A DNA stretch of 45,469 nucleotides from Proteobacteria bacterium UBA6522 (GTDB lineage: Bacteria > Pseudomonadota > Gammaproteobacteria > Steroidobacterales > Rariloculaceae): assembly GCA_002434915.1 (NCBI GenBank), contig DJLG01000110.1:1868-47336 (forward strand). Reading direction: 5' to 3'. This document shows positions 1-45,469 of the stretch, in pieces (within the stretch, counting starts at the first letter, position 1; each line of letters begins with the position of its first letter). The notes under the pieces were generated by a model. The model made no database searches, was not told the origin of the DNA, and saw nothing but the letters and a program-made list of their open reading frames with translations. The position numbers were made by a program, and so were the translations under genes.

Positions 1-518
1 AGCAGGCAACGGAGCAGGAGGTTCTGGAGCCAGAGGTTACAGATGTTCCAAAAACAACAATCACTATTACTGTGAATGGTAGCTTGCACCAAATCGAGGT
101 TGAGGACCGTTGGACTTTAATCGAACTTCTTCGTGATCATTTAGAGCTAACGGGTTCTAAAATTGGATGTAATCGTGGGGAATGCGGTTCCTGCACTGTG
201 TTGGTAGACGGAGAACCCGTTTATTCATGCAGCACATTGGCAGTTTGGGCTGATGGCCAAGATGTTTTGACTGTTGAGGGCCTTGAGAAAGATGGCCAGT
301 TATCTGTTTTGCAGCAGGCATTCATGGAACATAATGCCCCGCAATGTGGGTTCTGTACCTCTGGTCAATTGATGTCGGCTACCGCATTGCTTGAGGAAAA
401 CCCAGAGCCAACGGTAGATGAAGTGAGGCATGCCTTAGCAGGGAATCTCTGTCGATGTTCTAATTATAATGCGATTGTTGAGGCAGTAATGGATGCCTCT
501 AGAACGGGAGACGCATGA
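1..518 (+). CDS. (2Fe-2S)-binding small subunit of a xanthine dehydrogenase/aldehyde oxidoreductase-family molybdoenzyme (CoxS/PaoA-like). The 5' end is probably cut by the window edge (codon phase starts at base 3).
   Basis: Two Cys clusters are present: GCNRGECGSCTV and CGFCTSG...CRCSNY. The frame is open from base 3 (QATEQEVLEPEVTDVPKTTITITVNG), so the GTG at 72 may be internal. An ATGA stop/start overlap joins it to the next gene at 515-518. Confidence 0.9.
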   Translation, partial: QATEQEVLEPEVTDVPKTTITITVNGSLHQIEVEDRWTLIELLRDHLELTGSKIGCNRGECGSCTVLVDGEPVYSCSTLAVWADGQDVLTVEGLEKDGQLSVLQQAFMEHNAPQCGFCTSGQLMSATALLEENPEPTVDEVRHALAGNLCRCSNYNAIVEAVMDASRTGDA

Positions 519-2668
519 TGGCAATAGATCCTCTAAAAACTGTCGGTCATGATATTCCTCGCATTGATGCATATGAACGAGTCACTGGAAAAGCTACATA
601 TAATCGCGATATAAAGCTGCCAGGAATGCTGTATGCAAGGGTTCTGCGCAGCAATGTGCCCCATGCCAACATTATAAGTATTGATACCTCAAGGGCTGAG
701 GCATTGCCCGGGGTTCGGGCCGTCATTACTCATGAAACTCACCAACTGATTTATGGTTCTGGGTCTATCTCAGGAGGACGCCAGTACAACGACGCTGTAA
801 AAGATATTACGAGACGTCTACGACATATGTTTCCAAATCCAGTGAGATTCGTAGGTCAGCCTGTAGCTGCAGTTGCAGCAGTCAATCGTCATGTGGCTGA
901 GGAAGCTATTCAACTTATTGAAGTCTCTTATGAGGAGCTACCATTTGTGCTTGACCCGGAAGAGGCATTACAGCCAGGAGCCCCTGCCATATGGCCTGAT
1001 GGGAACATGGCTCATGATGATCAAAATCGCCAGGAACCTATTGGAAGCCAATCAGGCGATATTGAGGCGGGTTTTCAGCAGGCTGATCATATTTTTGAAG
1101 ATCGTTATACAACAGCGTTTGTGCAGGATGCGCAAATGGAGCCGCGCTCTGCTCTGGCTCACTGGGAGGGAGAAAAGCTTATTTTGCATACACCAACCCA
1201 AGGTGTTTCTAACTGTCGGCATGATAACGCTCGCGACCTTGGAATTGATGATCATCAGATTCAGGTTATTTGTAAATATATGGGTGGTGGTTTTGGCGAT
1301 AAGAATGGTAGCTATTACTTCGATTTAATCGCAGCAATGTTGTCAAAAGAGACTAATGTTCCTGTGATGGTAGAGCTTTCACGCAAGGATGATTGGTTAG
1401 GTACACATGGTCGATGGCATACCGTTCAGGATTACAAGGTTGGTGTAGCTGATGATGGAACAGTAACTGCCATACAAATGAATGCTTTAAGTGGAATGGG
1501 CCCATATCTAAGAAGATCAGGAAACATTGGTGGTATAGATGCTTACGGTTGTCCAAATGTTGATCGTAAGATTTATCCGGTTCATACAAACCGAATGGTC
1601 TCAGGAAATTTTCGTGCCCCTCAATATCCCCAGGGTTATTTTGGCATTCAATCCTTCATGGACAACATAGCATATGAGGTTGGCCTAGATCCTGTTGAGT
1701 TCGCCTTAAAAAATATGCGGAAACCAACAGAAGAAGAGCCTTTCACAAATTATTCTCTCGACCAGTGTATTGAACAGGGCGCTGAAGATTTTGGATGGAG
1801 AGAGAGATGGCGTAGTGAGCCTGGTTCAGACCCGGGAATCATAAAGCGTGGTGCCGGTATGGGGTTTGCTATTTTCAACTCTACGGTATCCCCTAGCAGC
1901 GCAATTGTTCGTGTCGATTCCAGTGGGCAATACACGCTATTTGTTGGCGTAACTGATATTGGACCTGGAGCAAAAACCACGATGTCGCTTATTGCTGCAG
2001 AAGCGCTCGATGTCGGAGTATCTGATGTAGATATTGTGTGGGGTGATACGGATCGCTGCCCATACTCTATTGGTGAGTCAGGGGCCAGAACGACTACAAG
2101 CACAGGTTATGCGGTTATGCAGGCAGCTATTGATCTTAAGGAGCAAATTGCAGCTAAGGGTTTGCCCGCAGATGACGAAGTGCTAATTGCATCGGCAACT
2201 CCAAACCCAAGTGGTGATGGGAGACGCCGCGCGTGTTTTGGTGCACATTTTGTAGAAGTAGAGATAGATACCGAACTTGGACATGTGGGCATTAAAAAAT
2301 ATGTAGCTGTCCATGAGTCAGGTCGAATATTGAATCCTTTGCCAGCTAGGGATCAAATCCGTGGTGCTGTACAACAAGGTATCGGCCAGGCGTTGCATGA
2401 GGATCTTCTTTACGATGTCAGGAACGGACATCCGCTTAATGCGGGTTTTTACGGTGCCCGACACATAACGCATGTAGATGCTCCAGAGATTGAGGTGAGT
2501 TTTATTGAAACTGATGATGGTTTTGGGCCGTTTGGCGGAAAAACAGTGGCGGAAATGGGAATCATCTGTCCGCCATCAGCGGTCGCTAATGCAATATTTA
2601 ATGCTACAGGCATACGAATGAAAGACCTGCCCATCACTCGGGAAAAAATGTTGGAGGCACTGGCATGA
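515..2668 (+). CDS. Molybdopterin-binding large subunit of the xanthine dehydrogenase/aldehyde oxidase family
   Basis: The 717-aa protein has a GGGFGDK motif and overall XDH/CoxL/PaoC-like sequence character. It is translationally coupled on both sides by ATGA overlaps at 515-518 and 2665-2668. Confidence 0.9.
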   Translation: MMAIDPLKTVGHDIPRIDAYERVTGKATYNRDIKLPGMLYARVLRSNVPHANIISIDTSRAEALPGVRAVITHETHQLIYGSGSISGGRQYNDAVKDITRRLRHMFPNPVRFVGQPVAAVAAVNRHVAEEAIQLIEVSYEELPFVLDPEEALQPGAPAIWPDGNMAHDDQNRQEPIGSQSGDIEAGFQQADHIFEDRYTTAFVQDAQMEPRSALAHWEGEKLILHTPTQGVSNCRHDNARDLGIDDHQIQVICKYMGGGFGDKNGSYYFDLIAAMLSKETNVPVMVELSRKDDWLGTHGRWHTVQDYKVGVADDGTVTAIQMNALSGMGPYLRRSGNIGGIDAYGCPNVDRKIYPVHTNRMVSGNFRAPQYPQGYFGIQSFMDNIAYEVGLDPVEFALKNMRKPTEEEPFTNYSLDQCIEQGAEDFGWRERWRSEPGSDPGIIKRGAGMGFAIFNSTVSPSSAIVRVDSSGQYTLFVGVTDIGPGAKTTMSLIAAEALDVGVSDVDIVWGDTDRCPYSIGESGARTTTSTGYAVMQAAIDLKEQIAAKGLPADDEVLIASATPNPSGDGRRRACFGAHFVEVEIDTELGHVGIKKYVAVHESGRILNPLPARDQIRGAVQQGIGQALHEDLLYDVRNGHPLNAGFYGARHITHVDAPEIEVSFIETDDGFGPFGGKTVAEMGIICPPSAVANAIFNATGIRMKDLPITREKMLEALA

Positions 2669-3675
2669 AGACATTTACAAACCAGAACCCGGGCACTGTG
2701 GATGAGGCGATAGGGTTTGTTCGCACTGCAAGAGAAGATGGGCATTCCGTGTCGTTTGCAGGTGGAGGTACAGATCTTTTGCAGTTGGTTAAGGAAAGAG
2801 TTGTCAATCGATCAGGACAAGACGTTCCAGACGTTCTTGTGAACCTCAAATCATTAGAAGGAGTTGATCAGGTAAGTTTCAATAGTCTAGGTGGTGTGGC
2901 TATCGGAGGGCTTACAACTCTTAGTAACCTTGCTAACAATTCTAGAATTTCTGATGACTATAAGGTGCTTGCCGAAGCGGCAGGACAAGTAGGAACACCT
3001 CAGATTCGTAATGTTGGAACACTTGCTGGAAATGTTTGTCAGAGACCTTGGTGCTGGTATTACCGAAATGGATTGCCTTGTTATAAGGCAGGGGGTAACG
3101 AGTGCTTTTCAATAGTAGGCGAAAATCAGCTACATGCGATTTTTGGCGGTGGACCTAGTTTTATTGTGCATCCATCTGATGTTGCTCCTGCACTAGTTGC
3201 CTTGGATGCGTCATTTAATGTTGCTGGCCCATCGGGGAATCGAGTTATTTCTAGTTCTGATTTTTTTGTTTTGCCCCGTGATGATGTCCAACATGAAAAT
3301 GTCTTGTCGGATGAAGAATTTTTGATATCAGTAGATTTGCCGGCACCTTCTAACGGGTTGAAGAGTGCTTACCACAAGGTTATGGACCGGGATGCTTGGA
3401 CTCATGCACTAGTGAGTGCTGCAATAGTTATGGAGATGGATGAAGAGATTTGCAGGTCAGCAAAGATAGTTTTGGGTGGCGTGGCGCCTGTGCCATGGCG
3501 TGTTCCTGCAGCTGAGGAACTGTTGATTGGGAATGTCGTGACGGAAGAGCTAGCGAGATCAGTGGGGGCAGCTGCAGTCGCCGGAGCAAGACCGCTTGCA
3601 AAGAATGCGTACAAAATACCATTAGTCAGAGGTGTAGTGGCACGCACTGTATTGGCGCTTGCCGCTACGGTTTAG
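2665..3675 (+). CDS. FAD-binding medium subunit of the molybdenum hydroxylase (CoxM/PaoB-like)
   Basis: It has the FAGGGTDLL FAD-binding motif, is 336 aa long, and is the third gene of the S-L-M set. Confidence 0.9.
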   Translation: MKTFTNQNPGTVDEAIGFVRTAREDGHSVSFAGGGTDLLQLVKERVVNRSGQDVPDVLVNLKSLEGVDQVSFNSLGGVAIGGLTTLSNLANNSRISDDYKVLAEAAGQVGTPQIRNVGTLAGNVCQRPWCWYYRNGLPCYKAGGNECFSIVGENQLHAIFGGGPSFIVHPSDVAPALVALDASFNVAGPSGNRVISSSDFFVLPRDDVQHENVLSDEEFLISVDLPAPSNGLKSAYHKVMDRDAWTHALVSAAIVMEMDEEICRSAKIVLGGVAPVPWRVPAAEELLIGNVVTEELARSVGAAAVAGARPLAKNAYKIPLVRGVVARTVLALAATV

Positions 3676-3678
3676 CTT

Positions 3679-4029
3679 ATGAATCGGCGTGATTTTCTCA
3701 CGCTGCGGACTAAGGGTCAGCAATGCGTCATCGAACTCTCTTGTGAGCGTTTGTACATGTTATATGCAGATGCCAATGCAGGAATAGGGCGCTGGAAGGT
3801 ATCTGAAGCAATTGGTAAAAATCAACAAGCTTGGGGAGGTGAGCCACCAATTCAGATTAACTCACAAACAGTTCCTGAGTTATTAGATACGCTTAATCAA
3901 GAACTGGCTAAAGCAGATATTTTAGTGTTGCTGGAGAAGCAATGGCTAGATAGTGAAGGGTTTGGTGCAGAAGTGGAAGTTTGCATCCAAGCATTTTGTG
4001 ATAGAGGTGGAATTGTGGAGTCTAGGTAG
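3679..4029 (+). CDS. Hypothetical 116-aa protein with an N-terminal RRDFL twin-arginine-like motif but no hydrophobic h-region
   Basis: It begins MNRRDFLTLRTKGQQ, starts 3 nt after the FAD subunit stop, and I recognise no family. Confidence 0.45.
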   Translation: MNRRDFLTLRTKGQQCVIELSCERLYMLYADANAGIGRWKVSEAIGKNQQAWGGEPPIQINSQTVPELLDTLNQELAKADILVLLEKQWLDSEGFGAEVEVCIQAFCDRGGIVESR

Positions 4030-4364
4030 TGATTAACAAAATTAAAGCCAATGTATTTTTTCTAGTTATTGTTTATACGCTTGCCGCATGTACTTTTGGT
4101 GTGGTTTCAGCTCAGAATTATTCTGATGTAGTCTTAAAAGAGCAAGTTGAGACTGTGTTACAGAGTGCTTCTGATTTGCCGGCAAATACCCTTACAGTCG
4201 AAGCTATGGATGGGGTTGTAACTATTATGGGCTCCGTTGTTTGTGATATGTGTGGTGGTTCTCGTACGCCCCCTGGTGTTAGAACCATTCAACAAAGTCT
4301 CGGAGCAGTAGTTCGAGCTATACCTGGTGTAAAAAGAATCGAGTTTGATTTGAACTTCCAATAA
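4029..4364 (+). CDS. BON-domain-like lipoprotein
   Basis: The GTG start overlaps the preceding TAG by 1 nt. There is a lipobox (LAAC). The BON-like pattern is LTVEAMDGVVTIMGSV...IPGVKRIEFDL, with a CDMCGG insertion. Confidence 0.55.
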   Translation: MINKIKANVFFLVIVYTLAACTFGVVSAQNYSDVVLKEQVETVLQSASDLPANTLTVEAMDGVVTIMGSVVCDMCGGSRTPPGVRTIQQSLGAVVRAIPGVKRIEFDLNFQ

Positions 4365-4476
4365 GAGTCTGATTCAGGGGTGTATCCTTAGAATGAGATC
4401 TAGTGCCAATTTCAGCCATGTCATTGAGTAATTGAATAAAGATAAGTTTTAGTGTCCTAAAACGGAGGGGGGAGAC

Positions 4477-5499
4477 TTGAAACGATTAATTCTTGTTGCG
4501 TGTTTTATATATATGCCGACCGTAGTTCTATCTCAAAGCAGTGAATTTGTTGGTGAGTGGCTACTTCAATTAGAGAACGATAACAGAATAGGAATGCCGG
4601 CTGTTGGAAGCCTTGTTTTTGAGGAACATGAAGATAGTCTTGCAATTTATATTGATGGTGGGCCTGTAAATTTACTGGAACTGAATGGGAACCAAATCAG
4701 GTTTGATTTTGATTGGTCAGATCTACCTGATCTTATGCATATAAGCATAATGGATGGCACTCTTGAAAATGGTGTGATAGAGGGAATAGCTACTGAAAAT
4801 GGTGAAAATAGAGGAGCCTGGCGAGCGACTCGTATTTTGGAGTCAAACACCTCTGGGATGTCTCCAGCTCCAGTTGATTTAACAGGTATTTGGAGTCGCC
4901 CCTCTATTCTTAGTAAGCATAAGTTTGATTTGACTGAAGCGGGCGAGGCTTCTAACGCCACTTATGATCCAGCTATTGATGATCCAATACTACGTTGTGT
5001 TTCAGATGGTCTCATTCGTATGTCTCATGGTCCGTTTAGCATTGAAGTAGTTGAAAGACAGGGTCGATTATTTGTCCTGCATGAAGATTTAAATGAGATT
5101 CGGCGGATTTATCTTGATGGTAGAGATTTTCCAGAGGCTATTGATGATGCAAGTCTCGCAATGGGTTACTCAATAGGACGTTGGGAGGGATCAACACTGA
5201 TTGTTGAATCTCGTGGATTAAAGCGAACAGTTTGGGATGCTGGAGGAATGCCTATTTCATCCGGGGCGAGGGTAATAGAGCGATGGTACTTAGACTCAAC
5301 AGGTCAATTACACGTGGAATTTAGCATGACCGATCCTGTCAATTATAATCGCCCAGTAAAAATGCATACCCTTCGGCAAAAAAGTCCTGATGATGCAGAG
5401 ATAAGTGAATATTCATGCGATCCGCATGCTTTCTACCGCAGCTTACAATTAGAGGATCGGTTGGACGAGTATTGGGGGCGATCTATAAATCGTCGATAG
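4477..5499 (+). CDS. Exported protein of unknown function, 'L-type' paralog 1
   Basis: A TTG start is preceded by GGAGGGGGG, and a signal peptide is present. Family motifs are DPILRCVSDGLIRM, GRWEGSTLIVES, DPVNYNRPV and a C-terminal YSCDPH. Confidence 0.7.
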   Translation: MKRLILVACFIYMPTVVLSQSSEFVGEWLLQLENDNRIGMPAVGSLVFEEHEDSLAIYIDGGPVNLLELNGNQIRFDFDWSDLPDLMHISIMDGTLENGVIEGIATENGENRGAWRATRILESNTSGMSPAPVDLTGIWSRPSILSKHKFDLTEAGEASNATYDPAIDDPILRCVSDGLIRMSHGPFSIEVVERQGRLFVLHEDLNEIRRIYLDGRDFPEAIDDASLAMGYSIGRWEGSTLIVESRGLKRTVWDAGGMPISSGARVIERWYLDSTGQLHVEFSMTDPVNYNRPVKMHTLRQKSPDDAEISEYSCDPHAFYRSLQLEDRLDEYWGRSINRR

Positions 5500-5540
5500 A
5501 AATAGTAAGCCAGTCGTTTGGTTTATATTTTGGAGGTCAG

Positions 5541-5906
5541 ATGATGAGATTCTATTTTACGGTTTGTGCGATTTTGGTTTGTACTTGTCTAAAATATAAT
5601 TTAGCTGTCGGTCATCATGCGATTTCAGCTAATTATGATGAGAATTCACTTGGAACTATTGAAGGTTCGGTTGTAGAGGTGTTCTGGGCAAACCCTCATG
5701 TTCACTACTATTTAGAAATTACTAATGACCTTGGTAGCATTGACCTGTGGGATATTGAGACAAGTAGTCTAATTGCTCTTTCTCGGGTTGGTTGGACTAA
5801 AGAAACAATTAAGGTTGGGGATACTATAAGAGTTTCTGGCCAACTAGGTCGGAATGGGATAAAACGACTAAATCTTGATAGAGATTCACTGCAAATTCTT
5901 GAATAG
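5541..5906 (+). CDS. Small exported protein, 'S-type' paralog 1 (HH...NPH family; resembles DUF6152 from memory)
   Basis: The ATG at 5541 follows a GGAGG Shine-Dalgarno site, so the track ORF start at 5415 is an upstream extension overlapping the previous gene. The signal peptide ends LAVG|HH, and the WANPH motif is present. Confidence 0.75.
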   Translation: MMRFYFTVCAILVCTCLKYNLAVGHHAISANYDENSLGTIEGSVVEVFWANPHVHYYLEITNDLGSIDLWDIETSSLIALSRVGWTKETIKVGDTIRVSGQLGRNGIKRLNLDRDSLQILE

Positions 5907-5961
5907 TAATAGGCAAAGCAAATTGCGATGTAGGGGCCGCCATTACAGTCCCGGGAGAATT

Positions 5962-6540
5962 ATGATTAGAAGGAATATAGAATTTATAGCCCTAATTTTT
6001 AGTGTTTTGTGGTCGACTAGTTTGCTGGCAGAAGGTGAGCTGTTGAACATCACACCAGATAATAAAATTATTGCCTTCAATTCTGTGGAGGGGCTGGTTA
6101 CTCTCCAGAGACATTCTAATGACATCATGCTGGTAAAAGGGACTATTCGACCTATGATCCCTATGGAGGGTGTCACGCCTGTTGGAGAGCTCGAGGTAAT
6201 AAGTGCTTTGCAAAGTGCTGATTACATTGTGGTAGATACAAGAACACCTGTTACTCAGTTTGGTGGCACTATCCCAGGTTCTATAAGTGTTCCACACAAT
6301 GAAATGATCGGACAGCTTGATCTACTAGGTTGTACAGGTTCTGTTGCAATGTGGAATTGTATAGAGGCTTATAACGTGGTGCTATATTGTAATGGTCCTA
6401 ATTGTGGTCAGAGTCCAAGGGCCATGGCCGCCATGGTAGAGGCAGGTTTCCCCTCCGATAAAATTTTCTATTACCGTGGTGGGATGCTGGCATGGACGTC
6501 GCTCGGGCTTACTACACGTGAAAACATGAACCAGCAATAG
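5962..6540 (+). CDS. Exported rhodanese-domain protein (sulfurtransferase-like)
   Basis: The ATG at 5962 follows GGGAGA, and a signal peptide (FIALIFSVLWSTSLLAEG) is present. The rhodanese pattern is VVDTRTP...VVLYCNGPNCGQS...YYRGGMLAW. Confidence 0.8.
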   Translation: MIRRNIEFIALIFSVLWSTSLLAEGELLNITPDNKIIAFNSVEGLVTLQRHSNDIMLVKGTIRPMIPMEGVTPVGELEVISALQSADYIVVDTRTPVTQFGGTIPGSISVPHNEMIGQLDLLGCTGSVAMWNCIEAYNVVLYCNGPNCGQSPRAMAAMVEAGFPSDKIFYYRGGMLAWTSLGLTTRENMNQQ

Positions 6541-6549
6541 ATTGAAGAT

Positions 6550-7545
6550 CTAACTTCCCAAAAGCCCCATCTGTTCAAGTATTTTTCGACCTAGGAAGCC
6601 GTAGTCGCTTGCCAGAGAATCGCGGATCTCGAAGTGGTTGAATCCGGTGCCCACTAGTAGCTCGATCGGCTTACCTGCTGCTTCCATGGCGGTGGCGAAG
6701 TCTCGTCCTTGACGTTGGAACTCTGGTGTCTCATAGGTTCCATAGGCCACAAGCAATGGAGCACTCACTTGATCAATATGACGTTGAGGGCTTAGCACCT
6801 CGATCATTTCATCGGTCAGGTTCAGATAGGAGTTGCGCCATGATAGGCGAACGGGCTCGAGTTCATACATGCCACTTATGCATAGCCCACCCTTTATCAT
6901 GTCTGGTGGTAATCCATAGGTGCCTTGCCAGTCTGTGGTAAGTACGGCAGCTGCAAGATGCCCACCCGAGGAATGCCCTGAGACATAGAGTTGCTCTGGG
7001 TCAGCTCCGAACCGCTCAGCATTCTGGTAAGTCCATGCAGTCGCATCTCGGACCTGTCTTACTAGCGTTGTCAGTCCATCTTCTGCTTCTTCTACTCCAG
7101 AGAAGTCGAGGATGACCATAGTGCCTCCGTTGTTGACCAAGGGCTCGGCCAGGTAAGCGAATTCATTTGCAACGCCATAGCGCCAGGTGCCGCCATGAAT
7201 GAAGACGTTTATCGGACCGCCGTCATTTCCCGTGCGGTAGACATCCAACGTCTCTGTTGGCCCCGATCCATAGGCGAACTTAAGTGGCGGTTCTAGTCGT
7301 GCTCTTGCCAACTCATTATTGAATGCACTCTGCTCCCTAAGCTGATCAATATTTGGGGCATAGATCCTTTGATTGTAGGCGTCATCTAGCTGCGTCTGAT
7401 CCATATCAAGCCATACAGTTGGGTTCATGGATTGTGTCTCTTGCTGGGCCAGTAGTCGTGTGGTTGGGATTGCCATCCCGATGGCTGCGCTAGCTTTAAG
7501 GATGTCCCGTCGACTGAGTCGCTGTTCTATTGGTTTATTTGTCAT
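6550..7545 (-). CDS. TAT-exported alpha/beta-hydrolase (esterase/formamidase-like, fold-3 type)
   Basis: It has an SRRDILKASAAIGMA twin-arginine signal, an HGGTW oxyanion motif and a GHSSGG nucleophile elbow. Confidence 0.8.
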   Translation of the reverse strand: MTNKPIEQRLSRRDILKASAAIGMAIPTTRLLAQQETQSMNPTVWLDMDQTQLDDAYNQRIYAPNIDQLREQSAFNNELARARLEPPLKFAYGSGPTETLDVYRTGNDGGPINVFIHGGTWRYGVANEFAYLAEPLVNNGGTMVILDFSGVEEAEDGLTTLVRQVRDATAWTYQNAERFGADPEQLYVSGHSSGGHLAAAVLTTDWQGTYGLPPDMIKGGLCISGMYELEPVRLSWRNSYLNLTDEMIEVLSPQRHIDQVSAPLLVAYGTYETPEFQRQGRDFATAMEAAGKPIELLVGTGFNHFEIRDSLASDYGFLGRKILEQMGLLGS

Positions 7546-7565
7546 TATTTGAGTTACCTCGCTAT

Positions 7566-8075
7566 CTATCTTGCCCGATAACTATCACGCACATCTTGGG
7601 TATAACCGATAACTGCTGTCGGCTTGATTTCGATCATTGTTCCTGGCCGAGCAAATCCAACTACTGTGATTAATGCACTTGACGGATACCTACCGTCACT
7701 AAAATATTCGCTCCGGATTTCAGTGAATTGGTCGCCATCACGCACATCTTGGATATAAACAGTCATCGTTACAATATCCGAGAGAGCTCCGCCATAATGA
7801 CTGAGCCTTTGTTCGATAAGTCGAAATACTTCCCGTGTTTGTGCTTCAAAGTCCCCCGAAATATCGTTTCCATTTTCATCTGTAAGTGTTGTATGACCGG
7901 CAACCCAAACTGTGGTGCCACCTGTAGTAGCAACCGCCCTTGAAAAAGCACGACTCTCACCGTATTCATCAATTAGGTAATCCTTAGTCACCGGAACAAG
8001 GTCTTGGGATCCTGCTGGCGCTGTCATAGCTAGTAGGATTAAAGGGAATATTTTTTTTAGGATAATTTTGTTCAT
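7566..8075 (-). CDS. RidA/YjgF/L-PSP family protein with a signal peptide
   Basis: The N-terminal signal is ILLAMTAPAGSQD. RidA-like core: VWVAGHT...FEAQTREVFRLIEQRL...DIVTMTVYI...PSSALITV...IEIKPTAV. Confidence 0.8.
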   Translation of the reverse strand: MNKIILKKIFPLILLAMTAPAGSQDLVPVTKDYLIDEYGESRAFSRAVATTGGTTVWVAGHTTLTDENGNDISGDFEAQTREVFRLIEQRLSHYGGALSDIVTMTVYIQDVRDGDQFTEIRSEYFSDGRYPSSALITVVGFARPGTMIEIKPTAVIGYTQDVRDSYRAR

Positions 8076-8148
8076 TATTTATCTTTATCTCGCGAAAGTG
8101 TTTTTACTATAGACACGATAATAACCTTGTTTTTAGTTGGTTGAGTTT

Positions 8149-9012
8149 TTAAGTTTCTGGCGAATACAGTGTCGTCATAGTTGCCGTTATGCATAGCACT
8201 ATAATTATCAGTAATATTTCTAATGAAATGGCCCGCTTAAAAATCGAGATAGAGTGGTGATTTTCTATTGAAAGAGAGGGTCCAAGTTTGAATTTATTGA
8301 ATGCTGCTATACCCATTAACGCTGAAAAACCAATGATTTTGCTTGTAAGTAATATGCCGTAAGGGGTTTTAAGGCTAGTTAAGCTGGGGAGAAGTATTAA
8401 TGCGATCCCTAATCCAGCACATGGTATTAGGGGGACAGTAAAGCTCGCTATTTTTGAGAAATGTTTTACAAGCTTTGCCGCTATTAATTTTTCTTGTGAA
8501 CATACTAAATGTAACGGTATAAGCGCTCCAAACCAAAAAGCGGCTAAAAGTAAATGGATAGTAAGGAGAATCGCAAGAACCCACTGCTGTTCGCTTGCTG
8601 CTACATGCCCCATCAAACTAAATGAAGCTGCTATAAAACAGGCACCAACTATTCCAGCCATACGACTCAGCCTCGAAGATTGTAGAAATGATGCTCCTAC
8701 AATTATTGTTCCTAATAACTTTAAAAACTGAGCAAACCCAAAGTTAGATGTGATTAAAAATTCATGTAAGGAAAAGTCAAGGAAGCCACTTAGTAATCCA
8801 GTTAAGCGTATCGGTTCTAAAAGATAACGTACAAGTATAAAAGTTGCTCCGGATAAGGCAGAAATTTTGCCTAGTAAATAGATAGGGGTTTTTGATATTG
8901 TCAAATGGCGATTAAAAAGACTAATAAACAAAGCTACGCCAGCAGATTGTAGTAGAGATATAAAAATTGCTGTACGCAGAACTACAACAAAGCTATCCAG
9001 CATGTTAGTCAA
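8149..9012 (-). CDS. copD: Copper resistance/uptake membrane protein CopD
   Basis: This 287-aa polytopic membrane protein lies 3 nt downstream of copC, the typical copCD arrangement. Confidence 0.75.
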   Translation of the reverse strand: MTNMLDSFVVVLRTAIFISLLQSAGVALFISLFNRHLTISKTPIYLLGKISALSGATFILVRYLLEPIRLTGLLSGFLDFSLHEFLITSNFGFAQFLKLLGTIIVGASFLQSSRLSRMAGIVGACFIAASFSLMGHVAASEQQWVLAILLTIHLLLAAFWFGALIPLHLVCSQEKLIAAKLVKHFSKIASFTVPLIPCAGLGIALILLPSLTSLKTPYGILLTSKIIGFSALMGIAAFNKFKLGPSLSIENHHSISIFKRAISLEILLIIIVLCITATMTTLYSPET

Positions 9013-9015
9013 TGG

Positions 9016-9384
9016 TTACTTTCTAGATACTAACTCTGCTATTTCAAATTGGAATTCACCAGATACAATATGCATATCTGCGCCAACCGCACGCCACTTA
9101 ACTATATAAGTACCGGGTGGAATTGAAGGTGTAGAAATAGAAAATTCTTGTTGCGTGGTGGTTGGCATTGCACCAAGGTCAATAACTTTTCCATCGTTAT
9201 CTTCTACAGAAAAAGCAGTGAGCCTGACTTCTGTGGAAAAACCCAATGCGATATTTTCGGGAGCTATAGTTTCTATCGAGTTATCAGCTGGATTAGAGCT
9301 TGACAGTACCGTATGTGCTTGTGCAGGCAGCCCTAGTATTGCCAAAAAAACTGTTATAAATAGCGTCAATATACGTATTTTCAT
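9016..9384 (-). CDS. copC: Periplasmic copper-binding protein CopC
   Basis: The signal peptide ends AQA|HTVL, placing His at mature position 1. The CopC pattern is SSNPADNS...YIVKWRAVGADMHIVSGEFQFEI, with a D-x-H motif. Confidence 0.85.
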   Translation of the reverse strand: MKIRILTLFITVFLAILGLPAQAHTVLSSSNPADNSIETIAPENIALGFSTEVRLTAFSVEDNDGKVIDLGAMPTTTQQEFSISTPSIPPGTYIVKWRAVGADMHIVSGEFQFEIAELVSRK

Positions 9385-9668
9385 GTATTTCTCCCTCTAG
9401 GTACTAAGATAGCTGTTCCGTACGATTGAAACAACGGTAGTTAGTAGATTTTTTAGTTACATTTTTTAAGTGACGGGGATGCAAGGGATATGGACAATAG
9501 CAGAATGATTTTGGTTTCGGCACGATGTCACTTGTATAGGTGGTAAGTACGGAAATCATTTTTTGGTTAGATCATGCAGATGCAACTATTCCTCAAGGGC
9601 TTTATTTCGTGGGCATAGGTCGTAATCATTAAAAGTTATCTGATAGTAGGTCTTAAACCATAAAGTTT

Positions 9669-11585
9669 TTGGAGAGATATATCTTGCAGAGCTATATAGA
9701 TATTCTAAAAAATATTTATCTTGCTACGATCGTTTTGATTGGTGTGGCCTGGGTGATTGATATTCCTCAATATTTTGGTTTATCCCTTATCTCAGCTGAG
9801 TGGATGGGACCGCTACTTTCTATTGGCATAGCAGCCGCTTTTCTTAAGCATCCATATTCAAAAAAAGCTGGGTTATTCGAGATTATTCTTGGTTTTGCAG
9901 CGCTTTTGAGTTGGTGTTGGATGTCATTACATTACGCCGATTGGATTATAGACATTTTTGGGTATACCGCAGAGAAATTTATACCGGGCATTATTGCCCT
10001 ATTACTTCTTATGGAAGCACTCCGTAAATCAGCTGGATTACCTATAACCATTTTGGTTTGGACTTTAATAGCCTATGGTTTTTTTGGTTACTTAATGCCA
10101 CAGCCATTTGAAGCAGAACAACTTCAAATGCCCCGCTTAATCATGTATCTCTATTCCGATACTAATGGTATTCCTGGACAAGTACTTTCTGTTATCGGAA
10201 GGCTGGTGCTTGCATTTATTGTGCTCGGTAAGTTAATGGAAATAACCGGTGCAACCCAATTTTTTACAAATCTAGCGTTGGCTGCAATGGGACATCGCCG
10301 TGGTGGCCCAGCAAAAGTTGCTGTTGTGGCATCCAGTGTTTTTGGCTCTATTAATGGCACCTCAGTAGGTAACATTATGTCAACTGGGATAGTAACAATC
10401 CCATTGATGAAAAAAGCTGGATTTAAAGCTCATTATGCCGCAGCAATTGAGGCTGTAGCCTCTAATGGGGGACAATTTGCTCCGCCTGTTATGGGTGCTA
10501 CTGCATTTTTAATTGCTGAGTTTCTGCAAATGAACTACATAGATGTTGTTATTGCAGCAATAGTGCCTGCTTCGCTTTACTACGTATGCCTCTTTTTACA
10601 AGTCGATGCTATTGCATTAAGAGATGGTCTTCATGGTCTTCCAAAGAAGGATTTGCCAAAGGCCTCGAAGGTCTTAAAAAAAGGATGGGTATTTCTATTA
10701 CCACTTGGTTTTTTGCTATACCTATTGTTTTGGAGAGGTTTTAACCCAGCAGTTGCAGCGCTTTGGTCGGTAGGGGCTTTATTAATTTTATCTTCATTGC
10801 TTAGACGGCGGTTTTTAACGTTAAAAGAATGGGGTGCCCTTATAGTTGGTGGTGGGGAAAATATGCTGCCATTATTAATGATTGGTGGCGGTGCAGGCGT
10901 AGTCATTGGAGTAATGAATATAACTGGCCTAGGTTTTTCCCTGTCACTCGTTTTAACTCAAATTGGAACAAATGCAGGCATGCTTGTTATGCTGATGCTA
11001 ACAGGCGTAATTGCAATAATCCTTGGCATGGGCATGCCTACGCCAGCAATTTATGTCGTGCTTTCAGTTATTCTTGCCCCTGCTATTGTTGATATGGGCG
11101 TATCCCCAATAGCTGCGCACTTATTCATTTTTTACTTTGGTCTTTTATCCTTTCTTACACCACCTGTAGCCATAGCTAGCTTTGTTGCAGCAGGTCTTGC
11201 TGGGAGTAAAATATGGCCTACTTCATGGTCTGGCGTGCAGCTTGCTGCAGTAGCATATATTTTGCCTTTTCTCTGGTGTTTTAACGAAGCCCTACTGCTA
11301 CAAGGCTCTACCATTGCAAATATTTATGCCGTAATTACAGCGCTTGTTGCTGCATTATTGATAGCAAAAGCATTACAAATTATGGTGGAAAGAACACGGT
11401 CCTCTTTGGGGATAGGGCTCTTAGTATTTGGGGGAGGGCTAGTCGTTGGTAGTAGCACCATATGGCTAGGTAATGAGTCTATTTTAACGCTGATTGTTGC
11501 CGGTACTGGAATTAGCATTCTAGTTCTAATTAGAACTTACTGGCATCAAGGACATGTTTTTATGGCAAGTAAAAAGCAATACTAG
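9669..11585 (+). CDS. TRAP transporter fused permease (4TM/12TM DctQM-like fusion)
   Basis: The 638-aa polytopic protein has DctM-like segments (GGPAKVAVVASSVFGSINGTSVGN, GGQFAPPVMGATAFL). The start codon (TTG at 9669) is uncertain. Confidence 0.8.
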   Translation: MERYILQSYIDILKNIYLATIVLIGVAWVIDIPQYFGLSLISAEWMGPLLSIGIAAAFLKHPYSKKAGLFEIILGFAALLSWCWMSLHYADWIIDIFGYTAEKFIPGIIALLLLMEALRKSAGLPITILVWTLIAYGFFGYLMPQPFEAEQLQMPRLIMYLYSDTNGIPGQVLSVIGRLVLAFIVLGKLMEITGATQFFTNLALAAMGHRRGGPAKVAVVASSVFGSINGTSVGNIMSTGIVTIPLMKKAGFKAHYAAAIEAVASNGGQFAPPVMGATAFLIAEFLQMNYIDVVIAAIVPASLYYVCLFLQVDAIALRDGLHGLPKKDLPKASKVLKKGWVFLLPLGFLLYLLFWRGFNPAVAALWSVGALLILSSLLRRRFLTLKEWGALIVGGGENMLPLLMIGGGAGVVIGVMNITGLGFSLSLVLTQIGTNAGMLVMLMLTGVIAIILGMGMPTPAIYVVLSVILAPAIVDMGVSPIAAHLFIFYFGLLSFLTPPVAIASFVAAGLAGSKIWPTSWSGVQLAAVAYILPFLWCFNEALLLQGSTIANIYAVITALVAALLIAKALQIMVERTRSSLGIGLLVFGGGLVVGSSTIWLGNESILTLIVAGTGISILVLIRTYWHQGHVFMASKKQY

Positions 11586-11607
11586 ATGTACTAGCTATAT
11601 GCCTTTA

Positions 11608-11625
11608 CAGGTCTTAAAAGACCTG
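11608..11625. terminator. Hairpin between convergent genes; possible bidirectional terminator
   Basis: The sequence caggtcttaaaagacctg is a perfect inverted repeat (a 6-8 bp stem). It lies between the TRAP stop and the stop of the minus-strand S-type gene. There is no strong T-tract. Confidence 0.35.
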
Positions 11626-11652
11626 AAATAAAGATCACAAGGTAGTGTAAAA

Positions 11653-12036
11653 CTAGGTGATTCTATTTGGGTAAACGTCGTAGTTTTTTCCGCTATAGGT
11701 TACCCGCACAGTTTTAACCTCATAACTCTCAGGATTACTATTACGATTACCACGTATGGATACTTCAGCACCTACAGGTATAGTTTCTTCAGCAAGCCCG
11801 GAACGTCTAGTTCTTGATGGTGGACCCATAGTGATATCCCAGACTTGTCCACTTTCGTCTTCGATCTGCATATGTGCGTGTGGACCTGACATGCTGAGAG
11901 CCCGATGCAATGTTCCGGATAACTCGAATTGATCGTTAGTTTGTCCGCTCCAGCCGTGGTGTGCCGAGACCTGAGTTGCCACTAATCCAAGTGTTACGAA
12001 GATTGTAGCAATACTGACAGTTATTTTGTTAAGCAT
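11653..12036 (-). CDS. Small exported protein, 'S-type' paralog 2 (the most divergent copy)
   Basis: The ATG at 12036 follows AAGGA, whereas the track start at 12051 is a TTG with no SD. The signal peptide ends VSA|HH. The motif SGPHAHM replaces NPH. Confidence 0.7.
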   Translation of the reverse strand: MLNKITVSIATIFVTLGLVATQVSAHHGWSGQTNDQFELSGTLHRALSMSGPHAHMQIEDESGQVWDITMGPPSRTRRSGLAEETIPVGAEVSIRGNRNSNPESYEVKTVRVTYSGKNYDVYPNRIT

Positions 12037-12134
12037 AATCTGTTCCTTCAAACGGGATTTAGCGCCTCACCAGTAGGCCAACAATAGCATATCTCTAGTA
12101 TATAAGGCGTAGCTTCTTAACAATTTTTCGCCTC

Positions 12135-12665
12135 CTATTGAGGTATCACAGCGACGGCTTCCACTTCTAAAACAAATCTTGGGTCTGAAGCTACACGAAC
12201 AATCTCTATAGTTGTACTGGCTGGGTTATGGTTTGGTCCCCAATATCGATTCATCACCTCTCGAATCGTGTCTCCATTAGTGGCAACATCTTTAACAAAT
12301 TTTGTAACTTGAATTACATCTGTAATTTCTCCCCCAGCGGCTTCAACTGTTCTTTTTATTCTTTCCATTACTCTAACTGTTGCAGCTTCAGCACCAAAGT
12401 CTAGATGATCAAATTCAGTTGCATCATGAGGGTGGCTATGTGGGACTGGTGCACCACTTGTGCCTGAAAGAAACAAAATCTGACCTGATCCAACAGAAAT
12501 CGCTGAGGTAAACGGCATGTTTGCACCACTGCTAGGCTCAGTTCCCGGCAGGTGAATATACTCAAACTGTTGATCACCTGTGCTGCAGCCGCAAAGAATC
12601 AGTGTGATAAATATTAAGGCCCATATCCTTAACCTCTTATTTAATTGCACTAAAGACTGAATCAT
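12135..12665 (-). CDS. RidA/YjgF family lipoprotein
   Basis: There is a GGGGGA SD and a lipobox (LILCGCS). RidA-like core: ILFLSGTSG...VMERIKRTVEAAGGEITDVIQVTKFV...STTIEIV...LEVEAVAV. Confidence 0.75.
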   Translation of the reverse strand: MIQSLVQLNKRLRIWALIFITLILCGCSTGDQQFEYIHLPGTEPSSGANMPFTSAISVGSGQILFLSGTSGAPVPHSHPHDATEFDHLDFGAEAATVRVMERIKRTVEAAGGEITDVIQVTKFVKDVATNGDTIREVMNRYWGPNHNPASTTIEIVRVASDPRFVLEVEAVAVIPQ

Positions 12666-12737
12666 GGTTTCCCCCTATTATTTTTAAAAAATAATTTCTT
12701 AGTAAATATAAAAGCCATAACACCTATAAAACTTGAA

Positions 12738-14018
12738 TCATTGGATTTCGGCAAGTTGTTGAAGCAGGGCACCCCTAGCGCTGTTAGCAGGCACGAATCG
12801 CTGCACTCTAAAAGAATCAACCTCCCCTGTGTAAATATTTCCTTGCGAGTCGACCGCTATCATGTGAAGACCAAAGAACTCACCTCCACCCTCACCCATG
12901 TGACCCAGTTCTCCAACAACCTCACCATTTTCTCGATTTAGAAACCAGATTTTGTTATTCATGCGATCAGAGATATAAAGAAAGCGTTGTTCAGGATCAG
13001 AGGAAAATGCTACGCCACCAGTTGAACCTCCTCCTCCGGTACTGGGCGCTAGTATAAATTCATCTAGGAATTCTCCTTGCTTCGTAGTTACATGAATTCG
13101 ATTAGCATTTCTGTCTGCGGCATAGACTAGCCCATCATTCGAGATATTTAATGTTAGGTGACCTGCAAAGTCCTTGGGCATTGGACCATTTGGTGTGTAC
13201 TCATGGTCCGCATCATCTATGCTGATCATCTCTAATGATTTTCCATAAGCCCCCCATCCTCTCTTGAATTCAAAACTATCAAGATCAAAAACTAATACAC
13301 GCCCACCTAAGTAGTTATCAGCTATGTATACCTCTCTGTCCGTCTCCACTATCCTAATTTCTTCAAGTCCACCAACAATTACTGGAGTGTCTGGGGGATA
13401 TTTTTCACGAAAAACTTTAGCAGCAGCTGTTCTGGCTGCTATTTCTATCGGATCATCTGGACTATTTGGCATAAAAACTGAGGCATGTTCGAGAGTCCCT
13501 TTGCCTGGGGTAAATTCGACTGGAGGAAGTAGACCTACAGGGCCACCATTTTCTCTTTCTGCTGTGCGTGCTATTTCGGCAATCACCATTCCTGTTTGAG
13601 GGTCATACTTGCGAACCGTATCCTGCCCAATGTAAACAAATCCATTCTCATCAACATCCATCCCGTGTCCCTGTGGAGCATTGAAAGAACCAATAACATT
13701 TCCGATCTGATCTAGATGAATCATTGAAGGGGGACGAATACAACATTGTGCAATTGGTGGTGAAACTTCATTTAGTAGTTCCATATCGGATAAGTCGTTT
13801 GGTCGATTGAGGACCCAGATATTATTGTTGGCGTCAATAGCAAGTCCGGTTATACCGCCTACTTTCCAATTATTTGGAAGTGTCTGGGGCCATGTTGGAT
13901 CAGCATAGTACTTTTGTGGTTCTTGCGTATGAGCTACAGTGCTAAGAAATAATAATATCGATATAACATTGGTGATAAGAGGGAATACGGCTATTAATAC
14001 CGGTTTATTTTTAGACAT
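12738..14018 (-). CDS. Exported NHL-repeat beta-propeller protein
   Basis: The ATG at 14018 follows GGGGGAG, and an N-terminal signal/anchor is present. NHL-like repeats include GLAIDANNNIWVLNR, HGMDVDENGFVYIG, NISNDGLVYAADRNANRIHV and HMIAVDSQGNIYTGEV..RVQRF. Confidence 0.75.
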   Translation of the reverse strand: MSKNKPVLIAVFPLITNVISILLFLSTVAHTQEPQKYYADPTWPQTLPNNWKVGGITGLAIDANNNIWVLNRPNDLSDMELLNEVSPPIAQCCIRPPSMIHLDQIGNVIGSFNAPQGHGMDVDENGFVYIGQDTVRKYDPQTGMVIAEIARTAERENGGPVGLLPPVEFTPGKGTLEHASVFMPNSPDDPIEIAARTAAAKVFREKYPPDTPVIVGGLEEIRIVETDREVYIADNYLGGRVLVFDLDSFEFKRGWGAYGKSLEMISIDDADHEYTPNGPMPKDFAGHLTLNISNDGLVYAADRNANRIHVTTKQGEFLDEFILAPSTGGGGSTGGVAFSSDPEQRFLYISDRMNNKIWFLNRENGEVVGELGHMGEGGGEFFGLHMIAVDSQGNIYTGEVDSFRVQRFVPANSARGALLQQLAEIQ

Positions 14019-14165
14019 AGTAATCTCCCCCTGAGTCAGATGTATTGTCAATGCTGATAATACTCTGCAATATGTTATATCAGCATAATAATTTTAATGT
14101 CTTCTGATAAGGAAGCTAATGCTTTATAGGGTTCGGTTTGAATAAGCCGTGATAAGGAGCTATGT

Positions 14166-15041
14166 ATGCAGGTTAGGGTCGTTATAGTTGCCATAACATG
14201 GGGTATTTTAAATATATCTCAGTCCGCATATGCGCAGGTTACACCAGAGGTCCAGTCTGTTCTCTATGAGGCGGCAGACACGCTAGGGTTACTTCGAACA
14301 CCTAGAGAAGTGGACCGTGTCATAACCATGATTTATTCAGGTTCAGGAACTAGGGTCATAGAGGGTGAAACTTGTGTCATGGATAGTTATCGAGCTAGTT
14401 TGCGCTATGCAATACCTGAAATTGTTCATCCTTTCCCGGTACCGGGTATGCGTGTTGATTTCACTTGTGTTGTTAGTGATGCCGAGCCACAGCGTTATGT
14501 GCAAGTTGTGGCAGGAGGATATGCTTGGGATGAAGATGAGCCAGGCGGCAACTCAGAGTCTATGCCTGAGACATTGCGTGAAAGATTGTTACAGATATGG
14601 CTTGTTCCACAGGGCCTAGTAAAGGCTGCTGTTGAAGCTGGGGAATTAGCTACCGCATCTTCTAATAGCGATGGAAATCCTGTGCTTACTTTTCCCTTGC
14701 CTGCTCCATTAGATGACACGATTGTGCAAGCCACATTTGACCCAGAAGTGTTTCTTTATCATACGATGCCAAACGGTACTAGGCGTGAATTTGGTCACCG
14801 GCTTGTACATGTTGAAACCGAGTTTGACGGTACCTTAGTAGAGGTGGCGTATGCTGACTACCAGGATTGGAATGAGTCTGACTATAAGGCAGATGTTTTG
14901 TTGCCGGGCCATATTATACAAACGGTTGATGGGGCTACGGTTATGGATTTAAATCTAAGTCTGAGCAACACATATAACCCTTATGTGGTTATGCCGTTGC
15001 CGGCAAACATTGCTGCGGCAGGAACTGCATTCTCAGAGTAA
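14166..15041 (+). CDS. Exported hypothetical protein (291 aa), first gene of an operon with the S3 and L2 paralogs
   Basis: It has an AAGGAG SD and a signal peptide ending SAYA|Q. I recognise no family. Confidence 0.6.
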   Translation: MQVRVVIVAITWGILNISQSAYAQVTPEVQSVLYEAADTLGLLRTPREVDRVITMIYSGSGTRVIEGETCVMDSYRASLRYAIPEIVHPFPVPGMRVDFTCVVSDAEPQRYVQVVAGGYAWDEDEPGGNSESMPETLRERLLQIWLVPQGLVKAAVEAGELATASSNSDGNPVLTFPLPAPLDDTIVQATFDPEVFLYHTMPNGTRREFGHRLVHVETEFDGTLVEVAYADYQDWNESDYKADVLLPGHIIQTVDGATVMDLNLSLSNTYNPYVVMPLPANIAAAGTAFSE

Positions 15042-15104
15042 ATTTGTTATTCGGACCATGCTATTATTTTTTAAATTTTCTTATTTTCTAAAGGAAACAA
15101 AGAG

Positions 15105-15515
15105 ATGCATCATAAATTTCGCTTAGTTGGTTTGGTGGGTGCTATGTTGGGTTTTCTTTTAGCGGCAACTCCAATAACTGCGCATCATGCAATCCAGGCT
15201 CAGTTTGATCAGGATAGGCTTGCTACTATCACTGGTGTGATGAGACGTGTGATGTGGATAAACCCACATGTGCGTTGGTTTTTAGATGTTGAGGATGAAA
15301 ATGGTGATGTAACCTCCTGGAATATCTCTGGGTCAGGACCTGGCGCGTTTCGTCGTGTAGGTATAAGTGGCCGCGATGTGTTCGTAACAGGAGAGACCTA
15401 CACTGCTACGATCGCTTTAGCAAAGGATGGGTCAGATTTTGGGTATATTGTCTCATTTATTCTTCCCGATGGCAGGAAGATTGATTTATGGCATCAATAC
15501 CAGTCCGAGGGTTAA
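15105..15515 (+). CDS. Small exported protein, 'S-type' paralog 3
   Basis: The signal peptide ends ITA|HH, followed by AIQAQFD, WINPH and DVEDENGDVTSWNISG. Confidence 0.75.
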   Translation: MHHKFRLVGLVGAMLGFLLAATPITAHHAIQAQFDQDRLATITGVMRRVMWINPHVRWFLDVEDENGDVTSWNISGSGPGAFRRVGISGRDVFVTGETYTATIALAKDGSDFGYIVSFILPDGRKIDLWHQYQSEG

Positions 15516-15580
15516 GAATAATCCAATGTGGATGACCGTTAACTAGAATTTAATAACTGGGATATTGAGATCCATAAGAA

Positions 15581-16552
15581 ATGAAAAATAGAACTATAAC
15601 CATGTCTTTTTTGCGTTACAGCTTAATGATCTTTAGTGCACTTGGTGTTACCACTTCTTTTGTAGCTTGTACATCTGGCCAAGATTCTGCCTCCTCCTCT
15701 GATATTGCTGTAAGTGACCAAGAACAAATGTCTGAAGTTGATGCTTCATCGACGCCCCGAACTGCCAATGGCAGGCCTGATTTAAATGGCCGATGGGGTA
15801 GTAGTGGTGGTGGAGGTAGTGTTATGGCAATTGAGCCTGACGGTACTGAATACAACTTTGATACATTTGCTGATTATCAGGCAGCTGTTAGTGAAGGTAG
15901 TGTGAGCCTTTCGGCTAGTATTATTGGGCGTAGACCTAACTATCGACATGGTAATAATGTTTATGGTGAGCGAGATGATGGGATGACTAGACGTTATTTC
16001 GCAAATCCACCTCTCTATAAAGGGGAGTTCTGGAATCGAATTGAATACTTGGATATCAATGGAAATATGGAGGATATGACTTTTATCTGTATGCCAGCTG
16101 GCGTACCGCGCATGGGACCACCAATTCGCATCTTACAGTCTGAATCAGATGTCGTTTTTCTTTATCAGCAACGTAATACTTGGCGTGTTATACCAACTGA
16201 TGGGCGTGATCATGATCCGTTGAATTCTCAAGACCAAACCTTCATGGGGGATTCTGTCGGACGTTGGGAAGGAGATACCCTTATTGTTGATGTTGTAGGC
16301 TTCAATGACCTTACTTGGCTTGGGTGGCCTGGTTGGTATCATACTAATGAAATGCGTGTTGAGGAACGCTTTACTCGTTTAGATGACACGCTTCTTTATG
16401 AGGTTACGGTGCATGATCCTGAAGTTTTAATTGAGCCATGGGAAATGGATCCGCGAGTTTTGAATCTAAACCCCAGTACAGCTACATACCTTGAGGACCC
16501 GCCTTGCTTAGATTTTGATTCTGCACATATGGTGACGAGGGAGCGTGGTTAA
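15581..16552 (+). CDS. Exported lipoprotein of unknown function, 'L-type' paralog 2
   Basis: There is a lipobox (FVACTS). Family motifs are GRPDLNGRWG, FICMPAGVPRM, GRWEGDTLIVDVVGFND, HDPEVLIEPW and PPCLDF. Confidence 0.7.
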   Translation: MKNRTITMSFLRYSLMIFSALGVTTSFVACTSGQDSASSSDIAVSDQEQMSEVDASSTPRTANGRPDLNGRWGSSGGGGSVMAIEPDGTEYNFDTFADYQAAVSEGSVSLSASIIGRRPNYRHGNNVYGERDDGMTRRYFANPPLYKGEFWNRIEYLDINGNMEDMTFICMPAGVPRMGPPIRILQSESDVVFLYQQRNTWRVIPTDGRDHDPLNSQDQTFMGDSVGRWEGDTLIVDVVGFNDLTWLGWPGWYHTNEMRVEERFTRLDDTLLYEVTVHDPEVLIEPWEMDPRVLNLNPSTATYLEDPPCLDFDSAHMVTRERG

Positions 16553-16594
16553 CTACTGTTTGTTACTAAATAGTAGATTAGAAAAAGGTAATGA

Positions 16595-18163
16595 TTAGTC
16601 GGGTATAGAAGATTCTCGATAATTTTTGATTTCTCCAGTGGTTAATCTGTGATTATAGTCTTTGAGTTTTTTCTTTAAGGTTGGAGCCAATATGTATAGA
16701 CCAAGGATGTTTGGTATGCATATAAAAAAGACTAAAGCATCTGAAAAATCAAGAACAGCACTCAACTGAATCGAGCAGCCAATCATGACAAATAAGCAGA
16801 AAACTGTTTTGAACCCTAAGTCTGCAGTTTGAGATTTGCCGACAAGATACGTCCATCCTTTGAGCCCATAATATGACCAGGCAACCATAGTTGAAAACGC
16901 AAATAAGATTCCAGAAATAGCAATTACGTATGGTGACCAACTAATATTTCGTTCGAAGGCTGCAGAAGTCATTTCTATTCCGCCAAGTCCTTGTACAAAA
17001 TTTGGATCGTAATAGAGAGTGGTTGTTATAACCAAAGCAGTGATAGTGCATATCACAACTGTATCTATAAATGGTTCCAATAAAGCAACATAGCCCTCTG
17101 TTATGGGTTCGGTTGTTCTTACGGCTGAGTGTGCTATTGCCGCAGAACCTATGCCTGCTTCATTTGAAAAGACGGCGCGCTGAAAGCCAACAATCATTAC
17201 ACCTAAAGCACTACCCGATAGCGCTTCTGGTGAGAATGCGCCATTGAAGATAGCTAGAAATGCAAATGGAAGAGCCTCATAGTTCATGGTTATTATTGTG
17301 AGGGCAGATAAGACATATAAAATCGCCATAAATGGAACAAGTTTTTCAGTAACACGCGCAATGCTTTTTATTCCGCCAATAATTACTATGCCAACAGCTA
17401 AGGCAATAATGAGACCAAAAAGCCAGCCCTTGTCATGAAACCAACTACCATTTGTTCCGCCTGTTACATTTACGAACTGCACATAGGCTTGGTTTGACTG
17501 GAACATGTTTCCAATTCCTAGGCAGCTGATAACAATTCCAATGGCATAAAATTTAGCCATGAAGCTACCAAGTCGTTTTAGCCCTCTCTCTTTTAATCCT
17601 CTTTCTAGGTAATACATTGGGCCACCAGAAACACTACCATCTGAGTGTTCTCTTCGGTAAATTGTTCCTAACGCGCATTCCACAAACTTTGTGGACATGC
17701 CAAGTAATCCCGCTAAGATCATCCAAAAAGTAGCACCAGGACCGCCTATTGATATAGCTACCGCTACGCCACCAATATTACCGACTCCAACCGTACCTGA
17801 GACAGCGGTAGCAAGAGCCTGAAAATGTGAAACTTCGCCTGGATGAGAGGGATTTGAATAATCTCCGCGCACTACCCTGATGGAATGTTTAAAGCCTCTA
17901 ACATTTATAAAGTTGAAATAGCCCGTAAAAAAGATAGCACCAATAATTAACCAAAGCACAACCAAAGGTAGTTGTGTGCCAAGTACAGGTATAGTGAAAA
18001 AAATAAGTTTCGATACAAGTGCAGTAAGTGGTTGAATAGTATTATTAATAATTGAGTCAATTCCCGAAGAGTCTTGAGCAATTGCAGGTTTAAAAAAAAT
18101 AAGGCAAGCAGAAAAAGCAATAAGCTTCTTTATGAGTAATTTAATTGCAAGCATGGTTTTCAA
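16595..18163 (-). CDS. Alanine/glycine:cation symporter (AGCS family)
   Basis: The 522-aa polytopic protein carries the typical AGCS segments GGPGATFWMILAGLLGMSTKFVECALG and GGPMYYLERG. Confidence 0.9.
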   Translation of the reverse strand: MKTMLAIKLLIKKLIAFSACLIFFKPAIAQDSSGIDSIINNTIQPLTALVSKLIFFTIPVLGTQLPLVVLWLIIGAIFFTGYFNFINVRGFKHSIRVVRGDYSNPSHPGEVSHFQALATAVSGTVGVGNIGGVAVAISIGGPGATFWMILAGLLGMSTKFVECALGTIYRREHSDGSVSGGPMYYLERGLKERGLKRLGSFMAKFYAIGIVISCLGIGNMFQSNQAYVQFVNVTGGTNGSWFHDKGWLFGLIIALAVGIVIIGGIKSIARVTEKLVPFMAILYVLSALTIITMNYEALPFAFLAIFNGAFSPEALSGSALGVMIVGFQRAVFSNEAGIGSAAIAHSAVRTTEPITEGYVALLEPFIDTVVICTITALVITTTLYYDPNFVQGLGGIEMTSAAFERNISWSPYVIAISGILFAFSTMVAWSYYGLKGWTYLVGKSQTADLGFKTVFCLFVMIGCSIQLSAVLDFSDALVFFICIPNILGLYILAPTLKKKLKDYNHRLTTGEIKNYRESSIPD

Positions 18164-18358
18164 GCCTTGAATTGAGCATATGTAACATTTTTTGGTATAT
18201 CACTCTGACAGTAAAGGCAGGTGTTATAGCATGATGGAAAACGGAATAATGGTTAATTTTTATTGAAAAAGTTAGCTTTAACTGTATGAGTATAAAGAAA
18301 TAGTAATCCACTTTAATCTGTGGATAGGCTAACTTAATAAAAAAGGTGGAGTATAAAG

Positions 18359-19429
18359 TTGCAAGTACTACTAGGTAATAAGGCTAAGAGAGCAGTTTGG
18401 TCAAGCATTATATTGTTTTTCTTTTTGCCAATAAGTCTTCAGGCTCATCACTCTAGAGCAGAATTTTCTGGAGGGGATTTTCGAGAAATTGAGGGAGAAG
18501 TTGTTCGTGTGTCATGGAGAAACCCTCATGTTACTTTCAATATTAGAACAGTTTCATCAGATGGTTCTGAAGAAATGTGGGAGCTTGAGGCTGGGGATGT
18601 TGCAACTCTAGCTAGGCGTGGTTTGGACAACGGTTACATTAATGTAGGTGATATGATTACAGTGGCGGGACCAATATCGACCCGGCGCGATAACTTTTTG
18701 GCTATTGCCCATGCTTTATTAAGTAATGGTGTTGAGATGATTTTTGGAAACCGTGAACCACGATGGTCGGATCAATATATGGGTGGTGGAAGTGCCACAG
18801 TTTCTGCAAGCGAAGAGATAGAAGCTGATCTAGAAGATATTTTCCGGGTTTGGATTCGAATGGGCCCGACCCCTTACGAGGTAATTGAGCAGCCACCGCT
18901 CACTTCTGAGGCAAGGGCTATTTGGCAGAATTATGATTTTTTCCATGATGATCCTGTACTTAATTGCAATTTGCCTGGTATGCCGCGTGTCATAACTATG
19001 GCTGGTTCTCGGCCTATAGAATTTGAAAAGCATGGCAACGATATCTTGTTGCATTCAGAAAACTTTAACCTGACTAGGGTTATTCATATGGAAGAAGATG
19101 AATTGGATGGCGACATAGAATCCACACCATTAGGATATTCTCGGGGGCACTGGAATGGAGATACTTTAATTATTACTACCACGCATATTAGTTGGCCATT
19201 ATTTGAGTTGCCCCCCTTGTATGGTATTCCTCAAAGCGAGGAAATGAAGATTATTGAGCAATTTACCCTTATAGATAATGAGTTAGTGTATGACTTTTGG
19301 GCAAATGATCCTGTGAATTTCACTCAGCCCATAGAAGAGCAGAGATACTTCGTTTGGCGGTGGGATCCGGAAGTGGAAATTAGAGCTCATGAGTGCGAGA
19401 TTACTTTAAGACCAGGTTCTGAGGAGTGA
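18359..19429 (+). CDS. Natural fusion of an S-type domain (N-terminal) and an L-type domain (C-terminal)
   Basis: The TTG start follows GGTGGAG. The signal peptide ends LQA|HH, followed by WRNPH (S motifs). Next come DPVLNCNLPGMPRV, GHWNGDTLIITT, NDPVNFTQP and AHECE (L motifs). Confidence 0.75.
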   Translation: MQVLLGNKAKRAVWSSIILFFFLPISLQAHHSRAEFSGGDFREIEGEVVRVSWRNPHVTFNIRTVSSDGSEEMWELEAGDVATLARRGLDNGYINVGDMITVAGPISTRRDNFLAIAHALLSNGVEMIFGNREPRWSDQYMGGGSATVSASEEIEADLEDIFRVWIRMGPTPYEVIEQPPLTSEARAIWQNYDFFHDDPVLNCNLPGMPRVITMAGSRPIEFEKHGNDILLHSENFNLTRVIHMEEDELDGDIESTPLGYSRGHWNGDTLIITTTHISWPLFELPPLYGIPQSEEMKIIEQFTLIDNELVYDFWANDPVNFTQPIEEQRYFVWRWDPEVEIRAHECEITLRPGSEE

Positions 19430-19521
19430 GGGTAACTGACCTCCAATTGCCTTTGAGGCTAGTAAGTACATCTTTGCAGTATTTTATGTGGACCCATATG
19501 CCTGAAATAGGAGAGTGTTAA

Positions 19522-20667
19522 ATGATATTCAGAACGGCATTCATAGGATTTATATTTCTCTTCATTGGAAAAGTAGCCTTTGCGCAGGAAGGTAATCCTC
19601 TTGATTCTATAGAGATAAGGGTTAATGAAGAGATGGTAGCTGTTGCTTCAGCAATTCTAGAAAGCACAAGAACTGGAACGGTTCAGCAAGGAGATGATTT
19701 TTTTAATTCTTTTCTTGGAACCAATGGCGTTACTAACAACGTGGAAAATATGGTTGGATACTCTAGAGAGAATCTACTTTCTTTATCGATAATGGATGAG
19801 GCTAGATTGGACTGGAGTTACTGGCCAAGGCCAAGGGTAGGGTTAACCTTAGGGGAAATGACAAGTTCTCAGCGTACGATGGTCCATGACTTATTAAATA
19901 CAGCTTTAACTTCTATGGGTTATCTAAAAGTAATCCATATTATGCAGTTAGAGGAGGTTTTGAATGTTCAGGAAAATATCGGTTTACCTCGTGGTAATGA
20001 GCAATACTGGCTAACATTTTTTGGAACTCCCTCAATGGAGGAACATTGGGGCTGGCGTTTTGAGGGACATCATGTATCACTTAATATATGGGTGTCTCCC
20101 GCTGGTGGTATTCGTGTAACACCAACCTTTTTTGGTGCTGATCCTGCAGAAATACGTGGGGGAGCCCTAGCTGGGTTTCGTCCTCATTCCGTTGTAGAAG
20201 ATCTGGGTAGAGACTTGATTTTGTCACTCAGTGAGGAAGACCGTGAAGTAGCTATTCTTTCCGATAATGCCCCTATGGAGATTCTTGCTACTCCAATTTT
20301 TAAGGCTCGAGATGATTGGGAGACCTGGCGCCAGACACTTCAGCCAGAAGGTGTTTCTGTAGCAGACCTCAGTGGTACTCAGAGACATATAGTGCAAAGA
20401 ATTCTTAATGAGGTGGTTACTGCCTATCGTCCTGAGATTTCTGCTGCTTATCTAAAAACAATACAAATTGATGAGTTAAGCTTTGCTTGGATGGGCAGTA
20501 GGGAAAGAGGTGGTCCACATTATTATCGACTACAAGGCACAGACTTTGTTTTTGAATATGACAACGTACAAGGTGGTGCTAATCATGTTCATACTGTTTG
20601 GAGAAGCAAAAGAGGTGATTTTGGAGGTGATTTACTTCCAGAACATTACAGGATGTCGCATCGTTAG
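19522..20667 (+). CDS. Exported DUF3500-like protein
   Basis: There is a GGAGAG SD and a signal peptide. The motif FFGTPS...WGWRFEGHHVSLN is as I remember for DUF3500. The assignment was not verified. Confidence 0.6.
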   Translation: MIFRTAFIGFIFLFIGKVAFAQEGNPLDSIEIRVNEEMVAVASAILESTRTGTVQQGDDFFNSFLGTNGVTNNVENMVGYSRENLLSLSIMDEARLDWSYWPRPRVGLTLGEMTSSQRTMVHDLLNTALTSMGYLKVIHIMQLEEVLNVQENIGLPRGNEQYWLTFFGTPSMEEHWGWRFEGHHVSLNIWVSPAGGIRVTPTFFGADPAEIRGGALAGFRPHSVVEDLGRDLILSLSEEDREVAILSDNAPMEILATPIFKARDDWETWRQTLQPEGVSVADLSGTQRHIVQRILNEVVTAYRPEISAAYLKTIQIDELSFAWMGSRERGGPHYYRLQGTDFVFEYDNVQGGANHVHTVWRSKRGDFGGDLLPEHYRMSHR

Positions 20668-20749
20668 AAGATTTGAAATGGTCATTATAAGAATGCAGCA
20701 TCTTGCTGCGTTGAGATAGGGGCTATGTCATGTTCAGAGGTGGTATTTT

Positions 20750-22795
20750 ATGGATACATTTATGCGAAGTGTAGGTAGTTTTTTTAGCCTATTAGCCATT
20801 ATGTTTTTTATGACTTATGGCAGTGAAGCCGCCATAGTTAATATTGAAATCATAAAAGTAGAGTCGCCGACCTTTGATGGTAGAAGTTTTGGTTCTGTAG
20901 GGCAGTATGAAAAATTACACGGACGGGCTTATGGAGAGGTAGACCCGGAGGATCCACATAACTCCATTATTACTGATATTGATCTTGCCCCAAGAAACTC
21001 TAACGGCAAGGTTGAATACTCAATGGACATATTTATATTAAAGCCTATTGATATGAACCGCAGTAATCATAAGCTTTTCCTGGATATGAATAATCGTGGA
21101 GAGATGCGTGTCGGCAGGCTTAATGGGGTGTCTGTTAGTAATGATCCTACCAGTGCAGAAGATGGTGGTAATGGTTTCATTATGGACCAGGGGTTCACGA
21201 TAGTTGGAAACGGTTGGGATTTTGGGGCTACCAGGGACAACATGGGTCTTACAATATCGGTTCCGATTGCCTTGAACTCAGATGGCTCAGATATTACCGG
21301 CCCTTCTTACGAATACATTACTTTTAATAACCCAGAAACTTACAGTTATACCTTAACTTATCCGGCAGAAAATTTAAGTAAAGAAGGAGCAATGCTCACT
21401 GTTCGTGAACGTCTTGATGATAGGCCTATAGTTGTCCCTTTAGCGGGCTGGGACTTTGCTGATGAACAGACAATTCGCTTACTTCCTATTGGTACTGCTT
21501 TTGATCAGGCGCATATATATGAATTTACCTATATCGCTAAAAATCCAGTCGTGTCAGGATTAGGACTTGCAGCGACTCGTGATTTTATATCCTTTCTTCG
21601 CTACGCTCCCAAGAGTGGAGCAAGAGTTGATAATCCGTTAGCAGATGCCATAAGACAAACCTACAGTTTTTCAATTTCACAACCATCTCGCGCTTTGCAT
21701 GATTTCCAAACCCTTGGGTTTAATGCTGACGAAGAGGATAGACGGGTTATTGATGGGATGCTTAAGTGGACTGGGGCAGGGACTGGAGACCAAATAAACT
21801 ATCGTTTTGCCCAGACTGGTAGGACTGAGAGGAATAGACAAAATCATCTTTATCCAGAAGGTGTGTTTCCGTTTGCACATCAGGTTCTAACGGATCATCT
21901 AAGTGGAAAGGTTGCGGGGCGATCCACCTTATGTGCAGAAAGTAATACTTGCGCCAAGATATTTGAGGTTAATTCATCTAATGAGTATTGGGTTAAGACA
22001 GGATCCCTTTTGCACAGCGATACCCGTGGACAAGACATAGAGGATCCAGACGATGTTCGTTTTTTTCTCATATCAGGGACATCTCATGGGGTAGGTAACG
22101 TTGCTAGTCGAGGGCTCTGCCAACAATTTCTCAATCCCATAAGCCCCTATCCAGCACTTCGTGGACTATTTGTGGCCTTAGATAGGTGGGTAGCCGATAA
22201 GGTTGAGCCACCATCCAGTCGGGTTCCTCGGCAGATTGAGGGAACTGCTGTAATGGCACAGTCAATATCAGGTAGCCAAACAGGCAGCGTACCCCAAGAG
22301 GTTTTAGGTTGGCCAAATATTCCAGGTGTGAATTACACTGGCCTAATAACAACTCGGCACTATTTAGATTTTGGGCCGCTATTTGATTCAGATTCCCTTA
22401 TTTCTAACTATCCTCCTTCTATTGATAATAGACCTGCTTATGACATCTTTGTTTCACGAGTTGATGAGGATGGAAATGAGATCGCTGGGATTCGTTTGCC
22501 CCCTGTGGAAACTCCAATAGCAACCACTACAGGTTGGGCACTTCGACGAGATGGCTTTGGTTTGGGTGATGGTTGTGAGGGTTCTGGTCAATATATTCCA
22601 TTTGCGGTAACAGAGGATGAACGGCTCTCTATTGGTGATCCTCGCCTCTCATTAGAGGAACGTTATGGCACACATGAAAACTATGTACAGGAAGTAGCAA
22701 GTGTGGCTGAAGAGTTAATGCACCAGGGATTTTTGCTTGAGGCGGATGTGCAAAGATATATTGATCAGGCAGCAAGTAGTGATGTTTTGCAGTAG
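20750..22795 (+). CDS. Exported 681-aa protein, possibly of the uncharacterised 'alpha/beta hydrolase domain' family
   Basis: A signal peptide is present. The N-terminal pattern FGSVGQYEKLHGRAYGEVDP...ITDIDLAPRNSNGKVEY...LDMNNRG resembles that family from memory. The call is weak. Confidence 0.5.
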   Translation: MDTFMRSVGSFFSLLAIMFFMTYGSEAAIVNIEIIKVESPTFDGRSFGSVGQYEKLHGRAYGEVDPEDPHNSIITDIDLAPRNSNGKVEYSMDIFILKPIDMNRSNHKLFLDMNNRGEMRVGRLNGVSVSNDPTSAEDGGNGFIMDQGFTIVGNGWDFGATRDNMGLTISVPIALNSDGSDITGPSYEYITFNNPETYSYTLTYPAENLSKEGAMLTVRERLDDRPIVVPLAGWDFADEQTIRLLPIGTAFDQAHIYEFTYIAKNPVVSGLGLAATRDFISFLRYAPKSGARVDNPLADAIRQTYSFSISQPSRALHDFQTLGFNADEEDRRVIDGMLKWTGAGTGDQINYRFAQTGRTERNRQNHLYPEGVFPFAHQVLTDHLSGKVAGRSTLCAESNTCAKIFEVNSSNEYWVKTGSLLHSDTRGQDIEDPDDVRFFLISGTSHGVGNVASRGLCQQFLNPISPYPALRGLFVALDRWVADKVEPPSSRVPRQIEGTAVMAQSISGSQTGSVPQEVLGWPNIPGVNYTGLITTRHYLDFGPLFDSDSLISNYPPSIDNRPAYDIFVSRVDEDGNEIAGIRLPPVETPIATTTGWALRRDGFGLGDGCEGSGQYIPFAVTEDERLSIGDPRLSLEERYGTHENYVQEVASVAEELMHQGFLLEADVQRYIDQAASSDVLQ

Positions 22796-22855
22796 ATTTT
22801 AAATATGAACTTTAGCTTGCTTTTAGAAATTATGGATATAAATCAGTCAGGAGAC

Positions 22856-23686
22856 TTATGATGGACGATCACCCTTAATAGTAACTCGTCTACCTTTACG
22901 TTCTTCTGGCCAGTAGTCCCAAACTGCCCTATGCATAGCGCAGCGGTTATCCCAAAAGGCTACATCATTTATTTCCCAGCGAAAACGAATCTGAAAGTCT
23001 ATTTTTTCACAATGATCATATAAATAATCGAGTATCGCTCGACTTTCTGTTTCGTTGAGTTCATTAATACGTGTGGTGAAGGTTCGGTTGACATAAATAG
23101 ATTTTTTGCCAGTTTCAGGGTGAGTTCTTATCACTGGATGTATCGCATGTGGGTAAAGTTTTCCATCATCGTCTACGCCTCGATCAGAATACCGACCGCG
23201 GTAAACATGTTCCGATTCATGGAGCGCAGTCAAATTAGATAGAGTCTCTTTAAACGGTTGTGATAAAGCATCATATGCCGCATAACTATTAGCAAATAAA
23301 GTATCACCACCTGATTCAGGCAAAATATGTATTTGTAACATTGTTCCAAGAGGGGGTTCTTCGTCACAAGAAACGTCCGAATGCCAGAACTCACCATTAG
23401 CAACCTTAGAGTTTTTTTGTACGTGAATTTCAAAAATTTCTGGATGACCTGTCATCTGAGGTGCAGCTGGATGCGCATGTAAGTCACCAAATAGCTTGCC
23501 AATATTGATTTGAGTTTCAGCAGCCATTTCTGTTTGATCTTTAAAAAAAAGAACTTGAAATTTTAGAAATGCTTTTCGAATTGCTTTATATGTTGTGGAA
23601 TCAATGCCATTAGCTAGATTAATCCCCCTGACTTCGGCGCCAAGCGCCGGAGAAAATGGTTTAATTTGAATCTGTTCTACTGACAT
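22856..23686 (-). CDS. TauD/TfdA-family Fe(II)/2-oxoglutarate dioxygenase
   Basis: Motifs present: WHSDVSCDEEPPLGTMLQ, GGDTLFAN and WDNRCAMHRAV. Confidence 0.85.
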   Translation of the reverse strand: MSVEQIQIKPFSPALGAEVRGINLANGIDSTTYKAIRKAFLKFQVLFFKDQTEMAAETQINIGKLFGDLHAHPAAPQMTGHPEIFEIHVQKNSKVANGEFWHSDVSCDEEPPLGTMLQIHILPESGGDTLFANSYAAYDALSQPFKETLSNLTALHESEHVYRGRYSDRGVDDDGKLYPHAIHPVIRTHPETGKKSIYVNRTFTTRINELNETESRAILDYLYDHCEKIDFQIRFRWEINDVAFWDNRCAMHRAVWDYWPEERKGRRVTIKGDRPS

Positions 23687-23826
23687 AATGGCAGATGATC
23701 TACTAATTTAAGATGGATTTCATGCTTTATAGGGTTTAGGCGCTTCTCTAAGTAAGATAAGAATTGAGTTAGCTCTATTTAAGAGTACTGAAATTTTTGC
23801 CAGTAATTATAGAATTGGGATATCTA

Positions 23827-25227
23827 ATGAAACATATCGCTCTTTTAAGCATTCTCTACTTGCTTGTAGTCTTACCAGTTATTGGTCAGACGAATTTGAT
23901 AGATGACTCTGATGTTCAATGGTCTCTTGCTGCTGTTGGCGATGTCATTATGAATCGGCAGGTGTCTCCATACGATCAACCAAACGATCCTGCATTTCAT
24001 GATTTAGCGAACCTCATTCGCAGTGCAGATGCAGCATTTATGAATTTAGAACAATCAGTATTTCGTCTTGCTGATTTTGAGGGATGGCCCGCTCCGCTAG
24101 GTAATATGAGGGGTAATTATGAGCTAGGACCACCTGAGACGCTTTTTGATCTCAAACTGATGGGTTTTGATCTTTTTAATCAGGCGAATAACCATACAAC
24201 TGACTATGGCGTAGAGGGATTAAGGGAAACAATCAAATTATTAGATGAGCTAGGCCTCGTTCATTCTGGTGCAGGTGAAAATTTAGGATGGGCTAGTCGG
24301 CCAGGTTATCTTGATACTGCAAAGGGACGGATGGCGCTTATCGGAATGGCATCAACATTCCAGACAATGTCACGAGCAGGAGAAGCTACCCCTGATGTAA
24401 TGGGACGTCCTGGGTTAAACCCTTTACGTATAGAGCGTCGAGTAGAAGCTTCTCCTGAAACTATTGCGATGATTAGGGAGGTTGCAGGAGCGTATGGTGA
24501 AAATGTAAGCACTGATCAGTTTGCAGAGGTGCAATTTTTAGGGAGTACTATCTTTCCTGGTGCCAGAGACCAAGTTTTAGAAACAGTAAATGTTAATGAT
24601 CAAACCCGTATTTTGAGCGAAATTAGAAACGCGAGTGACCAGGCTGATTATGTGATTGTAAATAGTCACTCACATGAGCCTAGTAATGAATCTTTGATGC
24701 CTCCAAATTGGCTAGTAGATTTTACGCATGAAGCTATTGACGCTGGCGCCTCAACCTTTATTGTTCATGGCCCACATCAGCTAAGAGGAGTAGAAATCTA
24801 TAAGGGTCGTCCTATTTTTTATTCTCTCGGAAATTTTATTTTTCACATTGAAACGATTGATCCGATGCCCTCCGATATTCGAGAACGATACGATGTTGGT
24901 ATGGATGCATTAGCATCTGAAGTCTACGATACGCGTTTTAAAGTAGATGAGGATGGTAACGCTACTGTGGGTTATCCATCTGATGAGAAATGGTATCGAA
25001 GCGTACTCGTTATGATGTCATTTCGTGGTAAGAATATTGAAGAAATACGATTCCATCCTATTGAGTTAGGTTGGGAATTACCTCGGTCTCAGCGTGGAAC
25101 CCCACGTATTGCGCCTGAACCATTAGCTAGAAAAATTATTGAACATCTAGCAGAATTGTCTGCACCATATGGAACAGATATTAGGTATGAAGATGGTGTA
25201 GGTGTATGGACAGCAGATTCTAGATAA
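23827..25227 (+). CDS. Exported CapA/PGA_cap-family metallophosphatase-like protein
   Basis: The ATG at 23827 gives a signal peptide (MKHIALLSILYLLVVLPVIGQ). Motifs NQANNHTTDYG, NSHSHEP and SLGNFIF are present. Confidence 0.75.
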   Translation: MKHIALLSILYLLVVLPVIGQTNLIDDSDVQWSLAAVGDVIMNRQVSPYDQPNDPAFHDLANLIRSADAAFMNLEQSVFRLADFEGWPAPLGNMRGNYELGPPETLFDLKLMGFDLFNQANNHTTDYGVEGLRETIKLLDELGLVHSGAGENLGWASRPGYLDTAKGRMALIGMASTFQTMSRAGEATPDVMGRPGLNPLRIERRVEASPETIAMIREVAGAYGENVSTDQFAEVQFLGSTIFPGARDQVLETVNVNDQTRILSEIRNASDQADYVIVNSHSHEPSNESLMPPNWLVDFTHEAIDAGASTFIVHGPHQLRGVEIYKGRPIFYSLGNFIFHIETIDPMPSDIRERYDVGMDALASEVYDTRFKVDEDGNATVGYPSDEKWYRSVLVMMSFRGKNIEEIRFHPIELGWELPRSQRGTPRIAPEPLARKIIEHLAELSAPYGTDIRYEDGVGVWTADSR

Positions 25228-25260
25228 TACCTTTACTATGAGCTTCTTTTTCTTAAGGTT

Positions 25261-26034
25261 TTAAAATGCTTTTTGGTAAAAATTCTGAGCCGTTTTATCA
25301 GAAAAAATATCGATTGATTCTGTCATGATCCCAGAAAAAATATCCTCGCCTGATAACCATGCTTGCTGAGCATTATTGGTGTCTATAGCCCGAACTAGCG
25401 CAGAATTAAATTCATATGCATGATATGAAAACCCAGCTTTCTTGAGTGCGATAGCAAGGGCTAGAGAATAAGCTTTACTTCCTCTAATGTGTGTTGTTGG
25501 TATAGGTATGCTTTCTTCGCTTAAGTTATGGTAAGCACGGGAACAAATTTCAGCATTGCCTGAGGCTGCATAACGGCATGCGCTTGGTCTAGAGTTGTAA
25601 ATTGAGCAGACATCGTTTTCAAGTAGAGGGCAAGGATTAGGATATTTGTGGCGCGTTTCAAAATCAAAATCTTTTGTGAGAGTGTGTGCTTCCCTAATTT
25701 TTTCTATAGTTTTTGGCCCCATCCTTTTTACTATTTTAGATACATATAAAATTTCTGGTGCTGTTGCACTAACCCAAATATAACAACAATGTGAACAACC
25801 TTTTTTGCATGCTAGCTGTTTGGTTTCAACATTTTCTAGGCTCATATTTATTTTTGACTGAAGAAATTTTATTGGTTCATCCACACTACCATTTTTTTTC
25901 GCCGTTTCTAGCAAAGAAAAGAGCTGTCGAGCCATTGCTTCGATTGGTTCAGGGTTGTTTTTCTGAAAATTTATACCTTTCAGAAGAATAGCCTGATCAA
26001 CTTTTTTCTGGCGACGAAGCTTACCTTTATTCAT
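25261..26034 (-). CDS. YkgJ/UPF0153-type cysteine-cluster (Zn/Fe-chelating) protein
   Basis: It has CKKGCSHCC plus CPLLENDVCSIYNSRPSACR. Confidence 0.65.
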   Translation of the reverse strand: MNKGKLRRQKKVDQAILLKGINFQKNNPEPIEAMARQLFSLLETAKKNGSVDEPIKFLQSKINMSLENVETKQLACKKGCSHCCYIWVSATAPEILYVSKIVKRMGPKTIEKIREAHTLTKDFDFETRHKYPNPCPLLENDVCSIYNSRPSACRYAASGNAEICSRAYHNLSEESIPIPTTHIRGSKAYSLALAIALKKAGFSYHAYEFNSALVRAIDTNNAQQAWLSGEDIFSGIMTESIDIFSDKTAQNFYQKAF

Positions 26035-26265
26035 ATTATTGAACTTTGATTTTTTACAGAAAGCTGTGAGGTTATTACACTTGGTAATATGGCTTTAAAT
26101 TATAGCAAGTCGTAGGGCATATTTAGTAAGTAAAAAATCAGAAGCCGTAGGTTTTTGTTTCTTAGTCGCTAAATTAAAACAAAGCTCTGAATGCTGGTAG
26201 ACCACAGTATAGTAAAAAGGCCTGATCAGGCCTTATGTATTCATTATTTTTAGTAGGAGTAGGGT

Positions 26266-27312
26266 ATGCCACAAACAGGGAGTAGGGCCTTCGAGCTCGC
26301 AGAGCAAGGACTTTTACCCGATATGGTTATTCGGTTAGGGATACGTCGACTATTGAAAGCAAGGCTGATTGAGATAGGAGAGCAAGACTGCGAAAGTATG
26401 ATCTTTGATCAGCAACGCTTCATAGAGATGATGAATGCTAGTGAAATTGCGCCAGTACCTCATTTGGCCAATGAGCAGCATTATGAAGTGCCAGCTGAGT
26501 TTTTTAAATTAGTCCTTGGAGGACGTTTGAAATATAGCTGTGGATATTGGCCTAAAGATGAGATGACATTGGAAGAAGCGGAATCTGCCGCACTGAAGGT
26601 AACAGCGGAGCGAGCACTTTTAAAAAATGGCCAGACAATTTTAGATCTTGGTTGTGGTTGGGGTTCTTTTAGCTTGTGGGCAGCAGAGAATTATCCGGAC
26701 AGTTCCATTACTGCGGTATCTAATTCCAGTGCTCAGCGGGTTGCAATTGAGGCTGAGATAGAACGACGTAATCTCAAAAATTTAACTGTTCTTACACAGG
26801 ATATGAATGAGTTTGAACCAGTGACTAAGTTTGATCGAATTCTCTCAATAGAAATGTTTGAGCATATGAGAAATTACAGATTATTTTTTAATCGTATTTC
26901 TAAATGGTTAAATCCTGAAGGACGATTTTTTATGCATATCTTTTGTCATCGATCTACTGCATATGAGTTTGTTGATAGTGGTCCAAGTGACTGGATGACT
27001 AGACACTTTTTTTCAGGAGGGATAATGCCAAGCGATGATTTGCCCCTTAGGTTTCAAGAGGACCTTACTTTATGTGGAAAGTGGCGTTGGGATGGTAATC
27101 ATTATAAAAAAACAGCAAATGCTTGGTTGCAAAATATGGACTCTCAGCAAAGTGAAGTTATGCCTGTCATGTGTTCAACATATGGTGAAAAATTGTCAAG
27201 CAAGTGGTGGATGCGTTGGAGAATATTTTTTATGGCTTGCTCTGAATTGTTCGGTTATGAAAAGGGGCAGCAATGGTGGGTAGGCCACTATTTATTTAAA
27301 CGCGCTAATTGA
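26266..27312 (+). CDS. Cyclopropane-fatty-acyl-phospholipid-synthase-family SAM methyltransferase (paralog 1)
   Basis: It has the SAM motif ILDLGCGWGSF and a CMAS-like N-terminus (HYEVPAEFFKLVLGGRLKYSCGYW). Confidence 0.85.
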   Translation: MPQTGSRAFELAEQGLLPDMVIRLGIRRLLKARLIEIGEQDCESMIFDQQRFIEMMNASEIAPVPHLANEQHYEVPAEFFKLVLGGRLKYSCGYWPKDEMTLEEAESAALKVTAERALLKNGQTILDLGCGWGSFSLWAAENYPDSSITAVSNSSAQRVAIEAEIERRNLKNLTVLTQDMNEFEPVTKFDRILSIEMFEHMRNYRLFFNRISKWLNPEGRFFMHIFCHRSTAYEFVDSGPSDWMTRHFFSGGIMPSDDLPLRFQEDLTLCGKWRWDGNHYKKTANAWLQNMDSQQSEVMPVMCSTYGEKLSSKWWMRWRIFFMACSELFGYEKGQQWWVGHYLFKRAN

Positions 27313-27357
27313 TGCTGATTACTGCTACGACTAATAGGCAAAAAATATATTTTTCAA

Positions 27358-27900
27358 ATGCGTTTTTATCTTAATCTTGTTGCTTTTCAGATAGGTTGGT
27401 TTGCATGTGTTTTTGGTGCGGCACATTCCATTCCTGTATTAGGGCCTATGGTGGTATTAGTAGTGATTGCGTTGCATTTGTTTTTATCAAAAAGGCCATA
27501 TAGAGAGTTAAGTCTCATAGGTATAGCAGGATTAATAGGTCTTTCATGGGATAGTTTTCTTGTAATAGCCGGTCTTGTAGCCTATCCGTCAGGTATGATT
27601 ATTGATAGTTTGGCTCCGTATTGGATAATCGCAATGTGGATGCTATTTGCTACTACACTTAATGTTTGTCTGCGATGGTTAAGAAAAAAGTACTTACTGA
27701 GTCTAGTTCTTGGTGCATTTATGGGCCCATTAACCTATTATTCTGGCGCAAAAATTGGAGGAATAAGTCTTTTAAATCAGATGGATAGCTTAATTTCGAT
27801 AGGGCTAGGATGGGCAGTGATATTACCCCTGCTAAGTGAGCTTTCTAGAAGATTAGATGGTTCCGGTATTCCTGAGGGCTTTAATCACCCCAATGTTTGA
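27358..27900 (+). CDS. DUF2878-like small membrane protein
   Basis: The N-terminus (LVAFQIGWFACVFGAA), about 5 TM segments, and its position in the conserved CFA/DUF1365 cluster support the call. Confidence 0.6.
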   Translation: MRFYLNLVAFQIGWFACVFGAAHSIPVLGPMVVLVVIALHLFLSKRPYRELSLIGIAGLIGLSWDSFLVIAGLVAYPSGMIIDSLAPYWIIAMWMLFATTLNVCLRWLRKKYLLSLVLGAFMGPLTYYSGAKIGGISLLNQMDSLISIGLGWAVILPLLSELSRRLDGSGIPEGFNHPNV

Positions 27901-28663
27901 TTCTTACCTTTTGGCATTAGCAATTGTGATGAGCTTTGCCGTATTGGCATGGGGTGTGAGCCTACGGTTACGAGATGTCAGTATTGTAGATAGCATTTGG
28001 TCGTTAATGATAGCGGCCACATCAATAGCTTATTTTGCTCTAACCCCTCAAGTAGAGCCTAGAGGTTATATCGTTTTATTTCTTGTATGGATTTGGGGTA
28101 TTCGTTTATCTGTTTACCTCACCTGGAGAAACTGGGGCCTAGAGGAGGATTCCCGCTATAAAGAAATTCGAAAGAATAATGAGCCTAACTTTGAGGTAAA
28201 GAGTCTCTATATTATTTTTGGTTTACAGGCTTTTGCAGCATCAATTGTTTCTTTATCACTACTTGCTGGAATTGCTAGTCGGTCAGCGCTCGGATGGCTT
28301 GATTTGTTAGGACTCTTACTATGGGTTATTGGTTTTCTTTTTGAAAGTATTAGTGATCATCAACTCAGTCAGTTTCAATCTGATACAAACAATAAAAATC
28401 AGGTTCTTGATAAAGGGTTATGGAAGTACACTCGTCATCCAAACTACTTTGGAGATTTTTGTATTTGGTGGGGATTTTATTTGTTTGCTCTAAGCGCAGA
28501 AAGTTGGTGGGCTATTATTTCTCCATTACTTATGAGCTTTTTATTGTTAAGATTTTCTGGAGTAGCTGTTCTTGAAAAAACTATCAAGGCGCGTCGTCCC
28601 GCATATGTAGAGTATGTGAATTCTACAAATACATTTTTCCCTGGTCCTAGAAAAAAACCATAA
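27893..28663 (+). CDS. DUF1295 membrane protein (steroid 5-alpha-reductase/ICMT-like fold)
   Basis: It contains LWKYTRHPNYFGDFCIWWGFYL. The ATG at 27893 overlaps the previous stop by 8 nt. Confidence 0.75.
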   Translation: MFDSYLLALAIVMSFAVLAWGVSLRLRDVSIVDSIWSLMIAATSIAYFALTPQVEPRGYIVLFLVWIWGIRLSVYLTWRNWGLEEDSRYKEIRKNNEPNFEVKSLYIIFGLQAFAASIVSLSLLAGIASRSALGWLDLLGLLLWVIGFLFESISDHQLSQFQSDTNNKNQVLDKGLWKYTRHPNYFGDFCIWWGFYLFALSAESWWAIISPLLMSFLLLRFSGVAVLEKTIKARRPAYVEYVNSTNTFFPGPRKKP

Positions 28664-28670
28664 ACTTGAT

Positions 28671-29912
28671 ATGAAAATTGCAATAATCGGAGCTGGAGTT
28701 TCCGGTAATACTGTTGCCTATCGACTGCATGAAAAGCATGACATAACAATATTTGAGGCTGAAGATTATATTGGTGGGCATGTAAATACTATTGATGTAG
28801 TTGAAGATGAGTCTGTAATCTCAGTTGATACTGGTTTTATCGTTTTTAACGATCGTACTTATCCCCAATTTACTTCGATTCTTAAAGACCTGGCCGTACC
28901 TTCTCAGGCGAGTGAGATGAGTTTTAGTGTGAGTTGTGAAAGTTCAGGGCTTGAATATAACGGCGCTAATTTTAATAAACTTTTTTGCCAGAGAAGTAAT
29001 TTTTTTCGATGGTCCTTTTATCAGATGATTTATGACATATTACGTTTTAATCATTTTGCGCCACGCGATTTAGTAGATGCAGATGCTAGTACGTTGCTCT
29101 GTGATTATTTAGATAAAAACGATTACTCTCCGCAATTCATAAACCAATATCTATTGCCGATGTGTGCTGCTATATGGTCTGCGGATCCTATGGCCATTGA
29201 GAAAGCTCCACTAATTTTTCTAGTTCGTTTTATGGAAAATCATGGCTTGTTAAGTATTAATAACCGTCCCCAATGGGGAGTAATAAAAGGAGGGTCAAAA
29301 AACTATATTAATCAAATGGCTAGTGCATATTCTTCTAAGATTAGATTGTCTACTCATGTCCAATGGGTTAAGCGATATCCAGGTTTTATAGAGATAAAAG
29401 CATCTGGAAGTGAGGTGCAACGGTTTGATGAGGTATTTTTAGCCTGTCACAGTGATCAAGCTTTACAACTATTAGCTGACCCTTCTCCTCTTGAAAAAGA
29501 GATTTTAGGAGCTATTAATTATCAATCTAATGAAGCGATTCTTCATACAGATGATTTGATTTTGCCAAGACGTAAATTAGCATGGGCAGCTTGGAACTAT
29601 TACATTCCAAAAGAACATGATGGTTCTGCATCTGTTACATACAATATGAATATTCTTCAAGGTTTAAAGTCTAAAAACATCTATTGTGTGACACTGAATG
29701 ATTCTGAAAGAATTCGACCGGATAAGATTATCAAAAGAATTATTTACCATCATCCAGTATTTACACAGGCAAGCATGGCAGCCCAGAAACGTCATAAAGA
29801 GATAAGCGGGGTTAATAGAACCTATTACTGTGGGGCTTATTGGGGAAATGGTTTTCATGAGGATGGTGTTGTAAGTGCTCTATCTGCCATAGAAGGTTTC
29901 GAGGAAAAATAA
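28671..29912 (+). CDS. FAD-dependent oxidoreductase (amine-oxidase/phytoene-desaturase-like)
   Basis: It has the N-terminal dinucleotide motif KIAIIGAGVSGN and the C-terminal pattern YYCGAYWGNGFHEDGV. Confidence 0.85.
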   Translation: MKIAIIGAGVSGNTVAYRLHEKHDITIFEAEDYIGGHVNTIDVVEDESVISVDTGFIVFNDRTYPQFTSILKDLAVPSQASEMSFSVSCESSGLEYNGANFNKLFCQRSNFFRWSFYQMIYDILRFNHFAPRDLVDADASTLLCDYLDKNDYSPQFINQYLLPMCAAIWSADPMAIEKAPLIFLVRFMENHGLLSINNRPQWGVIKGGSKNYINQMASAYSSKIRLSTHVQWVKRYPGFIEIKASGSEVQRFDEVFLACHSDQALQLLADPSPLEKEILGAINYQSNEAILHTDDLILPRRKLAWAAWNYYIPKEHDGSASVTYNMNILQGLKSKNIYCVTLNDSERIRPDKIIKRIIYHHPVFTQASMAAQKRHKEISGVNRTYYCGAYWGNGFHEDGVVSALSAIEGFEEK

Positions 29913-29916
29913 GGGC

Positions 29917-30687
29917 ATGGAAAGTTGTATTTTTGAAGGTCATATTAAGCACCATCGCTACTCGCCTGTTAGTCATGAATTTAAGTATCGCTTGTTCATG
30001 ATGTACATTGATTTAAACGAATTAGAGGACATATTTTGTGGACGATGGCTATGGTCATCTCATGGACTAGCACTTGCACAGTTTAGACGTAGTGATCACC
30101 TTGGCGATCCAGAACAGCCTTTAGACGAATCTGTTCGTGACCTAGTGGAGAAGAAAACTGGTCATCGACCTAGTGGGCCAATCCGATTATTAACACAGTT
30201 AAGTTATCTTGGTTATGGGTTCAGTCCAGTATGCTTTTACTATTGTTTTGATTCTTTAGGTAGGGATGTGGAGACGATTATTACCGAGGTAAATAATACG
30301 CCATGGGGAGAAAAGTATTGTTATGTATTATCAGATCCCACTAAAACTCAGAAAAATAATTTAAAATATTTCGAGCTTAGTAAAGATTTTCATGTTTCAC
30401 CTTTCATGGCGATGGATCTGGATTATGAGTGGAAGTTTTCTGATCCGTCGGAACGTATTTTTATACATATGAAGAATATAAAAAACGGAGATGCATTTTT
30501 TGAGGCTATATTGAGTCTCGGTAGATCTGAAATAACTGGACGATCATTAGCACGTTTGCTCATAGTTTATCCCCTAATTACGATAAAATTAGTTATAGGC
30601 ATTTATTGGCAAGCATTGCGTTTATGGTTGAAGAGATGCCCAGTTCATGATCACCCTAATAAGAGTAAAGTTATAACGGCTAAGTAA
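29917..30687 (+). CDS. DUF1365 protein
   Basis: The N-terminus (IFEGHIKHHRYSPVSHEFKYRLFMMYIDLNEL) is typical of DUF1365. It sits between the FAD oxidoreductase and a CFA synthase. Confidence 0.75.
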   Translation: MESCIFEGHIKHHRYSPVSHEFKYRLFMMYIDLNELEDIFCGRWLWSSHGLALAQFRRSDHLGDPEQPLDESVRDLVEKKTGHRPSGPIRLLTQLSYLGYGFSPVCFYYCFDSLGRDVETIITEVNNTPWGEKYCYVLSDPTKTQKNNLKYFELSKDFHVSPFMAMDLDYEWKFSDPSERIFIHMKNIKNGDAFFEAILSLGRSEITGRSLARLLIVYPLITIKLVIGIYWQALRLWLKRCPVHDHPNKSKVITAK

Positions 30688-31976
30688 TGAAAAATTCAAT
30701 ATCTCATAGTTCTAATGATGGTTCTTTTGGCAAAAGTAAACTACCATTTTTTTCGGGGTTTTCTCGTAGGCTTGTGCATCATCGTCTCGGGAGCTTAACG
30801 ACGGATCGGTTAATAATTACTGAGGGAGATAGATCCTGGGAATTTGGTAGTTCAGATAACAATATTGAAAATATAGCAAAGATTTTTGTACATGATTCCC
30901 GTTGCTATAGAGATGTTGCGTTTGGTGGAACTGTTGGTGCTGGTGAGGCCTATATGAAAGGCTATTGGAGCACAGATGATTTAACTAACGTGGTTCGTGT
31001 TTTGCTAAGAAACAGAAAGTTATTAAATAATATGGAGACAGGATTAGCTCGTTTTTCTGAGCCTGCCAACAAAATTTTCCATTGGTTGAATCATAATAGT
31101 AAATCGGGTAGCAGAAAAAATATTTCTGCTCATTATGATTTGGGGAATGATTTTTTCCGTCTCTGGCTTGATGATTCACTAATGTATTCTTCAGCTATTT
31201 TTGAAACTCCTCGTATGACGTTAGAAGAAGCTTCTCTAACAAAAATGAGAAGGATTTGTGAAAAACTGGAATTATCCTCTTCTGATAAAGTGCTTGAAAT
31301 TGGTGCTGGATGGGGAGGTTTAGCGGTTTATGCGGCAAAAAAATACGGGTGCCAGGTAACTACTACTACCATTTCTCAAGAGCAATATAGCTTTGCATTA
31401 AATCGAGTAAAAGAAGAAGGGCTAGAGGATTATGTTACTGTTTTAAAAAAAGATTATAGGGATTTAGAAGGTCAGTTTGATAAGCTAGTTTCTGTTGAGA
31501 TGTTAGAGGCTATAGGGCATGAATTTATAGATACTTATTTTGAAAAATGTAATAGCCTTCTAAAATCAGATGGCATGATGTTGCTTCAGACCATTACTAT
31601 TGCTCATTCAGAATATGAGCGCGCTAAACAGTCTGTTGACTTTATCCAGAGATATATATTTCCTGGTGGATGTTTATCTTCAGTTCAAGTTTTAAAAAAT
31701 TCAGTAACTCGTGTTCCTAACTTGATTCTTCATCATCTTGAGGAAATCGGTCTTGATTATGCAATGACAATAAGGCATTGGAGGCAACGAATGTTTGAAA
31801 AAATTTCAGATATTCGATCTCTTGGTTATTCAGAAGAATTTATTAGAATGTGGGAGTTCTATTTTTGTTATTGTGAGGGTGGTTTTGTTGAGCGCGCAAT
31901 TGGGGATGTGCAACTTCTTTTGGTTAAGCCTGAGAGCAAGCCAAATATAAATTTTGCTGTTTCAGCATCAGTTTAA
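30687..31976 (+). CDS. Cyclopropane-fatty-acyl-phospholipid synthase family methyltransferase (paralog 2)
   Basis: It contains HYDLGNDFFRLWLD, the SAM motif VLEIGAGWGG and VEMLEAIGHE. Its start overlaps the previous stop by 1 nt. Confidence 0.85.
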   Translation: MKNSISHSSNDGSFGKSKLPFFSGFSRRLVHHRLGSLTTDRLIITEGDRSWEFGSSDNNIENIAKIFVHDSRCYRDVAFGGTVGAGEAYMKGYWSTDDLTNVVRVLLRNRKLLNNMETGLARFSEPANKIFHWLNHNSKSGSRKNISAHYDLGNDFFRLWLDDSLMYSSAIFETPRMTLEEASLTKMRRICEKLELSSSDKVLEIGAGWGGLAVYAAKKYGCQVTTTTISQEQYSFALNRVKEEGLEDYVTVLKKDYRDLEGQFDKLVSVEMLEAIGHEFIDTYFEKCNSLLKSDGMMLLQTITIAHSEYERAKQSVDFIQRYIFPGGCLSSVQVLKNSVTRVPNLILHHLEEIGLDYAMTIRHWRQRMFEKISDIRSLGYSEEFIRMWEFYFCYCEGGFVERAIGDVQLLLVKPESKPNINFAVSASV

Positions 31977-32006
31977 GATTAACTGTAGAAAGGTATAGGT
32001 AATTGC

Positions 32007-33446
32007 GTGTTAGATAATAGACAGTTCTATATTAACGGTGAATGGTGTTCTCCATCTAAGGTTAATGATTTTGAGGTAATTGATCCTTCAACAGAGAATG
32101 TTGTTAGTGTTATTTCTTTGGGTGGTTTATCTGATACTAATGATGCTGTATCGGCAGCTAATGCGGCCTTTGAGGGATGGTCTCAGTCAGCTAAGCAGGA
32201 TAGGGTCGAATTACTAAAGAAAATACTTAATATTTATAAGCAAAGATCTGAAGATATAGCACAAGCTATTAGCCTTGAAATGGGGGCTCCTATCGATATG
32301 GCAAGAACTCAGCAGGTTGGCGCAGGTATGAGAAACATTGAGGGGTTTTTGTCTGCTTTAGAAAGTTTTGAGTTTGAGAGTAGCCTTGGAGAACATGCAC
32401 CTGAAGATAGAATAATTTTTGAGGCAATTGGTGTTTGTGGCTTGATTACGCCATGGAATTGGCCAATGAATCAAATGACTTTAAAAGTGATACCAGCTTT
32501 GGCAGCGGGTTGTACGATGGTTCTTAAACCATCAGAAATAGCGCCTTTATCAGGCATGATACTTGCTGAAATTATGCATGATTCTGGGACCCCAGCTGGT
32601 GTATTTAACCTAGTCAATGGTGATGGTATAGGTGTAGGGACCCAACTTAGCTCACATCCAAATGTAGATATGATTTCTTTTACCGGCTCTACACGAGCAG
32701 GGTCAGATATTTCTAAAAATGCTGCCTCAACATATAAGCGTGTTCATTTAGAACTTGGCGGGAAAGGCGCAAATATTATTTTTGCTGATGCTGATGAAAA
32801 AGCTATAAAACGTGGTGTATTACATTGTTTTAATAACACTGGACAGTCGTGTAATGCCCCGACGCGTATGCTAGTGGAACGAAATCTTTATGATGATGCT
32901 ATTGCTATGGCTACTGATATTGCTGATTCCTATGCCGTCGGGCCGGCTTCTGAAGAGGGTAGGCATGCTGGGCCTGTAGTTAGTCAAATTCAGTTTGAAA
33001 AAATACAAAATTGTATAAAAAAAGGTATTGATGAGGGTGCACGACTGGTTGCGGGAGGATTAGGATTGCCAGAAGGAATGGACTATGGGTATTTTGTAAG
33101 ACCTACAGTATTTTGTGATGTTTCGAATGATATGAGTATTGCTCAAGAAGAAATTTTTGGTCCAGTCTTATCGATTATTCCTTTTGACACCGAAGAGGAG
33201 GCTGTTCGTATTGCAAATGATAGTCCTTATGGACTTACAAATTATATTCAAAGTGTAGATGGTGCTAAGCGAAATCGTGTGGCTCGCCGACTTCGATCTG
33301 GAATGGTTGAAATGAATGGGAAACCACGCAGTATGGGTAGCCCATTTGGTGGGATGAAGGCGTCAGGAAATGGCCGTGAAGGCGGTGTCTGGGGTATTGA
33401 AGAGTATCTTGAAACCAAAGCTATTAGTGGTTGGTCAGATAGCTAA
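32007..33446 (+). CDS. NAD(P)+-dependent aldehyde dehydrogenase
   Basis: It has ELGGKG, the catalytic Cys context NTGQSCNAPTR, and EEIFGPV. Confidence 0.9.
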   Translation: MLDNRQFYINGEWCSPSKVNDFEVIDPSTENVVSVISLGGLSDTNDAVSAANAAFEGWSQSAKQDRVELLKKILNIYKQRSEDIAQAISLEMGAPIDMARTQQVGAGMRNIEGFLSALESFEFESSLGEHAPEDRIIFEAIGVCGLITPWNWPMNQMTLKVIPALAAGCTMVLKPSEIAPLSGMILAEIMHDSGTPAGVFNLVNGDGIGVGTQLSSHPNVDMISFTGSTRAGSDISKNAASTYKRVHLELGGKGANIIFADADEKAIKRGVLHCFNNTGQSCNAPTRMLVERNLYDDAIAMATDIADSYAVGPASEEGRHAGPVVSQIQFEKIQNCIKKGIDEGARLVAGGLGLPEGMDYGYFVRPTVFCDVSNDMSIAQEEIFGPVLSIIPFDTEEEAVRIANDSPYGLTNYIQSVDGAKRNRVARRLRSGMVEMNGKPRSMGSPFGGMKASGNGREGGVWGIEEYLETKAISGWSDS

Positions 33447-33453
33447 GGCAAAG

Positions 33454-33918
33454 ATGTTAGGTAAGGTTAAGATAAAAGATCTTCCAAACCTCATTGGTAT
33501 AGAGATGGAGCCCTCTGCTTGGGTAAAAATCACACAAAATAGAGTTAATCTATTTGCTGAAGCGACTAATGATTTTCAGTTTATCCATGTCAACCCAGAA
33601 AGAGCTGCCAAAACGGACTTTGGAGGCCCGATAGTTCATGGATTCTTGCTGTTATCATTGTTACCTGAATTAAATTCGCAGCATTCCATTACTCCTGAGA
33701 ATCTTTTGATGAGCATTAATTATGGTTCAGATAAGGTTCGTTACTTGACGCCAGTACACGTGGGAAAACGTATCCGATCACTACAGAAAATAATAGATGT
33801 TAAACAAAAACAATCAGATCGGTGGCTTATTAAAAAAGATATAAAAGTTGAAATAGAGGGTGAAGAAAAACTTGCGCTTATAGCCGAGATGCTACAAATG
33901 TTAATTGTTAAACCGTAA
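33454..33918 (+). CDS. MaoC-like (R)-hydratase/dehydratase hot-dog protein
   Basis: It contains DFQFIHVNPERAAKTDFGGPIVHGFLLLSLL. The ATG at 33454 lies just after the ALDH stop. Confidence 0.8.
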   Translation: MLGKVKIKDLPNLIGIEMEPSAWVKITQNRVNLFAEATNDFQFIHVNPERAAKTDFGGPIVHGFLLLSLLPELNSQHSITPENLLMSINYGSDKVRYLTPVHVGKRIRSLQKIIDVKQKQSDRWLIKKDIKVEIEGEEKLALIAEMLQMLIVKP

Positions 33919-33957
33919 TGATTCATCTAGTTTAGTGTTCTGATTTTGGAGAAAAAT

Positions 33958-34275
33958 ATGTCAAATTCCCCCGTTTATGTTTTAGCTAATTTAGTTATAA
34001 AAAATTCTGAGCGTTATAGGGAGTATGAAAAAGGTTTTTTTCCTTTATTAAAGCGTCATGAAGGGAAATTAATAACCTTTGATGACAATAGTATCGAATT
34101 AGAGAAAGGTGAAGTCGGTCTTTCAGGACGTTTTGTTCTCTTCTCTTTTCCATCTGAAGAAAAAGCAAGCCAGTGGTATGAAGATCCAGAATATCGAGTA
34201 TTATCAGAACATCGGCATGCTTCTACAGAAACACAATTTCTTAGGTTAATTCATGGTATGCCCTCAAGAAAATAA
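33958..34275 (+). CDS. DUF1330 domain protein
   Basis: It contains VYVLANLVIKNSERYREYEKG...RFVLFSFPSEEKASQWYEDPEY. The ATG at 33958 follows TGGAG. Confidence 0.7.
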   Translation: MSNSPVYVLANLVIKNSERYREYEKGFFPLLKRHEGKLITFDDNSIELEKGEVGLSGRFVLFSFPSEEKASQWYEDPEYRVLSEHRHASTETQFLRLIHGMPSRK

Positions 34276-34382
34276 GTGGTTATGTGCTGATAGTTAGTTC
34301 CGTAGATAACCGCGTTATTAGGGTTATATGTCTATAATTAAGTCATGCATATTTGTATGCCTTTCTGGGGAGGGCGCAGAAA

Positions 34383-35795
34383 ATGTCTGAAACAATAATA
34401 AAAAGTTCCGATACACCTAGTTCAGAATCAGAACAGTCTATTCTTAAGGTATCGCTGAGTGCGATGGCTGGTACAACAATAGAATGGTATGACTTTTTTC
34501 TTTATGGAACGGCTGCTGCATTAGTGTTTCCTACAGTGTTTTTTCCAGAAGACCTTCCTCCCCTGGTTGCCTTATTTGCCTCATTCAGCACTTTTGCAGT
34601 TGGTTTTATAGCTCGACCAGTAGGGGGCATAATTTTTGGACACTATGGGGATCGTCTTGGACGAAAACGAGCTCTAGTAATTGCCTTGGTAATGATGGGG
34701 CTTGGTACTACTTTAATCGGTTTTTTGCCTACATATGCTGTAGCGGGAGCTGCGGCCCCTGTAGCGCTTATTATTCTGCGTTTTGTACAAGGATTGGCAA
34801 TCGGTGGCCAGTGGGGCGGTGCTGTTTTATTAATCACGGAAACTGCACCTAAGCATAGAAGGGGTTTTTACGGTAGCTTTGCACAAATAGGCGTTCCTGT
34901 GGGAGTGGTGATTGCGAACCTTGCCTTTTTGCTAATCAACGCTAGTGTGTCTCCAGAATCATTTATGACGTGGGGATGGAGGGTGCCCTTTTTGCTGAGC
35001 ATATTCCTGATTTTCTTGGCTCTATACATTCAACTTCGTATTGAGGATAGCCCAGCATTTCGTAAATTACAGGTAATAAAAGAGCGCCAGGATGTATTGG
35101 CTGTTCAAGAGCGTGCAGAAAGCCAAGGTGAAAGTAAGGAGGTGGCTGAGGCGGCTATGACCTCCCAACGTCAATCATCACCCGTACTCGAGGCTATCAG
35201 ACTTTACCCCAAGACAATTTTACTAGCAGCAGGTGCATTTTTAGCGGTTCAGGTTACTTTCTATATTTTAATTGCGTTCGTAATTGCATATGGGTCAAAC
35301 CCAGCAGGCCTTGGGTTACCTCGAAGTACTATGTTAGCTGCAGTGCTCATTTCAAATGCTCTCATGCCACCTGCCCTTTTGTTATCAGCACACTTTTCCG
35401 ATTTGAGAGGGCGGCGAGGTATTTATATAACAGGTGCTGTGTTGCTCAGTATTTGGGGATTTATTCTTTTTCCTATGATTGATACAGGATCATTCTTGTG
35501 GATTACAGTAGGAATCACGATAGGTATGTTTTTTCTTTCTATGATGTATGGTCCGCAGGCTGCATTTTTAGCAGAGCTATTTACTACAAAGGTGCGATAT
35601 TCAGGAGCTTCTCTTGGGTATCAGCTAGGTGCAGTAATAGGTGGTGGTTTTGCACCGCTTATTGCTACAGCTTTATTCGCTGCGTTTGGTGGAACATTTG
35701 CTATATCCGTTTATATAGCAGTTGCATGTGCTATCACTGTGATTTGTGTTCTCCTCCTTCAGGAGACTTATAAGTCAAATCTAACAGAACCCTAG
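34383..35795 (+). CDS. MFS transporter, metabolite:H+ symporter (MHS) type
   Basis: The GTTIEWYDFFLYGTAAALVF signature, GDRLGRKR, and a 12-TM layout with a long central loop support the call. Confidence 0.85.
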   Translation: MSETIIKSSDTPSSESEQSILKVSLSAMAGTTIEWYDFFLYGTAAALVFPTVFFPEDLPPLVALFASFSTFAVGFIARPVGGIIFGHYGDRLGRKRALVIALVMMGLGTTLIGFLPTYAVAGAAAPVALIILRFVQGLAIGGQWGGAVLLITETAPKHRRGFYGSFAQIGVPVGVVIANLAFLLINASVSPESFMTWGWRVPFLLSIFLIFLALYIQLRIEDSPAFRKLQVIKERQDVLAVQERAESQGESKEVAEAAMTSQRQSSPVLEAIRLYPKTILLAAGAFLAVQVTFYILIAFVIAYGSNPAGLGLPRSTMLAAVLISNALMPPALLLSAHFSDLRGRRGIYITGAVLLSIWGFILFPMIDTGSFLWITVGITIGMFFLSMMYGPQAAFLAELFTTKVRYSGASLGYQLGAVIGGGFAPLIATALFAAFGGTFAISVYIAVACAITVICVLLLQETYKSNLTEP

Positions 35796-35825
35796 TAGGG
35801 TATAGCGCAAGATCTAAGTAGTGAA

Positions 35826-35996
35826 CTATTTGTTCAGTATTAACCTTCCCGCTTTAGTTTCCCTCAGTATGTAGCGTTCGCCTCGATGAAGGATTTCAAC
35901 GCGTTTTTTAGTTTGTAGCAAATCTTTGCTTTGATACACCCTCACATCATTTATGCTTTCAGTGGGGGTGGTTTTTGACTTGATAGTATTACTCAT
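35826..35996 (-). CDS. hemP: HemP/HmuP-like hemin uptake protein (56 aa; absent from the supplied ORF track)
   Basis: My manual translation is MSNTIKSKTTPTESINDVRVYQSKDLLQTKKRVEILHRGERYILRETKAGRLILNK. The C-terminal pattern (H-x-G-x-x-Y-x-L-R-x-T-x-x-G-(K/R)-L-I-L-x-K) is the HemP signature. A Fur-like box lies 32 nt upstream. Confidence 0.7.
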   Translation of the reverse strand: MSNTIKSKTTPTESINDVRVYQSKDLLQTKKRVEILHRGERYILRETKAGRLILNK

Positions 35997-36014
35997 ATTT
36001 ACGAGACTATCTTG

Positions 36015-36042
36015 TTGACATCTAAATGTAAATGAGTATCAT
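36015..36042 (+). promoter_or_regulatory. Candidate sigma70 promoter (TTGACA-N16-TATCAT) facing the 36182 operon
   Basis: TTGACA lies at 36015-36020 and TATCAT at 36037-36042. It sits about 140 nt upstream of the CDS, which is a long leader. Confidence 0.3.
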
Positions 36043-36046
36043 TCGC
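36028..36046. promoter_or_regulatory. Fur-box-like operator in a divergent promoter region
   Basis: The sequence gtaaatgagtatcattcgc matches 13 of 19 positions of GATAATGATAATCATTATC by my count. It overlaps candidate -10 elements on both strands. Confidence 0.4.
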
Positions 36047-36181
36047 ATTTAAGAATCTTAGCTCAATTGCTGTTGTTAAGTTTTAAATTAAAGGTAGTGA
36101 TAATTACACCTTAATAGCCAGCAGAACGGCTCTATTGCCGATCAGCCAGCCGATTTAACCATTCTTTTATAGAGGGAGTTC

Positions 36182-36712
36182 ATGGTGATCGGCTCTGTCC
36201 TAAACAATAATAATATCCGTCCAGCTAGTGATAGCAGGGTTTGTGAAGCAAATTTCTATGCGCTTCCATTTGTTGCTCAGATGGTCATTTGGGCAGTGCG
36301 AAGGCGTTTGATTGAGGCTCACGAAGAACGGCCATTTTCTCCCGACGTTTTGCCAGTATTTCATATGGCAGGTTGGGCAGATTTATATGAATCGCTGCTA
36401 GTAGTTTCTCAACTGATGATGAAAGATGATGCACCTGGTACTGTCGTTTTACATGATATCGGATGTCATCACATTGCATCACATGAAGCCTATTTGCTTA
36501 ATGCGCTAGCACATATGCAAAATGGTAGGCGTACTGAATCTGCACTATGTCTTTGCGAACATCTATCTCCTTCCAGCGCTAGATTAGCATTATCCGCACT
36601 TGAAAAAATTATAGATAAGACTCGTGCTCAAGCATTTGAATTTGTTTACGTCGATCTGACTACACTCACATCTGATGAGTCTGAGATACCACCAGCAAAG
36701 TTCCTTAATTGA
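36182..36712 (+). CDS. Hypothetical protein (176 aa)
   Basis: There is a GGGAG SD before the ATG. I recognise no family. It contains GCHHIASHE. Confidence 0.5.
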   Translation: MVIGSVLNNNNIRPASDSRVCEANFYALPFVAQMVIWAVRRRLIEAHEERPFSPDVLPVFHMAGWADLYESLLVVSQLMMKDDAPGTVVLHDIGCHHIASHEAYLLNALAHMQNGRRTESALCLCEHLSPSSARLALSALEKIIDKTRAQAFEFVYVDLTTLTSDESEIPPAKFLN

Positions 36713-36720
36713 GATTTGAA

Positions 36721-36984
36721 ATGAAGCCTCTGGCGGCAGAAATAATTCGATATTTATTAGGTTCTTTTTTGCTGGCTTCATTGTTTATGGCTACAGTTTT
36801 TATGACAACGCCAAAGGTACCAGAGAGCTTGTCCACGCTCCAATTGCACTTTCCATTGTTCTTGTTTATTTCAATTGCCACTATTGTGATGTTACCCAAT
36901 GCATGGCGAAGTCTCGTTTACCTAGGAGTTAGTTGTGCTCTCCTTATAGAGTTCGTTTTATATGTCACTGTATTACAGGTTTAA
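36721..36984 (+). CDS. Small hypothetical membrane protein (about 87 aa, 3 TM)
   Basis: It has hydrophobic segments. The ATG lies 9 nt after the preceding stop. The track start (TTG at 36709) is less likely. Confidence 0.4.
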   Translation: MKPLAAEIIRYLLGSFLLASLFMATVFMTTPKVPESLSTLQLHFPLFLFISIATIVMLPNAWRSLVYLGVSCALLIEFVLYVTVLQV

Positions 36985-37046
36985 CAAGTAGATTTAAATT
37001 GTGCAATCTACATTAAAAAATATTTATAGCATTTTTGGAGAAAAAA

Positions 37047-37556
37047 ATGATTGGAATCAAGGAAGAATTTCCAGACTTTTTATTAACTGGAATAGATAAA
37101 AATAATAATTTTATTGATGTATCACGCTCCCACTTAGATGGCTGGTCTGTGATTTATTTTTATCCCAAAGATTTTACTTTTATTTGTCCTACTGAAATAG
37201 AACAGATGGATAGGCTAGTTGATGAGGGTGTGAATGTTTTTGGTATTAGTGGGGACAATGAATATTGCAAATTAGCTTGGAAAGAAAGTAATGCCCTAAT
37301 TTCATCAATACGACATAGTTTGCTGGCAGATTCAGGAATTAGCCTTGCATCACAATTAGGCGTAGTTGATGAAGATGAGGGCGTATGTTTAAGGGCAACA
37401 TTTATTCTTAATGAAAATCATGATGTTATGCATGTTTCTGTTAATGAATTAGACACAGGAAGAAATGTTAATGAAGTCATTAGAACGTTAAGAGCTTTGC
37501 GAGCAGGTGGTTTAACAGGTTGTGAATGGAATCCCGGAGATGAATTTGTTGGATAA
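37047..37556 (+). CDS. Peroxiredoxin (AhpC/TSA family, 2-Cys-like)
   Basis: It has the peroxidatic motif FYPKDFTFICPTE and a C-terminal GCEW. The ATG at 37047 follows TGGAG. Confidence 0.85.
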   Translation: MIGIKEEFPDFLLTGIDKNNNFIDVSRSHLDGWSVIYFYPKDFTFICPTEIEQMDRLVDEGVNVFGISGDNEYCKLAWKESNALISSIRHSLLADSGISLASQLGVVDEDEGVCLRATFILNENHDVMHVSVNELDTGRNVNEVIRTLRALRAGGLTGCEWNPGDEFVG

Positions 37557-37615
37557 CCTTACAACCTCATCTATTTAAGGCTTAAGTTATGTGAAAAATT
37601 GAATTAATTATATAT

Positions 37616-39379
37616 TTAATACTCAAGTGGCATGTTCTGTGCTGGATTAATATTGCCATGAAAACCACCTTGATCTCGGACTACTTGTGACACACCTTCT
37701 TCGTTGTAATGAACCCAGACTAGACCATGAGCATCTCCATTTTGGGGCATATCTATAACCTTAGTGAGTTCCCTGGTTTCTGAATCATAAACAAGTATTC
37801 GACCTTCACCATTACTTGTTGCCCACATTTCTTTGCCATTTGGAGAGAGCAATACGTGATCCATTTCATAAGCTGCAAATAGTGTTGCTAGAAACTCACC
37901 AGTCTCCGTGTCAAGAACTGAAATTGTTCTTCCAAATTCACCCATGTTTTCACCTTTAGAGGCAACCCAGATCTCCGACTCATCAGCTGAAAGGGTTATT
38001 CCGAATGGGCCGCCTCCGGTTCCTCTTGTCCAAACGATTTCTCCTGTTTCAATATTTAACTTTGTGAGTCCAGAAGATCCTGACATTGCGATGTAAATAA
38101 ATTTATTACCAGAGTCAATAACAGCCCACGTTCCTCGATAACCTGGCAGTGGGTATTCTTTTATAACTTCCCAATTATCAGGATCAATTTTTGCTACCCA
38201 GAACGGTCTCATAGCCACCAGTGCACCTCGACGTAAATTACCTGCACCTCGTCCGCCTGTGGCACGACCTGGGCCATAGCCTGCTGGTTCCATTAATGCG
38301 TAGATATGGTTGTGATCTGTCCATACCGTGTAGACCATTCCGCCTAGATCTATATCCTTTATTCCACTTATTACATGGTCTGTTTCTGGATCGTAAAGCA
38401 TTAGACCTAGCCCATCAGGATCTCGAGCAAAGACATCTAATAATAGGTATTTTTCCTGGAAAATCTGTCCATGATGTAAACGTCCTCCAATAGTTATCTG
38501 TTTTACCGGTTGCAGAGTTAAGGCATCTACTTTCAGCATGGTTTGTGATCCACCAGGATCAGGGTTTCCATCAGATCCTGGCTCTCTTGGCCCCACTATG
38601 TAAACGAACTTGCCATCCGGTGACATTGTAGTGCCATGAACTGCATTTCTAAGATTGACTGGTAGCTGGTAGCTAGCAATGATTTCTTTTGTGATTGCAT
38701 CACCAACCACGACTTGGTTTGATTCCGGTGCTACATAACCTTCATGTAAAACTGCGGGCTTACTATTTGTTCCAATATTTTCATAAAAATATGTATGATT
38801 TTTTTGGGGTTTGAATTTTTGGGTTCCAGGATTAAAGGTTGCCACAATACGAGAATCATAGTGGCTTTCTAAATTTCCTTCATTTGCTCGTTGCTCCCAA
38901 CTGGTTATAACTGAGCCAAAAGATTCGATAGCTTCAACAGCTACATCACGCTCTGTTTTACTAAAAACTAGCTCTTGAGCTTGAGTGGTTTTTGCTTGTA
39001 CTAGTGCTTCGCGCCATTGTGCAGGCATTGTATCTTCAAGTGGTAATTCAGCCATAGAGCGCAAGTAGATAGATAGAGCAATCAAATCATCATCATTAAG
39101 GTTTAATTCGGTCATGATGACTGACATTGTTGGATTGCTTTCAAGCTGTTCGAAAATGTCTGTTGGCGTTGGACCAAATTGTAAAGTAGGGCCAACTCTT
39201 CCCTGGGCTGTTTCACCATGGCAGACCCAGCAGCCTACAGGTTCAGCGTGATATAGCATGCGGCCCCGTTCGACTAAATCATCCATAGTGTCCTGAGAGG
39301 AAGCTATATTAAATATAAGTTCAAGCAGAAAAAAAACACTCAAGAATAAAGTGGATGTTATATATACGGGAAACCTCAT
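37616..39379 (-). CDS. Exported cytochrome c domain fused to a YVTN/WD-like beta-propeller
   Basis: An N-terminal signal/anchor is present, and there is a single CXXCH (GCWVCHGE). Repeated propeller-like segments follow: SPDGKFVYIVG, SGNKFIYIAMSG, SADESEIWVASKG, SPNGKEMWATSNG. Confidence 0.7.
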   Translation of the reverse strand: MRFPVYITSTLFLSVFFLLELIFNIASSQDTMDDLVERGRMLYHAEPVGCWVCHGETAQGRVGPTLQFGPTPTDIFEQLESNPTMSVIMTELNLNDDDLIALSIYLRSMAELPLEDTMPAQWREALVQAKTTQAQELVFSKTERDVAVEAIESFGSVITSWEQRANEGNLESHYDSRIVATFNPGTQKFKPQKNHTYFYENIGTNSKPAVLHEGYVAPESNQVVVGDAITKEIIASYQLPVNLRNAVHGTTMSPDGKFVYIVGPREPGSDGNPDPGGSQTMLKVDALTLQPVKQITIGGRLHHGQIFQEKYLLLDVFARDPDGLGLMLYDPETDHVISGIKDIDLGGMVYTVWTDHNHIYALMEPAGYGPGRATGGRGAGNLRRGALVAMRPFWVAKIDPDNWEVIKEYPLPGYRGTWAVIDSGNKFIYIAMSGSSGLTKLNIETGEIVWTRGTGGGPFGITLSADESEIWVASKGENMGEFGRTISVLDTETGEFLATLFAAYEMDHVLLSPNGKEMWATSNGEGRILVYDSETRELTKVIDMPQNGDAHGLVWVHYNEEGVSQVVRDQGGFHGNINPAQNMPLEY

Positions 39380-39539
39380 AAACCGCCATCCTTTTTCACA
39401 AATATTTATCTAATCTTAACGCGTTACTTCTTTATAATCAGTCATTGTCGAGGTCTAACTAGCCTATTATTATTAATAGCTAACTGTTTAAATTTATTAT
39501 AAATAGGCCTCAAAGTTTTTTATATCTGACAATATTATT

Positions 39540-40604
39540 TTGAAAAGCACAGTGACCTTGGATTTTACCCTTGCATCTAAGCAGTATGAAATTAACTCTG
39601 AAGAGGAGGCTCAGGATTACTTTCATGCTAGAGGACTAACCGATGGATTACCTATAGTTCCACCAACTAGTGAAAAAGTCATAGCATGTTTGCATCAATC
39701 GGGTATGGTTCCGACTCATGTATTAGGCGTAGAGCCGGTACGTGGACGTGTAATTACCGCTGAGAAGACCGCAATCAATGCGGTACTTGCTGGATGCCAA
39801 CCACTCCATTTCCCAGTCGTAGCAGCAGCAGTTGAAGCGATGTGTCATCCCGAGTTTCTTCTTCATGGGGCTACCTGTAGCACTGGTGGATGCGCTATCT
39901 TCATGGTCGTAAATGGCCCCATAGTTCAGGAGTTAGGGATGGGGGCAACATTTAATGCTTTAGCAAATAGTGACCGAGCCTCTGCTGTTATTGGGCGTTC
40001 AATTCGTTTAATTCTTAATAATATTTTAGATGTAAAGCCTGGTGGCCTTGACCGATCAACATTGGGTCATCCAGGGAAATTTAGTTATTGTTTGGCGGAA
40101 GATGAGAATGGAACTGATTGGATTCCTCTTGCACAGCAGCGTGGTGCTCCAACAGATATATCAACTGTTACAGTTTTTGCAGCTGGATCTCCTAGGCAAA
40201 TAATGAATGAATGGACGACAGTACCAGAGGAGATTTTAGAAACATTTGCTGCTGAGATTAAAGCAAATATGTTGCACTATTCAGTATGGGGTGGAAATTA
40301 TGTGATTGTTTTGCCAAAACAGTTGCGTAGTAGGCTTGAGGAGGCAAACTGGAGTAAGTCGGATGTACAGAGGTTTATTTTTGAACATGCCCGCGTAAAA
40401 AAACATGATTGGATTAAGGTAGGAAAAAAATCTCTTATTACGGACAATAAAGATAAAGAATTTTCTGCTCTGACTAATCCAGAAGATTTGCTTGTTATTG
40501 CAGCTGGTGGTCCTGCCGGAGGATTTGGTGCTGTTATACCACCTTGGTTTGGTCATAAGTCCCGGGCCGTAACTATGGGTATTGGCGTTTGTTTTGATTG
40601 TTAA
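39540..40604 (+). CDS. Hypothetical 354-aa protein upstream of the UGSC selenoprotein gene; C-terminus ends in CFDC
   Basis: It is a long ORF with coding-like composition. I recognise no family. The TTG start lacks a clear SD, so the start is uncertain. Confidence 0.55.
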   Translation: MKSTVTLDFTLASKQYEINSEEEAQDYFHARGLTDGLPIVPPTSEKVIACLHQSGMVPTHVLGVEPVRGRVITAEKTAINAVLAGCQPLHFPVVAAAVEAMCHPEFLLHGATCSTGGCAIFMVVNGPIVQELGMGATFNALANSDRASAVIGRSIRLILNNILDVKPGGLDRSTLGHPGKFSYCLAEDENGTDWIPLAQQRGAPTDISTVTVFAAGSPRQIMNEWTTVPEEILETFAAEIKANMLHYSVWGGNYVIVLPKQLRSRLEEANWSKSDVQRFIFEHARVKKHDWIKVGKKSLITDNKDKEFSALTNPEDLLVIAAGGPAGGFGAVIPPWFGHKSRAVTMGIGVCFDC

Positions 40605-40624
40605 TTAACGGTGAATTTTTGAAA

Positions 40625-41143
40625 ATGTTTATCTTAGACCCTACTGCTGAAGTTGACCTGAAGCCCATCTCCTCGGCCCCTCGTCTTAAGTCCCCAGATA
40701 AAAAAATCATTGGTCTTCTTTCGAATGGCAAAGCAGCCGTATCCCCATTCTTTAATTATCTAGAAAAAATGCTAGGAAAGAACTGGAATGCTAAAACCAT
40801 TCTTCGCTATACAAAGATTAATTATAGTGCTCCAGCTGATCCTGACCTGATTCGGGAACTAAGTAGATGCCATATGATTGTGACTGGTATCGGCGACTGA
40901 GGAAGTTGTTCATCATGCAGTTTGCATGACGCTATTACTTTAGAAAAGGTTGGTATTCCAACAGTAGCTATTATGACTTCGGAATTTGTGGATTCAGCAA
41001 AGATAATGGCTAAGTATTGTGGGATTTCTGATTATGCTTTTGCAATAGTAGATCATCCAATAAGTAGTGCTAGTGATGGTGAATTAGAAGCAAAGGCTAG
41101 GGAAGTTTTAGTTCAAGCTAAAGATCTATTATTCCAACCGTAG
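40625..41143 (+). CDS. Probable UGSC-family selenoprotein (in-frame TGA at 40898-40900 read as Sec)
   Basis: Track ORFs 40598..40900 and 40922..41143 share a frame and are separated only by the TGA. Read-through gives ...MIVTGIGD-U-GSCSSCSLHDAITLEKVGIPTV... The downstream piece has no ATG or SD. A hairpin follows the TGA. An alternative start is the TTG at 40598. Confidence 0.65.
40913..40929 (+). promoter_or_regulatory. Candidate bacterial SECIS hairpin
   Basis: The sequence is t-catgca-gtt-tgcatg-a, giving a 6-7 bp perfect stem. The G/U-containing apical loop lies about 20 nt 3' of the TGA. A possible lower stem pairs aagt (40903-06) with actt (40937-40). Confidence 0.35.
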
Positions 41144-41209
41144 CTTTTTATAATTACTTGTTTTTTAGTAAGAATACAATATATATAAAGTGCTATATAT
41201 TTCATCTTG

Positions 41210-42502
41210 TTAGCCCGTGAATTGTCTATCAGGTCTAAGTCGAGCCGCTAAAATTGCACCTATTAGCAGTAAAAGTATTGAACCAATAAATGGCATTACC
41301 CAGCTGCCAGTAAGATCAACAAAATAACCAAAGCTAGCGGGCGACACAAGCCCTGCAAGACCGAACCCAAAGTTCATCATTCCACTAGCTGAGCCTGCAT
41401 AACGGGGTGCTATATCCATTGGAACAGCCCATATCGGAGCCACAATAAGTTCGGCAAAAAAGAAAGCTAACGAAAGACATATTGCTGAGACTGTTAGGTC
41501 AGGGATCAATATAACAGGAATTAAAAAAAGAGCTGCACCTGAAAAACCTAGAACAAGAACTGAGCGTCTGGCAATTAAAAGACTGCCTGTGCGCCGCAAT
41601 ATTGAGTCGCTTAATATTCCTCCTAAAGTATCCCCAATAACGCCAGCAAATAGTACTCCAGCTGAAAATAAAGCTGTATCTCTCAGATTGAGTCCATAGT
41701 TTTCAAAAAAGAAAGTTGGAATCCAGCTCAAAAATAACCATAGGGTCCAGCCATAGCAAAAGTCCACCATCGTTACTGGTAAAATATGGCGTGCTAATCG
41801 TAGATAAGGAACTTTACGTTTAGTTTTTTCCTTTACTGCAGGTTTTGGAAGCCTCGCTAGATCTCCAGCACTAATAGATTTATGGGTCTTTGGGTCATCA
41901 CGAAAATAGAAAAGCCATGCAAGTGACCATAGAAAAGTAATAGATCCAAGTAATATAAAAGAGGTTCGCCATGAAGCGAATATGAGAATACCTGCTACAA
42001 GCGGGGGAGTTATCGCATTTCCAATTCGTGCACATGAATGTGTGATGCCTTGTGCAAATCCCCATTTTTCCGCAGGTGTCCAGGTGGACATTGCTCGAGT
42101 TGCAGTTGGAAAAGCTGGACCTTCACCAAAACCTAAGGCAATCCGAGCGGCAATCAGCGATATGAAACCACCTGTTAGTCCTGTAAGTACTGTTGAAATT
42201 GCTGCGATTACACAACAGGTTGCAAGCACCAAACGTGCACCAAAACGATCTGCAAGCCATCCACCAAAGAGTTGAAAAAAAGCATAGGGAATTGAAAAGG
42301 CTGAAAAAACCATACCCATTTGTGTATTGCTAAGCCCAAGATCGGCTCGAATTAGGGGAGCTAATATTCCGATATTAACTCGATCAATATAAAGGAGTAA
42401 GTATAGGAGACAAAGAAGAATGAGAACGTTTCGAGGCGTCTTTGTCGGTAGGGGCGATTGGGAATTCTTCCCAGTATTCATGGTAGCAAACGGTTTATTC
42501 AT
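41210..42502 (-). CDS. MFS transporter, anion:cation symporter (ACS) type
   Basis: It contains LLYIDRVNIGILAPLIRADLGLSNTQMGMVFSAFSIPYAFFQLFGGWLADRFGAR. An ATGA overlap joins it to the upstream TauD-like gene. Confidence 0.85.
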   Translation of the reverse strand: MNKPFATMNTGKNSQSPLPTKTPRNVLILLCLLYLLLYIDRVNIGILAPLIRADLGLSNTQMGMVFSAFSIPYAFFQLFGGWLADRFGARLVLATCCVIAAISTVLTGLTGGFISLIAARIALGFGEGPAFPTATRAMSTWTPAEKWGFAQGITHSCARIGNAITPPLVAGILIFASWRTSFILLGSITFLWSLAWLFYFRDDPKTHKSISAGDLARLPKPAVKEKTKRKVPYLRLARHILPVTMVDFCYGWTLWLFLSWIPTFFFENYGLNLRDTALFSAGVLFAGVIGDTLGGILSDSILRRTGSLLIARRSVLVLGFSGAALFLIPVILIPDLTVSAICLSLAFFFAELIVAPIWAVPMDIAPRYAGSASGMMNFGFGLAGLVSPASFGYFVDLTGSWVMPFIGSILLLLIGAILAARLRPDRQFTG

Positions 42503-43359
42503 GCAGAAGGTCGAGTCTGACCTTTTATTTGTGTGCGATGTAAAACCCGCCTAGTTTCTGGATTAAAAGAATCACGTTTGTGCATGGTGCAGCGGTTATC
42601 CCAAAGGACCACATCCCCAACCATCCACTTATGCCCCCAGGCTATTTCTTCATGAGTTGCATAAGACCAGATTTCATCTAGTAACTTATCGGATTCATCT
42701 AGCGTCAATCCTTCGATATAAGCATTACGTCTGCGACCAAGATAAAGGACTGGCCGATTCGTTTCCGGATGACTACAAATCAGTGGGTGATAAACTCCTT
42801 CTGAGGTTACAGGGTCATCTATTGCTTCTACACCTTCACGAAGGTAACCGCCGCTATTGTAAGTTCCATCATGTTTTAGTCTTAATCCATTAATTCGTGT
42901 TTGAAGAGAGTTTGGAAGCAACTCAAGGGCCTTATACATATTACAGAAATATGTTTTACCCCCTACAGGAGGTATTTCAAGTGCATATACCATACTAGCT
43001 TTGGGAGGTTCTTCTAGATAGGACATATCGGTATGCCAAACAGCCTCCCCAGCACCAAGACTTCCGATTGGCTGACCATTTTCAATAACATTTGAGATAA
43101 CATAGATCTCTGGATAGCCTTTAACAAAGCGTCTTCCTGTTTCCTGTACAGGAGCAAAGTCTAACGTTCCTAGCCGTTTGCTAAAGTTTATTAAATCTTG
43201 GTCTGTGAGCTCTTGGCCTCTCAGAAGAATAACGCAGTTATCAAGCCATGCGAGATGAATAGCTTCAAACTCAGAATCGCTTATATTGGCAAGGTTTATG
43301 CCACATATCTCAGCGCCAAGCGGTCCATTTATTGGTGTAATTTTAAGATTTGTTGCCAT
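42499..43359 (-). CDS. TauD/TfdA-family Fe(II)/2-oxoglutarate dioxygenase (second copy)
   Basis: Motifs present: WHTDMSYLEEPPKASMVYALEIP, GGKTYFCNM and WDNRCTMHKRD. Confidence 0.85.
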   Translation of the reverse strand: MATNLKITPINGPLGAEICGINLANISDSEFEAIHLAWLDNCVILLRGQELTDQDLINFSKRLGTLDFAPVQETGRRFVKGYPEIYVISNVIENGQPIGSLGAGEAVWHTDMSYLEEPPKASMVYALEIPPVGGKTYFCNMYKALELLPNSLQTRINGLRLKHDGTYNSGGYLREGVEAIDDPVTSEGVYHPLICSHPETNRPVLYLGRRRNAYIEGLTLDESDKLLDEIWSYATHEEIAWGHKWMVGDVVLWDNRCTMHKRDSFNPETRRVLHRTQIKGQTRPSA

Positions 43360-43474
43360 AGTAATTATTGTTTTTTGAAGCTATTACGACTTTATCAGTT
43401 TATCAGAAAGTCTATACCGTCCACAGAACGCTAACAGATAACCTTTGACCTATTAGCTCTATGATACAAGTAGT

Positions 43475-43867
43475 TTAATTTGGTGAATTAGAAAATAGTG
43501 GTCTGCCATCGGGAAGCGTTGCTGCAGAAAGACTTGCGGTAGGAGTATTATTACGAGCTTGCCAACCTTGAATTTGTAGAATCGTTCCTACTGGTAGGTC
43601 TCCAGGACGCCAACCGAGGCGAATCAAATTATTAGCTGCTCGGGTTTCCAATGCCCAGTTAATAATTTCCCCATTGGAATTTTCAACATCAACATAGATC
43701 CATGCATGAGGATTTGCCCATTTCATTTCAGTCACAGTTCCCGTAAAACTAATAGGCTTATCTCTATCAAACTCAGCGGCAAACGCATGATGAGAAAACG
43801 CGTTATTAGTAAAACTAGTCAGAGAAAAGGTAAGAAGCAAGGTTGTTGTCTTAAAAAAACTAATCAT
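43475..43867 (-). CDS. Small exported protein, 'S-type' paralog 5
   Basis: The signal peptide ends AFS|HH, followed by AFAAEFD, WANPH and DVENSNGEIINWALE. It starts 6 nt after the L-L gene stop. Confidence 0.75.
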   Translation of the reverse strand: MISFFKTTTLLLTFSLTSFTNNAFSHHAFAAEFDRDKPISFTGTVTEMKWANPHAWIYVDVENSNGEIINWALETRAANNLIRLGWRPGDLPVGTILQIQGWQARNNTPTASLSAATLPDGRPLFSNSPN

Positions 43868-43873
43868 TTTCTT

Positions 43874-45418
43874 TTACTCAATATTTTGATTTTGACGATA
43901 CTCATCCTGCACATCCTTTAAATGTTGAAGGTCTGCATTGTCTTCTAGGCAAGCCACTTCCAGTAGCTCTTCATCTTCTTGGTTAAACGGCATTTCTATA
44001 GTCCATGGGCGTGTATATGGAATTGGGTCAGATACGGTAGCTCGATAGATAATTTGGTTTTCATCTACTGGCGTAAATGTTTCCACGACAGTCTGCATAT
44101 GACTAACTACATCACCTACTTCATTAAGCCATGATTTTCCATTAAAGTTTTTTGATTCAACAATGAGCGTATCTTCTTCCCAATAACCGATAGAGTCACC
44201 TTGCCATAGGCGTATTGTATCCGGTAGAGAATGTTCGCCATTTAAAGCAATTCTTCGCCATGACATGCGTTCATGTAGAACAACTATATAGCCAGGGGGT
44301 TGTAGTATAAAAAATGGTGCTGGAACATAGTGTGAGCGCGGAACACCTGCTACAAAACAGTGTGCGGTAGGATCATCATATCCTCTATGTGGTAACTGAC
44401 GGTCTATTCTTTCGGATCTAGCCCATGTCTGATAGGGCAGAATCCCATCTATAGGATCAATGACTTGTCCTCTGCTCGGTGGGAGGAGGATCTCTCTCTC
44501 ATGTTCTTCTAATCCGTAATTTGCACCACCCGCATCAGCCATATAGTAACCCCCGATATTAGGTGTGCCATCTGAGAGCCGAGAAATCTCTTCAGTTACT
44601 GTTGGGAGCGGGATATTTTGACCAGCATTAGGGTCAAATGGTTCATTATTTGGAGGAATTAAAGCTGGATACCAGGTATTTTCATCTCTCTCAAAAGCAC
44701 CATTTTCCTCTTCTTTTTCTGCTTGGCACTGGTATTCAAGGATGCCATTCATGTGTTTTTGACGTTGTAGCTCTAATTGAATAGTCCAAGGGCGTGTAAA
44801 TACATTCTGATCTTCAATAGTCGCTTCATACTCGATAGTGTCTTTGTCGATCAGTCGATAACGTTCAACAACATGGATTTCATTACTATGAAAGTTTCCT
44901 GCTGCATCGAGCCATGTCTTATCGTTTTGATCTATAACTTCAACAACTAGAACATCTCCTTCCCAATGACCACGTGAGTTTCCCATCCAAGACTCAATTC
45001 CAGCATAGAGAGGGGGAGACCCATTTGTATAAATTAATCTATAGACTTGTTGCCACTCAAAAGTAATTGCAATGTGGTTAGTGGTTTGGAATATTTGGAA
45101 TGGAGATTCCATTGCCATAATTCTTGGCACACCTGGCAAGTAACAATTATTAAGTGGATCCATGGAAGCACGATTTTCAAAATTTTGAATCTTCTGCTCA
45201 GCTGCCCATGGTTGATAGGGGATTGTTCCACCATCAACGACACTTATGCCAGCTGGCATATCATGTCTAGCAACATGATCTTCAAGGTCAAAAGACGCGC
45301 GGTTAACTGGACGCCATATTCCTTGCAAATCAGGTTTTCCATCTGCATCACGAGGCAAGTTCTGCCCTGATACTGTCCCAGTAACTAATACTAGAAAAAT
45401 AAATAAATATGGTGACAC
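43874..45418 (-). CDS. Exported protein with two tandem L-type domains (L4a and L4b)
   Basis: The GTG start follows AGGA, and a signal peptide is present. The motif set occurs twice. First: GKPDLQGIW / NCYLPGVPRI / GHWEGDVLVVEV / TRPWTI / YQCQAE. Second: GTPNIGGYY / HCFVAGVPRS / GYWEEDTLIVES / TRPWTI / VACLED. Confidence 0.75.
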   Translation of the reverse strand: MSPYLFIFLVLVTGTVSGQNLPRDADGKPDLQGIWRPVNRASFDLEDHVARHDMPAGISVVDGGTIPYQPWAAEQKIQNFENRASMDPLNNCYLPGVPRIMAMESPFQIFQTTNHIAITFEWQQVYRLIYTNGSPPLYAGIESWMGNSRGHWEGDVLVVEVIDQNDKTWLDAAGNFHSNEIHVVERYRLIDKDTIEYEATIEDQNVFTRPWTIQLELQRQKHMNGILEYQCQAEKEEENGAFERDENTWYPALIPPNNEPFDPNAGQNIPLPTVTEEISRLSDGTPNIGGYYMADAGGANYGLEEHEREILLPPSRGQVIDPIDGILPYQTWARSERIDRQLPHRGYDDPTAHCFVAGVPRSHYVPAPFFILQPPGYIVVLHERMSWRRIALNGEHSLPDTIRLWQGDSIGYWEEDTLIVESKNFNGKSWLNEVGDVVSHMQTVVETFTPVDENQIIYRATVSDPIPYTRPWTIEMPFNQEDEELLEVACLEDNADLQHLKDVQDEYRQNQNIE

Positions 45419-45469
45419 AAGTTTTTCCTACTAAATCGTATGATAATTTCTTGCAGGAATATAGCAGGC

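What the first reader, a model, noticed from the sequence alone, without database searches (positions are those of the whole stretch)
4477..5906. Expanded exported two-protein module of unknown function (L-type plus S-type), copy 1 of several
Two protein families recur together across the window.

S-type proteins are about 120-135 aa:
- 5541..5906(+)
- 11653..12036(-)
- 15105..15515(+)
- residues ~30-130 of 18359..19429(+)
- 43475..43867(-)

L-type domains are about 200-230 aa:
- 4477..5499(+)
- 15581..16552(+)
- the C-terminal part of 18359..19429(+)
- two repeats in 43874..45418(-)

Shared L motifs, read directly from the translations:
- G-x-P-D-L-x-G-x-W near the N-terminus.
- D-P-x3-C-x-x-(P/A/D)-G-x-(P/I)-R.
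- G-(R/H/Y)-W-(E/N)-(G/E)-(D/S)-x-L-(I/V)-(I/V).
- D-P-x5-6-P-(W/V).
- A second invariant Cys near the C-terminus (E-x-x-C). The two Cys could form a periplasmic disulfide.

Gene order varies (L then S, S then L, fused, and LL then S), but adjacency is kept. That pattern is typical of obligate partners. Five S domains and five L domains in 45 kb is a strong lineage-specific expansion. I cannot assign a function to either family. S resembles what I recall as DUF6152, and L resembles nothing I can name.
Basis: seen in the sequence. Interest (0 to 1): 0.85.

Follow-up and report, generated by a model that had tools for sequence, protein, structure and literature searches.

The report
Exported OB-fold and barrel protein pair
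The window carries five copies of a secreted protein pair that stay adjacent, fuse and diversify together in thousands of mostly uncultured bacteria: a small DUF6152 protein whose processed end is always His-His, and an unclassified barrel protein. They probably form an untested metal-plus-ligand complex.

Summary
Five ORFs carry Pfam DUF6152 (S). Four ORFs carry five copies of a second domain (L) that matches no Pfam or NCBIfam model. The L copies are clearly homologous to each other.

L is a very large unmodelled family: 17,309 representatives at 50% identity. AlphaFold plus Foldseek give S an OB-fold and L a ten-stranded FABP/CRBP-like calycin barrel.

S and L are true partners:
- They are adjacent or fused in most sampled loci, in Acidobacteriota, Gamma- and Alphaproteobacteria.
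- More than 120 clusters are S-L fusions.
- Their divergences mirror each other (Mantel r = 0.79).

A third orphan family, X (window 14166-15041), joins one subfamily. Elsewhere X is fused to L or to a metallo-beta-lactamase.

Every intact S (113 of 114 unique; the 114th is a truncated fragment) starts with His-His directly after an AXA signal-peptidase site. A (N/G/S)PH motif follows about 28 residues later. This is the sequence signature of an amino-terminal, histidine-brace-type metal site, here on a fold not known to carry one.

Best reading (inferred, not shown): a periplasmic metal-binding OB subunit docked on a ligand-holding barrel, in many substrate-specific paralog pairs.

The "lineage-specific expansion" is not supported, because the paralogs are old subfamilies. 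Function remains untested.

The parts
4477..5499 (+). L1: exported L-type protein (340 aa). It has a signal peptide, an extra ~100-aa N-terminal beta-rich domain, then the L barrel domain (about aa 147-317).
   Evidence: No Pfam or NCBIfam hit. BLASTP to the other L domains gives E 1e-10 to 4e-15. L profile E 2e-29.
5541..5906 (+). S1: DUF6152 protein. The signal peptide ends ...LAVG, then HH; NPH follows at +28.
   Evidence: PF19649, 69.1 bits. Motif context shown.
11653..12051 (-). S2: a divergent DUF6152 (GPH instead of NPH) with no L immediately adjacent. It is the last gene of the NHL propeller / RidA-like / S2 run, which diverges from X-S3-L2.
   Evidence: PF19649, 34.4 bits. ORF layout. 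Neighbour families.
14166..15041 (+). X: third orphan exported family (291 aa), directly upstream of S3-L2.
   Evidence: No Pfam or NCBIfam hit. 63% and 47% identical to the gene in the same position in L001 and L003. 44 X-domain ORFs in the loci, including X-L and X-MBL fusions.
15105..15515 (+). S3: DUF6152. The signal peptide ends ...PITA, then HH.
   Evidence: PF19649, 62.6 bits. 66-70% identical to S in L001 and L003.
15581..16552 (+). L2: L-type protein (323 aa, or 316 aa from the next start). Possible lipobox FVAC.
   Evidence: 754 homologues, none with a Pfam domain or a name other than "hypothetical". The AlphaFold model's C-terminal half is a confident beta barrel with FABP/CRBP Foldseek hits.
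18359..19429 (+). F: natural S-L fusion (356 aa). Order: signal peptide, His30-His31, OB-fold S domain (about aa 28-135), linker, L barrel (about aa 160-350).
   Evidence: PF19649 on aa 28-104. L profile E 7e-95 on aa 153-349. More than 120 full-length homologue clusters. AlphaFold pLDDT 87.6, pTM 0.82. Foldseek gives OB-fold and FABP-like hits.
43475..43867 (-). S5: DUF6152. The signal peptide ends ...NAFS, then HH. It lies 6 nt downstream of LL.
   Evidence: PF19649, 94.3 bits.
43874..45418 (-). LL: exported protein with two tandem L domains (about aa 73-236 and 347-490).
   Evidence: Two L-profile domains, E 1.5e-22 and 1.8e-12. BLASTP to L2 gives 1e-23 and 1e-16. Two-repeat architectures are common among the top family representatives.
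12738..14051 (-). NHL beta-propeller protein, transcribed divergently from X-S3-L2. It is a recurrent neighbour, and its membership of the system is uncertain.
   Evidence: Pfam NHL. It clusters with neighbours of S/L modules in four other loci.

Best explanation
S and L are the two subunits of a periplasmic (Sec-exported) complex, sometimes made as one chain and in one subfamily joined by X.

- **S** is a small OB-fold protein. After signal-peptide removal its first two residues are always His-His. Together with the invariant (N/G/S)PH histidine, and probably the conserved Asp at +8, they form an amino-terminal, histidine-brace-type site for a divalent metal. On chemical grounds copper is the most likely metal.
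- **L** is a disulfide-stapled, FABP-like ten-stranded barrel with a helical lid and invariant Arg/Glu/Asp/Trp. It holds a small organic ligand.
- **The pair** brings the metal centre and the ligand pocket together. The many co-diversified S-L pairs in one genome each serve a different ligand in periplasmic nutrient capture or oxidation, next to whichever periplasmic redox enzyme, hydrolase or transporter handles that compound.

**Shown here:** export signals, folds, partnership, invariant motifs.

**Inferred:** metal binding, which metal, ligand binding, and any catalysis.
For: **Partnership**
- S-L or X-S-L order recurs in Gammaproteobacteria, Rhodospirillaceae, Acidobacteriota and cultured sphingomonads.
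- In 80 L-centred genome loci, 93 of 98 S genes and 96 of 152 L genes have the partner within 300 bp on the same strand or fused.
- 4 of 4 S-centred loci have L immediately downstream.
- More than 120 S-L fusion clusters exist.
- The fusion model has pLDDT 87.6 and pTM 0.82, which is consistent with the two domains packing in a defined way. No PAE or coordinates were available to check this.
- Mantel r = 0.79 (p = 0.001) between S and L distances over 105 pairs. For paralogous pairs within one locus r = 0.67.

**Folds**
- S resembles OB domains: the LysRS N-domain, Rim1 SSB (TM 0.60) and CST.
- L resembles CRABP/CRBP/FABP: TM 0.5-0.6, probability 1.0, seen in two independent models.

**Metal site**
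- 113 of 114 unique S domains have HH directly after an AXA-type cleavage site. Residue -1 is A in 107, S in 5 and G in 2.
- The His of (N/G/S)PH lies at +28 in 90 of 114.
- In fusions S is always the N-terminal domain: 61 of 61 in A2 and 9 of 10 in the loci. There are no L-S or X-S fusions, as expected if the free amino terminus is needed.
- A cleaved signal peptide exposing His1 plus a second His defines the copper histidine brace, and any N-terminal His will chelate Cu(II) preferentially (PMC10952591).

**Ligand diversity and redox context**
- Five pairs occur in this window and up to about 14 S/L genes in 20 kb elsewhere.
- Co-directional flanking genes are heterogeneous. They are led by c-type cytochromes (Cytochrome_CBB3 5, CytoC_RC 4 and Cytochrom_C 3 members; the counts may overlap) and PQQ/GSDH dehydrogenases (4 + 3), out of 148. 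MBL, M20 peptidases and TonB receptors also occur.
- S-less L genes in Bryobacterales sit one gene away from a haem-c protein with PHM/DBH-like HH...H and HxH...M motifs.
Against: - No metal, ligand or activity has been measured for any member.
- No coordinates were available, so I could not check that His1, His2 and the NPH His are close in space. I also could not check that the barrel has a cavity, that the N-terminus faces the barrel, or that the two Cys are within disulfide distance.
- L has no invariant His, Met or free Cys that would complete a metal site.
- The Foldseek matches to FABPs are fold-level only (E about 4e-3, about 10% identity).
- About a third of L genes lack an adjacent S.
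- The flanking genes show no single obligatory partner.
- There is no metal-responsive riboswitch or Fur/Zur box near the window copies.
- The window's own copC/copD pair is not adjacent to any S-L pair.
Confidence: 0.35

Rival explanations
1. Pure metal trafficking. S would be a CopC/YcnI-like periplasmic chaperone that scavenges Cu (or Zn or Ni) with its N-terminal His-His. It would hand the metal to a membrane importer or to nearby metalloenzymes. L would be an adaptor.
For: - Invariant mature His-His plus NPH.
- Most non-LPMO histidine-brace proteins are copper carriers.
- Tandem DUF6644 four-helix membrane proteins sit directly next to the module in 10 loci. They give weak sub-threshold hits to CopD (2 of 11, E 0.004) and DUF2214 (4 of 11).
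- TonB receptors lie next to S-L in L006 and in Croceibacterium.
- Many neighbours are metalloenzymes: MBL, M20 peptidases and PQQ dehydrogenases.
Against: - Metal chaperones are normally single-copy. Here five pairs occur in 45 kb, and S and L co-diversify as cognate pairs.
- The window has no DUF6644.
- hhalign of DUF6644 against the window's CopD is not significant.
- S does not match the CopC model.
- There is no Fur/Zur box or metal riboswitch.
Confidence: 0.2
2. Metal-independent ligand shuttle. L would be a periplasmic carrier for hydrophobic or amphipathic nutrients, moving them between outer-membrane receptors and inner-membrane transporters. S would be a docking or lid subunit whose histidines serve recognition or pH sensing.
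For: - The FABP-like fold is a classic lipid and retinoid carrier.
- Neighbours include TonB receptors, MFS transporters and catabolic enzymes: TauD, hydrolases, amidohydrolase and SnoaL.
- The paralog diversity fits many ligands.
Against: - It does not explain why His-His must be the very first residues in 113 of 114 sequences, nor why S is never placed after another domain.
- Invariant Arg/Glu/Asp across all L subfamilies suggests common chemistry rather than only varied binding.
Confidence: 0.2
3. Cofactor or haem handling. The pair would bind a tetrapyrrole or a quinone cofactor such as PQQ, with bis-His ligation or an Arg-lined pocket. It would serve the neighbouring cytochromes c and quinoprotein dehydrogenases.
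For: - c-type cytochromes and PQQ/GSDH dehydrogenases are the commonest co-directional neighbours.
- OB-fold (CcmE) and ten-strand barrel (nitrobindin) haem binders exist. This rests on my own knowledge and was not tested here.
Against: - These neighbours account for at most about 19 of 148 flanking genes.
- Most modules, including all five in the window, have no adjacent cytochrome or PQQ enzyme.
- The N-terminal position of the histidines is not a feature of known haem ligation.
Confidence: 0.1
4. The adjacency is incidental, and S and L have unrelated functions.
For: Some L genes lack S, and S2 lacks an adjacent L.
Against: - Fusions occur in more than 120 clusters.
- The adjacency is conserved across phyla.
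- S and L divergences mirror each other.
Confidence: 0.01

Closest known systems
Pfam PF19649 DUF6152 (uncharacterised family)
   Same: S is a member by score. The NPH motif is present. NCBI already labels S and the S-L fusions "DUF6152 family protein".
   Different: The family has no assigned fold, function or partner. No paper in the searchable library mentions it. The OB-fold, the invariant mature His-His and the linkage to L are added here.
CopC/PcoC with CopD, and YcnI with YcnJ (periplasmic or extracytoplasmic Cu(II) histidine-brace carriers with a partner)
   Same: Small all-beta exported proteins. The mature N-terminal His, a further His and an Asp are conserved. They are encoded next to a partner. 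In 10 loci the module abuts DUF6644 membrane proteins with faint CopD-like similarity.
   Different: The fold differs: OB versus the beta-sandwich folds of CopC and YcnI (the latter from my own knowledge). S does not match the CopC model. The main partner is a soluble FABP-like barrel. The system is massively paralogous.
Lytic polysaccharide monooxygenases and X325/Bim1 (histidine-brace copper proteins)
   Same: A signal peptide is cleaved to expose His1. Cytochrome-type redox partners lie nearby in some loci.
   Different: There is no sequence or fold similarity and no polysaccharide context. No activity is known.
FABP / CRBP / CRABP intracellular lipid-binding proteins (calycin superfamily)
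   Same: They are the best structural matches to L. They share ten antiparallel strands with a helical insert after the first strand, and a G-x-W first strand is present in most L domains.
   Different: L is bacterial and exported, with two invariant Cys and about 10% identity. It does not match the Pfam lipocalin/FABP models. It has extra N-terminal segments and works with an OB-fold partner.
ZinT/YodA (periplasmic calycin-like zinc-binding protein with a His-rich mature N-terminus; from my own knowledge, not tested here)
   Same: It combines a calycin-type barrel with histidines right after the signal peptide in a periplasmic metal-handling role.
   Different: ZinT is a single chain, and its metal ligands are His residues of the barrel. 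L has no invariant His, and the His-His sits on a separate OB domain.
CusF and YgiW/BOF periplasmic OB-fold proteins (from my own knowledge)
   Same: Small periplasmic OB-folds. CusF binds Cu(I)/Ag(I).
   Different: They lack the N-terminal His-His/NPH motif and the barrel partner. No sequence similarity was detected.

Membership tests
Pfam DUF6152 (PF19649) | Score above the curated gathering threshold (27 bits) | tested here: met
   All five S domains score 34.4-94.3 bits.
Pfam DUF6152 (PF19649) | Conserved NPH motif | tested here: met
   An (N/G/S)PH motif is present in all 110 unique S domains examined. S2 has GPH.
Histidine-brace metalloproteins | A cleaved signal peptide leaves histidine as residue 1 of the mature protein | tested here: met
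   By sequence prediction only. HH follows an AXA-type site in 113 of 114 unique S domains. Residue -1 is A in 107, S in 5 and G in 2, preceded by a hydrophobic h-region. Cleavage was not shown experimentally.
Histidine-brace metalloproteins | A second histidine supplies the third nitrogen in a T-shaped Cu site | not testable with these tools
   The candidates, His2 and the (N/G/S)PH histidine, are invariant. No coordinates were available to measure distances.
Histidine-brace metalloproteins | Copper is bound | not testable with these tools
   Needs ICP-MS or EPR on processed protein.
Histidine-brace metalloproteins | Belongs to one of the known carrier families (LPMO AA9-17, PmoB/AmoB, X325/Bim1, CopC, YcnI, PmoF1) | tested here: not met
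   S matches only DUF6152 in Pfam, not CopC or the others. Its model is an OB-fold. The review's list contains no OB-fold carrier.
OB-fold | Five-strand closed beta barrel with a helix between strands 3 and 4 | tested here: met
   The model has strands at 41-53, 57-65, 71-80, a helix at 81-86, then strands at 99-106 and 113-128. Foldseek hits the LysRS N-domain (E 3e-4), Rim1 SSB (TM 0.60, probability 1.0) and a CST OB domain.
Calycin / FABP-like barrel | Ten-strand antiparallel barrel with a helical insert after strand A | tested here: met
   Two independent models (L2, and the L part of F) both retrieve CRBP, CRABP and FABP at TM 0.5-0.6 (target-normalised) and probability 0.97-1.0. This is fold resemblance only.
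Calycin / FABP-like barrel | Sequence membership of the Pfam lipocalin/FABP families | tested here: not met
   No Pfam or NCBIfam hit at E<=1. No PDB sequence hit for L profiles.
CopC/CopD system | CopC-domain protein encoded with a CopD membrane protein | tested here: not met
   S lacks a CopC match. The window's real copC/copD pair (8149-9384) is separate from the S-L pairs. DUF6644 neighbours elsewhere show only sub-threshold CopD similarity.

The most novel reading that the evidence does not exclude
DUF6152 would be a previously unrecognised histidine-brace copper centre built on an OB-fold. Clamped onto a FABP-like substrate barrel, it would form a new, very widespread class of periplasmic copper oxygenase or peroxygenase. 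It would act on small organic molecules, with each S-L paralog pair tuned to a different substrate and reduced by neighbouring c-type cytochromes.
Probability: 0.12. Interest if true: 0.9.

Novelty: categorically new. Interest (0 to 1): 0.68.

Why it matters
L is one of the larger protein families still without any model or name: about 17,000 clusters at 50% identity. It has a fixed partner, DUF6152, with at least 6,500 clusters at 90% identity. Both are abundant in soil Acidobacteriota and marine Proteobacteria that are mostly uncultured.

If the His-His end of S is a metal site, this adds a new fold and a new two-subunit architecture to the short list of amino-terminal (histidine-brace) metal centres. 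That list is of interest for C-H oxidation chemistry and for copper trafficking.

If it is instead a ligand shuttle, it is a new periplasmic carrier type that could explain how these bacteria move hydrophobic substrates.

Either way, the natural fusions give directly testable material. So do the cultured carriers: Croceibacterium atlanticum 26DY36 and Novosphingobium humi KACC 19094.

Tried and rejected
- **PDB sequence searches.** L profiles, an S protein and the X profile found nothing. The best hits had E 0.11-1 and were unrelated.
- **X versus L.** hhalign found no relationship, so X is a separate family.
- **DUF6644 versus the window's CopD.** hhalign was not significant. Only sub-threshold Pfam hits link them, so I kept this as a lead only.
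- **Cross-subfamily alignments as scan queries.** The L (A3) and S (A7) alignments were too divergent for the pattern-based locus scans. The genome scan was therefore done with the L2-type alignment, which biases the 80 loci toward that subfamily and its relatives.
- **Regulatory signals.** Rfam at gathering thresholds found nothing in the window plus five loci. Fur-box and Zur-box consensus searches gave no match with up to 3 mismatches. The promoter and terminator scan was no better than shuffles.
- **Literature.** There are no papers mentioning DUF6152, and none combining "histidine brace" with "OB-fold".
- **"Quinoprotein relay" metallohydrolase.** The MBL half of X-MBL scores only 27-39 bits against cut-offs of 280-300. 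I rejected membership.
- **PHM-like assignment.** For the haem-c neighbour of S-less L genes, this rests on motifs and one weak Pfam hit. It is not counted as evidence of membership.
- **One apparent L...S ORF.** L069 has a 743-aa ORF with L before S. I judged it a merged-ORF artefact, because the S part has its own signal-peptide-like stretch.
Full report
**1. Checking the observation**

Pfam places all five S domains in DUF6152 (PF19649) above the 27-bit gathering score:

| S domain | Bits |
|---|---|
| 5541-5906(+) | 69.1 |
| 11653-12051(-) | 34.4 |
| 15105-15515(+) | 62.6 |
| N-terminal third of 18359-19429(+) | 56.6 |
| 43475-43867(-) | 94.3 |

The four L-bearing ORFs have no Pfam or NCBIfam match even at E<=1. 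These are 4477-5499, 15581-16552, 18359-19429 and 43874-45418.

The L domains are nevertheless homologous:
- All-against-all BLASTP links them with 41-90 bits.
- Profiles built from outside homologues recover all five domains at E 1e-9 to 1e-95.
- Those profiles recover nothing else among all window ORFs of 60 aa or more.

The invariant positions are the two Cys, the Gly of C-x3-G-x-P-R, an Arg, G-x3-G-x-W-x4-L, a Glu, and the Asp of D-P. The N-terminal G-x-P-D-L-x-G-x-W is clear in only three of the five domains.

**2. How big the families are and who carries them**

- **L2 as query:** 754 homologues. None has a Pfam domain, and the only name given is "hypothetical protein".
- **L-core profile against 1.84 billion representatives (50% clusters):** 17,309 hits at E<=1e-3 and 10,518 at E<=1e-10. 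These include many two-repeat (LL-type) and S-L architectures.
- **S profile:** at least 6,506 clusters at 90% identity, a capped count.
- **Window proteins:** they occur in marine Gammaproteobacteria MAGs and Tara Oceans assemblies. L is labelled "hypothetical protein" and S "DUF6152 family protein".
- **Species-representative genome scan:** 587 confirmed L stretches. The best 80 loci are all MAGs, from Acidobacteriota (Vicinamibacterales, Bryobacterales, Terriglobia), Gammaproteobacteria, Rhodospirillaceae and one Acidimicrobiia.
- **Cultured carriers:** Croceibacterium atlanticum 26DY36 (plasmid: DUF6152, DUF6152, L, TonB receptor, MarR) and Novosphingobium humi KACC 19094 (an S-L pair).
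- **Literature:** no paper in the searchable library mentions DUF6152.

**3. S and L are partners**

The gene order X-S-L of window 14166-16552 is reproduced in a 4.39-Mb chromosome-sized contig (L001/L002). It is also reproduced in unrelated metagenomic contigs whose closest named relatives are Acidobacteria (L003-L005). The X, S and L orthologues there are 47-70% identical to the window's.

In a third lineage the order is TonB receptor, two small proteins, L, S, S.

I scanned every ORF of the 80 genome loci with my own S, L and X profiles:
- 93 of 98 S genes have L fused or within 300 bp on the same strand.
- 96 of 152 L genes have S in the same way.
- 10 more L genes sit at a locus edge.
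- S lies upstream of L in 71 cases and downstream in 23.

Those loci were L-centred, so I also looked up four S proteins picked from a profile search. In all four, L lies immediately downstream.

The S-L fusion represented by window 18359-19429 has more than 120 full-length homologue clusters.

Pairwise divergence of S correlates with that of its adjacent L. Mantel r is 0.79 (p = 0.001) over 105 pairs. For paralogous pairs within a single locus r is 0.67, which species phylogeny cannot explain. The pairs therefore duplicate and diverge as units.

Partnership is not universal. 46 L genes have no S next to them, some as extra copies in S-L-L arrays and some as S-less subfamilies.

**4. A third member**

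Window 14166-15041 (X, 291 aa, exported) has no Pfam, NCBIfam or PDB relative and is unrelated to L.

Its ~260-aa domain occurs in 44 ORFs of the loci:
- alone next to S-L;
- fused as X-L (525-621 aa), with S then encoded separately downstream;
- fused as X-metallo-beta-lactamase (500-627 aa).

**5. Folds**

With a 61-sequence alignment, AlphaFold2 models the fusion protein at mean pLDDT 87.6 and pTM 0.82. Foldseek against the PDB splits it in two:
- **N-terminal S domain:** matches OB-folds, namely the LysRS anticodon-binding domain (E 3e-4), Rim1 SSB (TM 0.60) and a CST OB domain.
- **C-terminal L domain:** matches CRABP, CRBP, FABP and bile-acid-binding protein (TM 0.5-0.6, probability 1.0).

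An independent, weaker model of L2 (pLDDT 68.5, confident over the barrel) gives the same FABP/CRBP hits.

The topology of L is one strand carrying G-x-W, then helices carrying the first invariant Cys and the PG-x-PR motif, then about ten strands. This is the FABP arrangement. It is fold resemblance at about 10% identity, not demonstrated homology.

**6. The His-His end of S**

In 114 unique S domains from the window and all loci, every one except a truncated, decayed copy has HH directly after a typical signal-peptidase site:
- Residue -1 is A in 107, S in 5 and G in 2.
- Residue -3 is A, V or L in 97.
- A hydrophobic stretch lies upstream.
- The histidine of (N/G/S)PH lies 28 residues after His1 in 90 of 114.
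- An Asp at +8 is nearly invariant.

In every fusion architecture seen, S is the N-terminal domain: 61 of 61 in A2 and 9 of 10 in the loci. The exception looks like two merged ORFs. No L-S or X-S fusion occurs. Where X and L fuse, S keeps its own gene and signal peptide.

That is what one expects if the free amino terminus of His1 is functionally required.

According to the histidine-brace review (PMC10952591):
- The brace is formed by the NH2 and side chain of an N-terminal His plus a further His.
- All known carriers are secreted proteins unmasked by signal-peptide cleavage.
- An N-terminal His will preferentially chelate Cu(II).
- No OB-fold carrier is listed.

Metal binding by S is therefore a well-grounded inference, but still an inference. 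I had no coordinates to measure distances.

**7. Genomic context**

No single further partner is obligatory. Among 148 co-directional flanking ORFs the commonest families are:

| Family | Members |
|---|---|
| c-type cytochromes (Cytochrome_CBB3 5, CytoC_RC 4, Cytochrom_C 3; counts may overlap) | up to 12 |
| PQQ (4) and GSDH (3) dehydrogenases | 7 |
| Metallo-beta-lactamases | 4 |
| DUF6644 membrane proteins | 4 |
| M20 peptidases | 4 |
| TonB receptors | 3 |

Within 4 kb of the modules, a di-haem CytoC_RC-like protein recurs in 10 loci. Tandem DUF6644 genes recur in 10 loci and TonB receptors in 15.

In the window the neighbours are catabolic or transport genes:
- a Mo-hydroxylase operon and a rhodanese around copy 1;
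- an NHL propeller and a RidA-like gene beside copy 2;
- DUF3500 and a hydrolase after the fusion;
- TauD and an MFS transporter after LL-S5.

No riboswitch or Fur/Zur box was found.

**8. Interpretation**

Shown here: two (sometimes three) exported families that function together, an OB-fold with an invariant mature His-His/NPH signature, and a disulfide-candidate FABP-like barrel.

Most likely, at moderate-to-low confidence, S is a metal-binding subunit docked on a ligand-holding barrel. Copper is the most probable metal. The many co-diversified pairs would serve different ligands in periplasmic capture or oxidation.

The rivals are:
- a pure metal-trafficking role like CopC/CopD;
- a metal-independent ligand shuttle;
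- cofactor or haem handling.

The heavy paralogy and pairwise co-diversification argue against a simple metal-homeostasis role. The strict N-terminal His-His argues against a purely metal-free shuttle.

**9. Novelty**

S is catalogued only as a DUF. L and X are not modelled at all in the libraries available. The S-L(-X) architecture matches no characterised system, and the defining-feature tests for CopC, known histidine-brace families and sequence-level FABP/lipocalin membership fail.

I therefore rate it as categorically new in kind, with the caveat that its function is still inferred.

The window paralogs share 23-39% identity with each other but 59-76% with orthologues in other phyla.

Noticed in passing
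window 14166-15041 (+): A third orphan exported family (X) sits directly upstream of S3-L2. It is conserved in the same position in distant MAGs. Elsewhere it is fused to L or to a metallo-beta-lactamase domain.
   Followed up: yes
window 11653-14051 (-): The "solo" S2 is the last gene of a co-directional run: NHL beta-propeller (12738-14051), RidA-like (12135-12665), then S2. The run is transcribed divergently from X-S3-L2. The NHL propeller recurs beside S/L modules in four other loci.
   Followed up: partly
window 8149-9384 (-): A bona fide copC (9016-9384) and copD (8149-9012) pair lies 2.2 kb from S1. It is separated from S1 by a rhodanese, an esterase and a RidA-like gene, and is not adjacent to any S-L pair.
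   Followed up: partly
window 72-3675 (+); L091 8693-10901; L092 1-341: A CoxS/CoxL/CoxM-type molybdenum hydroxylase operon lies directly upstream of copy 1. MoCoBD genes also lie near S-L pairs in two unrelated S-centred loci.
   Followed up: no
window 4540-4850 (aa ~22-125 of L1): L1 carries an extra ~100-aa beta-rich N-terminal domain. It begins G-E-W and ends G-A-W-R-A-T-R. It matches no family and none of the other L proteins.
   Followed up: no
window 15581-15700: The L2 signal peptide ends F-V-A-C-T-S-G, a possible lipoprotein lipobox. The Cys is kept only in the closest homologues, so lipidation is not a family feature.
   Followed up: partly
window 41210-43359 (-) and 19522-22795 (+): LL-S5 is followed co-directionally by a TauD-family dioxygenase and an MFS transporter, whose genes overlap by 4 nt. 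The S-L fusion is followed by DUF3500 and an Abhydrolase_10 protein. An Abhydrolase_10 gene also precedes X-S-L in L011.
   Followed up: partly
L046/L047/L050/L052 ~6950-11430; L069 12123-13505: S-less L genes in Bryobacterales sit in a run: a haem-c (CxxCH) protein with invariant HH...H and P-H-M-H...W-x-E-M motifs, then an M20 peptidase, then L, then a SnoaL-like protein. The motifs resemble the two copper sites of PHM/DBH monooxygenases. Only one weak Pfam hit supports this (E 0.006).
   Followed up: partly
L014, L019, L020, L023, L027, L041, L044, L045, L060 (e.g. L019 11157-12142): Tandem pairs of DUF6644 four-helix membrane proteins (invariant His, D-x-R-L-L-G, G-R) lie directly next to X/S/L genes in Acidobacteriota. 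They give faint sub-threshold hits to CopD and DUF2214. None is present in the window.
   Followed up: partly
L093 (Croceibacterium atlanticum plasmid NZ_CP011453.2) 5850-10717: A cultured strain carries DUF6152, DUF6152, L (annotated as hypothetical), a TonB-dependent receptor and MarR. The run is flanked on both sides by large G8/CEMIP beta-helix proteins. This gives a genetic handle for experiments.
   Followed up: partly
L092 5658-5963: A truncated S copy lacks the signal peptide and the His-His end and has NPQ instead of NPH. It sits next to two intact S genes and is apparently a decaying paralog.
   Followed up: no
window 26266-31976 (+): A conserved-looking cluster unrelated to the finding: two CMAS-type methyltransferases, DUF2878, DUF1295, an amine-oxidase-like flavoprotein and DUF1365 (a cyclopropane-fatty-acid-synthase-type cluster).
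   Followed up: no

Follow-up and report, generated by a model that had tools for sequence, protein, structure and literature searches.

What is the role of a group of small exported proteins that appear to start, after removal of the signal peptide, with the pair His-His, and that carry a third His at a fixed distance downstream? Five copies of this protein, herein referred to as S, are encoded within a single stretch of bacterial DNA (hereafter the window; 45,469 nucleotides of Proteobacteria bacterium UBA6522, GCA_002434915.1 DJLG01000110.1:1868-47336, with positions counted from its first letter). The first-pass annotation of this window proposed that the three His form a site resembling the histidine brace, and that S is a periplasmic metal-binding protein, perhaps for copper, acting either as a metallochaperone or as the catalytic subunit of a pair with a second protein, L. 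After the analysis described below, we give roughly even chances to the reading that S is a Sec-exported protein of OB fold, in which His1 (through both its amino group and its imidazole), His2, and His28/29 form a brace-like metal site, and that S works together with L in a periplasmic module.

The S3 gene (15105..15515, + strand) encodes a DUF6152 protein of 136 aa (PF19649, E=3.8e-17), and direct reading of the DNA places an AAGGA ribosome-binding site about 9 nt 5' of its ATG. The translation, MHHKFRLVGLVGAMLGFLLAATPITA|HHAIQAQFDQDRLATITGVMRRVMWINPHV..., in which the bar indicates the cleavage junction (ITA|HH), is composed of a signal peptide encoded by 15105..15182 (MHHKFRLVGLVGAMLGFLLAATPITA) and a mature protein starting from 15183, with the codons for His1-His2 at 15183..15188 and the codons for N27-P28-H29 at 15261..15269.

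By a six-frame scan for the motif (HH followed by xPH) combined with an HMM made from homologues, exactly five S domains were identified in the window; beyond these, just two short frames of non-coding appearance matched HH plus xPH. All five are members of Pfam DUF6152 (PF19649) with scores of 62.6, 68.8, 34.4, 56.6, and 94.3 bits (values not in the order of the copies), above the gathering threshold of 27 bits, and they show the length of about 110-140 aa and the NPH motif expected of this family, the motif being NPH in four copies and GPH in S2. The S1 gene (LAVG|HH, with the HH codons at 5613..5618; Pfam E=4.4e-19) was first called as an ORF at 5415..5906 (+), overlapping the upstream gene L1 by 85 nt, whereas translation from 5541 (MMRFYF...) would yield an ordinary signal peptide of 24 residues and leave 41 nt between the gene and L1; as judged from the sequence, the true start is probably 5541, not 5415, and S1 is herein given as 5541..5906 (+). 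S2 (11653..12051, -; VSA|HH, first His codon starting at 11961; E=2.4e-8) is the most divergent paralogue and has no L neighbour. S4 (LQA|HH, with the HH codons at 18446..18451) was found as the N-terminal part of an S-L fusion of 356 aa (18359..19429, +), in which HMM domains assign residues 21-139 to S (Pfam PF19649) and residues 140-352 to L, the C-terminal part being 28% identical to L3, the partner of S3. S5 (43475..43867, -; AFS|HH, first His codon starting at 43792; E=5.1e-27) is the paralogue nearest to the Pfam consensus.

The other S copies are just 20-27% identical to S3, yet H1, H2, P28, and H29 are invariant in all five, and chance is thereby excluded. The third His, counted from His1, is residue 29 in three copies (S1, S3, and S5) and residue 28 in the other two (S2 and S4), in agreement with the count made in the first-pass annotation for every copy; across the family, the third His is present in 388 of 389 members. 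Mis-called ORFs or chance motifs were considered as the source of this pattern and were rejected, based on the conservation across the whole DUF6152 family.

The extent of this conservation was examined in several sets of sequences. When 1.84 billion representative proteins were searched with a profile, a total of 15,256 clusters (at 50% identity) were found with E<=1e-3, including 8,380 with E<=1e-10, and the precomputed Pfam label of almost all S homologues is PF19649. In an alignment of 389 DUF6152 members, H1 is present in all 386 sequences covering this position, H2 in 384 of 386, and H29 in 388 of 389, and thus the three His, the conservation of which in orthologs had been put forward as a check of the original proposal, are invariant family-wide. 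In the same alignment, high conservation was also observed for P28 (388/389), N27 (385), D9 (375/385), W25 (377), and W46 (385), and G18 and G60 are nearly invariant; position 8 is occupied by Phe (81%) or Tyr (18%), and about 85% of diverse representatives have Glu at position 49. Among closer homologues, HH...NPH with the third His at 29 was found in 234 of 240, the exceptions being three truncated sequences and three single substitutions, while among diverse representatives HH and xPH at positions 28-30 were found in 148 of 149, with NPH in 146. The triad is also present in 50 of 50 non-redundant S domains from the window and 29 related loci (from Rariloculaceae and other Gammaproteobacteria, Acidobacteriota, Sphingomonadales, and Micropepsaceae); S domains flagged by an over-strict pattern still show HH...NPH with a spacing of 28. 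Separately, two of the DUF6152 homologues (P0340 and P0355) carry a C-terminal LP(H/Q)TAS followed by a hydrophobic stretch and a basic tail, which resembles a cell-surface sorting or anchoring signal.

The location of HH at the mature N-terminus was predicted by a heuristic that requires the residue at -1 to be small and that at -3 to be of a permitted type, excludes Pro between -3 and +1, and looks for a preceding hydrophobic core. The |HH junction was accepted in 5/5 window copies, each of which has other candidate sites as well, and the junctions are those given in the first-pass annotation, directly before HH in all five. Family-wide, the -3/-1 rule and the hydrophobic core fit exactly at |HH in 353 of 370 presequences; the residue at -1 is Ala in 346 of the 370, and the median presequence length is 25 residues. 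In addition, the DUF6152 conservation begins exactly at HH, with the upstream part varying in both length and sequence. In all 12 of the short-presequence members inspected, the last part of a signal peptide (...LVA|HH) is still present, indicating that their starts are mis-called; no cytoplasmic M-H-H form was found among them, and cytoplasmic DUF6152 forms were rejected because every short-presequence member represents a truncated signal peptide. Taken together, DUF6152 proteins are most likely exported by the Sec system and, as far as the heuristic allows the exact site to be inferred, cut by signal peptidase I directly before HH.

If the free alpha-amino group of His1 is used, the triad is expected to be kept only where the S domain sits at the mature N-terminus, and the architecture of composite proteins agrees with this expectation. 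A total of 14 distinct S-L fusion proteins were found, including that at 18359..19429, and in all of them S is N-terminal and L is C-terminal. No L-S fusion was found among the fused proteins, though LL and S genes are separated by as little as 4-14 nt; wherever an LL gene precedes S, the latter remains an independent gene that encodes its own signal peptide. The representatives also include seven tandem S-S proteins, whose first domain always has the full triad and whose internal domain is always incomplete. In four of these (P0245, P0251, P0284, and P0293), the internal domain keeps HH and has lost the third His (NPR, KPR, GGR, and FPN, respectively); in two (P0280 and P0288), both HH and the third His (NPA) are lost; and in P0241, HH is lost and the third His is kept as DPH. 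The constant first position of S in fusions, the loss of the triad in internal domains, and the absence of an M-H-H form suggest that the S site needs a free N-terminus, and the restriction of the full triad to S domains at the mature N-terminus is supported by these composite proteins. The four internal domains that retain a non-terminal HH indicate at the same time that HH may have a role without the amino group.

The fold of mature S3 was predicted with AlphaFold2 using an alignment of 122 sequences. The model (pLDDT 89.7, pTM 0.82, with five residues below 70) is an OB-type barrel, composed of a short helix (3-6), a long bent strand (8-26), the NP turn, and strands 29-37 and 43-49, followed by helices and then strands 72-80, 86-93, and 99-101; its lowest confidence is found in the N-terminal block (mean pLDDT 75). 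Among the best 50 matches of this model by Foldseek against PDB, OB folds only were found, with TM of about 0.5, including the anticodon-binding domain of LysRS, SSB, PriB, and RPA, and none of LPMO, CopC, or CusF is included in these 50. Searches of PDB sequences by phmmer and hmmsearch gave no meaningful solved relative of S or L. S has no Pfam match to CopC or LPMO and belongs to none of the LPMO, CopC, PmoB, X325, and YcnI structural classes, which are beta-sandwiches.

Covariation was analyzed by mean-field DCA with 389 sequences (Meff 176). The strand pairing of an OB fold was recovered, with registers of about 54-56 for beta1-beta2, about 80 for beta2-beta3, and about 89 for beta1-beta4, and residue 31 pairs with 47 and 49. 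The N-terminal segment gave moderate signals of coupling, in the pairs 4-49, 4-77, 5-26, 6-20, and 7-20. By mutual information in 150 diverse sequences, the pairs 5-26, 4-77, and 4-49 rank 39, 50, and 100, respectively, of 5671 pairs; the 4-49 coupling, which is the strongest of the N-terminal segment, is partly a clade effect. These couplings suggest that the N-terminal segment of S probably packs on the beta1-beta2-beta3 face that bears His29, in a manner compatible with convergence of the three His. The prevalence of Glu at position 49 in diverse members makes this residue a possible further ligand.

S is tightly linked to L. In the 29 related loci, nearly every S gene adjoins an L gene or is fused to L. 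The partner of S3 is L3 (15581..16552, +; 323 aa), a probable lipoprotein with an FVAC lipobox and without a Pfam family. Relatives of L3 in the window were identified in the C-terminal part of 18359..19429, in L1 (4477..5499, +) immediately upstream of S1 (L HMM E=1e-61, and BLASTP to L3, L4, and L5), and in both halves of L5 (43874..45418, -), which contains two tandem L domains (L HMM E=5e-61 and 9e-54, and BLASTP) and is located immediately upstream of S5. L thus occurs as a single, tandem (LL), or S-fused form, and the LL-then-S arrangement of L5-S5 is also found in three of the related loci (L003, L028, and L029). As a separate observation, the region directly upstream of L1-S1 is occupied by an operon for a molybdoenzyme of the xanthine dehydrogenase family (72..4364, +; 2Fe-2S, MoCo, and FAD subunits, followed by a small protein and a BON-domain protein), and the same arrangement precedes the S/L genes in L029 (1..2854).

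A total of 754 homologues of L3 were collected, and the 120 listed are all devoid of Pfam domains; for both L and the third protein X (see below), no Pfam or NCBIfam family was found. L proteins are secreted, with a lipobox pattern in 22 of 120 homologues. Their mature N-terminus bears the conserved motif DG(K/R)PDL(S/T)G(R)W, after which comes a run of Gly, and they have an invariant Cys within C-x-P-x-G-x-P-R. The AlphaFold2 model of L3 (pLDDT 80.1) shows a helical region followed by a beta-barrel, the latter being weakly similar to FABP/SAHS calycins (Foldseek best E=8.5e-3). A possible assignment of L to Cu-oxidase_3, based on weak Pfam matches in 6 of 115 L members (best E=0.009), was rejected, as these matches probably represent an inherited chance similarity.

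Upstream of S3 lies the gene for X (14166..15041, +), a secreted protein of 291 aa. In 21 of the 24 loci L001-L024, the S3 orthologue is directly preceded by an X homologue of 47-74% identity (the exceptions being L003, L004, and L024; three of these 21 loci represent the same place), and the order X-S-L is common to Gammaproteobacteria and Acidobacteriota. No terminator-like site was found between X, S3, and L3. X corresponds to the N-terminal half of a 518-aa protein with a Lactamase_B domain in L027.

The wider neighbourhood of S is rich in genes for transport and catabolism. Transporters near S in the window include TRAP, Na:Ala symporter, and MFS types, and the catabolic genes include TauD (two copies), RidA (two copies), esterases, and DUF3500. 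LL, S5, a TauD-family dioxygenase, and an MFS transporter form a tightly spaced row of four genes (41210..45418, -); a second TauD paralogue (34% identical) is located at 22856..23686 (-). The two RidA/L-PSP paralogues (7566..8075, - and 12135..12665, -), one of which adjoins S2, have N-termini resembling those of exported proteins or lipoproteins, which is unusual for this mostly cytoplasmic family. Genes for TonB-dependent receptors were found within 8 kb in 12 of 30 sequences (29 loci and the window), the window itself having none. In two Acidobacteriota loci (L017 and L022), the order TBDR-X-S-L is found on one strand, with the TBDR gene ending 4-8 nt before X, and a Croceibacterium plasmid carries S-S-L-TBDR as immediate neighbours on one strand. 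Furthermore, 4-6 paralogous S domains are present in each of three stretches of about 11-45 kb (the window, L006, and L011). Based on the multiplication of S-L pairs and their location beside TonB-dependent receptors, inner-membrane transporters, and catabolic enzymes, a module for small molecules is inferred, and the same features argue against a copper-homeostasis chaperone.

The hint of copper in the original proposal came in part from a CopC gene in the window (9016..9384, -), which was noted to mature to A|HTVL as well. This reading of CopC was borne out, as the PF04234 match starts at the His of AQA|HTVL (the score is above the Pfam cut-off and below the NCBIfam equivalog cut-off), and CopC is paired with CopD (8149..9012, -). 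S2 is 2.3 kb away from this pair and S3 about 6 kb, and from this proximity and the N-terminal His of mature CopC one might consider that S is a copper-homeostasis chaperone working with CopC/CopD. This is very unlikely, because no homologue of either protein was detected in any of the 29 S-bearing related loci when the window CopC and CopD were compared by BLASTP with the locus ORFs; in addition, 4-6 S copies per stretch are unlike chaperones, and the conserved partners are L, X, and TonB-dependent receptors. The proximity of CopC/CopD was therefore rejected as evidence for copper, the pair being specific to this window and its nearness to S coincidental. The proposal of a periplasmic copper protein thus survives in part: export and the N-terminus-dependent triad agree with it, but of the two roles offered, the chaperone fits poorly with the copy number and the catabolic neighbours, and S is probably not a copper-homeostasis chaperone.

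The site that we propose would be built as follows. S would be a Sec-exported OB-fold domain of about 110 residues, from which signal peptidase I removes the presequence before HH. The free alpha-amino group and the imidazole of His1, together with His2 and His28/29, would then converge to form one mononuclear metal site, with His28/29 supplied from the N-P-H turn between strands beta1 and beta2, so that the site would be placed on the usual ligand-binding face of the OB fold, surrounded by F/Y8, D9, W25, W46 and, in most members, E49. The metal would most likely be Cu(II), by analogy with known sites of this type, and Ni or Zn are possible. S would work not alone but with L, encoded next to it or fused behind it, and the S-L pair may constitute a periplasmic module by which imported small molecules are captured or undergo a first chemical processing; in this module, the metal centre would belong to S and the ligand pocket to L.

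The invariance of the triad could also be explained without a brace. An ordinary site of three His (plus Asp9 or Glu49) for Zn, Ni, or Fe, using side chains only in a structural or hydrolytic role, is considered unlikely, even though His2, which is not required by the canonical brace, is as invariant as His1, conserved carboxylates (D9 and E49) are nearby, HH is retained in four internal S domains, and the relation of X to part of a metallo-beta-lactamase-domain protein brings zinc chemistry into the neighbourhood. If the amino group played no part, HH should be found at varying distances from the cleavage site, but this distance does not change in about 370 sequences, and S should be able to follow L in fusions, which is never the case; the loss of either the third His or HH from internal S domains is also against a site made of side chains only. 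A role for the triad other than in metal binding, in which the HH segment and His29 recognize a small organic ligand by one of its anionic or polar groups or dock S to the barrel of L, would agree with the near absence of S without L, with the position of the site on the canonical ligand-binding face of the OB fold, with the lack of conserved metal-handling genes nearby, and with neighbours (transporters, TauD dioxygenases, sulfatase, esterases, and TonB-dependent receptors) that point to organic substrates over metal homeostasis. Three invariant His, one of which is the first residue, in more than 15,000 clusters of low identity are, however, a typical signature of a metal site, and residues for substrate binding are expected to vary among paralogues in different catabolic contexts, which the triad does not; a non-metal role for the triad is accordingly rated as improbable.

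The brace-like site is best judged beside the established ones. All known histidine-brace proteins are unmasked by removal of a signal peptide (PMC10952591), and S shares with LPMOs (AA9-AA17), X325/Bim1, CopC, and PmoF1 (PMC10952591) the export, the predicted exposure of His1 by signal-peptide removal, and a second His that is distant in sequence. S differs from LPMO, X325, CopC, and PmoF1, which are immunoglobulin- or cupredoxin-like beta-sandwiches, in its modelled OB barrel, in the lack of a polysaccharide or copper gene context, and in the presence of an obligate partner, L, and from the canonical brace in its extra invariant His2. The F/Y8 of S recalls the axial Phe/Tyr of LPMOs, and is taken as a lead only. 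In PDB sequence searches and by Foldseek, no sequence or structural similarity of S to LPMO, CopC, or PmoB was found.

With respect to the proposed ligand set, S is closest to the CuB site of PmoB, which is likewise periplasmic and in which the N-terminal His (amine plus imidazole) and two further His provide four nitrogen donors (PMC10952591). The two additional His of PmoB are an HxH pair located far along the chain, whereas S would use its adjacent His2 as one of the two, and S is unrelated to PmoB in both fold and genomic context. CopC and YcnI (DUF1775), the latter with a 'mono-histidine brace', are small exported bacterial proteins that bind Cu(II) via the N-terminal His (PMC8424229; PMC10952591). 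Both are encoded in copper operons (ycnKJI and copCD), while S is not, and their folds differ from that of S.

CusF, a small periplasmic chaperone of OB fold for Cu(I)/Ag(I), carries its site on the beta2-beta3 face, with His on beta2 and Trp on beta3. A similar arrangement is predicted in S, where the invariant H29 is located at the start of beta2 and the invariant W46 on beta3; CusF, however, uses Met ligands and not the N-terminus, and belongs to the cusCFBA efflux operon. Homology between S and CusF was not detected, as hhalign gave a probability of 1% (a weak test, made with an approximate CusF sequence) and S has no Pfam match to CusF_Ec. In the Ni-hook of nickel superoxide dismutase, proteolysis exposes an N-terminal His and the amino group is used as a ligand; this protein is cytoplasmic, uses Cys ligands, and is unrelated to S in fold.

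To our knowledge, histidine-brace sites are known in just a handful of families, all of them beta-sandwiches, and we know of none on an OB fold. A review in 2023 raised the question of which other functions histidine-brace sites may have (PMC10952591). In the literature searched, no relevant publication was found on DUF6152/PF19649 or on a histidine brace with OB fold, and the DUF6152 triad is, as far as can be told, undescribed; a brace-like metal site in this family is plausible from its sequences and would be apparently new. DUF6152, with more than 15,000 clusters, has the sequence features expected of a metal site that depends on the N-terminus, here on a different fold, and its constant partner is just as uncharacterised. 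Should copper be bound, brace chemistry would extend to further structures and functions, and two 'hypothetical' protein families that are abundant among marine and soil heterotrophs would gain a role.

A more far-reaching possibility, for which we see only a slim chance, is that DUF6152 represents a large class of OB-fold brace copper proteins, which together with the calycin-like L constitute a two-part periplasmic copper oxygenase or peroxygenase acting on small organic compounds imported via TonB-dependent receptors. If this were true, the S-L pair would be a bacterial small-molecule counterpart of LPMOs, and such enzymes would be placed in marine Gammaproteobacteria, Sphingomonadales, Acidobacteriota, and Planctomycetota.

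Apart from the S and L genes, the window contains a row of genes (26266..31976, +) for a CMAS-like methyltransferase, DUF2878, DUF1295, an amine oxidase, DUF1365, and a second CMAS, which is a recurrent cluster of the cyclopropane-fatty-acid type and is unrelated to the finding on S.

Follow-up and report, generated by a model that had tools for sequence, protein, structure and literature searches.

A single gene encodes an S and an L domain

The window, i.e. the whole stretch of 45,469 nucleotides analyzed here, belongs to contig DJLG01000110.1 of Proteobacteria bacterium UBA6522. On its plus strand, the ORF 18359..19429 encodes a protein of 356 residues without internal stop. Translation starts at a TTG codon, and a Shine-Dalgarno sequence, AAGGTGGAG (18343..18351, plus strand), is found 7 nt upstream. 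An earlier note on this DNA had described the product as a fusion of two protein families, S and L; all the motifs that it quoted are present in this uninterrupted frame. Along the plus strand, the gene encodes a Sec signal peptide with a hydrophobic core (residues 1-29, 18359..18445) ending at a predicted signal-peptidase I cleavage site, LQA|HH, and then the S domain (residues 30-140, 18446..18778), a Pfam DUF6152 domain with a predicted OB-fold and invariant residues H30-H31 (18446..18451), P56-H57 (18524..18529) and W74 (18578..18580). A variable linker (residues 141-159, 18779..18835) leads to the L domain (residues 160-348, 18836..19402), which belongs to an uncurated family, is predicted to form a FABP/calycin-like barrel and contains C203 (18965..18967) and C346 (19394..19396). 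A short C-terminal tail and the stop codon complete the ORF (19403..19429).

The S domain ends around W136 and the L domain begins around residue 160, at a conserved IFRVW strand. The linker, previously estimated at about 50 residues, is in fact about 19 residues long: it is modeled with low confidence (pLDDT 56-68) and is 26% identical to that of a 68%-identical ortholog, the two domains reaching 74% and 76%. The earlier note had also proposed to predict the structure of the fusion, and the resulting model displays two domains with a pLDDT of 87.4 and a pTM of 0.81; in the model of the precursor, residues 27-31 have a pLDDT below 50. Around the gene, a scan for promoters and terminators gave counts no higher than the shuffled expectation. 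It revealed no plus-strand terminator-like site between the fusion gene and the two genes downstream.

The fusion is genuine and widespread

One could wonder whether an assembly chimera or a frameshift joined two neighboring genes, an explanation in favor of which we found no point. The same protein, identical, is encoded on 7 contigs from at least three independent assemblies, and each of these contigs differs from the window by 4 nucleotides, all synonymous. Homologues of the fusion form 221 clusters, the best 120 of which cover about 81-100% of the query (most of them at least 89%) at identities ranging from 99 to 35%. More than 120 clusters share the architecture, and at least 552 S-L fusion loci are found in species-representative genomes, some genomes containing at least six copies. 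Identical proteins in at least three assemblies, with synonymous changes only, together with the conserved homologue clusters thus exclude an artefact at the S-L junction, and we consider a chimera or a frameshift next to impossible. Trees of the S domain and of the L domain agree with each other: in both, the same 15 of 109 fusions fall outside the main clade. In the fusions seen, S precedes L. Some of the homologues are named 'DUF6152 family protein' at NCBI. Altogether, these data establish that the fusion is ancient, widespread and under purifying selection, and that ORF 18359..19429 represents the natural version, in one chain, of an exported module made of two parts, S and L.

Separate S, L and X genes in the window

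In a phmmer search of the window, four free S ORFs matched the N-terminal part of the fusion and three free L ORFs matched its C-terminal part (E 7.7e-21 to 7e-10 for L), the 45 kb containing five domains of each family in total. As previously noticed, S and L are also encoded here by separate adjacent genes, which form three S/L pairs. On the plus strand, an L gene whose product contains an additional N-terminal domain with an FVGEW motif (4477..5499, L domain at residues 147-316) is followed by a free S gene (5541..5906); the latter is listed as an ORF from 5415, and its likely start is the ATG at 5541 (MMRFYF..., signal ending AVG|HH). Further along the same strand lies an X-S-L trio, composed of a gene for an exported protein of 291 residues, X (14166..15041), of S3, a free DUF6152 protein according to Pfam and phmmer (15105..15515), and of L2 (15581..16552), which displays a possible lipoprotein signal and an N-terminal extension with a PDL-x-G-x-W motif and a Gly-rich stretch. 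On the minus strand, a tandem L-L protein of 514 residues (43874..45418, L domains at about 44723..45202 and 43994..44380) is encoded upstream of a free S (43475..43867), itself upstream of TauD and MFS genes. A divergent orphan S (VSA|HH ... GPH ... W; 11653..12051, minus strand) lies downstream of NHL and RidA genes.

The earlier note credited the fusion with a full L domain. This is true of the L core; the N-terminal extension of free L2-type proteins (G-x-PDL-x-G-x-W plus Gly-rich stretch) is absent.

The S family

Residues 28-104 of the fusion match DUF6152 (PF19649) with 56.6 bits (E 2.7e-15), the gathering cut-off of this model being 27 bits, and BLASTP aligns the fusion with S3 at 23% identity over 115 residues (E 2e-7). 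The homology of the N-terminal part to free S proteins, on which the idea of a fusion depended, is therefore verified. A single free S query retrieves 1,634 DUF6152-type clusters. H30, H31, P56, H57 and W74 do not vary among 71 fusions, nor in a mixed set of 62 free and fused S sequences, and the H-H, P-H and W elements are kept in the divergent orphan S. In 240 fusion and free S sequences, the median distance between the start and the HH pair is 24 residues, and the residue before the pair is A, G or S in about 97% of them. The sequences thus predict that mature S begins with His-His once the signal peptide has been cleaved. No conserved Met is found among the invariant or near-invariant columns.

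The model of S3 (pLDDT 86.8) contains a helix (79-84) between two strands (69-75 and 98-106). With Foldseek it matches the SSB protein Rim1 (TMt 0.72, rmsd 3.2 A, E 4e-4) and further OB-fold proteins, namely PriB, IF1 and the N-domain of LysRS. From this model we infer that S adopts an OB-fold, bearing in mind that the Foldseek matches of the S and L models are weak (E about 1e-3 to 1e-4, identity about 10-15%). The S domain did not match the Pfam families of CusF, CopC, LPMO, DUF1775 or PCuAC, and sequence and profile searches of solved structures with the fusion, S, L and X gave no significant match. In the literature library that was searched, we found no paper on DUF6152, nothing combining a histidine brace with an OB-fold, and only two incidental mentions of Rariloculaceae.

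The L family and a third partner

The fusion aligns with L2 at 28% identity over 151 residues (BLASTP, E 3e-11), which confirms that its C-terminal part is homologous to free L. In 49 free and fused sequences, C203, G207, R240, W265, L270, E300, D317 and C346 are invariant; as a pattern, this set reads C...G-x-P, R, W, E, D...C. The two cysteines probably form a disulfide. In the model of the fusion, the L domain comprises a strand (164-168), helices (183-213) and ten strands (220-335). It resembles FABP/CRBP with a TMt of 0.5-0.6, at an E value of only about 1e-3 to 2e-3 and an rmsd of 6-8 A (Foldseek). The order of these elements fits a disulfide-stapled barrel of the FABP/calycin type with a helical lid, which the model suggests. 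No Pfam family, including lipocalin, FABP and ZinT, matched L up to E=10, and no NCBIfam model covers it. This uncurated family amounts to about 17,000 clusters at a 50% identity level.

Long L proteins were searched for additional Pfam domains; none was present, and the search led instead to a fusion between X and L. X thus represents a third unannotated family, which had gone unnoticed in the earlier note and is present in many free systems, where it is either fused to L or adjoins S-L. The X-L fusion is a second and independent one, with S directly downstream. X did not match Pfam up to E=10. Remote homology of X to S or to L, or between S and L, was rejected with hhalign (probability below 1%).

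S and L as partners

The main claim drawn from the fusion was that S and L act together. We examined 80 loci picked on an L match alone (L2-subfamily alignment): of the 110 L genes that lack an S domain, 85 are accompanied on the same strand by a free S at no more than 400 bp, and another 9 are cut by the ends of the loci. This adjacency occurs in both gene orders and across phyla. Adjacent free S and L proteins also co-diverge, with a Mantel r of 0.76, whereas none of 999 permutations exceeded 0.20, and their nearest neighbors agree in 41 of 79 pairs. In genomes, the two families occur as if obligately paired. Adjacency, co-divergence, the congruent trees of the fused domains and the X-L fusion all bear out the claim.

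The two domains probably also touch each other: given the pTM of the two-domain model, we infer that they are in physical contact and packed on each other. An alternative would be that S and L are merely co-expressed, the fusion representing operon compaction without any direct physical or mechanistic coupling, as a flexible and unconserved linker might suggest. Yet such a whole-chain pTM is hard to reach with independently placed domains, since the larger domain accounts for only 53% of the chain, and adjacency in both orders across phyla, strong co-divergence and an independent X-L fusion speak against it too. We thus regard mere co-expression as highly improbable. On the other hand, the proposal that the fusion fixes the stoichiometry and orientation of S and L holds within this subfamily only. 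The arrangements S-S-L, L-S-S and LL-S were also found, and the existence of S-S-L and LL-S implies that the S:L stoichiometry is not fixed in general.

Genomic context

Most genes next to the fusions encode exported hydrolases and transporters of small molecules. A search for a single conserved partner gene was unsuccessful for this class, the 148 nearest neighbors comprising 136 Pfam families and the largest sequence cluster having 8 members. Next to free modules, the 134 flanking genes include DUF6644 proteins (10), TonB-receptor-like barrels (8) and CytoC_RC cytochromes (6); counted per locus, these are found at 14, 20 and 18 of 80 loci, respectively. All three accompany a minority of the free modules and essentially none of the fusions. 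TonB-dependent receptors adjoin free S/L genes on a Croceibacterium plasmid (S-S-L-TBDR), on a Sphingobium plasmid and at loci L084-86 and L089/90; they represent 2 of the 148 neighbors of fusions and are absent near the five modules of the window. Genes for MFS, TRAP and Na:Ala transporters lie beside modules of the window. Among the neighbors of fusions and of free modules, no enrichment of copper genes was observed. The possibility that DUF6644 is a CopD-like copper importer was discarded (hhalign probability 1.5%).

The module ranges from marine Gammaproteobacteria to sphingomonads and soil Acidobacteriota. In the cultured genera Croceibacterium, Sphingobium and Novosphingobium, it adjoins TonB-dependent receptors and sulfonate-utilization genes. 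Other sulfur genes around the modules are TauD (twice), a rhodanese, Xsc/Pta at an ortholog locus, sulfatases, arylsulfotransferases and an ssu-like island in Sphingobium. Together, they are at most suggestive of an organosulfur theme.

Possible function of the S/L module

We propose, tentatively and with slightly less than even confidence, that S and L form a periplasmic module combining a metal center and a ligand pocket, which binds and probably transforms small organic molecules. Cleavage by signal peptidase would expose His30 as the first residue. Its amine and imidazole groups, with His31 and/or His57 from the W-x-N-P-H turn, could then form a center resembling a histidine brace, for which copper would be the likeliest metal. 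The L barrel would use R240, E300, D317 and W265 to position a small organic ligand at this center, so that the pair would bind, and probably chemically transform (for example oxidize), small periplasmic substrates, the extensive paralogy of S and L diversifying ligand specificity. In free systems, scaffolding, electrons or substrate entry could be supplied by X and, in subsets, by c-type cytochromes, DUF6644 and TonB-receptor-like proteins; a covalent S-L link may render X dispensable. An N-terminal His and a second His are the defining ligand set of histidine braces, as in LPMO, CopC, PmoF-PCuAC and the mono-His YcnI (PMC8424229). We found no sequence link between S or L and any copper protein or lipocalin family. 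The existence of the putative metal site in S appears evenly balanced to us, and its being a redox-active copper site is doubtful.

A bolder version of this proposal is that S/L, together with X, constitutes a very large uncharacterized class of periplasmic metalloproteins and a new family of copper-dependent oxidative enzymes, in which an OB-fold histidine-brace copper center would be set on a calycin pocket. Substrates would be small organics such as aromatics, sulfonates or esters, and c-type cytochromes and DUF6644 membrane proteins would act as electron donors in unfused systems. To our knowledge, the OB-fold is not known as a histidine-brace scaffold, and we judge this version unlikely.

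The invariant residues of L and S are just as compatible with a non-catalytic binding protein. The module could capture a ligand and hand it off, passing its cargo to inner-membrane transporters. The ligand of L would be a small molecule, perhaps a metal chelate or an amphipathic organic compound, entering via a TonB-dependent receptor; the His cluster of S would bind its metal or polar head, and the cytochromes and DUF6644 would release the metal by reduction. The receptors adjoining several free modules, the transporters flanking those of the window, the FABP/CRBP carriers being the closest structural matches of L, and a heavy paralogy typical of binding-protein families are all consistent with this hypothesis. 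However, TonB-dependent receptors are missing from the surroundings of most modules, including all five of the window, and of nearly all fusions, and the His, Arg, Glu and Asp residues invariant across paralogues of about 20% identity suggest a shared chemistry beyond diversified binding, an argument qualified by the fact that conserved anchor residues occur in binding proteins too. We hold such a hand-off role to be possible, on the less probable side.

Finally, S might be a dedicated periplasmic Cu/Zn chaperone or homeostasis protein, like CopC, YcnI, CusF or ZinT, and L its accessory domain. The N-terminal His-His layout is as in CopC and YcnI, CusF provides a periplasmic OB-fold precedent (though outside the top 50 fold matches), and a CopC-CopD pair, whose CopC has the layout AQA|H, is encoded in the window at 8149..9384. 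The latter lies about 2 kb from the nearest S gene with other genes in between, and this proximity may be a coincidence. Homeostasis is nevertheless difficult to square with at least ten paralogues in one genome and with five modules within 45 kb. In addition, the neighbors are catabolic enzymes and transporters of organic substrates instead of metal genes, no Pfam match to CusF, CopC, DUF1775 or ZinT was obtained, and DUF6644 is not CopD-like. A chaperone role is therefore improbable in our opinion, and the module combining a metal center with a ligand pocket remains the reading that we favor.

Comparison with known systems

By tying DUF6152 to L, the fusion turns three sets of hypothetical proteins, X included, into one recurrent exported system that can be tested. 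The invariant His-His at the mature N-terminus provides a concrete metal-binding hypothesis, and cultured hosts of the module (Croceibacterium, Sphingobium, Novosphingobium) make genetics feasible. With respect to Pfam, the S domain of the fusion is a bona fide DUF6152 member; the DUF6152 model spans only this part of about 100 residues, the L domain of 190 residues lying outside any Pfam or NCBIfam model.

A parallel can be drawn between S and histidine-brace proteins: both are exported small all-beta domains, with a predicted cleavage right before an invariant His and a second invariant His. On the other hand, S shows no sequence kinship with them, possesses an adjacent HH pair and would adopt an OB-fold in place of their Ig-like or cupredoxin-like sandwich. 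If the metal center is real, histidine-brace chemistry would extend to a new fold.

CusF is a periplasmic OB-fold metallochaperone for Cu(I)/Ag(I). Like S, it is a small periplasmic OB-fold barrel, a possible metal-binding scaffold. It differs from S in that S matches neither the CusF Pfam family nor, among its top 50 fold matches, CusF itself; the Met/His/Trp site that binds Cu(I) in CusF has no counterpart in S, whose sequences lack a conserved Met.

As for L, its model weakly resembles FABP/CRBP barrels, with a strand, a putative helical lid and ten strands, and free L proteins display an N-terminal G-x-W motif, which is typical of calycins. On the other hand, identity to the FABP/CRBP matches is about 10%, L gave no lipocalin or ZinT Pfam match at E=10, and it has its own invariant Cys pair and R/E/D/W set. 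A natural fusion between a metal-binding protein and a ZinT-like calycin exists in AdcA.

Like classical Rosetta-stone fusions, S and L are encoded by adjacent separate genes in some genomes or loci and by one polypeptide in others. The present case differs in that fused and unfused paralogues share the same genome, and even the same window, and in that a third family, X, also fuses to L.

A single S-L polypeptide

The open reading frame at 18359..19429 (+) was described in the earlier note as joining an S domain and an L domain in a single polypeptide, and this is confirmed: the 356-aa product has no internal stop, and its TTG start lies 7 nt downstream of a strong Shine-Dalgarno sequence, AAGGTGGAG. 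Residues 28-104 of the fusion match Pfam DUF6152 (PF19649; 56.6 bits, E 2.7e-15), as do the free S ORFs of the window. In BLASTP, the fusion aligns with the free S protein S3 (15105..15515 +; 23% identity over 115 aa, E 2e-7) and with the free L protein L2 (15581..16552 +; 28% identity over 151 aa, E 3e-11), so that the homology of its N-terminal part to free S holds.

An assembly or frameshift artefact could be ruled out, since at least three independent assemblies contain the identical 356-aa protein, on 7 contigs in all and with unchanged neighbours, and each contig differs from the window in the fusion gene by 4 nucleotides, all synonymous. A database search returned 221 homologue clusters. 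The best 120 of these 221 cover about 81-100% of the query (most at least 89%) at 99% to 35% identity, are mostly 335-385 aa long and nearly all carry PF19649 at the N-terminus. In species-representative genomes we counted at least 552 fusion loci, often with several paralogues per genome and tandem arrays.

Comparison with an ortholog of 68% identity (hereafter the 68% ortholog) gives 24% identity in the signal peptide, 74% in S (residues 30-140), 26% in the linker (141-159) and 76% in L (160-348), about half of the identical residues being encoded by different codons. These segment identities reduce the linker, previously put at about 50 aa, to about 19 aa, and the fusion is a pair of constrained domains with a free linker between them.

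S and L as partners

Separate adjacent S and L genes are indeed present elsewhere in the window. Searching it by phmmer with the N-terminal part of the fusion matched four free S ORFs (listed as 5415..5906 +, 11653..12051 -, 15105..15515 + and 43475..43867 -), and the C-terminal part matched three free L ORFs (4477..5499 +, 15581..16552 + and 43874..45418 -, the last a 514-aa L-L protein with two L domains). They form three pairs, ordered L then S (4477/5541 +), S then L (15105/15581 +) and LL then S (45418/43867 -), plus an orphan S at 11653..12051. The S ORF listed at 5415 probably starts at ATG 5541, and hence would not overlap the L gene 4477..5499. In the latter, some 120 aa make up an additional N-terminal domain; after its signal peptide, the protein begins SSEFVGEWLL, a FABP/lipocalin-like F-x-G-x-W start. 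On the minus strand, L-L 43874..45418, S 43475..43867, a TauD-family dioxygenase (42499..43359) and an MFS transporter (41210..42502) form a tight run, with gaps of 6 and 115 bp and then a 4-bp overlap; it looks like an operon in which an S/L module is linked with genes for a 2-oxoglutarate dioxygenase and for an importer.

The fusion had been read, by Rosetta-stone logic, as evidence of a functional link between S and L, and observations independent of it uphold this reading. In 80 loci chosen only for an L match, mostly from Acidobacteriota and Gammaproteobacteria, 85 of the 110 L genes without an S domain are accompanied, on the same strand and at no more than 400 bp, by a free S; 9 others are cut by locus ends, and several of the remaining 16 lie in tandem L arrays with S at one end. 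Adjacent free S and L also co-diverge (Mantel r 0.76, where the highest of 999 permutations gave 0.20), and for 41 of 79 pairs the nearest neighbours are in agreement. Neighbour-joining trees of the S and of the L domains of 109 fusions agree with each other: both group 94 fusions, that of the window included, in one clade, and the same 15 fall outside it in both. This congruence points to an old fusion inherited as one unit. Altogether, S and L are shown to be the two obligately paired parts of an exported module.

The claim that the fusion fixes stoichiometry and orientation stands only in part. S-then-L is the only fusion order seen, but free genes occur in both orders (S>L 68, L>S 8 in the 80 L-selected loci) and S-S-L, L-S-S and LL-S arrangements exist, so the ratio is not universally 1:1.

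A third component, X

Directly upstream of the free S3-L2 pair lies X (14166..15041 +), an exported protein of 291 aa for which Pfam, NCBIfam and the PDB gave no match. The order X-S-L is found in the window and its orthologs. In five long L proteins (P0361, P0441, P0474, P0479 and P0405), the N-terminal 250-300 aa or so are homologous to X, with 39% identity (E 2e-60) for the 599-aa P0361. Of the 80 L-selected loci, 45 contain X, as X-S-L, S-L-X or an X-L fusion, and directly downstream of 8 of the 10 X-L fusion genes lies a free S. Conserved X residues include W121, E123, R140, K153, Y232 and a C-terminal NPY...P-x-P motif, with no conserved His or Cys. A common ancestry of X, S and L was rejected, the three being mutually unrelated (hhalign probability <1%). 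In the 80 fusion loci X is practically missing, with a single weak match. On this basis, one could hypothesize that covalent linkage of S and L might remove the need for X, as it could if X were a scaffold.

Predicted structure and a putative metal site

The AlphaFold2 model of the fusion, built on an alignment of 71 homologues, has a pLDDT of 87.4 and a pTM of 0.81, low confidence being limited to the signal-peptide end (residues 27-31, including H30 and H31 in this model of the precursor), the linker and the tail. As the larger domain makes up only 53% of the chain, this pTM would, in our reading, require a confidently predicted arrangement of S and L. Foldseek matches of the fused S domain are weak; a separate model of free S3 (pLDDT 86.8) gives canonical OB-fold matches, including PriB, IF1, the LysRS N-domain and the Rim1 SSB (TMt 0.72, rmsd 3.2 A, E 4e-4). 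The model of the L domain weakly matches FABP/CRBP/SAHS barrels (TMt 0.5-0.6, E about 2e-3, about 10% identity), and its order of one strand, a helical lid and ten strands agrees with that fold. For L, Pfam gives no match even at E=10, and neither NCBIfam nor the PDB holds a sequence relative; yet a profile search among 1.84 billion representatives retrieved 16,944 proteins with E<=1e-3, of which 10,331 reach E<=1e-10, the best 150 matches comprising 112 free L, 24 S-L and 14 L-L proteins.

Free and fused forms have in common the invariant residues H30, H31, G46, P56, H57 and W74 in S, and C203, G207, R240, W265, L270, E300, D317 and C346 in L, where C203 and C346 probably form a periplasmic disulfide. 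Among 240 sequences, the HH pair lies at a median of 24 residues from the start and directly follows A, G or S in about 97%; mature S-bearing proteins should thus begin with His-His.

The hallmark of histidine-brace copper sites (LPMOs, CopC, PmoF-PCuAC, YcnI) is a His at residue 1 after signal cleavage together with a further His (PMC8424229), and the CopC of the window itself has this AQA/H layout, with a mature N-terminal His. S has the same elements, an invariant His predicted as residue 1 and further invariant His residues. Because of this likeness we propose that signal cleavage would make the invariant His residue 1 of a metal centre on S, a proposal to which we give even chances. The metal would most likely be copper; that it is redox-active is a possibility we advance only tentatively, at less than even odds. 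The centre would lie against a pocket for small ligands in the predicted L barrel, and diversification of paralogues would tune ligand specificity. The CopC-CopD pair (8149..9012 - and 9016..9384 -) lies between two S/L modules and adjoins no S or L gene; copper genes are not enriched near S/L in the other loci.

Genomic neighbourhoods

Neighbours of fusions are heterogeneous, with 136 Pfam families among the 148 nearest genes. Those that recur most are NHL/SGL propellers (8 loci), metallo-beta-lactamase folds (two clusters, 6 and 4 loci), sulfatases and Abhydrolase_3 esterases (5 loci each), arylsulfotransferases (4) and RidA (3). The window repeats this set with one gene each for NHL and Abhydrolase_3 and two for RidA. 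A simple metal-chaperone role for the module seems very improbable to us, as it fits poorly both with such catabolic neighbours and with the massive paralogy.

Almost all genes flanking the S/L modules of the window carry export signals. An exported NHL/SGL beta-propeller (12738..14051 -), a Tat-signal Abhydrolase_3 esterase (6550..7545 -) and two exported RidA-like proteins (12135..12665 - and 7566..8075 -, one with a lipoprotein-type signal) adjoin S/L genes, and their families are also those found most often beside S-L fusions in other genomes. Downstream of the fusion lie DUF3500 (19522..20667 +) and Abhydrolase_10 (20750..22795 +), both with signal peptides, and no plus-strand terminator-like site was found between the fusion and these two genes. 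In the 68% ortholog, the fusion is likewise followed by DUF3500 and then Abhydrolase_10, and TauD again lies on the opposite strand. A cluster unrelated to the fusion (26266..31976 +; CMAS-like methyltransferase, DUF2878, DUF1295, amine oxidase, DUF1365 and a second CMAS-like gene) is also syntenic there.

The 68% ortholog locus (L081..L083) has an Xsc-like TPP enzyme and a phosphate acetyltransferase between a Na:Ala symporter and the fusion, neither of which is present at 16595..18358 of the window. These two enzymes, taken with a rhodanese (within ORF 5875..6540) and two TauD genes, hint at organosulfonate metabolism around S/L modules. A molybdenum hydroxylase of the xanthine-dehydrogenase/CO-dehydrogenase type (small, large and FAD subunits, 72..3675 +), followed at 3679..4364 (+) by a 116-aa ORF without assigned family and an exported BON-domain protein, directly precedes, on the same strand, the run L(4477)-S(5541)-rhodanese.

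Free modules differ from the fusion class in having a clearer neighbourhood. Their 134 flanking genes include 10 DUF6644, 8 TonB-receptor-like barrels, 6 CytoC_RC-like cytochromes and 4 tannase-like DUF6351; by crude heuristics, ORFs with at least two CxxCH occur in 18 of 80 loci and ORFs of at least 800 aa in 20 of 80. DUF6644 (about 160 aa, four predicted TM helices, invariant H33, K103, W144, G151 and R152) surrounds free S-L(-X) in pairs or arrays of up to six (L091 6056..7175, L092 8183..9201, L093 4089..5064, and 14 of the 80 loci L097-L176), and is absent from the window and from fusion loci. Its kinship to CopD was not detectable (hhalign probability 1.5%). On plasmids of cultured sphingomonads, S-S-L stands next to a TonB-dependent receptor (Croceibacterium), L-S with two DUF6644 (Novosphingobium humi), and a 282-aa protein precedes S-L-S in Sphingobium, with two DUF6644, a TonB-dependent receptor, SsuA-like, TauD, luciferase-like monooxygenases and a peroxiredoxin. 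The main rival to a metal centre on S is non-catalytic capture and hand-off of a ligand in TonB-receptor- or transporter-dependent uptake, a possible reading to which we give minor weight.

Relation to known families

That the ORF is a fusion is solid but would not surprise a specialist, since multi-domain DUF proteins are common. What is new is that DUF6152, a family mentioned by no paper in the literature searched, is tied to L, an uncurated family of very large size; that a third partner, X, exists and is itself found fused to L; that the three genes make up a module in permuted orders; and that His-His marks the N-terminus. The S/L/X system is an uncharacterised and testable one. We see the module as probably of the kind of exported metal-site or ligand-pocket accessory proteins, and consider a genuinely new class of copper enzyme unlikely. 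By the Pfam criterion the fusion is a DUF6152 member, and some homologues are already so labelled by NCBI. It has no sequence membership in the histidine-brace, CusF, lipocalin or ZinT families, and resembles them in layout or fold only.

Follow-up and report, generated by a model that had tools for sequence, protein, structure and literature searches.

Two open reading frames (ORFs) in the window, the whole 45,469-nucleotide stretch of DNA that was analysed, raise the question of whether the TGA between them ends one gene, disrupts one or encodes selenocysteine (Sec, U), and of what the product would do in the last case. The ORFs, at 40598-40900 and 40922-41143, lie in the same frame and the TGA at 40898-40900 is their sole interruption, as the preliminary description of this DNA had stated. 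Its estimate of a read-through product of about 172 aa is matched by a joined product of 91 aa + U + 80 aa, 172 aa from the ATG at 40625 (Table 1), a likely start located 20 nt past the TAA of the upstream gene and 10 nt after a GGTGA. Around the Sec site the joined product reads ...CHMIVTGIGD-U-GSCSSCSLHDAITLEK..., with the motif GIGD-U-GSCSSCSLHD, in which D-U-G-S-C-S corresponds to residues 91-96. The explanation that best covers the locus as a whole, and in which we place high confidence, is a single selenoprotein gene of the UGSC family, with Sec decoded by SelB through a downstream hairpin and with a product that would form a two-part enzyme together with the product of the upstream gene.

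Table 1 Features of the UGSC locus, in window coordinates.
Feature	Position	Strand	Details
Conserved partner gene	39540..40604	+	354 aa from TTG 39540 or 350 aa from GTG 39552
Possible Shine-Dalgarno sequence GGTGA for UGSC gene	40610..40614	+	Read from sequence
UGSC-family selenoprotein gene, predicted	40625..41143	+	172 codons, Sec = codon 92, stop TAG 41141-41143
In-frame UGA read as Sec (U92), predicted	40898..40900	+	First residue of U-G-S-C redox motif
Bacterial SECIS core, predicted	40913..40929	+	7-bp stem, loop GUU 40920-40922, 19 nt after UGA

One reading frame across a conserved TGA

A peptide-pattern scan in which the codon at the U position was left unconstrained recovered 82 species-level loci, spanning Alpha-, Beta- and Gammaproteobacteria, Acidobacteriota, Chloroflexota and Acidimicrobiia (Actinomycetota). 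Together with the window these make 83 loci, and TGA occupies the same column in all of them (82 related species and the window). Genes that are 94%, 72% and 39% identical are found in three MAGs, and each has the TGA in frame at this site. Homologues at a greater distance have Cys in the U column and are single uninterrupted polypeptides. The preliminary description had proposed a search for Cys- or Sec-aligned homologues and, as a possible refutation, for homologues that end naturally at GIGD; both aligned kinds exist, none ends at that point, and the Cys-type proteins run straight through it.

This distribution bears directly on the reading of the gene as a pseudogene created by a nonsense mutation, or of the TGA as a sequencing error in a gene with a Cys codon (TGY), which we regard as extremely improbable. 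One-base variants do occur at this codon, with TGT in the metagenome variant L083 and CGA in L084; their hairpins are intact, and the two codons are as expected from one-base changes off TGA or from sequencing errors. Nevertheless, the 83 species-level loci that share the TGA are independent of one another, and a pattern search of 185,579 species genomes for this motif, but carrying a Cys codon, gave 0 matches. Moreover, dN/dS for the part 3' of the TGA is 0.15 against L001 (94% identical) and 0.16 against L002 (72% identical), with corresponding values of 0.21 and 0.12 for the part 5' of it, so that translation must continue in this frame beyond the TGA.

From the TGA to the TTG at 40922 run seven codons (G-S-C-S-S-C-S) that are invariant or nearly so across the 83 loci. 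The two halves align with adjoining segments of a single Pfam model, PF24696, where the preliminary description had asked whether they might hit unrelated families. The TTG itself, with which the second ORF opens, encodes the Leu of the conserved motif; it lies within the hairpin and has no Shine-Dalgarno sequence ahead of it that could be seen in the sequence, in line with the earlier view of it as an unconvincing start. These features, together with the single-polypeptide form of the Cys-type homologues, make it very improbable that two separate genes are present, one for a 91-100-aa protein ending at the TGA and one for a 73-aa protein starting from the TTG, even though automatic callers give exactly such a split for P0003 and on a 99%-identical syntenic public contig, where UGSC is called as two genes (91 aa and 73 aa, both matching PF24696). 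A split of this kind had been predicted from the sequence. In annotation, the locus calls for a single selenoprotein gene of 172 codons, as opposed to the two fragments of the public calls.

A third reading, in which TGA is reassigned (to Trp or Gly, the assignments of genetic codes 4 and 25) or read through without Sec, would fit the database homologue P0007, which is translated with W at the site. Here, a changed genetic code is excluded because TGA is the terminator of 8 of the 45 long ORFs in the window and because the 45-kb window holds no other credible gene with an in-frame TGA. Likewise, the homologues have Cys, the usual counterpart of Sec, and not Trp or Gly, and a SECIS-type hairpin is conserved, so that we give this third reading, readthrough included, a probability close to nil. 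Four other same-frame ORF pairs split by TGA in the window were rejected as selenoproteins and look like off-frame noise.

On comparative sequence grounds, the in-frame TGA almost certainly encodes selenocysteine. Genes for selA, selB, selD and tRNA-Sec were found neither in the 45-kb window nor in approximately 5 kb of the syntenic contig beyond the window's end, and ARAGORN detected no tRNA in the window. A promoter and terminator scan of 39300-41300 gave sites no more numerous than in shuffles.

The predicted SECIS hairpin within the coding sequence

The hairpin downstream of the UGA, UCAUGCA / GUU / UGCAUGA, consists of seven perfect pairs around a three-nucleotide loop. It had been described beforehand as a perfect 6-7-bp hairpin at 40913-40929, with its loop some 20 nt past the TGA and at the position of a bacterial SECIS element. 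The stem proves to be of 7 bp and the distance to the loop 19 nt, and the assignment to a SECIS position is borne out by published geometry, by the fixation of synonymous sites and by the lack of the hairpin in Cys-type genes. Specifically, the bSECIS model calls for a loop 3-9 nt long whose first two positions include G (as a rule followed by G or U), 4-16 bp in the upper stem, a UGA-to-loop distance of 16-37 nt and a minimum free energy of -7.5 kcal/mol or lower (PMC13188914). All four properties are found here, with a GUU loop, 7 bp, 19 nt and -11.0 kcal/mol for the fold of 40898-40945. The window element resembles the E. coli fdhF-type SECIS in being a coding-sequence hairpin 3' of the UGA, with G followed by U in its loop and a UGA-to-loop distance in the 16-37 nt range, and differs from it in having a loop of three nucleotides and a core without the bulged U. 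In E. coli, the minimal element is likewise a stem-loop of 17 nt, placed some 11 nt past the UGA. The window hairpin may be lengthened to 40898-40942 by outer pairs that are weaker and specific to lineages.

Taken alone, the hairpin is weak evidence because 138 of the 1,726 TGA trinucleotides in the window (8%) precede a hairpin of relaxed SECIS geometry. The fold z-score against shuffles is -1.16 for the single sequence, and an Rfam scan of the window at gathering thresholds returned no matches. RNAalifold independently predicted the same helix for the 83 sequences; in that set no compensatory double changes were found and shuffle controls were not exceeded, a test that is non-significant because the stem is almost invariant. 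Since the hairpin is conserved without covariation, part of its conservation could stem from the invariant SSCSLHD peptide.

Codon choice speaks more directly to the RNA. Cys98, within the hairpin, is encoded by TGC in 83 of 83 loci, versus 67 TGC and 16 TGT for Cys95 earlier in the motif. Similarly, Ser99, also in the hairpin, is AGT in all 83 loci, mostly in GC-rich genomes, as compared with 55 AGC and 27 AGT for Ser94. The Leu codon in the hairpin is YTG in 81 of the 83 loci and ATG (Met) in the remaining two, and the single variable stem pair is G-U in 41 loci, G-C in 33 and A-U in 8, with one mismatch. All seven core pairs are formed in 81/83 Sec loci versus 0/80 Cys-type loci, and the distant Cys form L085 is likewise without the hairpin. 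What follows GSCS is variable in Cys-type proteins (AATVADG is one version) but fixed as SCSLHD in the Sec type, and for this reason the third cysteine of the Sec-type motif may, on the evidence of these alignments, be conserved in part on account of the RNA element. The locus offers a clear case of a SECIS hairpin that fixes codon choice, and possibly the peptide SSCSLHD, within a coding region. Following the established bacterial mechanism, SelB carrying Sec-tRNA(Sec) would bind the 17-nt hairpin that starts 12 nt past the UGA at 40898 (loop G-U-Y) and would bring Sec to the ribosome.

UGSC family membership and predicted fold

For scans with hidden Markov models, U was replaced by C in the window protein. 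It matched PF24696 (UGSC) at 8.8e-47 and 159.9 bits against a cut-off of 25 (profile 2-170 of 172) and NF041046, 'UGSC family (seleno)protein', at 128.5 bits against a curated cut-off of 125, a narrow margin (profile 3-146 of 147). The family name given in the preliminary description is upheld by both models, each above its cut-off. In an alignment of 47 UGSC sequences, the D, C/U, G, S, C and S of the motif are nearly invariant. PDB sequence searches with UGSC gave no meaningful match, and Pfam searches for the UGSC family at E<=10 gave noise only.

The family has been reported before. The 'UGSC-containing protein' is listed among the most abundant selenoprotein families of the GOS data, with 255 Sec forms and 21 Cys forms, and is described as 'likely' Trx-like, with a suggested redox role, and as sometimes fused to a domain named Unknown_1 (the 'UGSC/Unknown_1 fusion'), in PMC2398784. 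It is also documented in PMC13188914 and PMC9312934. The UGSC family of the Sargasso Sea and GOS surveys shares with the window protein the length of about 170 aa, the U-G-S-C with Sec first and the coding-region hairpin after the UGA; the window protein itself shows no difference from the known family, and the UGSC loci found here have the same bias of Sec over Cys as the GOS counts. The window gene is, as judged from its sequence, a further instance of an already described selenoprotein family and as such ordinary, and the novelty of the selenoprotein call is low for that reason. A near-constant partner neighbour, a linkage to trxB/trxA and a flavodoxin-like predicted fold were not found described in the UGSC literature consulted, and our survey adds the conserved partner, the trxB/trxA linkage in seven genera, the flavodoxin-like model and the failure to find homology to GrdB.

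The last point concerns a likeness raised beforehand, that of the U-x-x-C-x-x-C motif to the one reported for glycine reductase selenoprotein B. GrdB does carry UxxCxxC (PMC13188914), and so do the window protein and all Sec-type loci, such that UGSC and GrdB/PrdB have in common a Sec in first position of a UxxC(xxC) motif. The likeness is one of motif, with no homology found: PF07355 (GrdB/PrdB) has no match to the window protein at E<=0.01, nor to any of the 47 UGSC members at E<=10. The third Cys, whose codon is part of the SECIS stem, is also not a family-wide trait, being missing from most Cys-type members (CGSCSAATVADG in 63/80). Furthermore, gene content in the window suggests an aerobic heterotroph, as distinct from a Stickland fermenter.

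The structural prediction was made on P0002, a Cys-type homologue 43% identical to the window protein, which stands in for it. Its AlphaFold model (pLDDT 93.4) is a beta-alpha x5 sandwich in which the U/C position falls in the loop that follows strand 3, with the second Cys in the opening turn of the helix that comes next. The best 50 PDB fold matches are flavodoxin-like or Rossmann-like with query-normalised TM-scores of at most 0.5, the best of them being lumazine synthase and flavodoxin-type and receiver domains. The 'Trx-like fold' is unsupported because no thioredoxin-fold protein occurs among these best 50 matches; UGSC models as a flavodoxin-like fold and not as the Trx-like fold suggested in PMC2398784. 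By extension, the window product would be a small flavodoxin-like alpha/beta protein with U92 in the loop behind strand 3 and C95 at the start of the helix beyond it. This placement is typical of redox-active pairs, and U92 and C95 could act as one that cycles between selenol/thiol and selenenylsulfide.

A conserved partner and the thioredoxin system

The gene directly upstream in the window, predicted to be co-transcribed with the UGSC gene, encodes a protein with no Pfam, NCBIfam or PDB sequence match (Pfam at E<=10 gave noise only). Of 85 loci, 65 contain a homologue of this partner, which as a rule immediately precedes Sec-type UGSC. Seventeen Acidobacteriota Sec-type loci and one Acetobacteraceae locus (L054) are without it within 6 kb, and two of the 85 have upstream sequence too short to score. 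In the Cys-type loci of cultured Actinomycetota, the partner lies directly downstream of UGSC in 71 of 80 cases, and the pair is also present on haloarchaeal megaplasmids. The partner is more conserved than UGSC (57-77% versus 43-62% identity), with Cys86 and Cys184 invariant across the whole family and a C-terminal C-x-D-C tail restricted to partners of Sec-type UGSC. Its family is large, with more than 5,174 clusters at 90% identity, all annotated as 'hypothetical', and 4,441 clusters at 50% identity. The AlphaFold model of the partner has a pLDDT of 81.5; class I fumarate hydratase and cyanuric acid hydrolase, which came up as PDB fold matches, were rejected (best E 2e-3, TM<=0.25).

Natural fusions of 528-556 aa combine a full UGSC domain with the partner domain. 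Other partner-domain proteins, of 416-452 aa, open with the post-Sec part of UGSC only, which fits Sec-type fusions cut at the TGA by gene callers. These proteins are consistent with the fusion reported in PMC2398784, and the partner is very probably the 'Unknown_1' of that GOS paper. Adjacency and natural fusions indicate that UGSC and its partner would work as a two-part enzyme.

It is also conceivable, though in our estimation unlikely, that UGSC acts as a stand-alone thiol/selenol oxidoreductase, a thioredoxin-like antioxidant to which the upstream gene is merely a frequent neighbour. Adjacency is, however, kept across phyla and domains despite reversed gene order, the fusions exist, and the model, beta-alpha x5 and flavodoxin-like, lacks a thioredoxin-fold counterpart among its best 50 PDB matches. 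What speaks for independent action are the Trx-like fold and redox role suggested in PMC2398784, the acidobacterial Sec-type loci that have no partner within 6 kb and a peroxiredoxin gene located 2.4 kb upstream in the window.

Returning to the two-part enzyme, a link to thioredoxin is visible in the surroundings of the pair, which trxB/trxA adjoin in seven genera. On an Arthrobacter plasmid the four genes form an operon, trxB-trxA-partner-UGSC; in Variovorax sp. SRS16 trxB is clustered with the pair; and five further actinobacterial genera have trxB within 6 kb, with Microbacterium, Pimelobacter and Nonomuraea also having trxA. The seven loci with trxB compare with about 0.25 expected by chance among approximately 85, a rough estimate that takes about 12 genes per locus and, as a rough figure, one trxB per genome of about 4,000 genes. 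No trxB/trxA were found near Sec-type loci; one may speculate that this is owing to the CxDC tail of their partners.

A tentative reading of these neighbourhoods, to which we give somewhat less than an even chance, is that the pair is a reductase for a small substrate, which would be re-reduced by the thioredoxin system either directly or by way of the CxDC tail of the partner. Glycine reductase provides a point of comparison: GrdB belongs to a multi-component reductase in which a second catalytic subunit accompanies the one with Sec, and grd operons carry trxB/trxA. By contrast, the UGSC partner resembles no Pfam family. A bolder proposal, and a slightly more doubtful one, is that UGSC and its partner are the two subunits of a thioredoxin-dependent reductase that has so far escaped recognition and is functionally analogous to the glycine and proline reductases found in anaerobes. 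In this scheme UGSC would be the Sec/Cys redox subunit and the partner, with Cys86 and Cys184, the catalytic subunit that binds the substrate. Such a reductase would be widespread among aerobic bacteria of the sea and the soil as well as among haloarchaea. If true, this would provide a role for an orphan selenoprotein family that ranks among the most abundant of the ocean. The partner, the fusions and the trxB/trxA neighbours make UGSC function testable, because cultured Microbacterium, Arthrobacter, Variovorax, Paracoccus and Natrinema carry Cys-type versions.

Neighbourhood clustering, in a reduced run confounded by antisense shadow ORFs in GC-rich genomes, identified no universal neighbour besides the partner. 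Phosphosulfolactate synthase lies near the pair in Natrinema and Arthrobacter and was rejected as a linked gene, with no recurrence elsewhere. The other neighbours differ between lineages and include transporters, SDRs, acyl-CoA ligases and amidohydrolases.

Variants of the Sec-type UGSC gene and its surroundings

Two metagenome variants of the Sec-type UGSC gene carry another codon at the Sec position while the SECIS hairpin stays intact: TGT (Cys) in locus L083 (466-468) and CGA (Arg) in locus L084 (6280-6282). These represent either recent Sec-to-Cys or Sec-to-Arg changes or else sequencing errors. The surroundings of the gene vary as well. Specifically, the partner, whose 354-aa member is encoded directly upstream of UGSC in the window, was not found within 6 kb of Sec-type UGSC in the Acidobacteriota loci L005, L006, L008-L012, L015, L016, L026, L028, L030, L038, L039, L042, L047 and L056. 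The partner-less Acidobacteriota UGSC genes are adjoined by GNAT-like, BNR/sialidase-like and sodium:solute symporter genes, names that were assigned by eye from the sequences.

Possible long forms of the partner and a possible metabolic hint

Six database proteins (P0253, P0255, P0259, P0276, P0282 and P0298) reach about 710-740 aa, and each contains at least two separate partner-matching stretches. The two that were scanned, P0253 and P0255, had no Pfam match. This pattern suggests that the partner also exists as a tandem duplicate with a pseudo-dimeric architecture.

A phosphosulfolactate synthase gene lies near the UGSC-partner pair in two loci, L166 (3889-4356) and L167 (4674-5462), one from a haloarchaeon and one from an Arthrobacter, and does not recur in other loci. 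Together with the two TauD-family dioxygenases encoded in the window, these neighbours may hint at organosulfonate metabolism.

Other genes of the window

The gene for a 587-aa protein is divergent from the partner-UGSC operon; the N-terminal cytochrome c match of its product is weak, under the Pfam cut-off. Elsewhere, a paralogous two-part module, in which a small DUF6152 protein adjoins a protein without Pfam match, occurs four times within 45 kb. The no-Pfam proteins of these modules are related to each other at 27-39% identity over a domain some 130 aa long, which is present twice inside 43874-45418, an internal duplication.

Other features of the window, with strand where recorded
Feature	Position	Strand
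Three-subunit molybdenum hydroxylase (CO dehydrogenase/xanthine dehydrogenase type; 2Fe-2S, MoCo and FAD subunits)	72-3675	
DUF6152 module	4477-5906	
Solitary DUF6152 gene	11653-12051	
DUF6152 module	15105-16552	
DUF6152 module, both parts fused in a single ORF	18359-19429	
TauD-family dioxygenase	22856-23686	
Cluster: two cyclopropane-fatty-acid-synthase-like methyltransferases, DUF2878, DUF1295, amine oxidase, DUF1365	26266-31976	
AhpC/TSA peroxiredoxin, Cys-type	37035-37556	
587-aa protein, cytochrome-d1/beta-propeller C-terminus	37616-39379	-
TauD-family dioxygenase	42499-43359	
DUF6152 module	43475-45418
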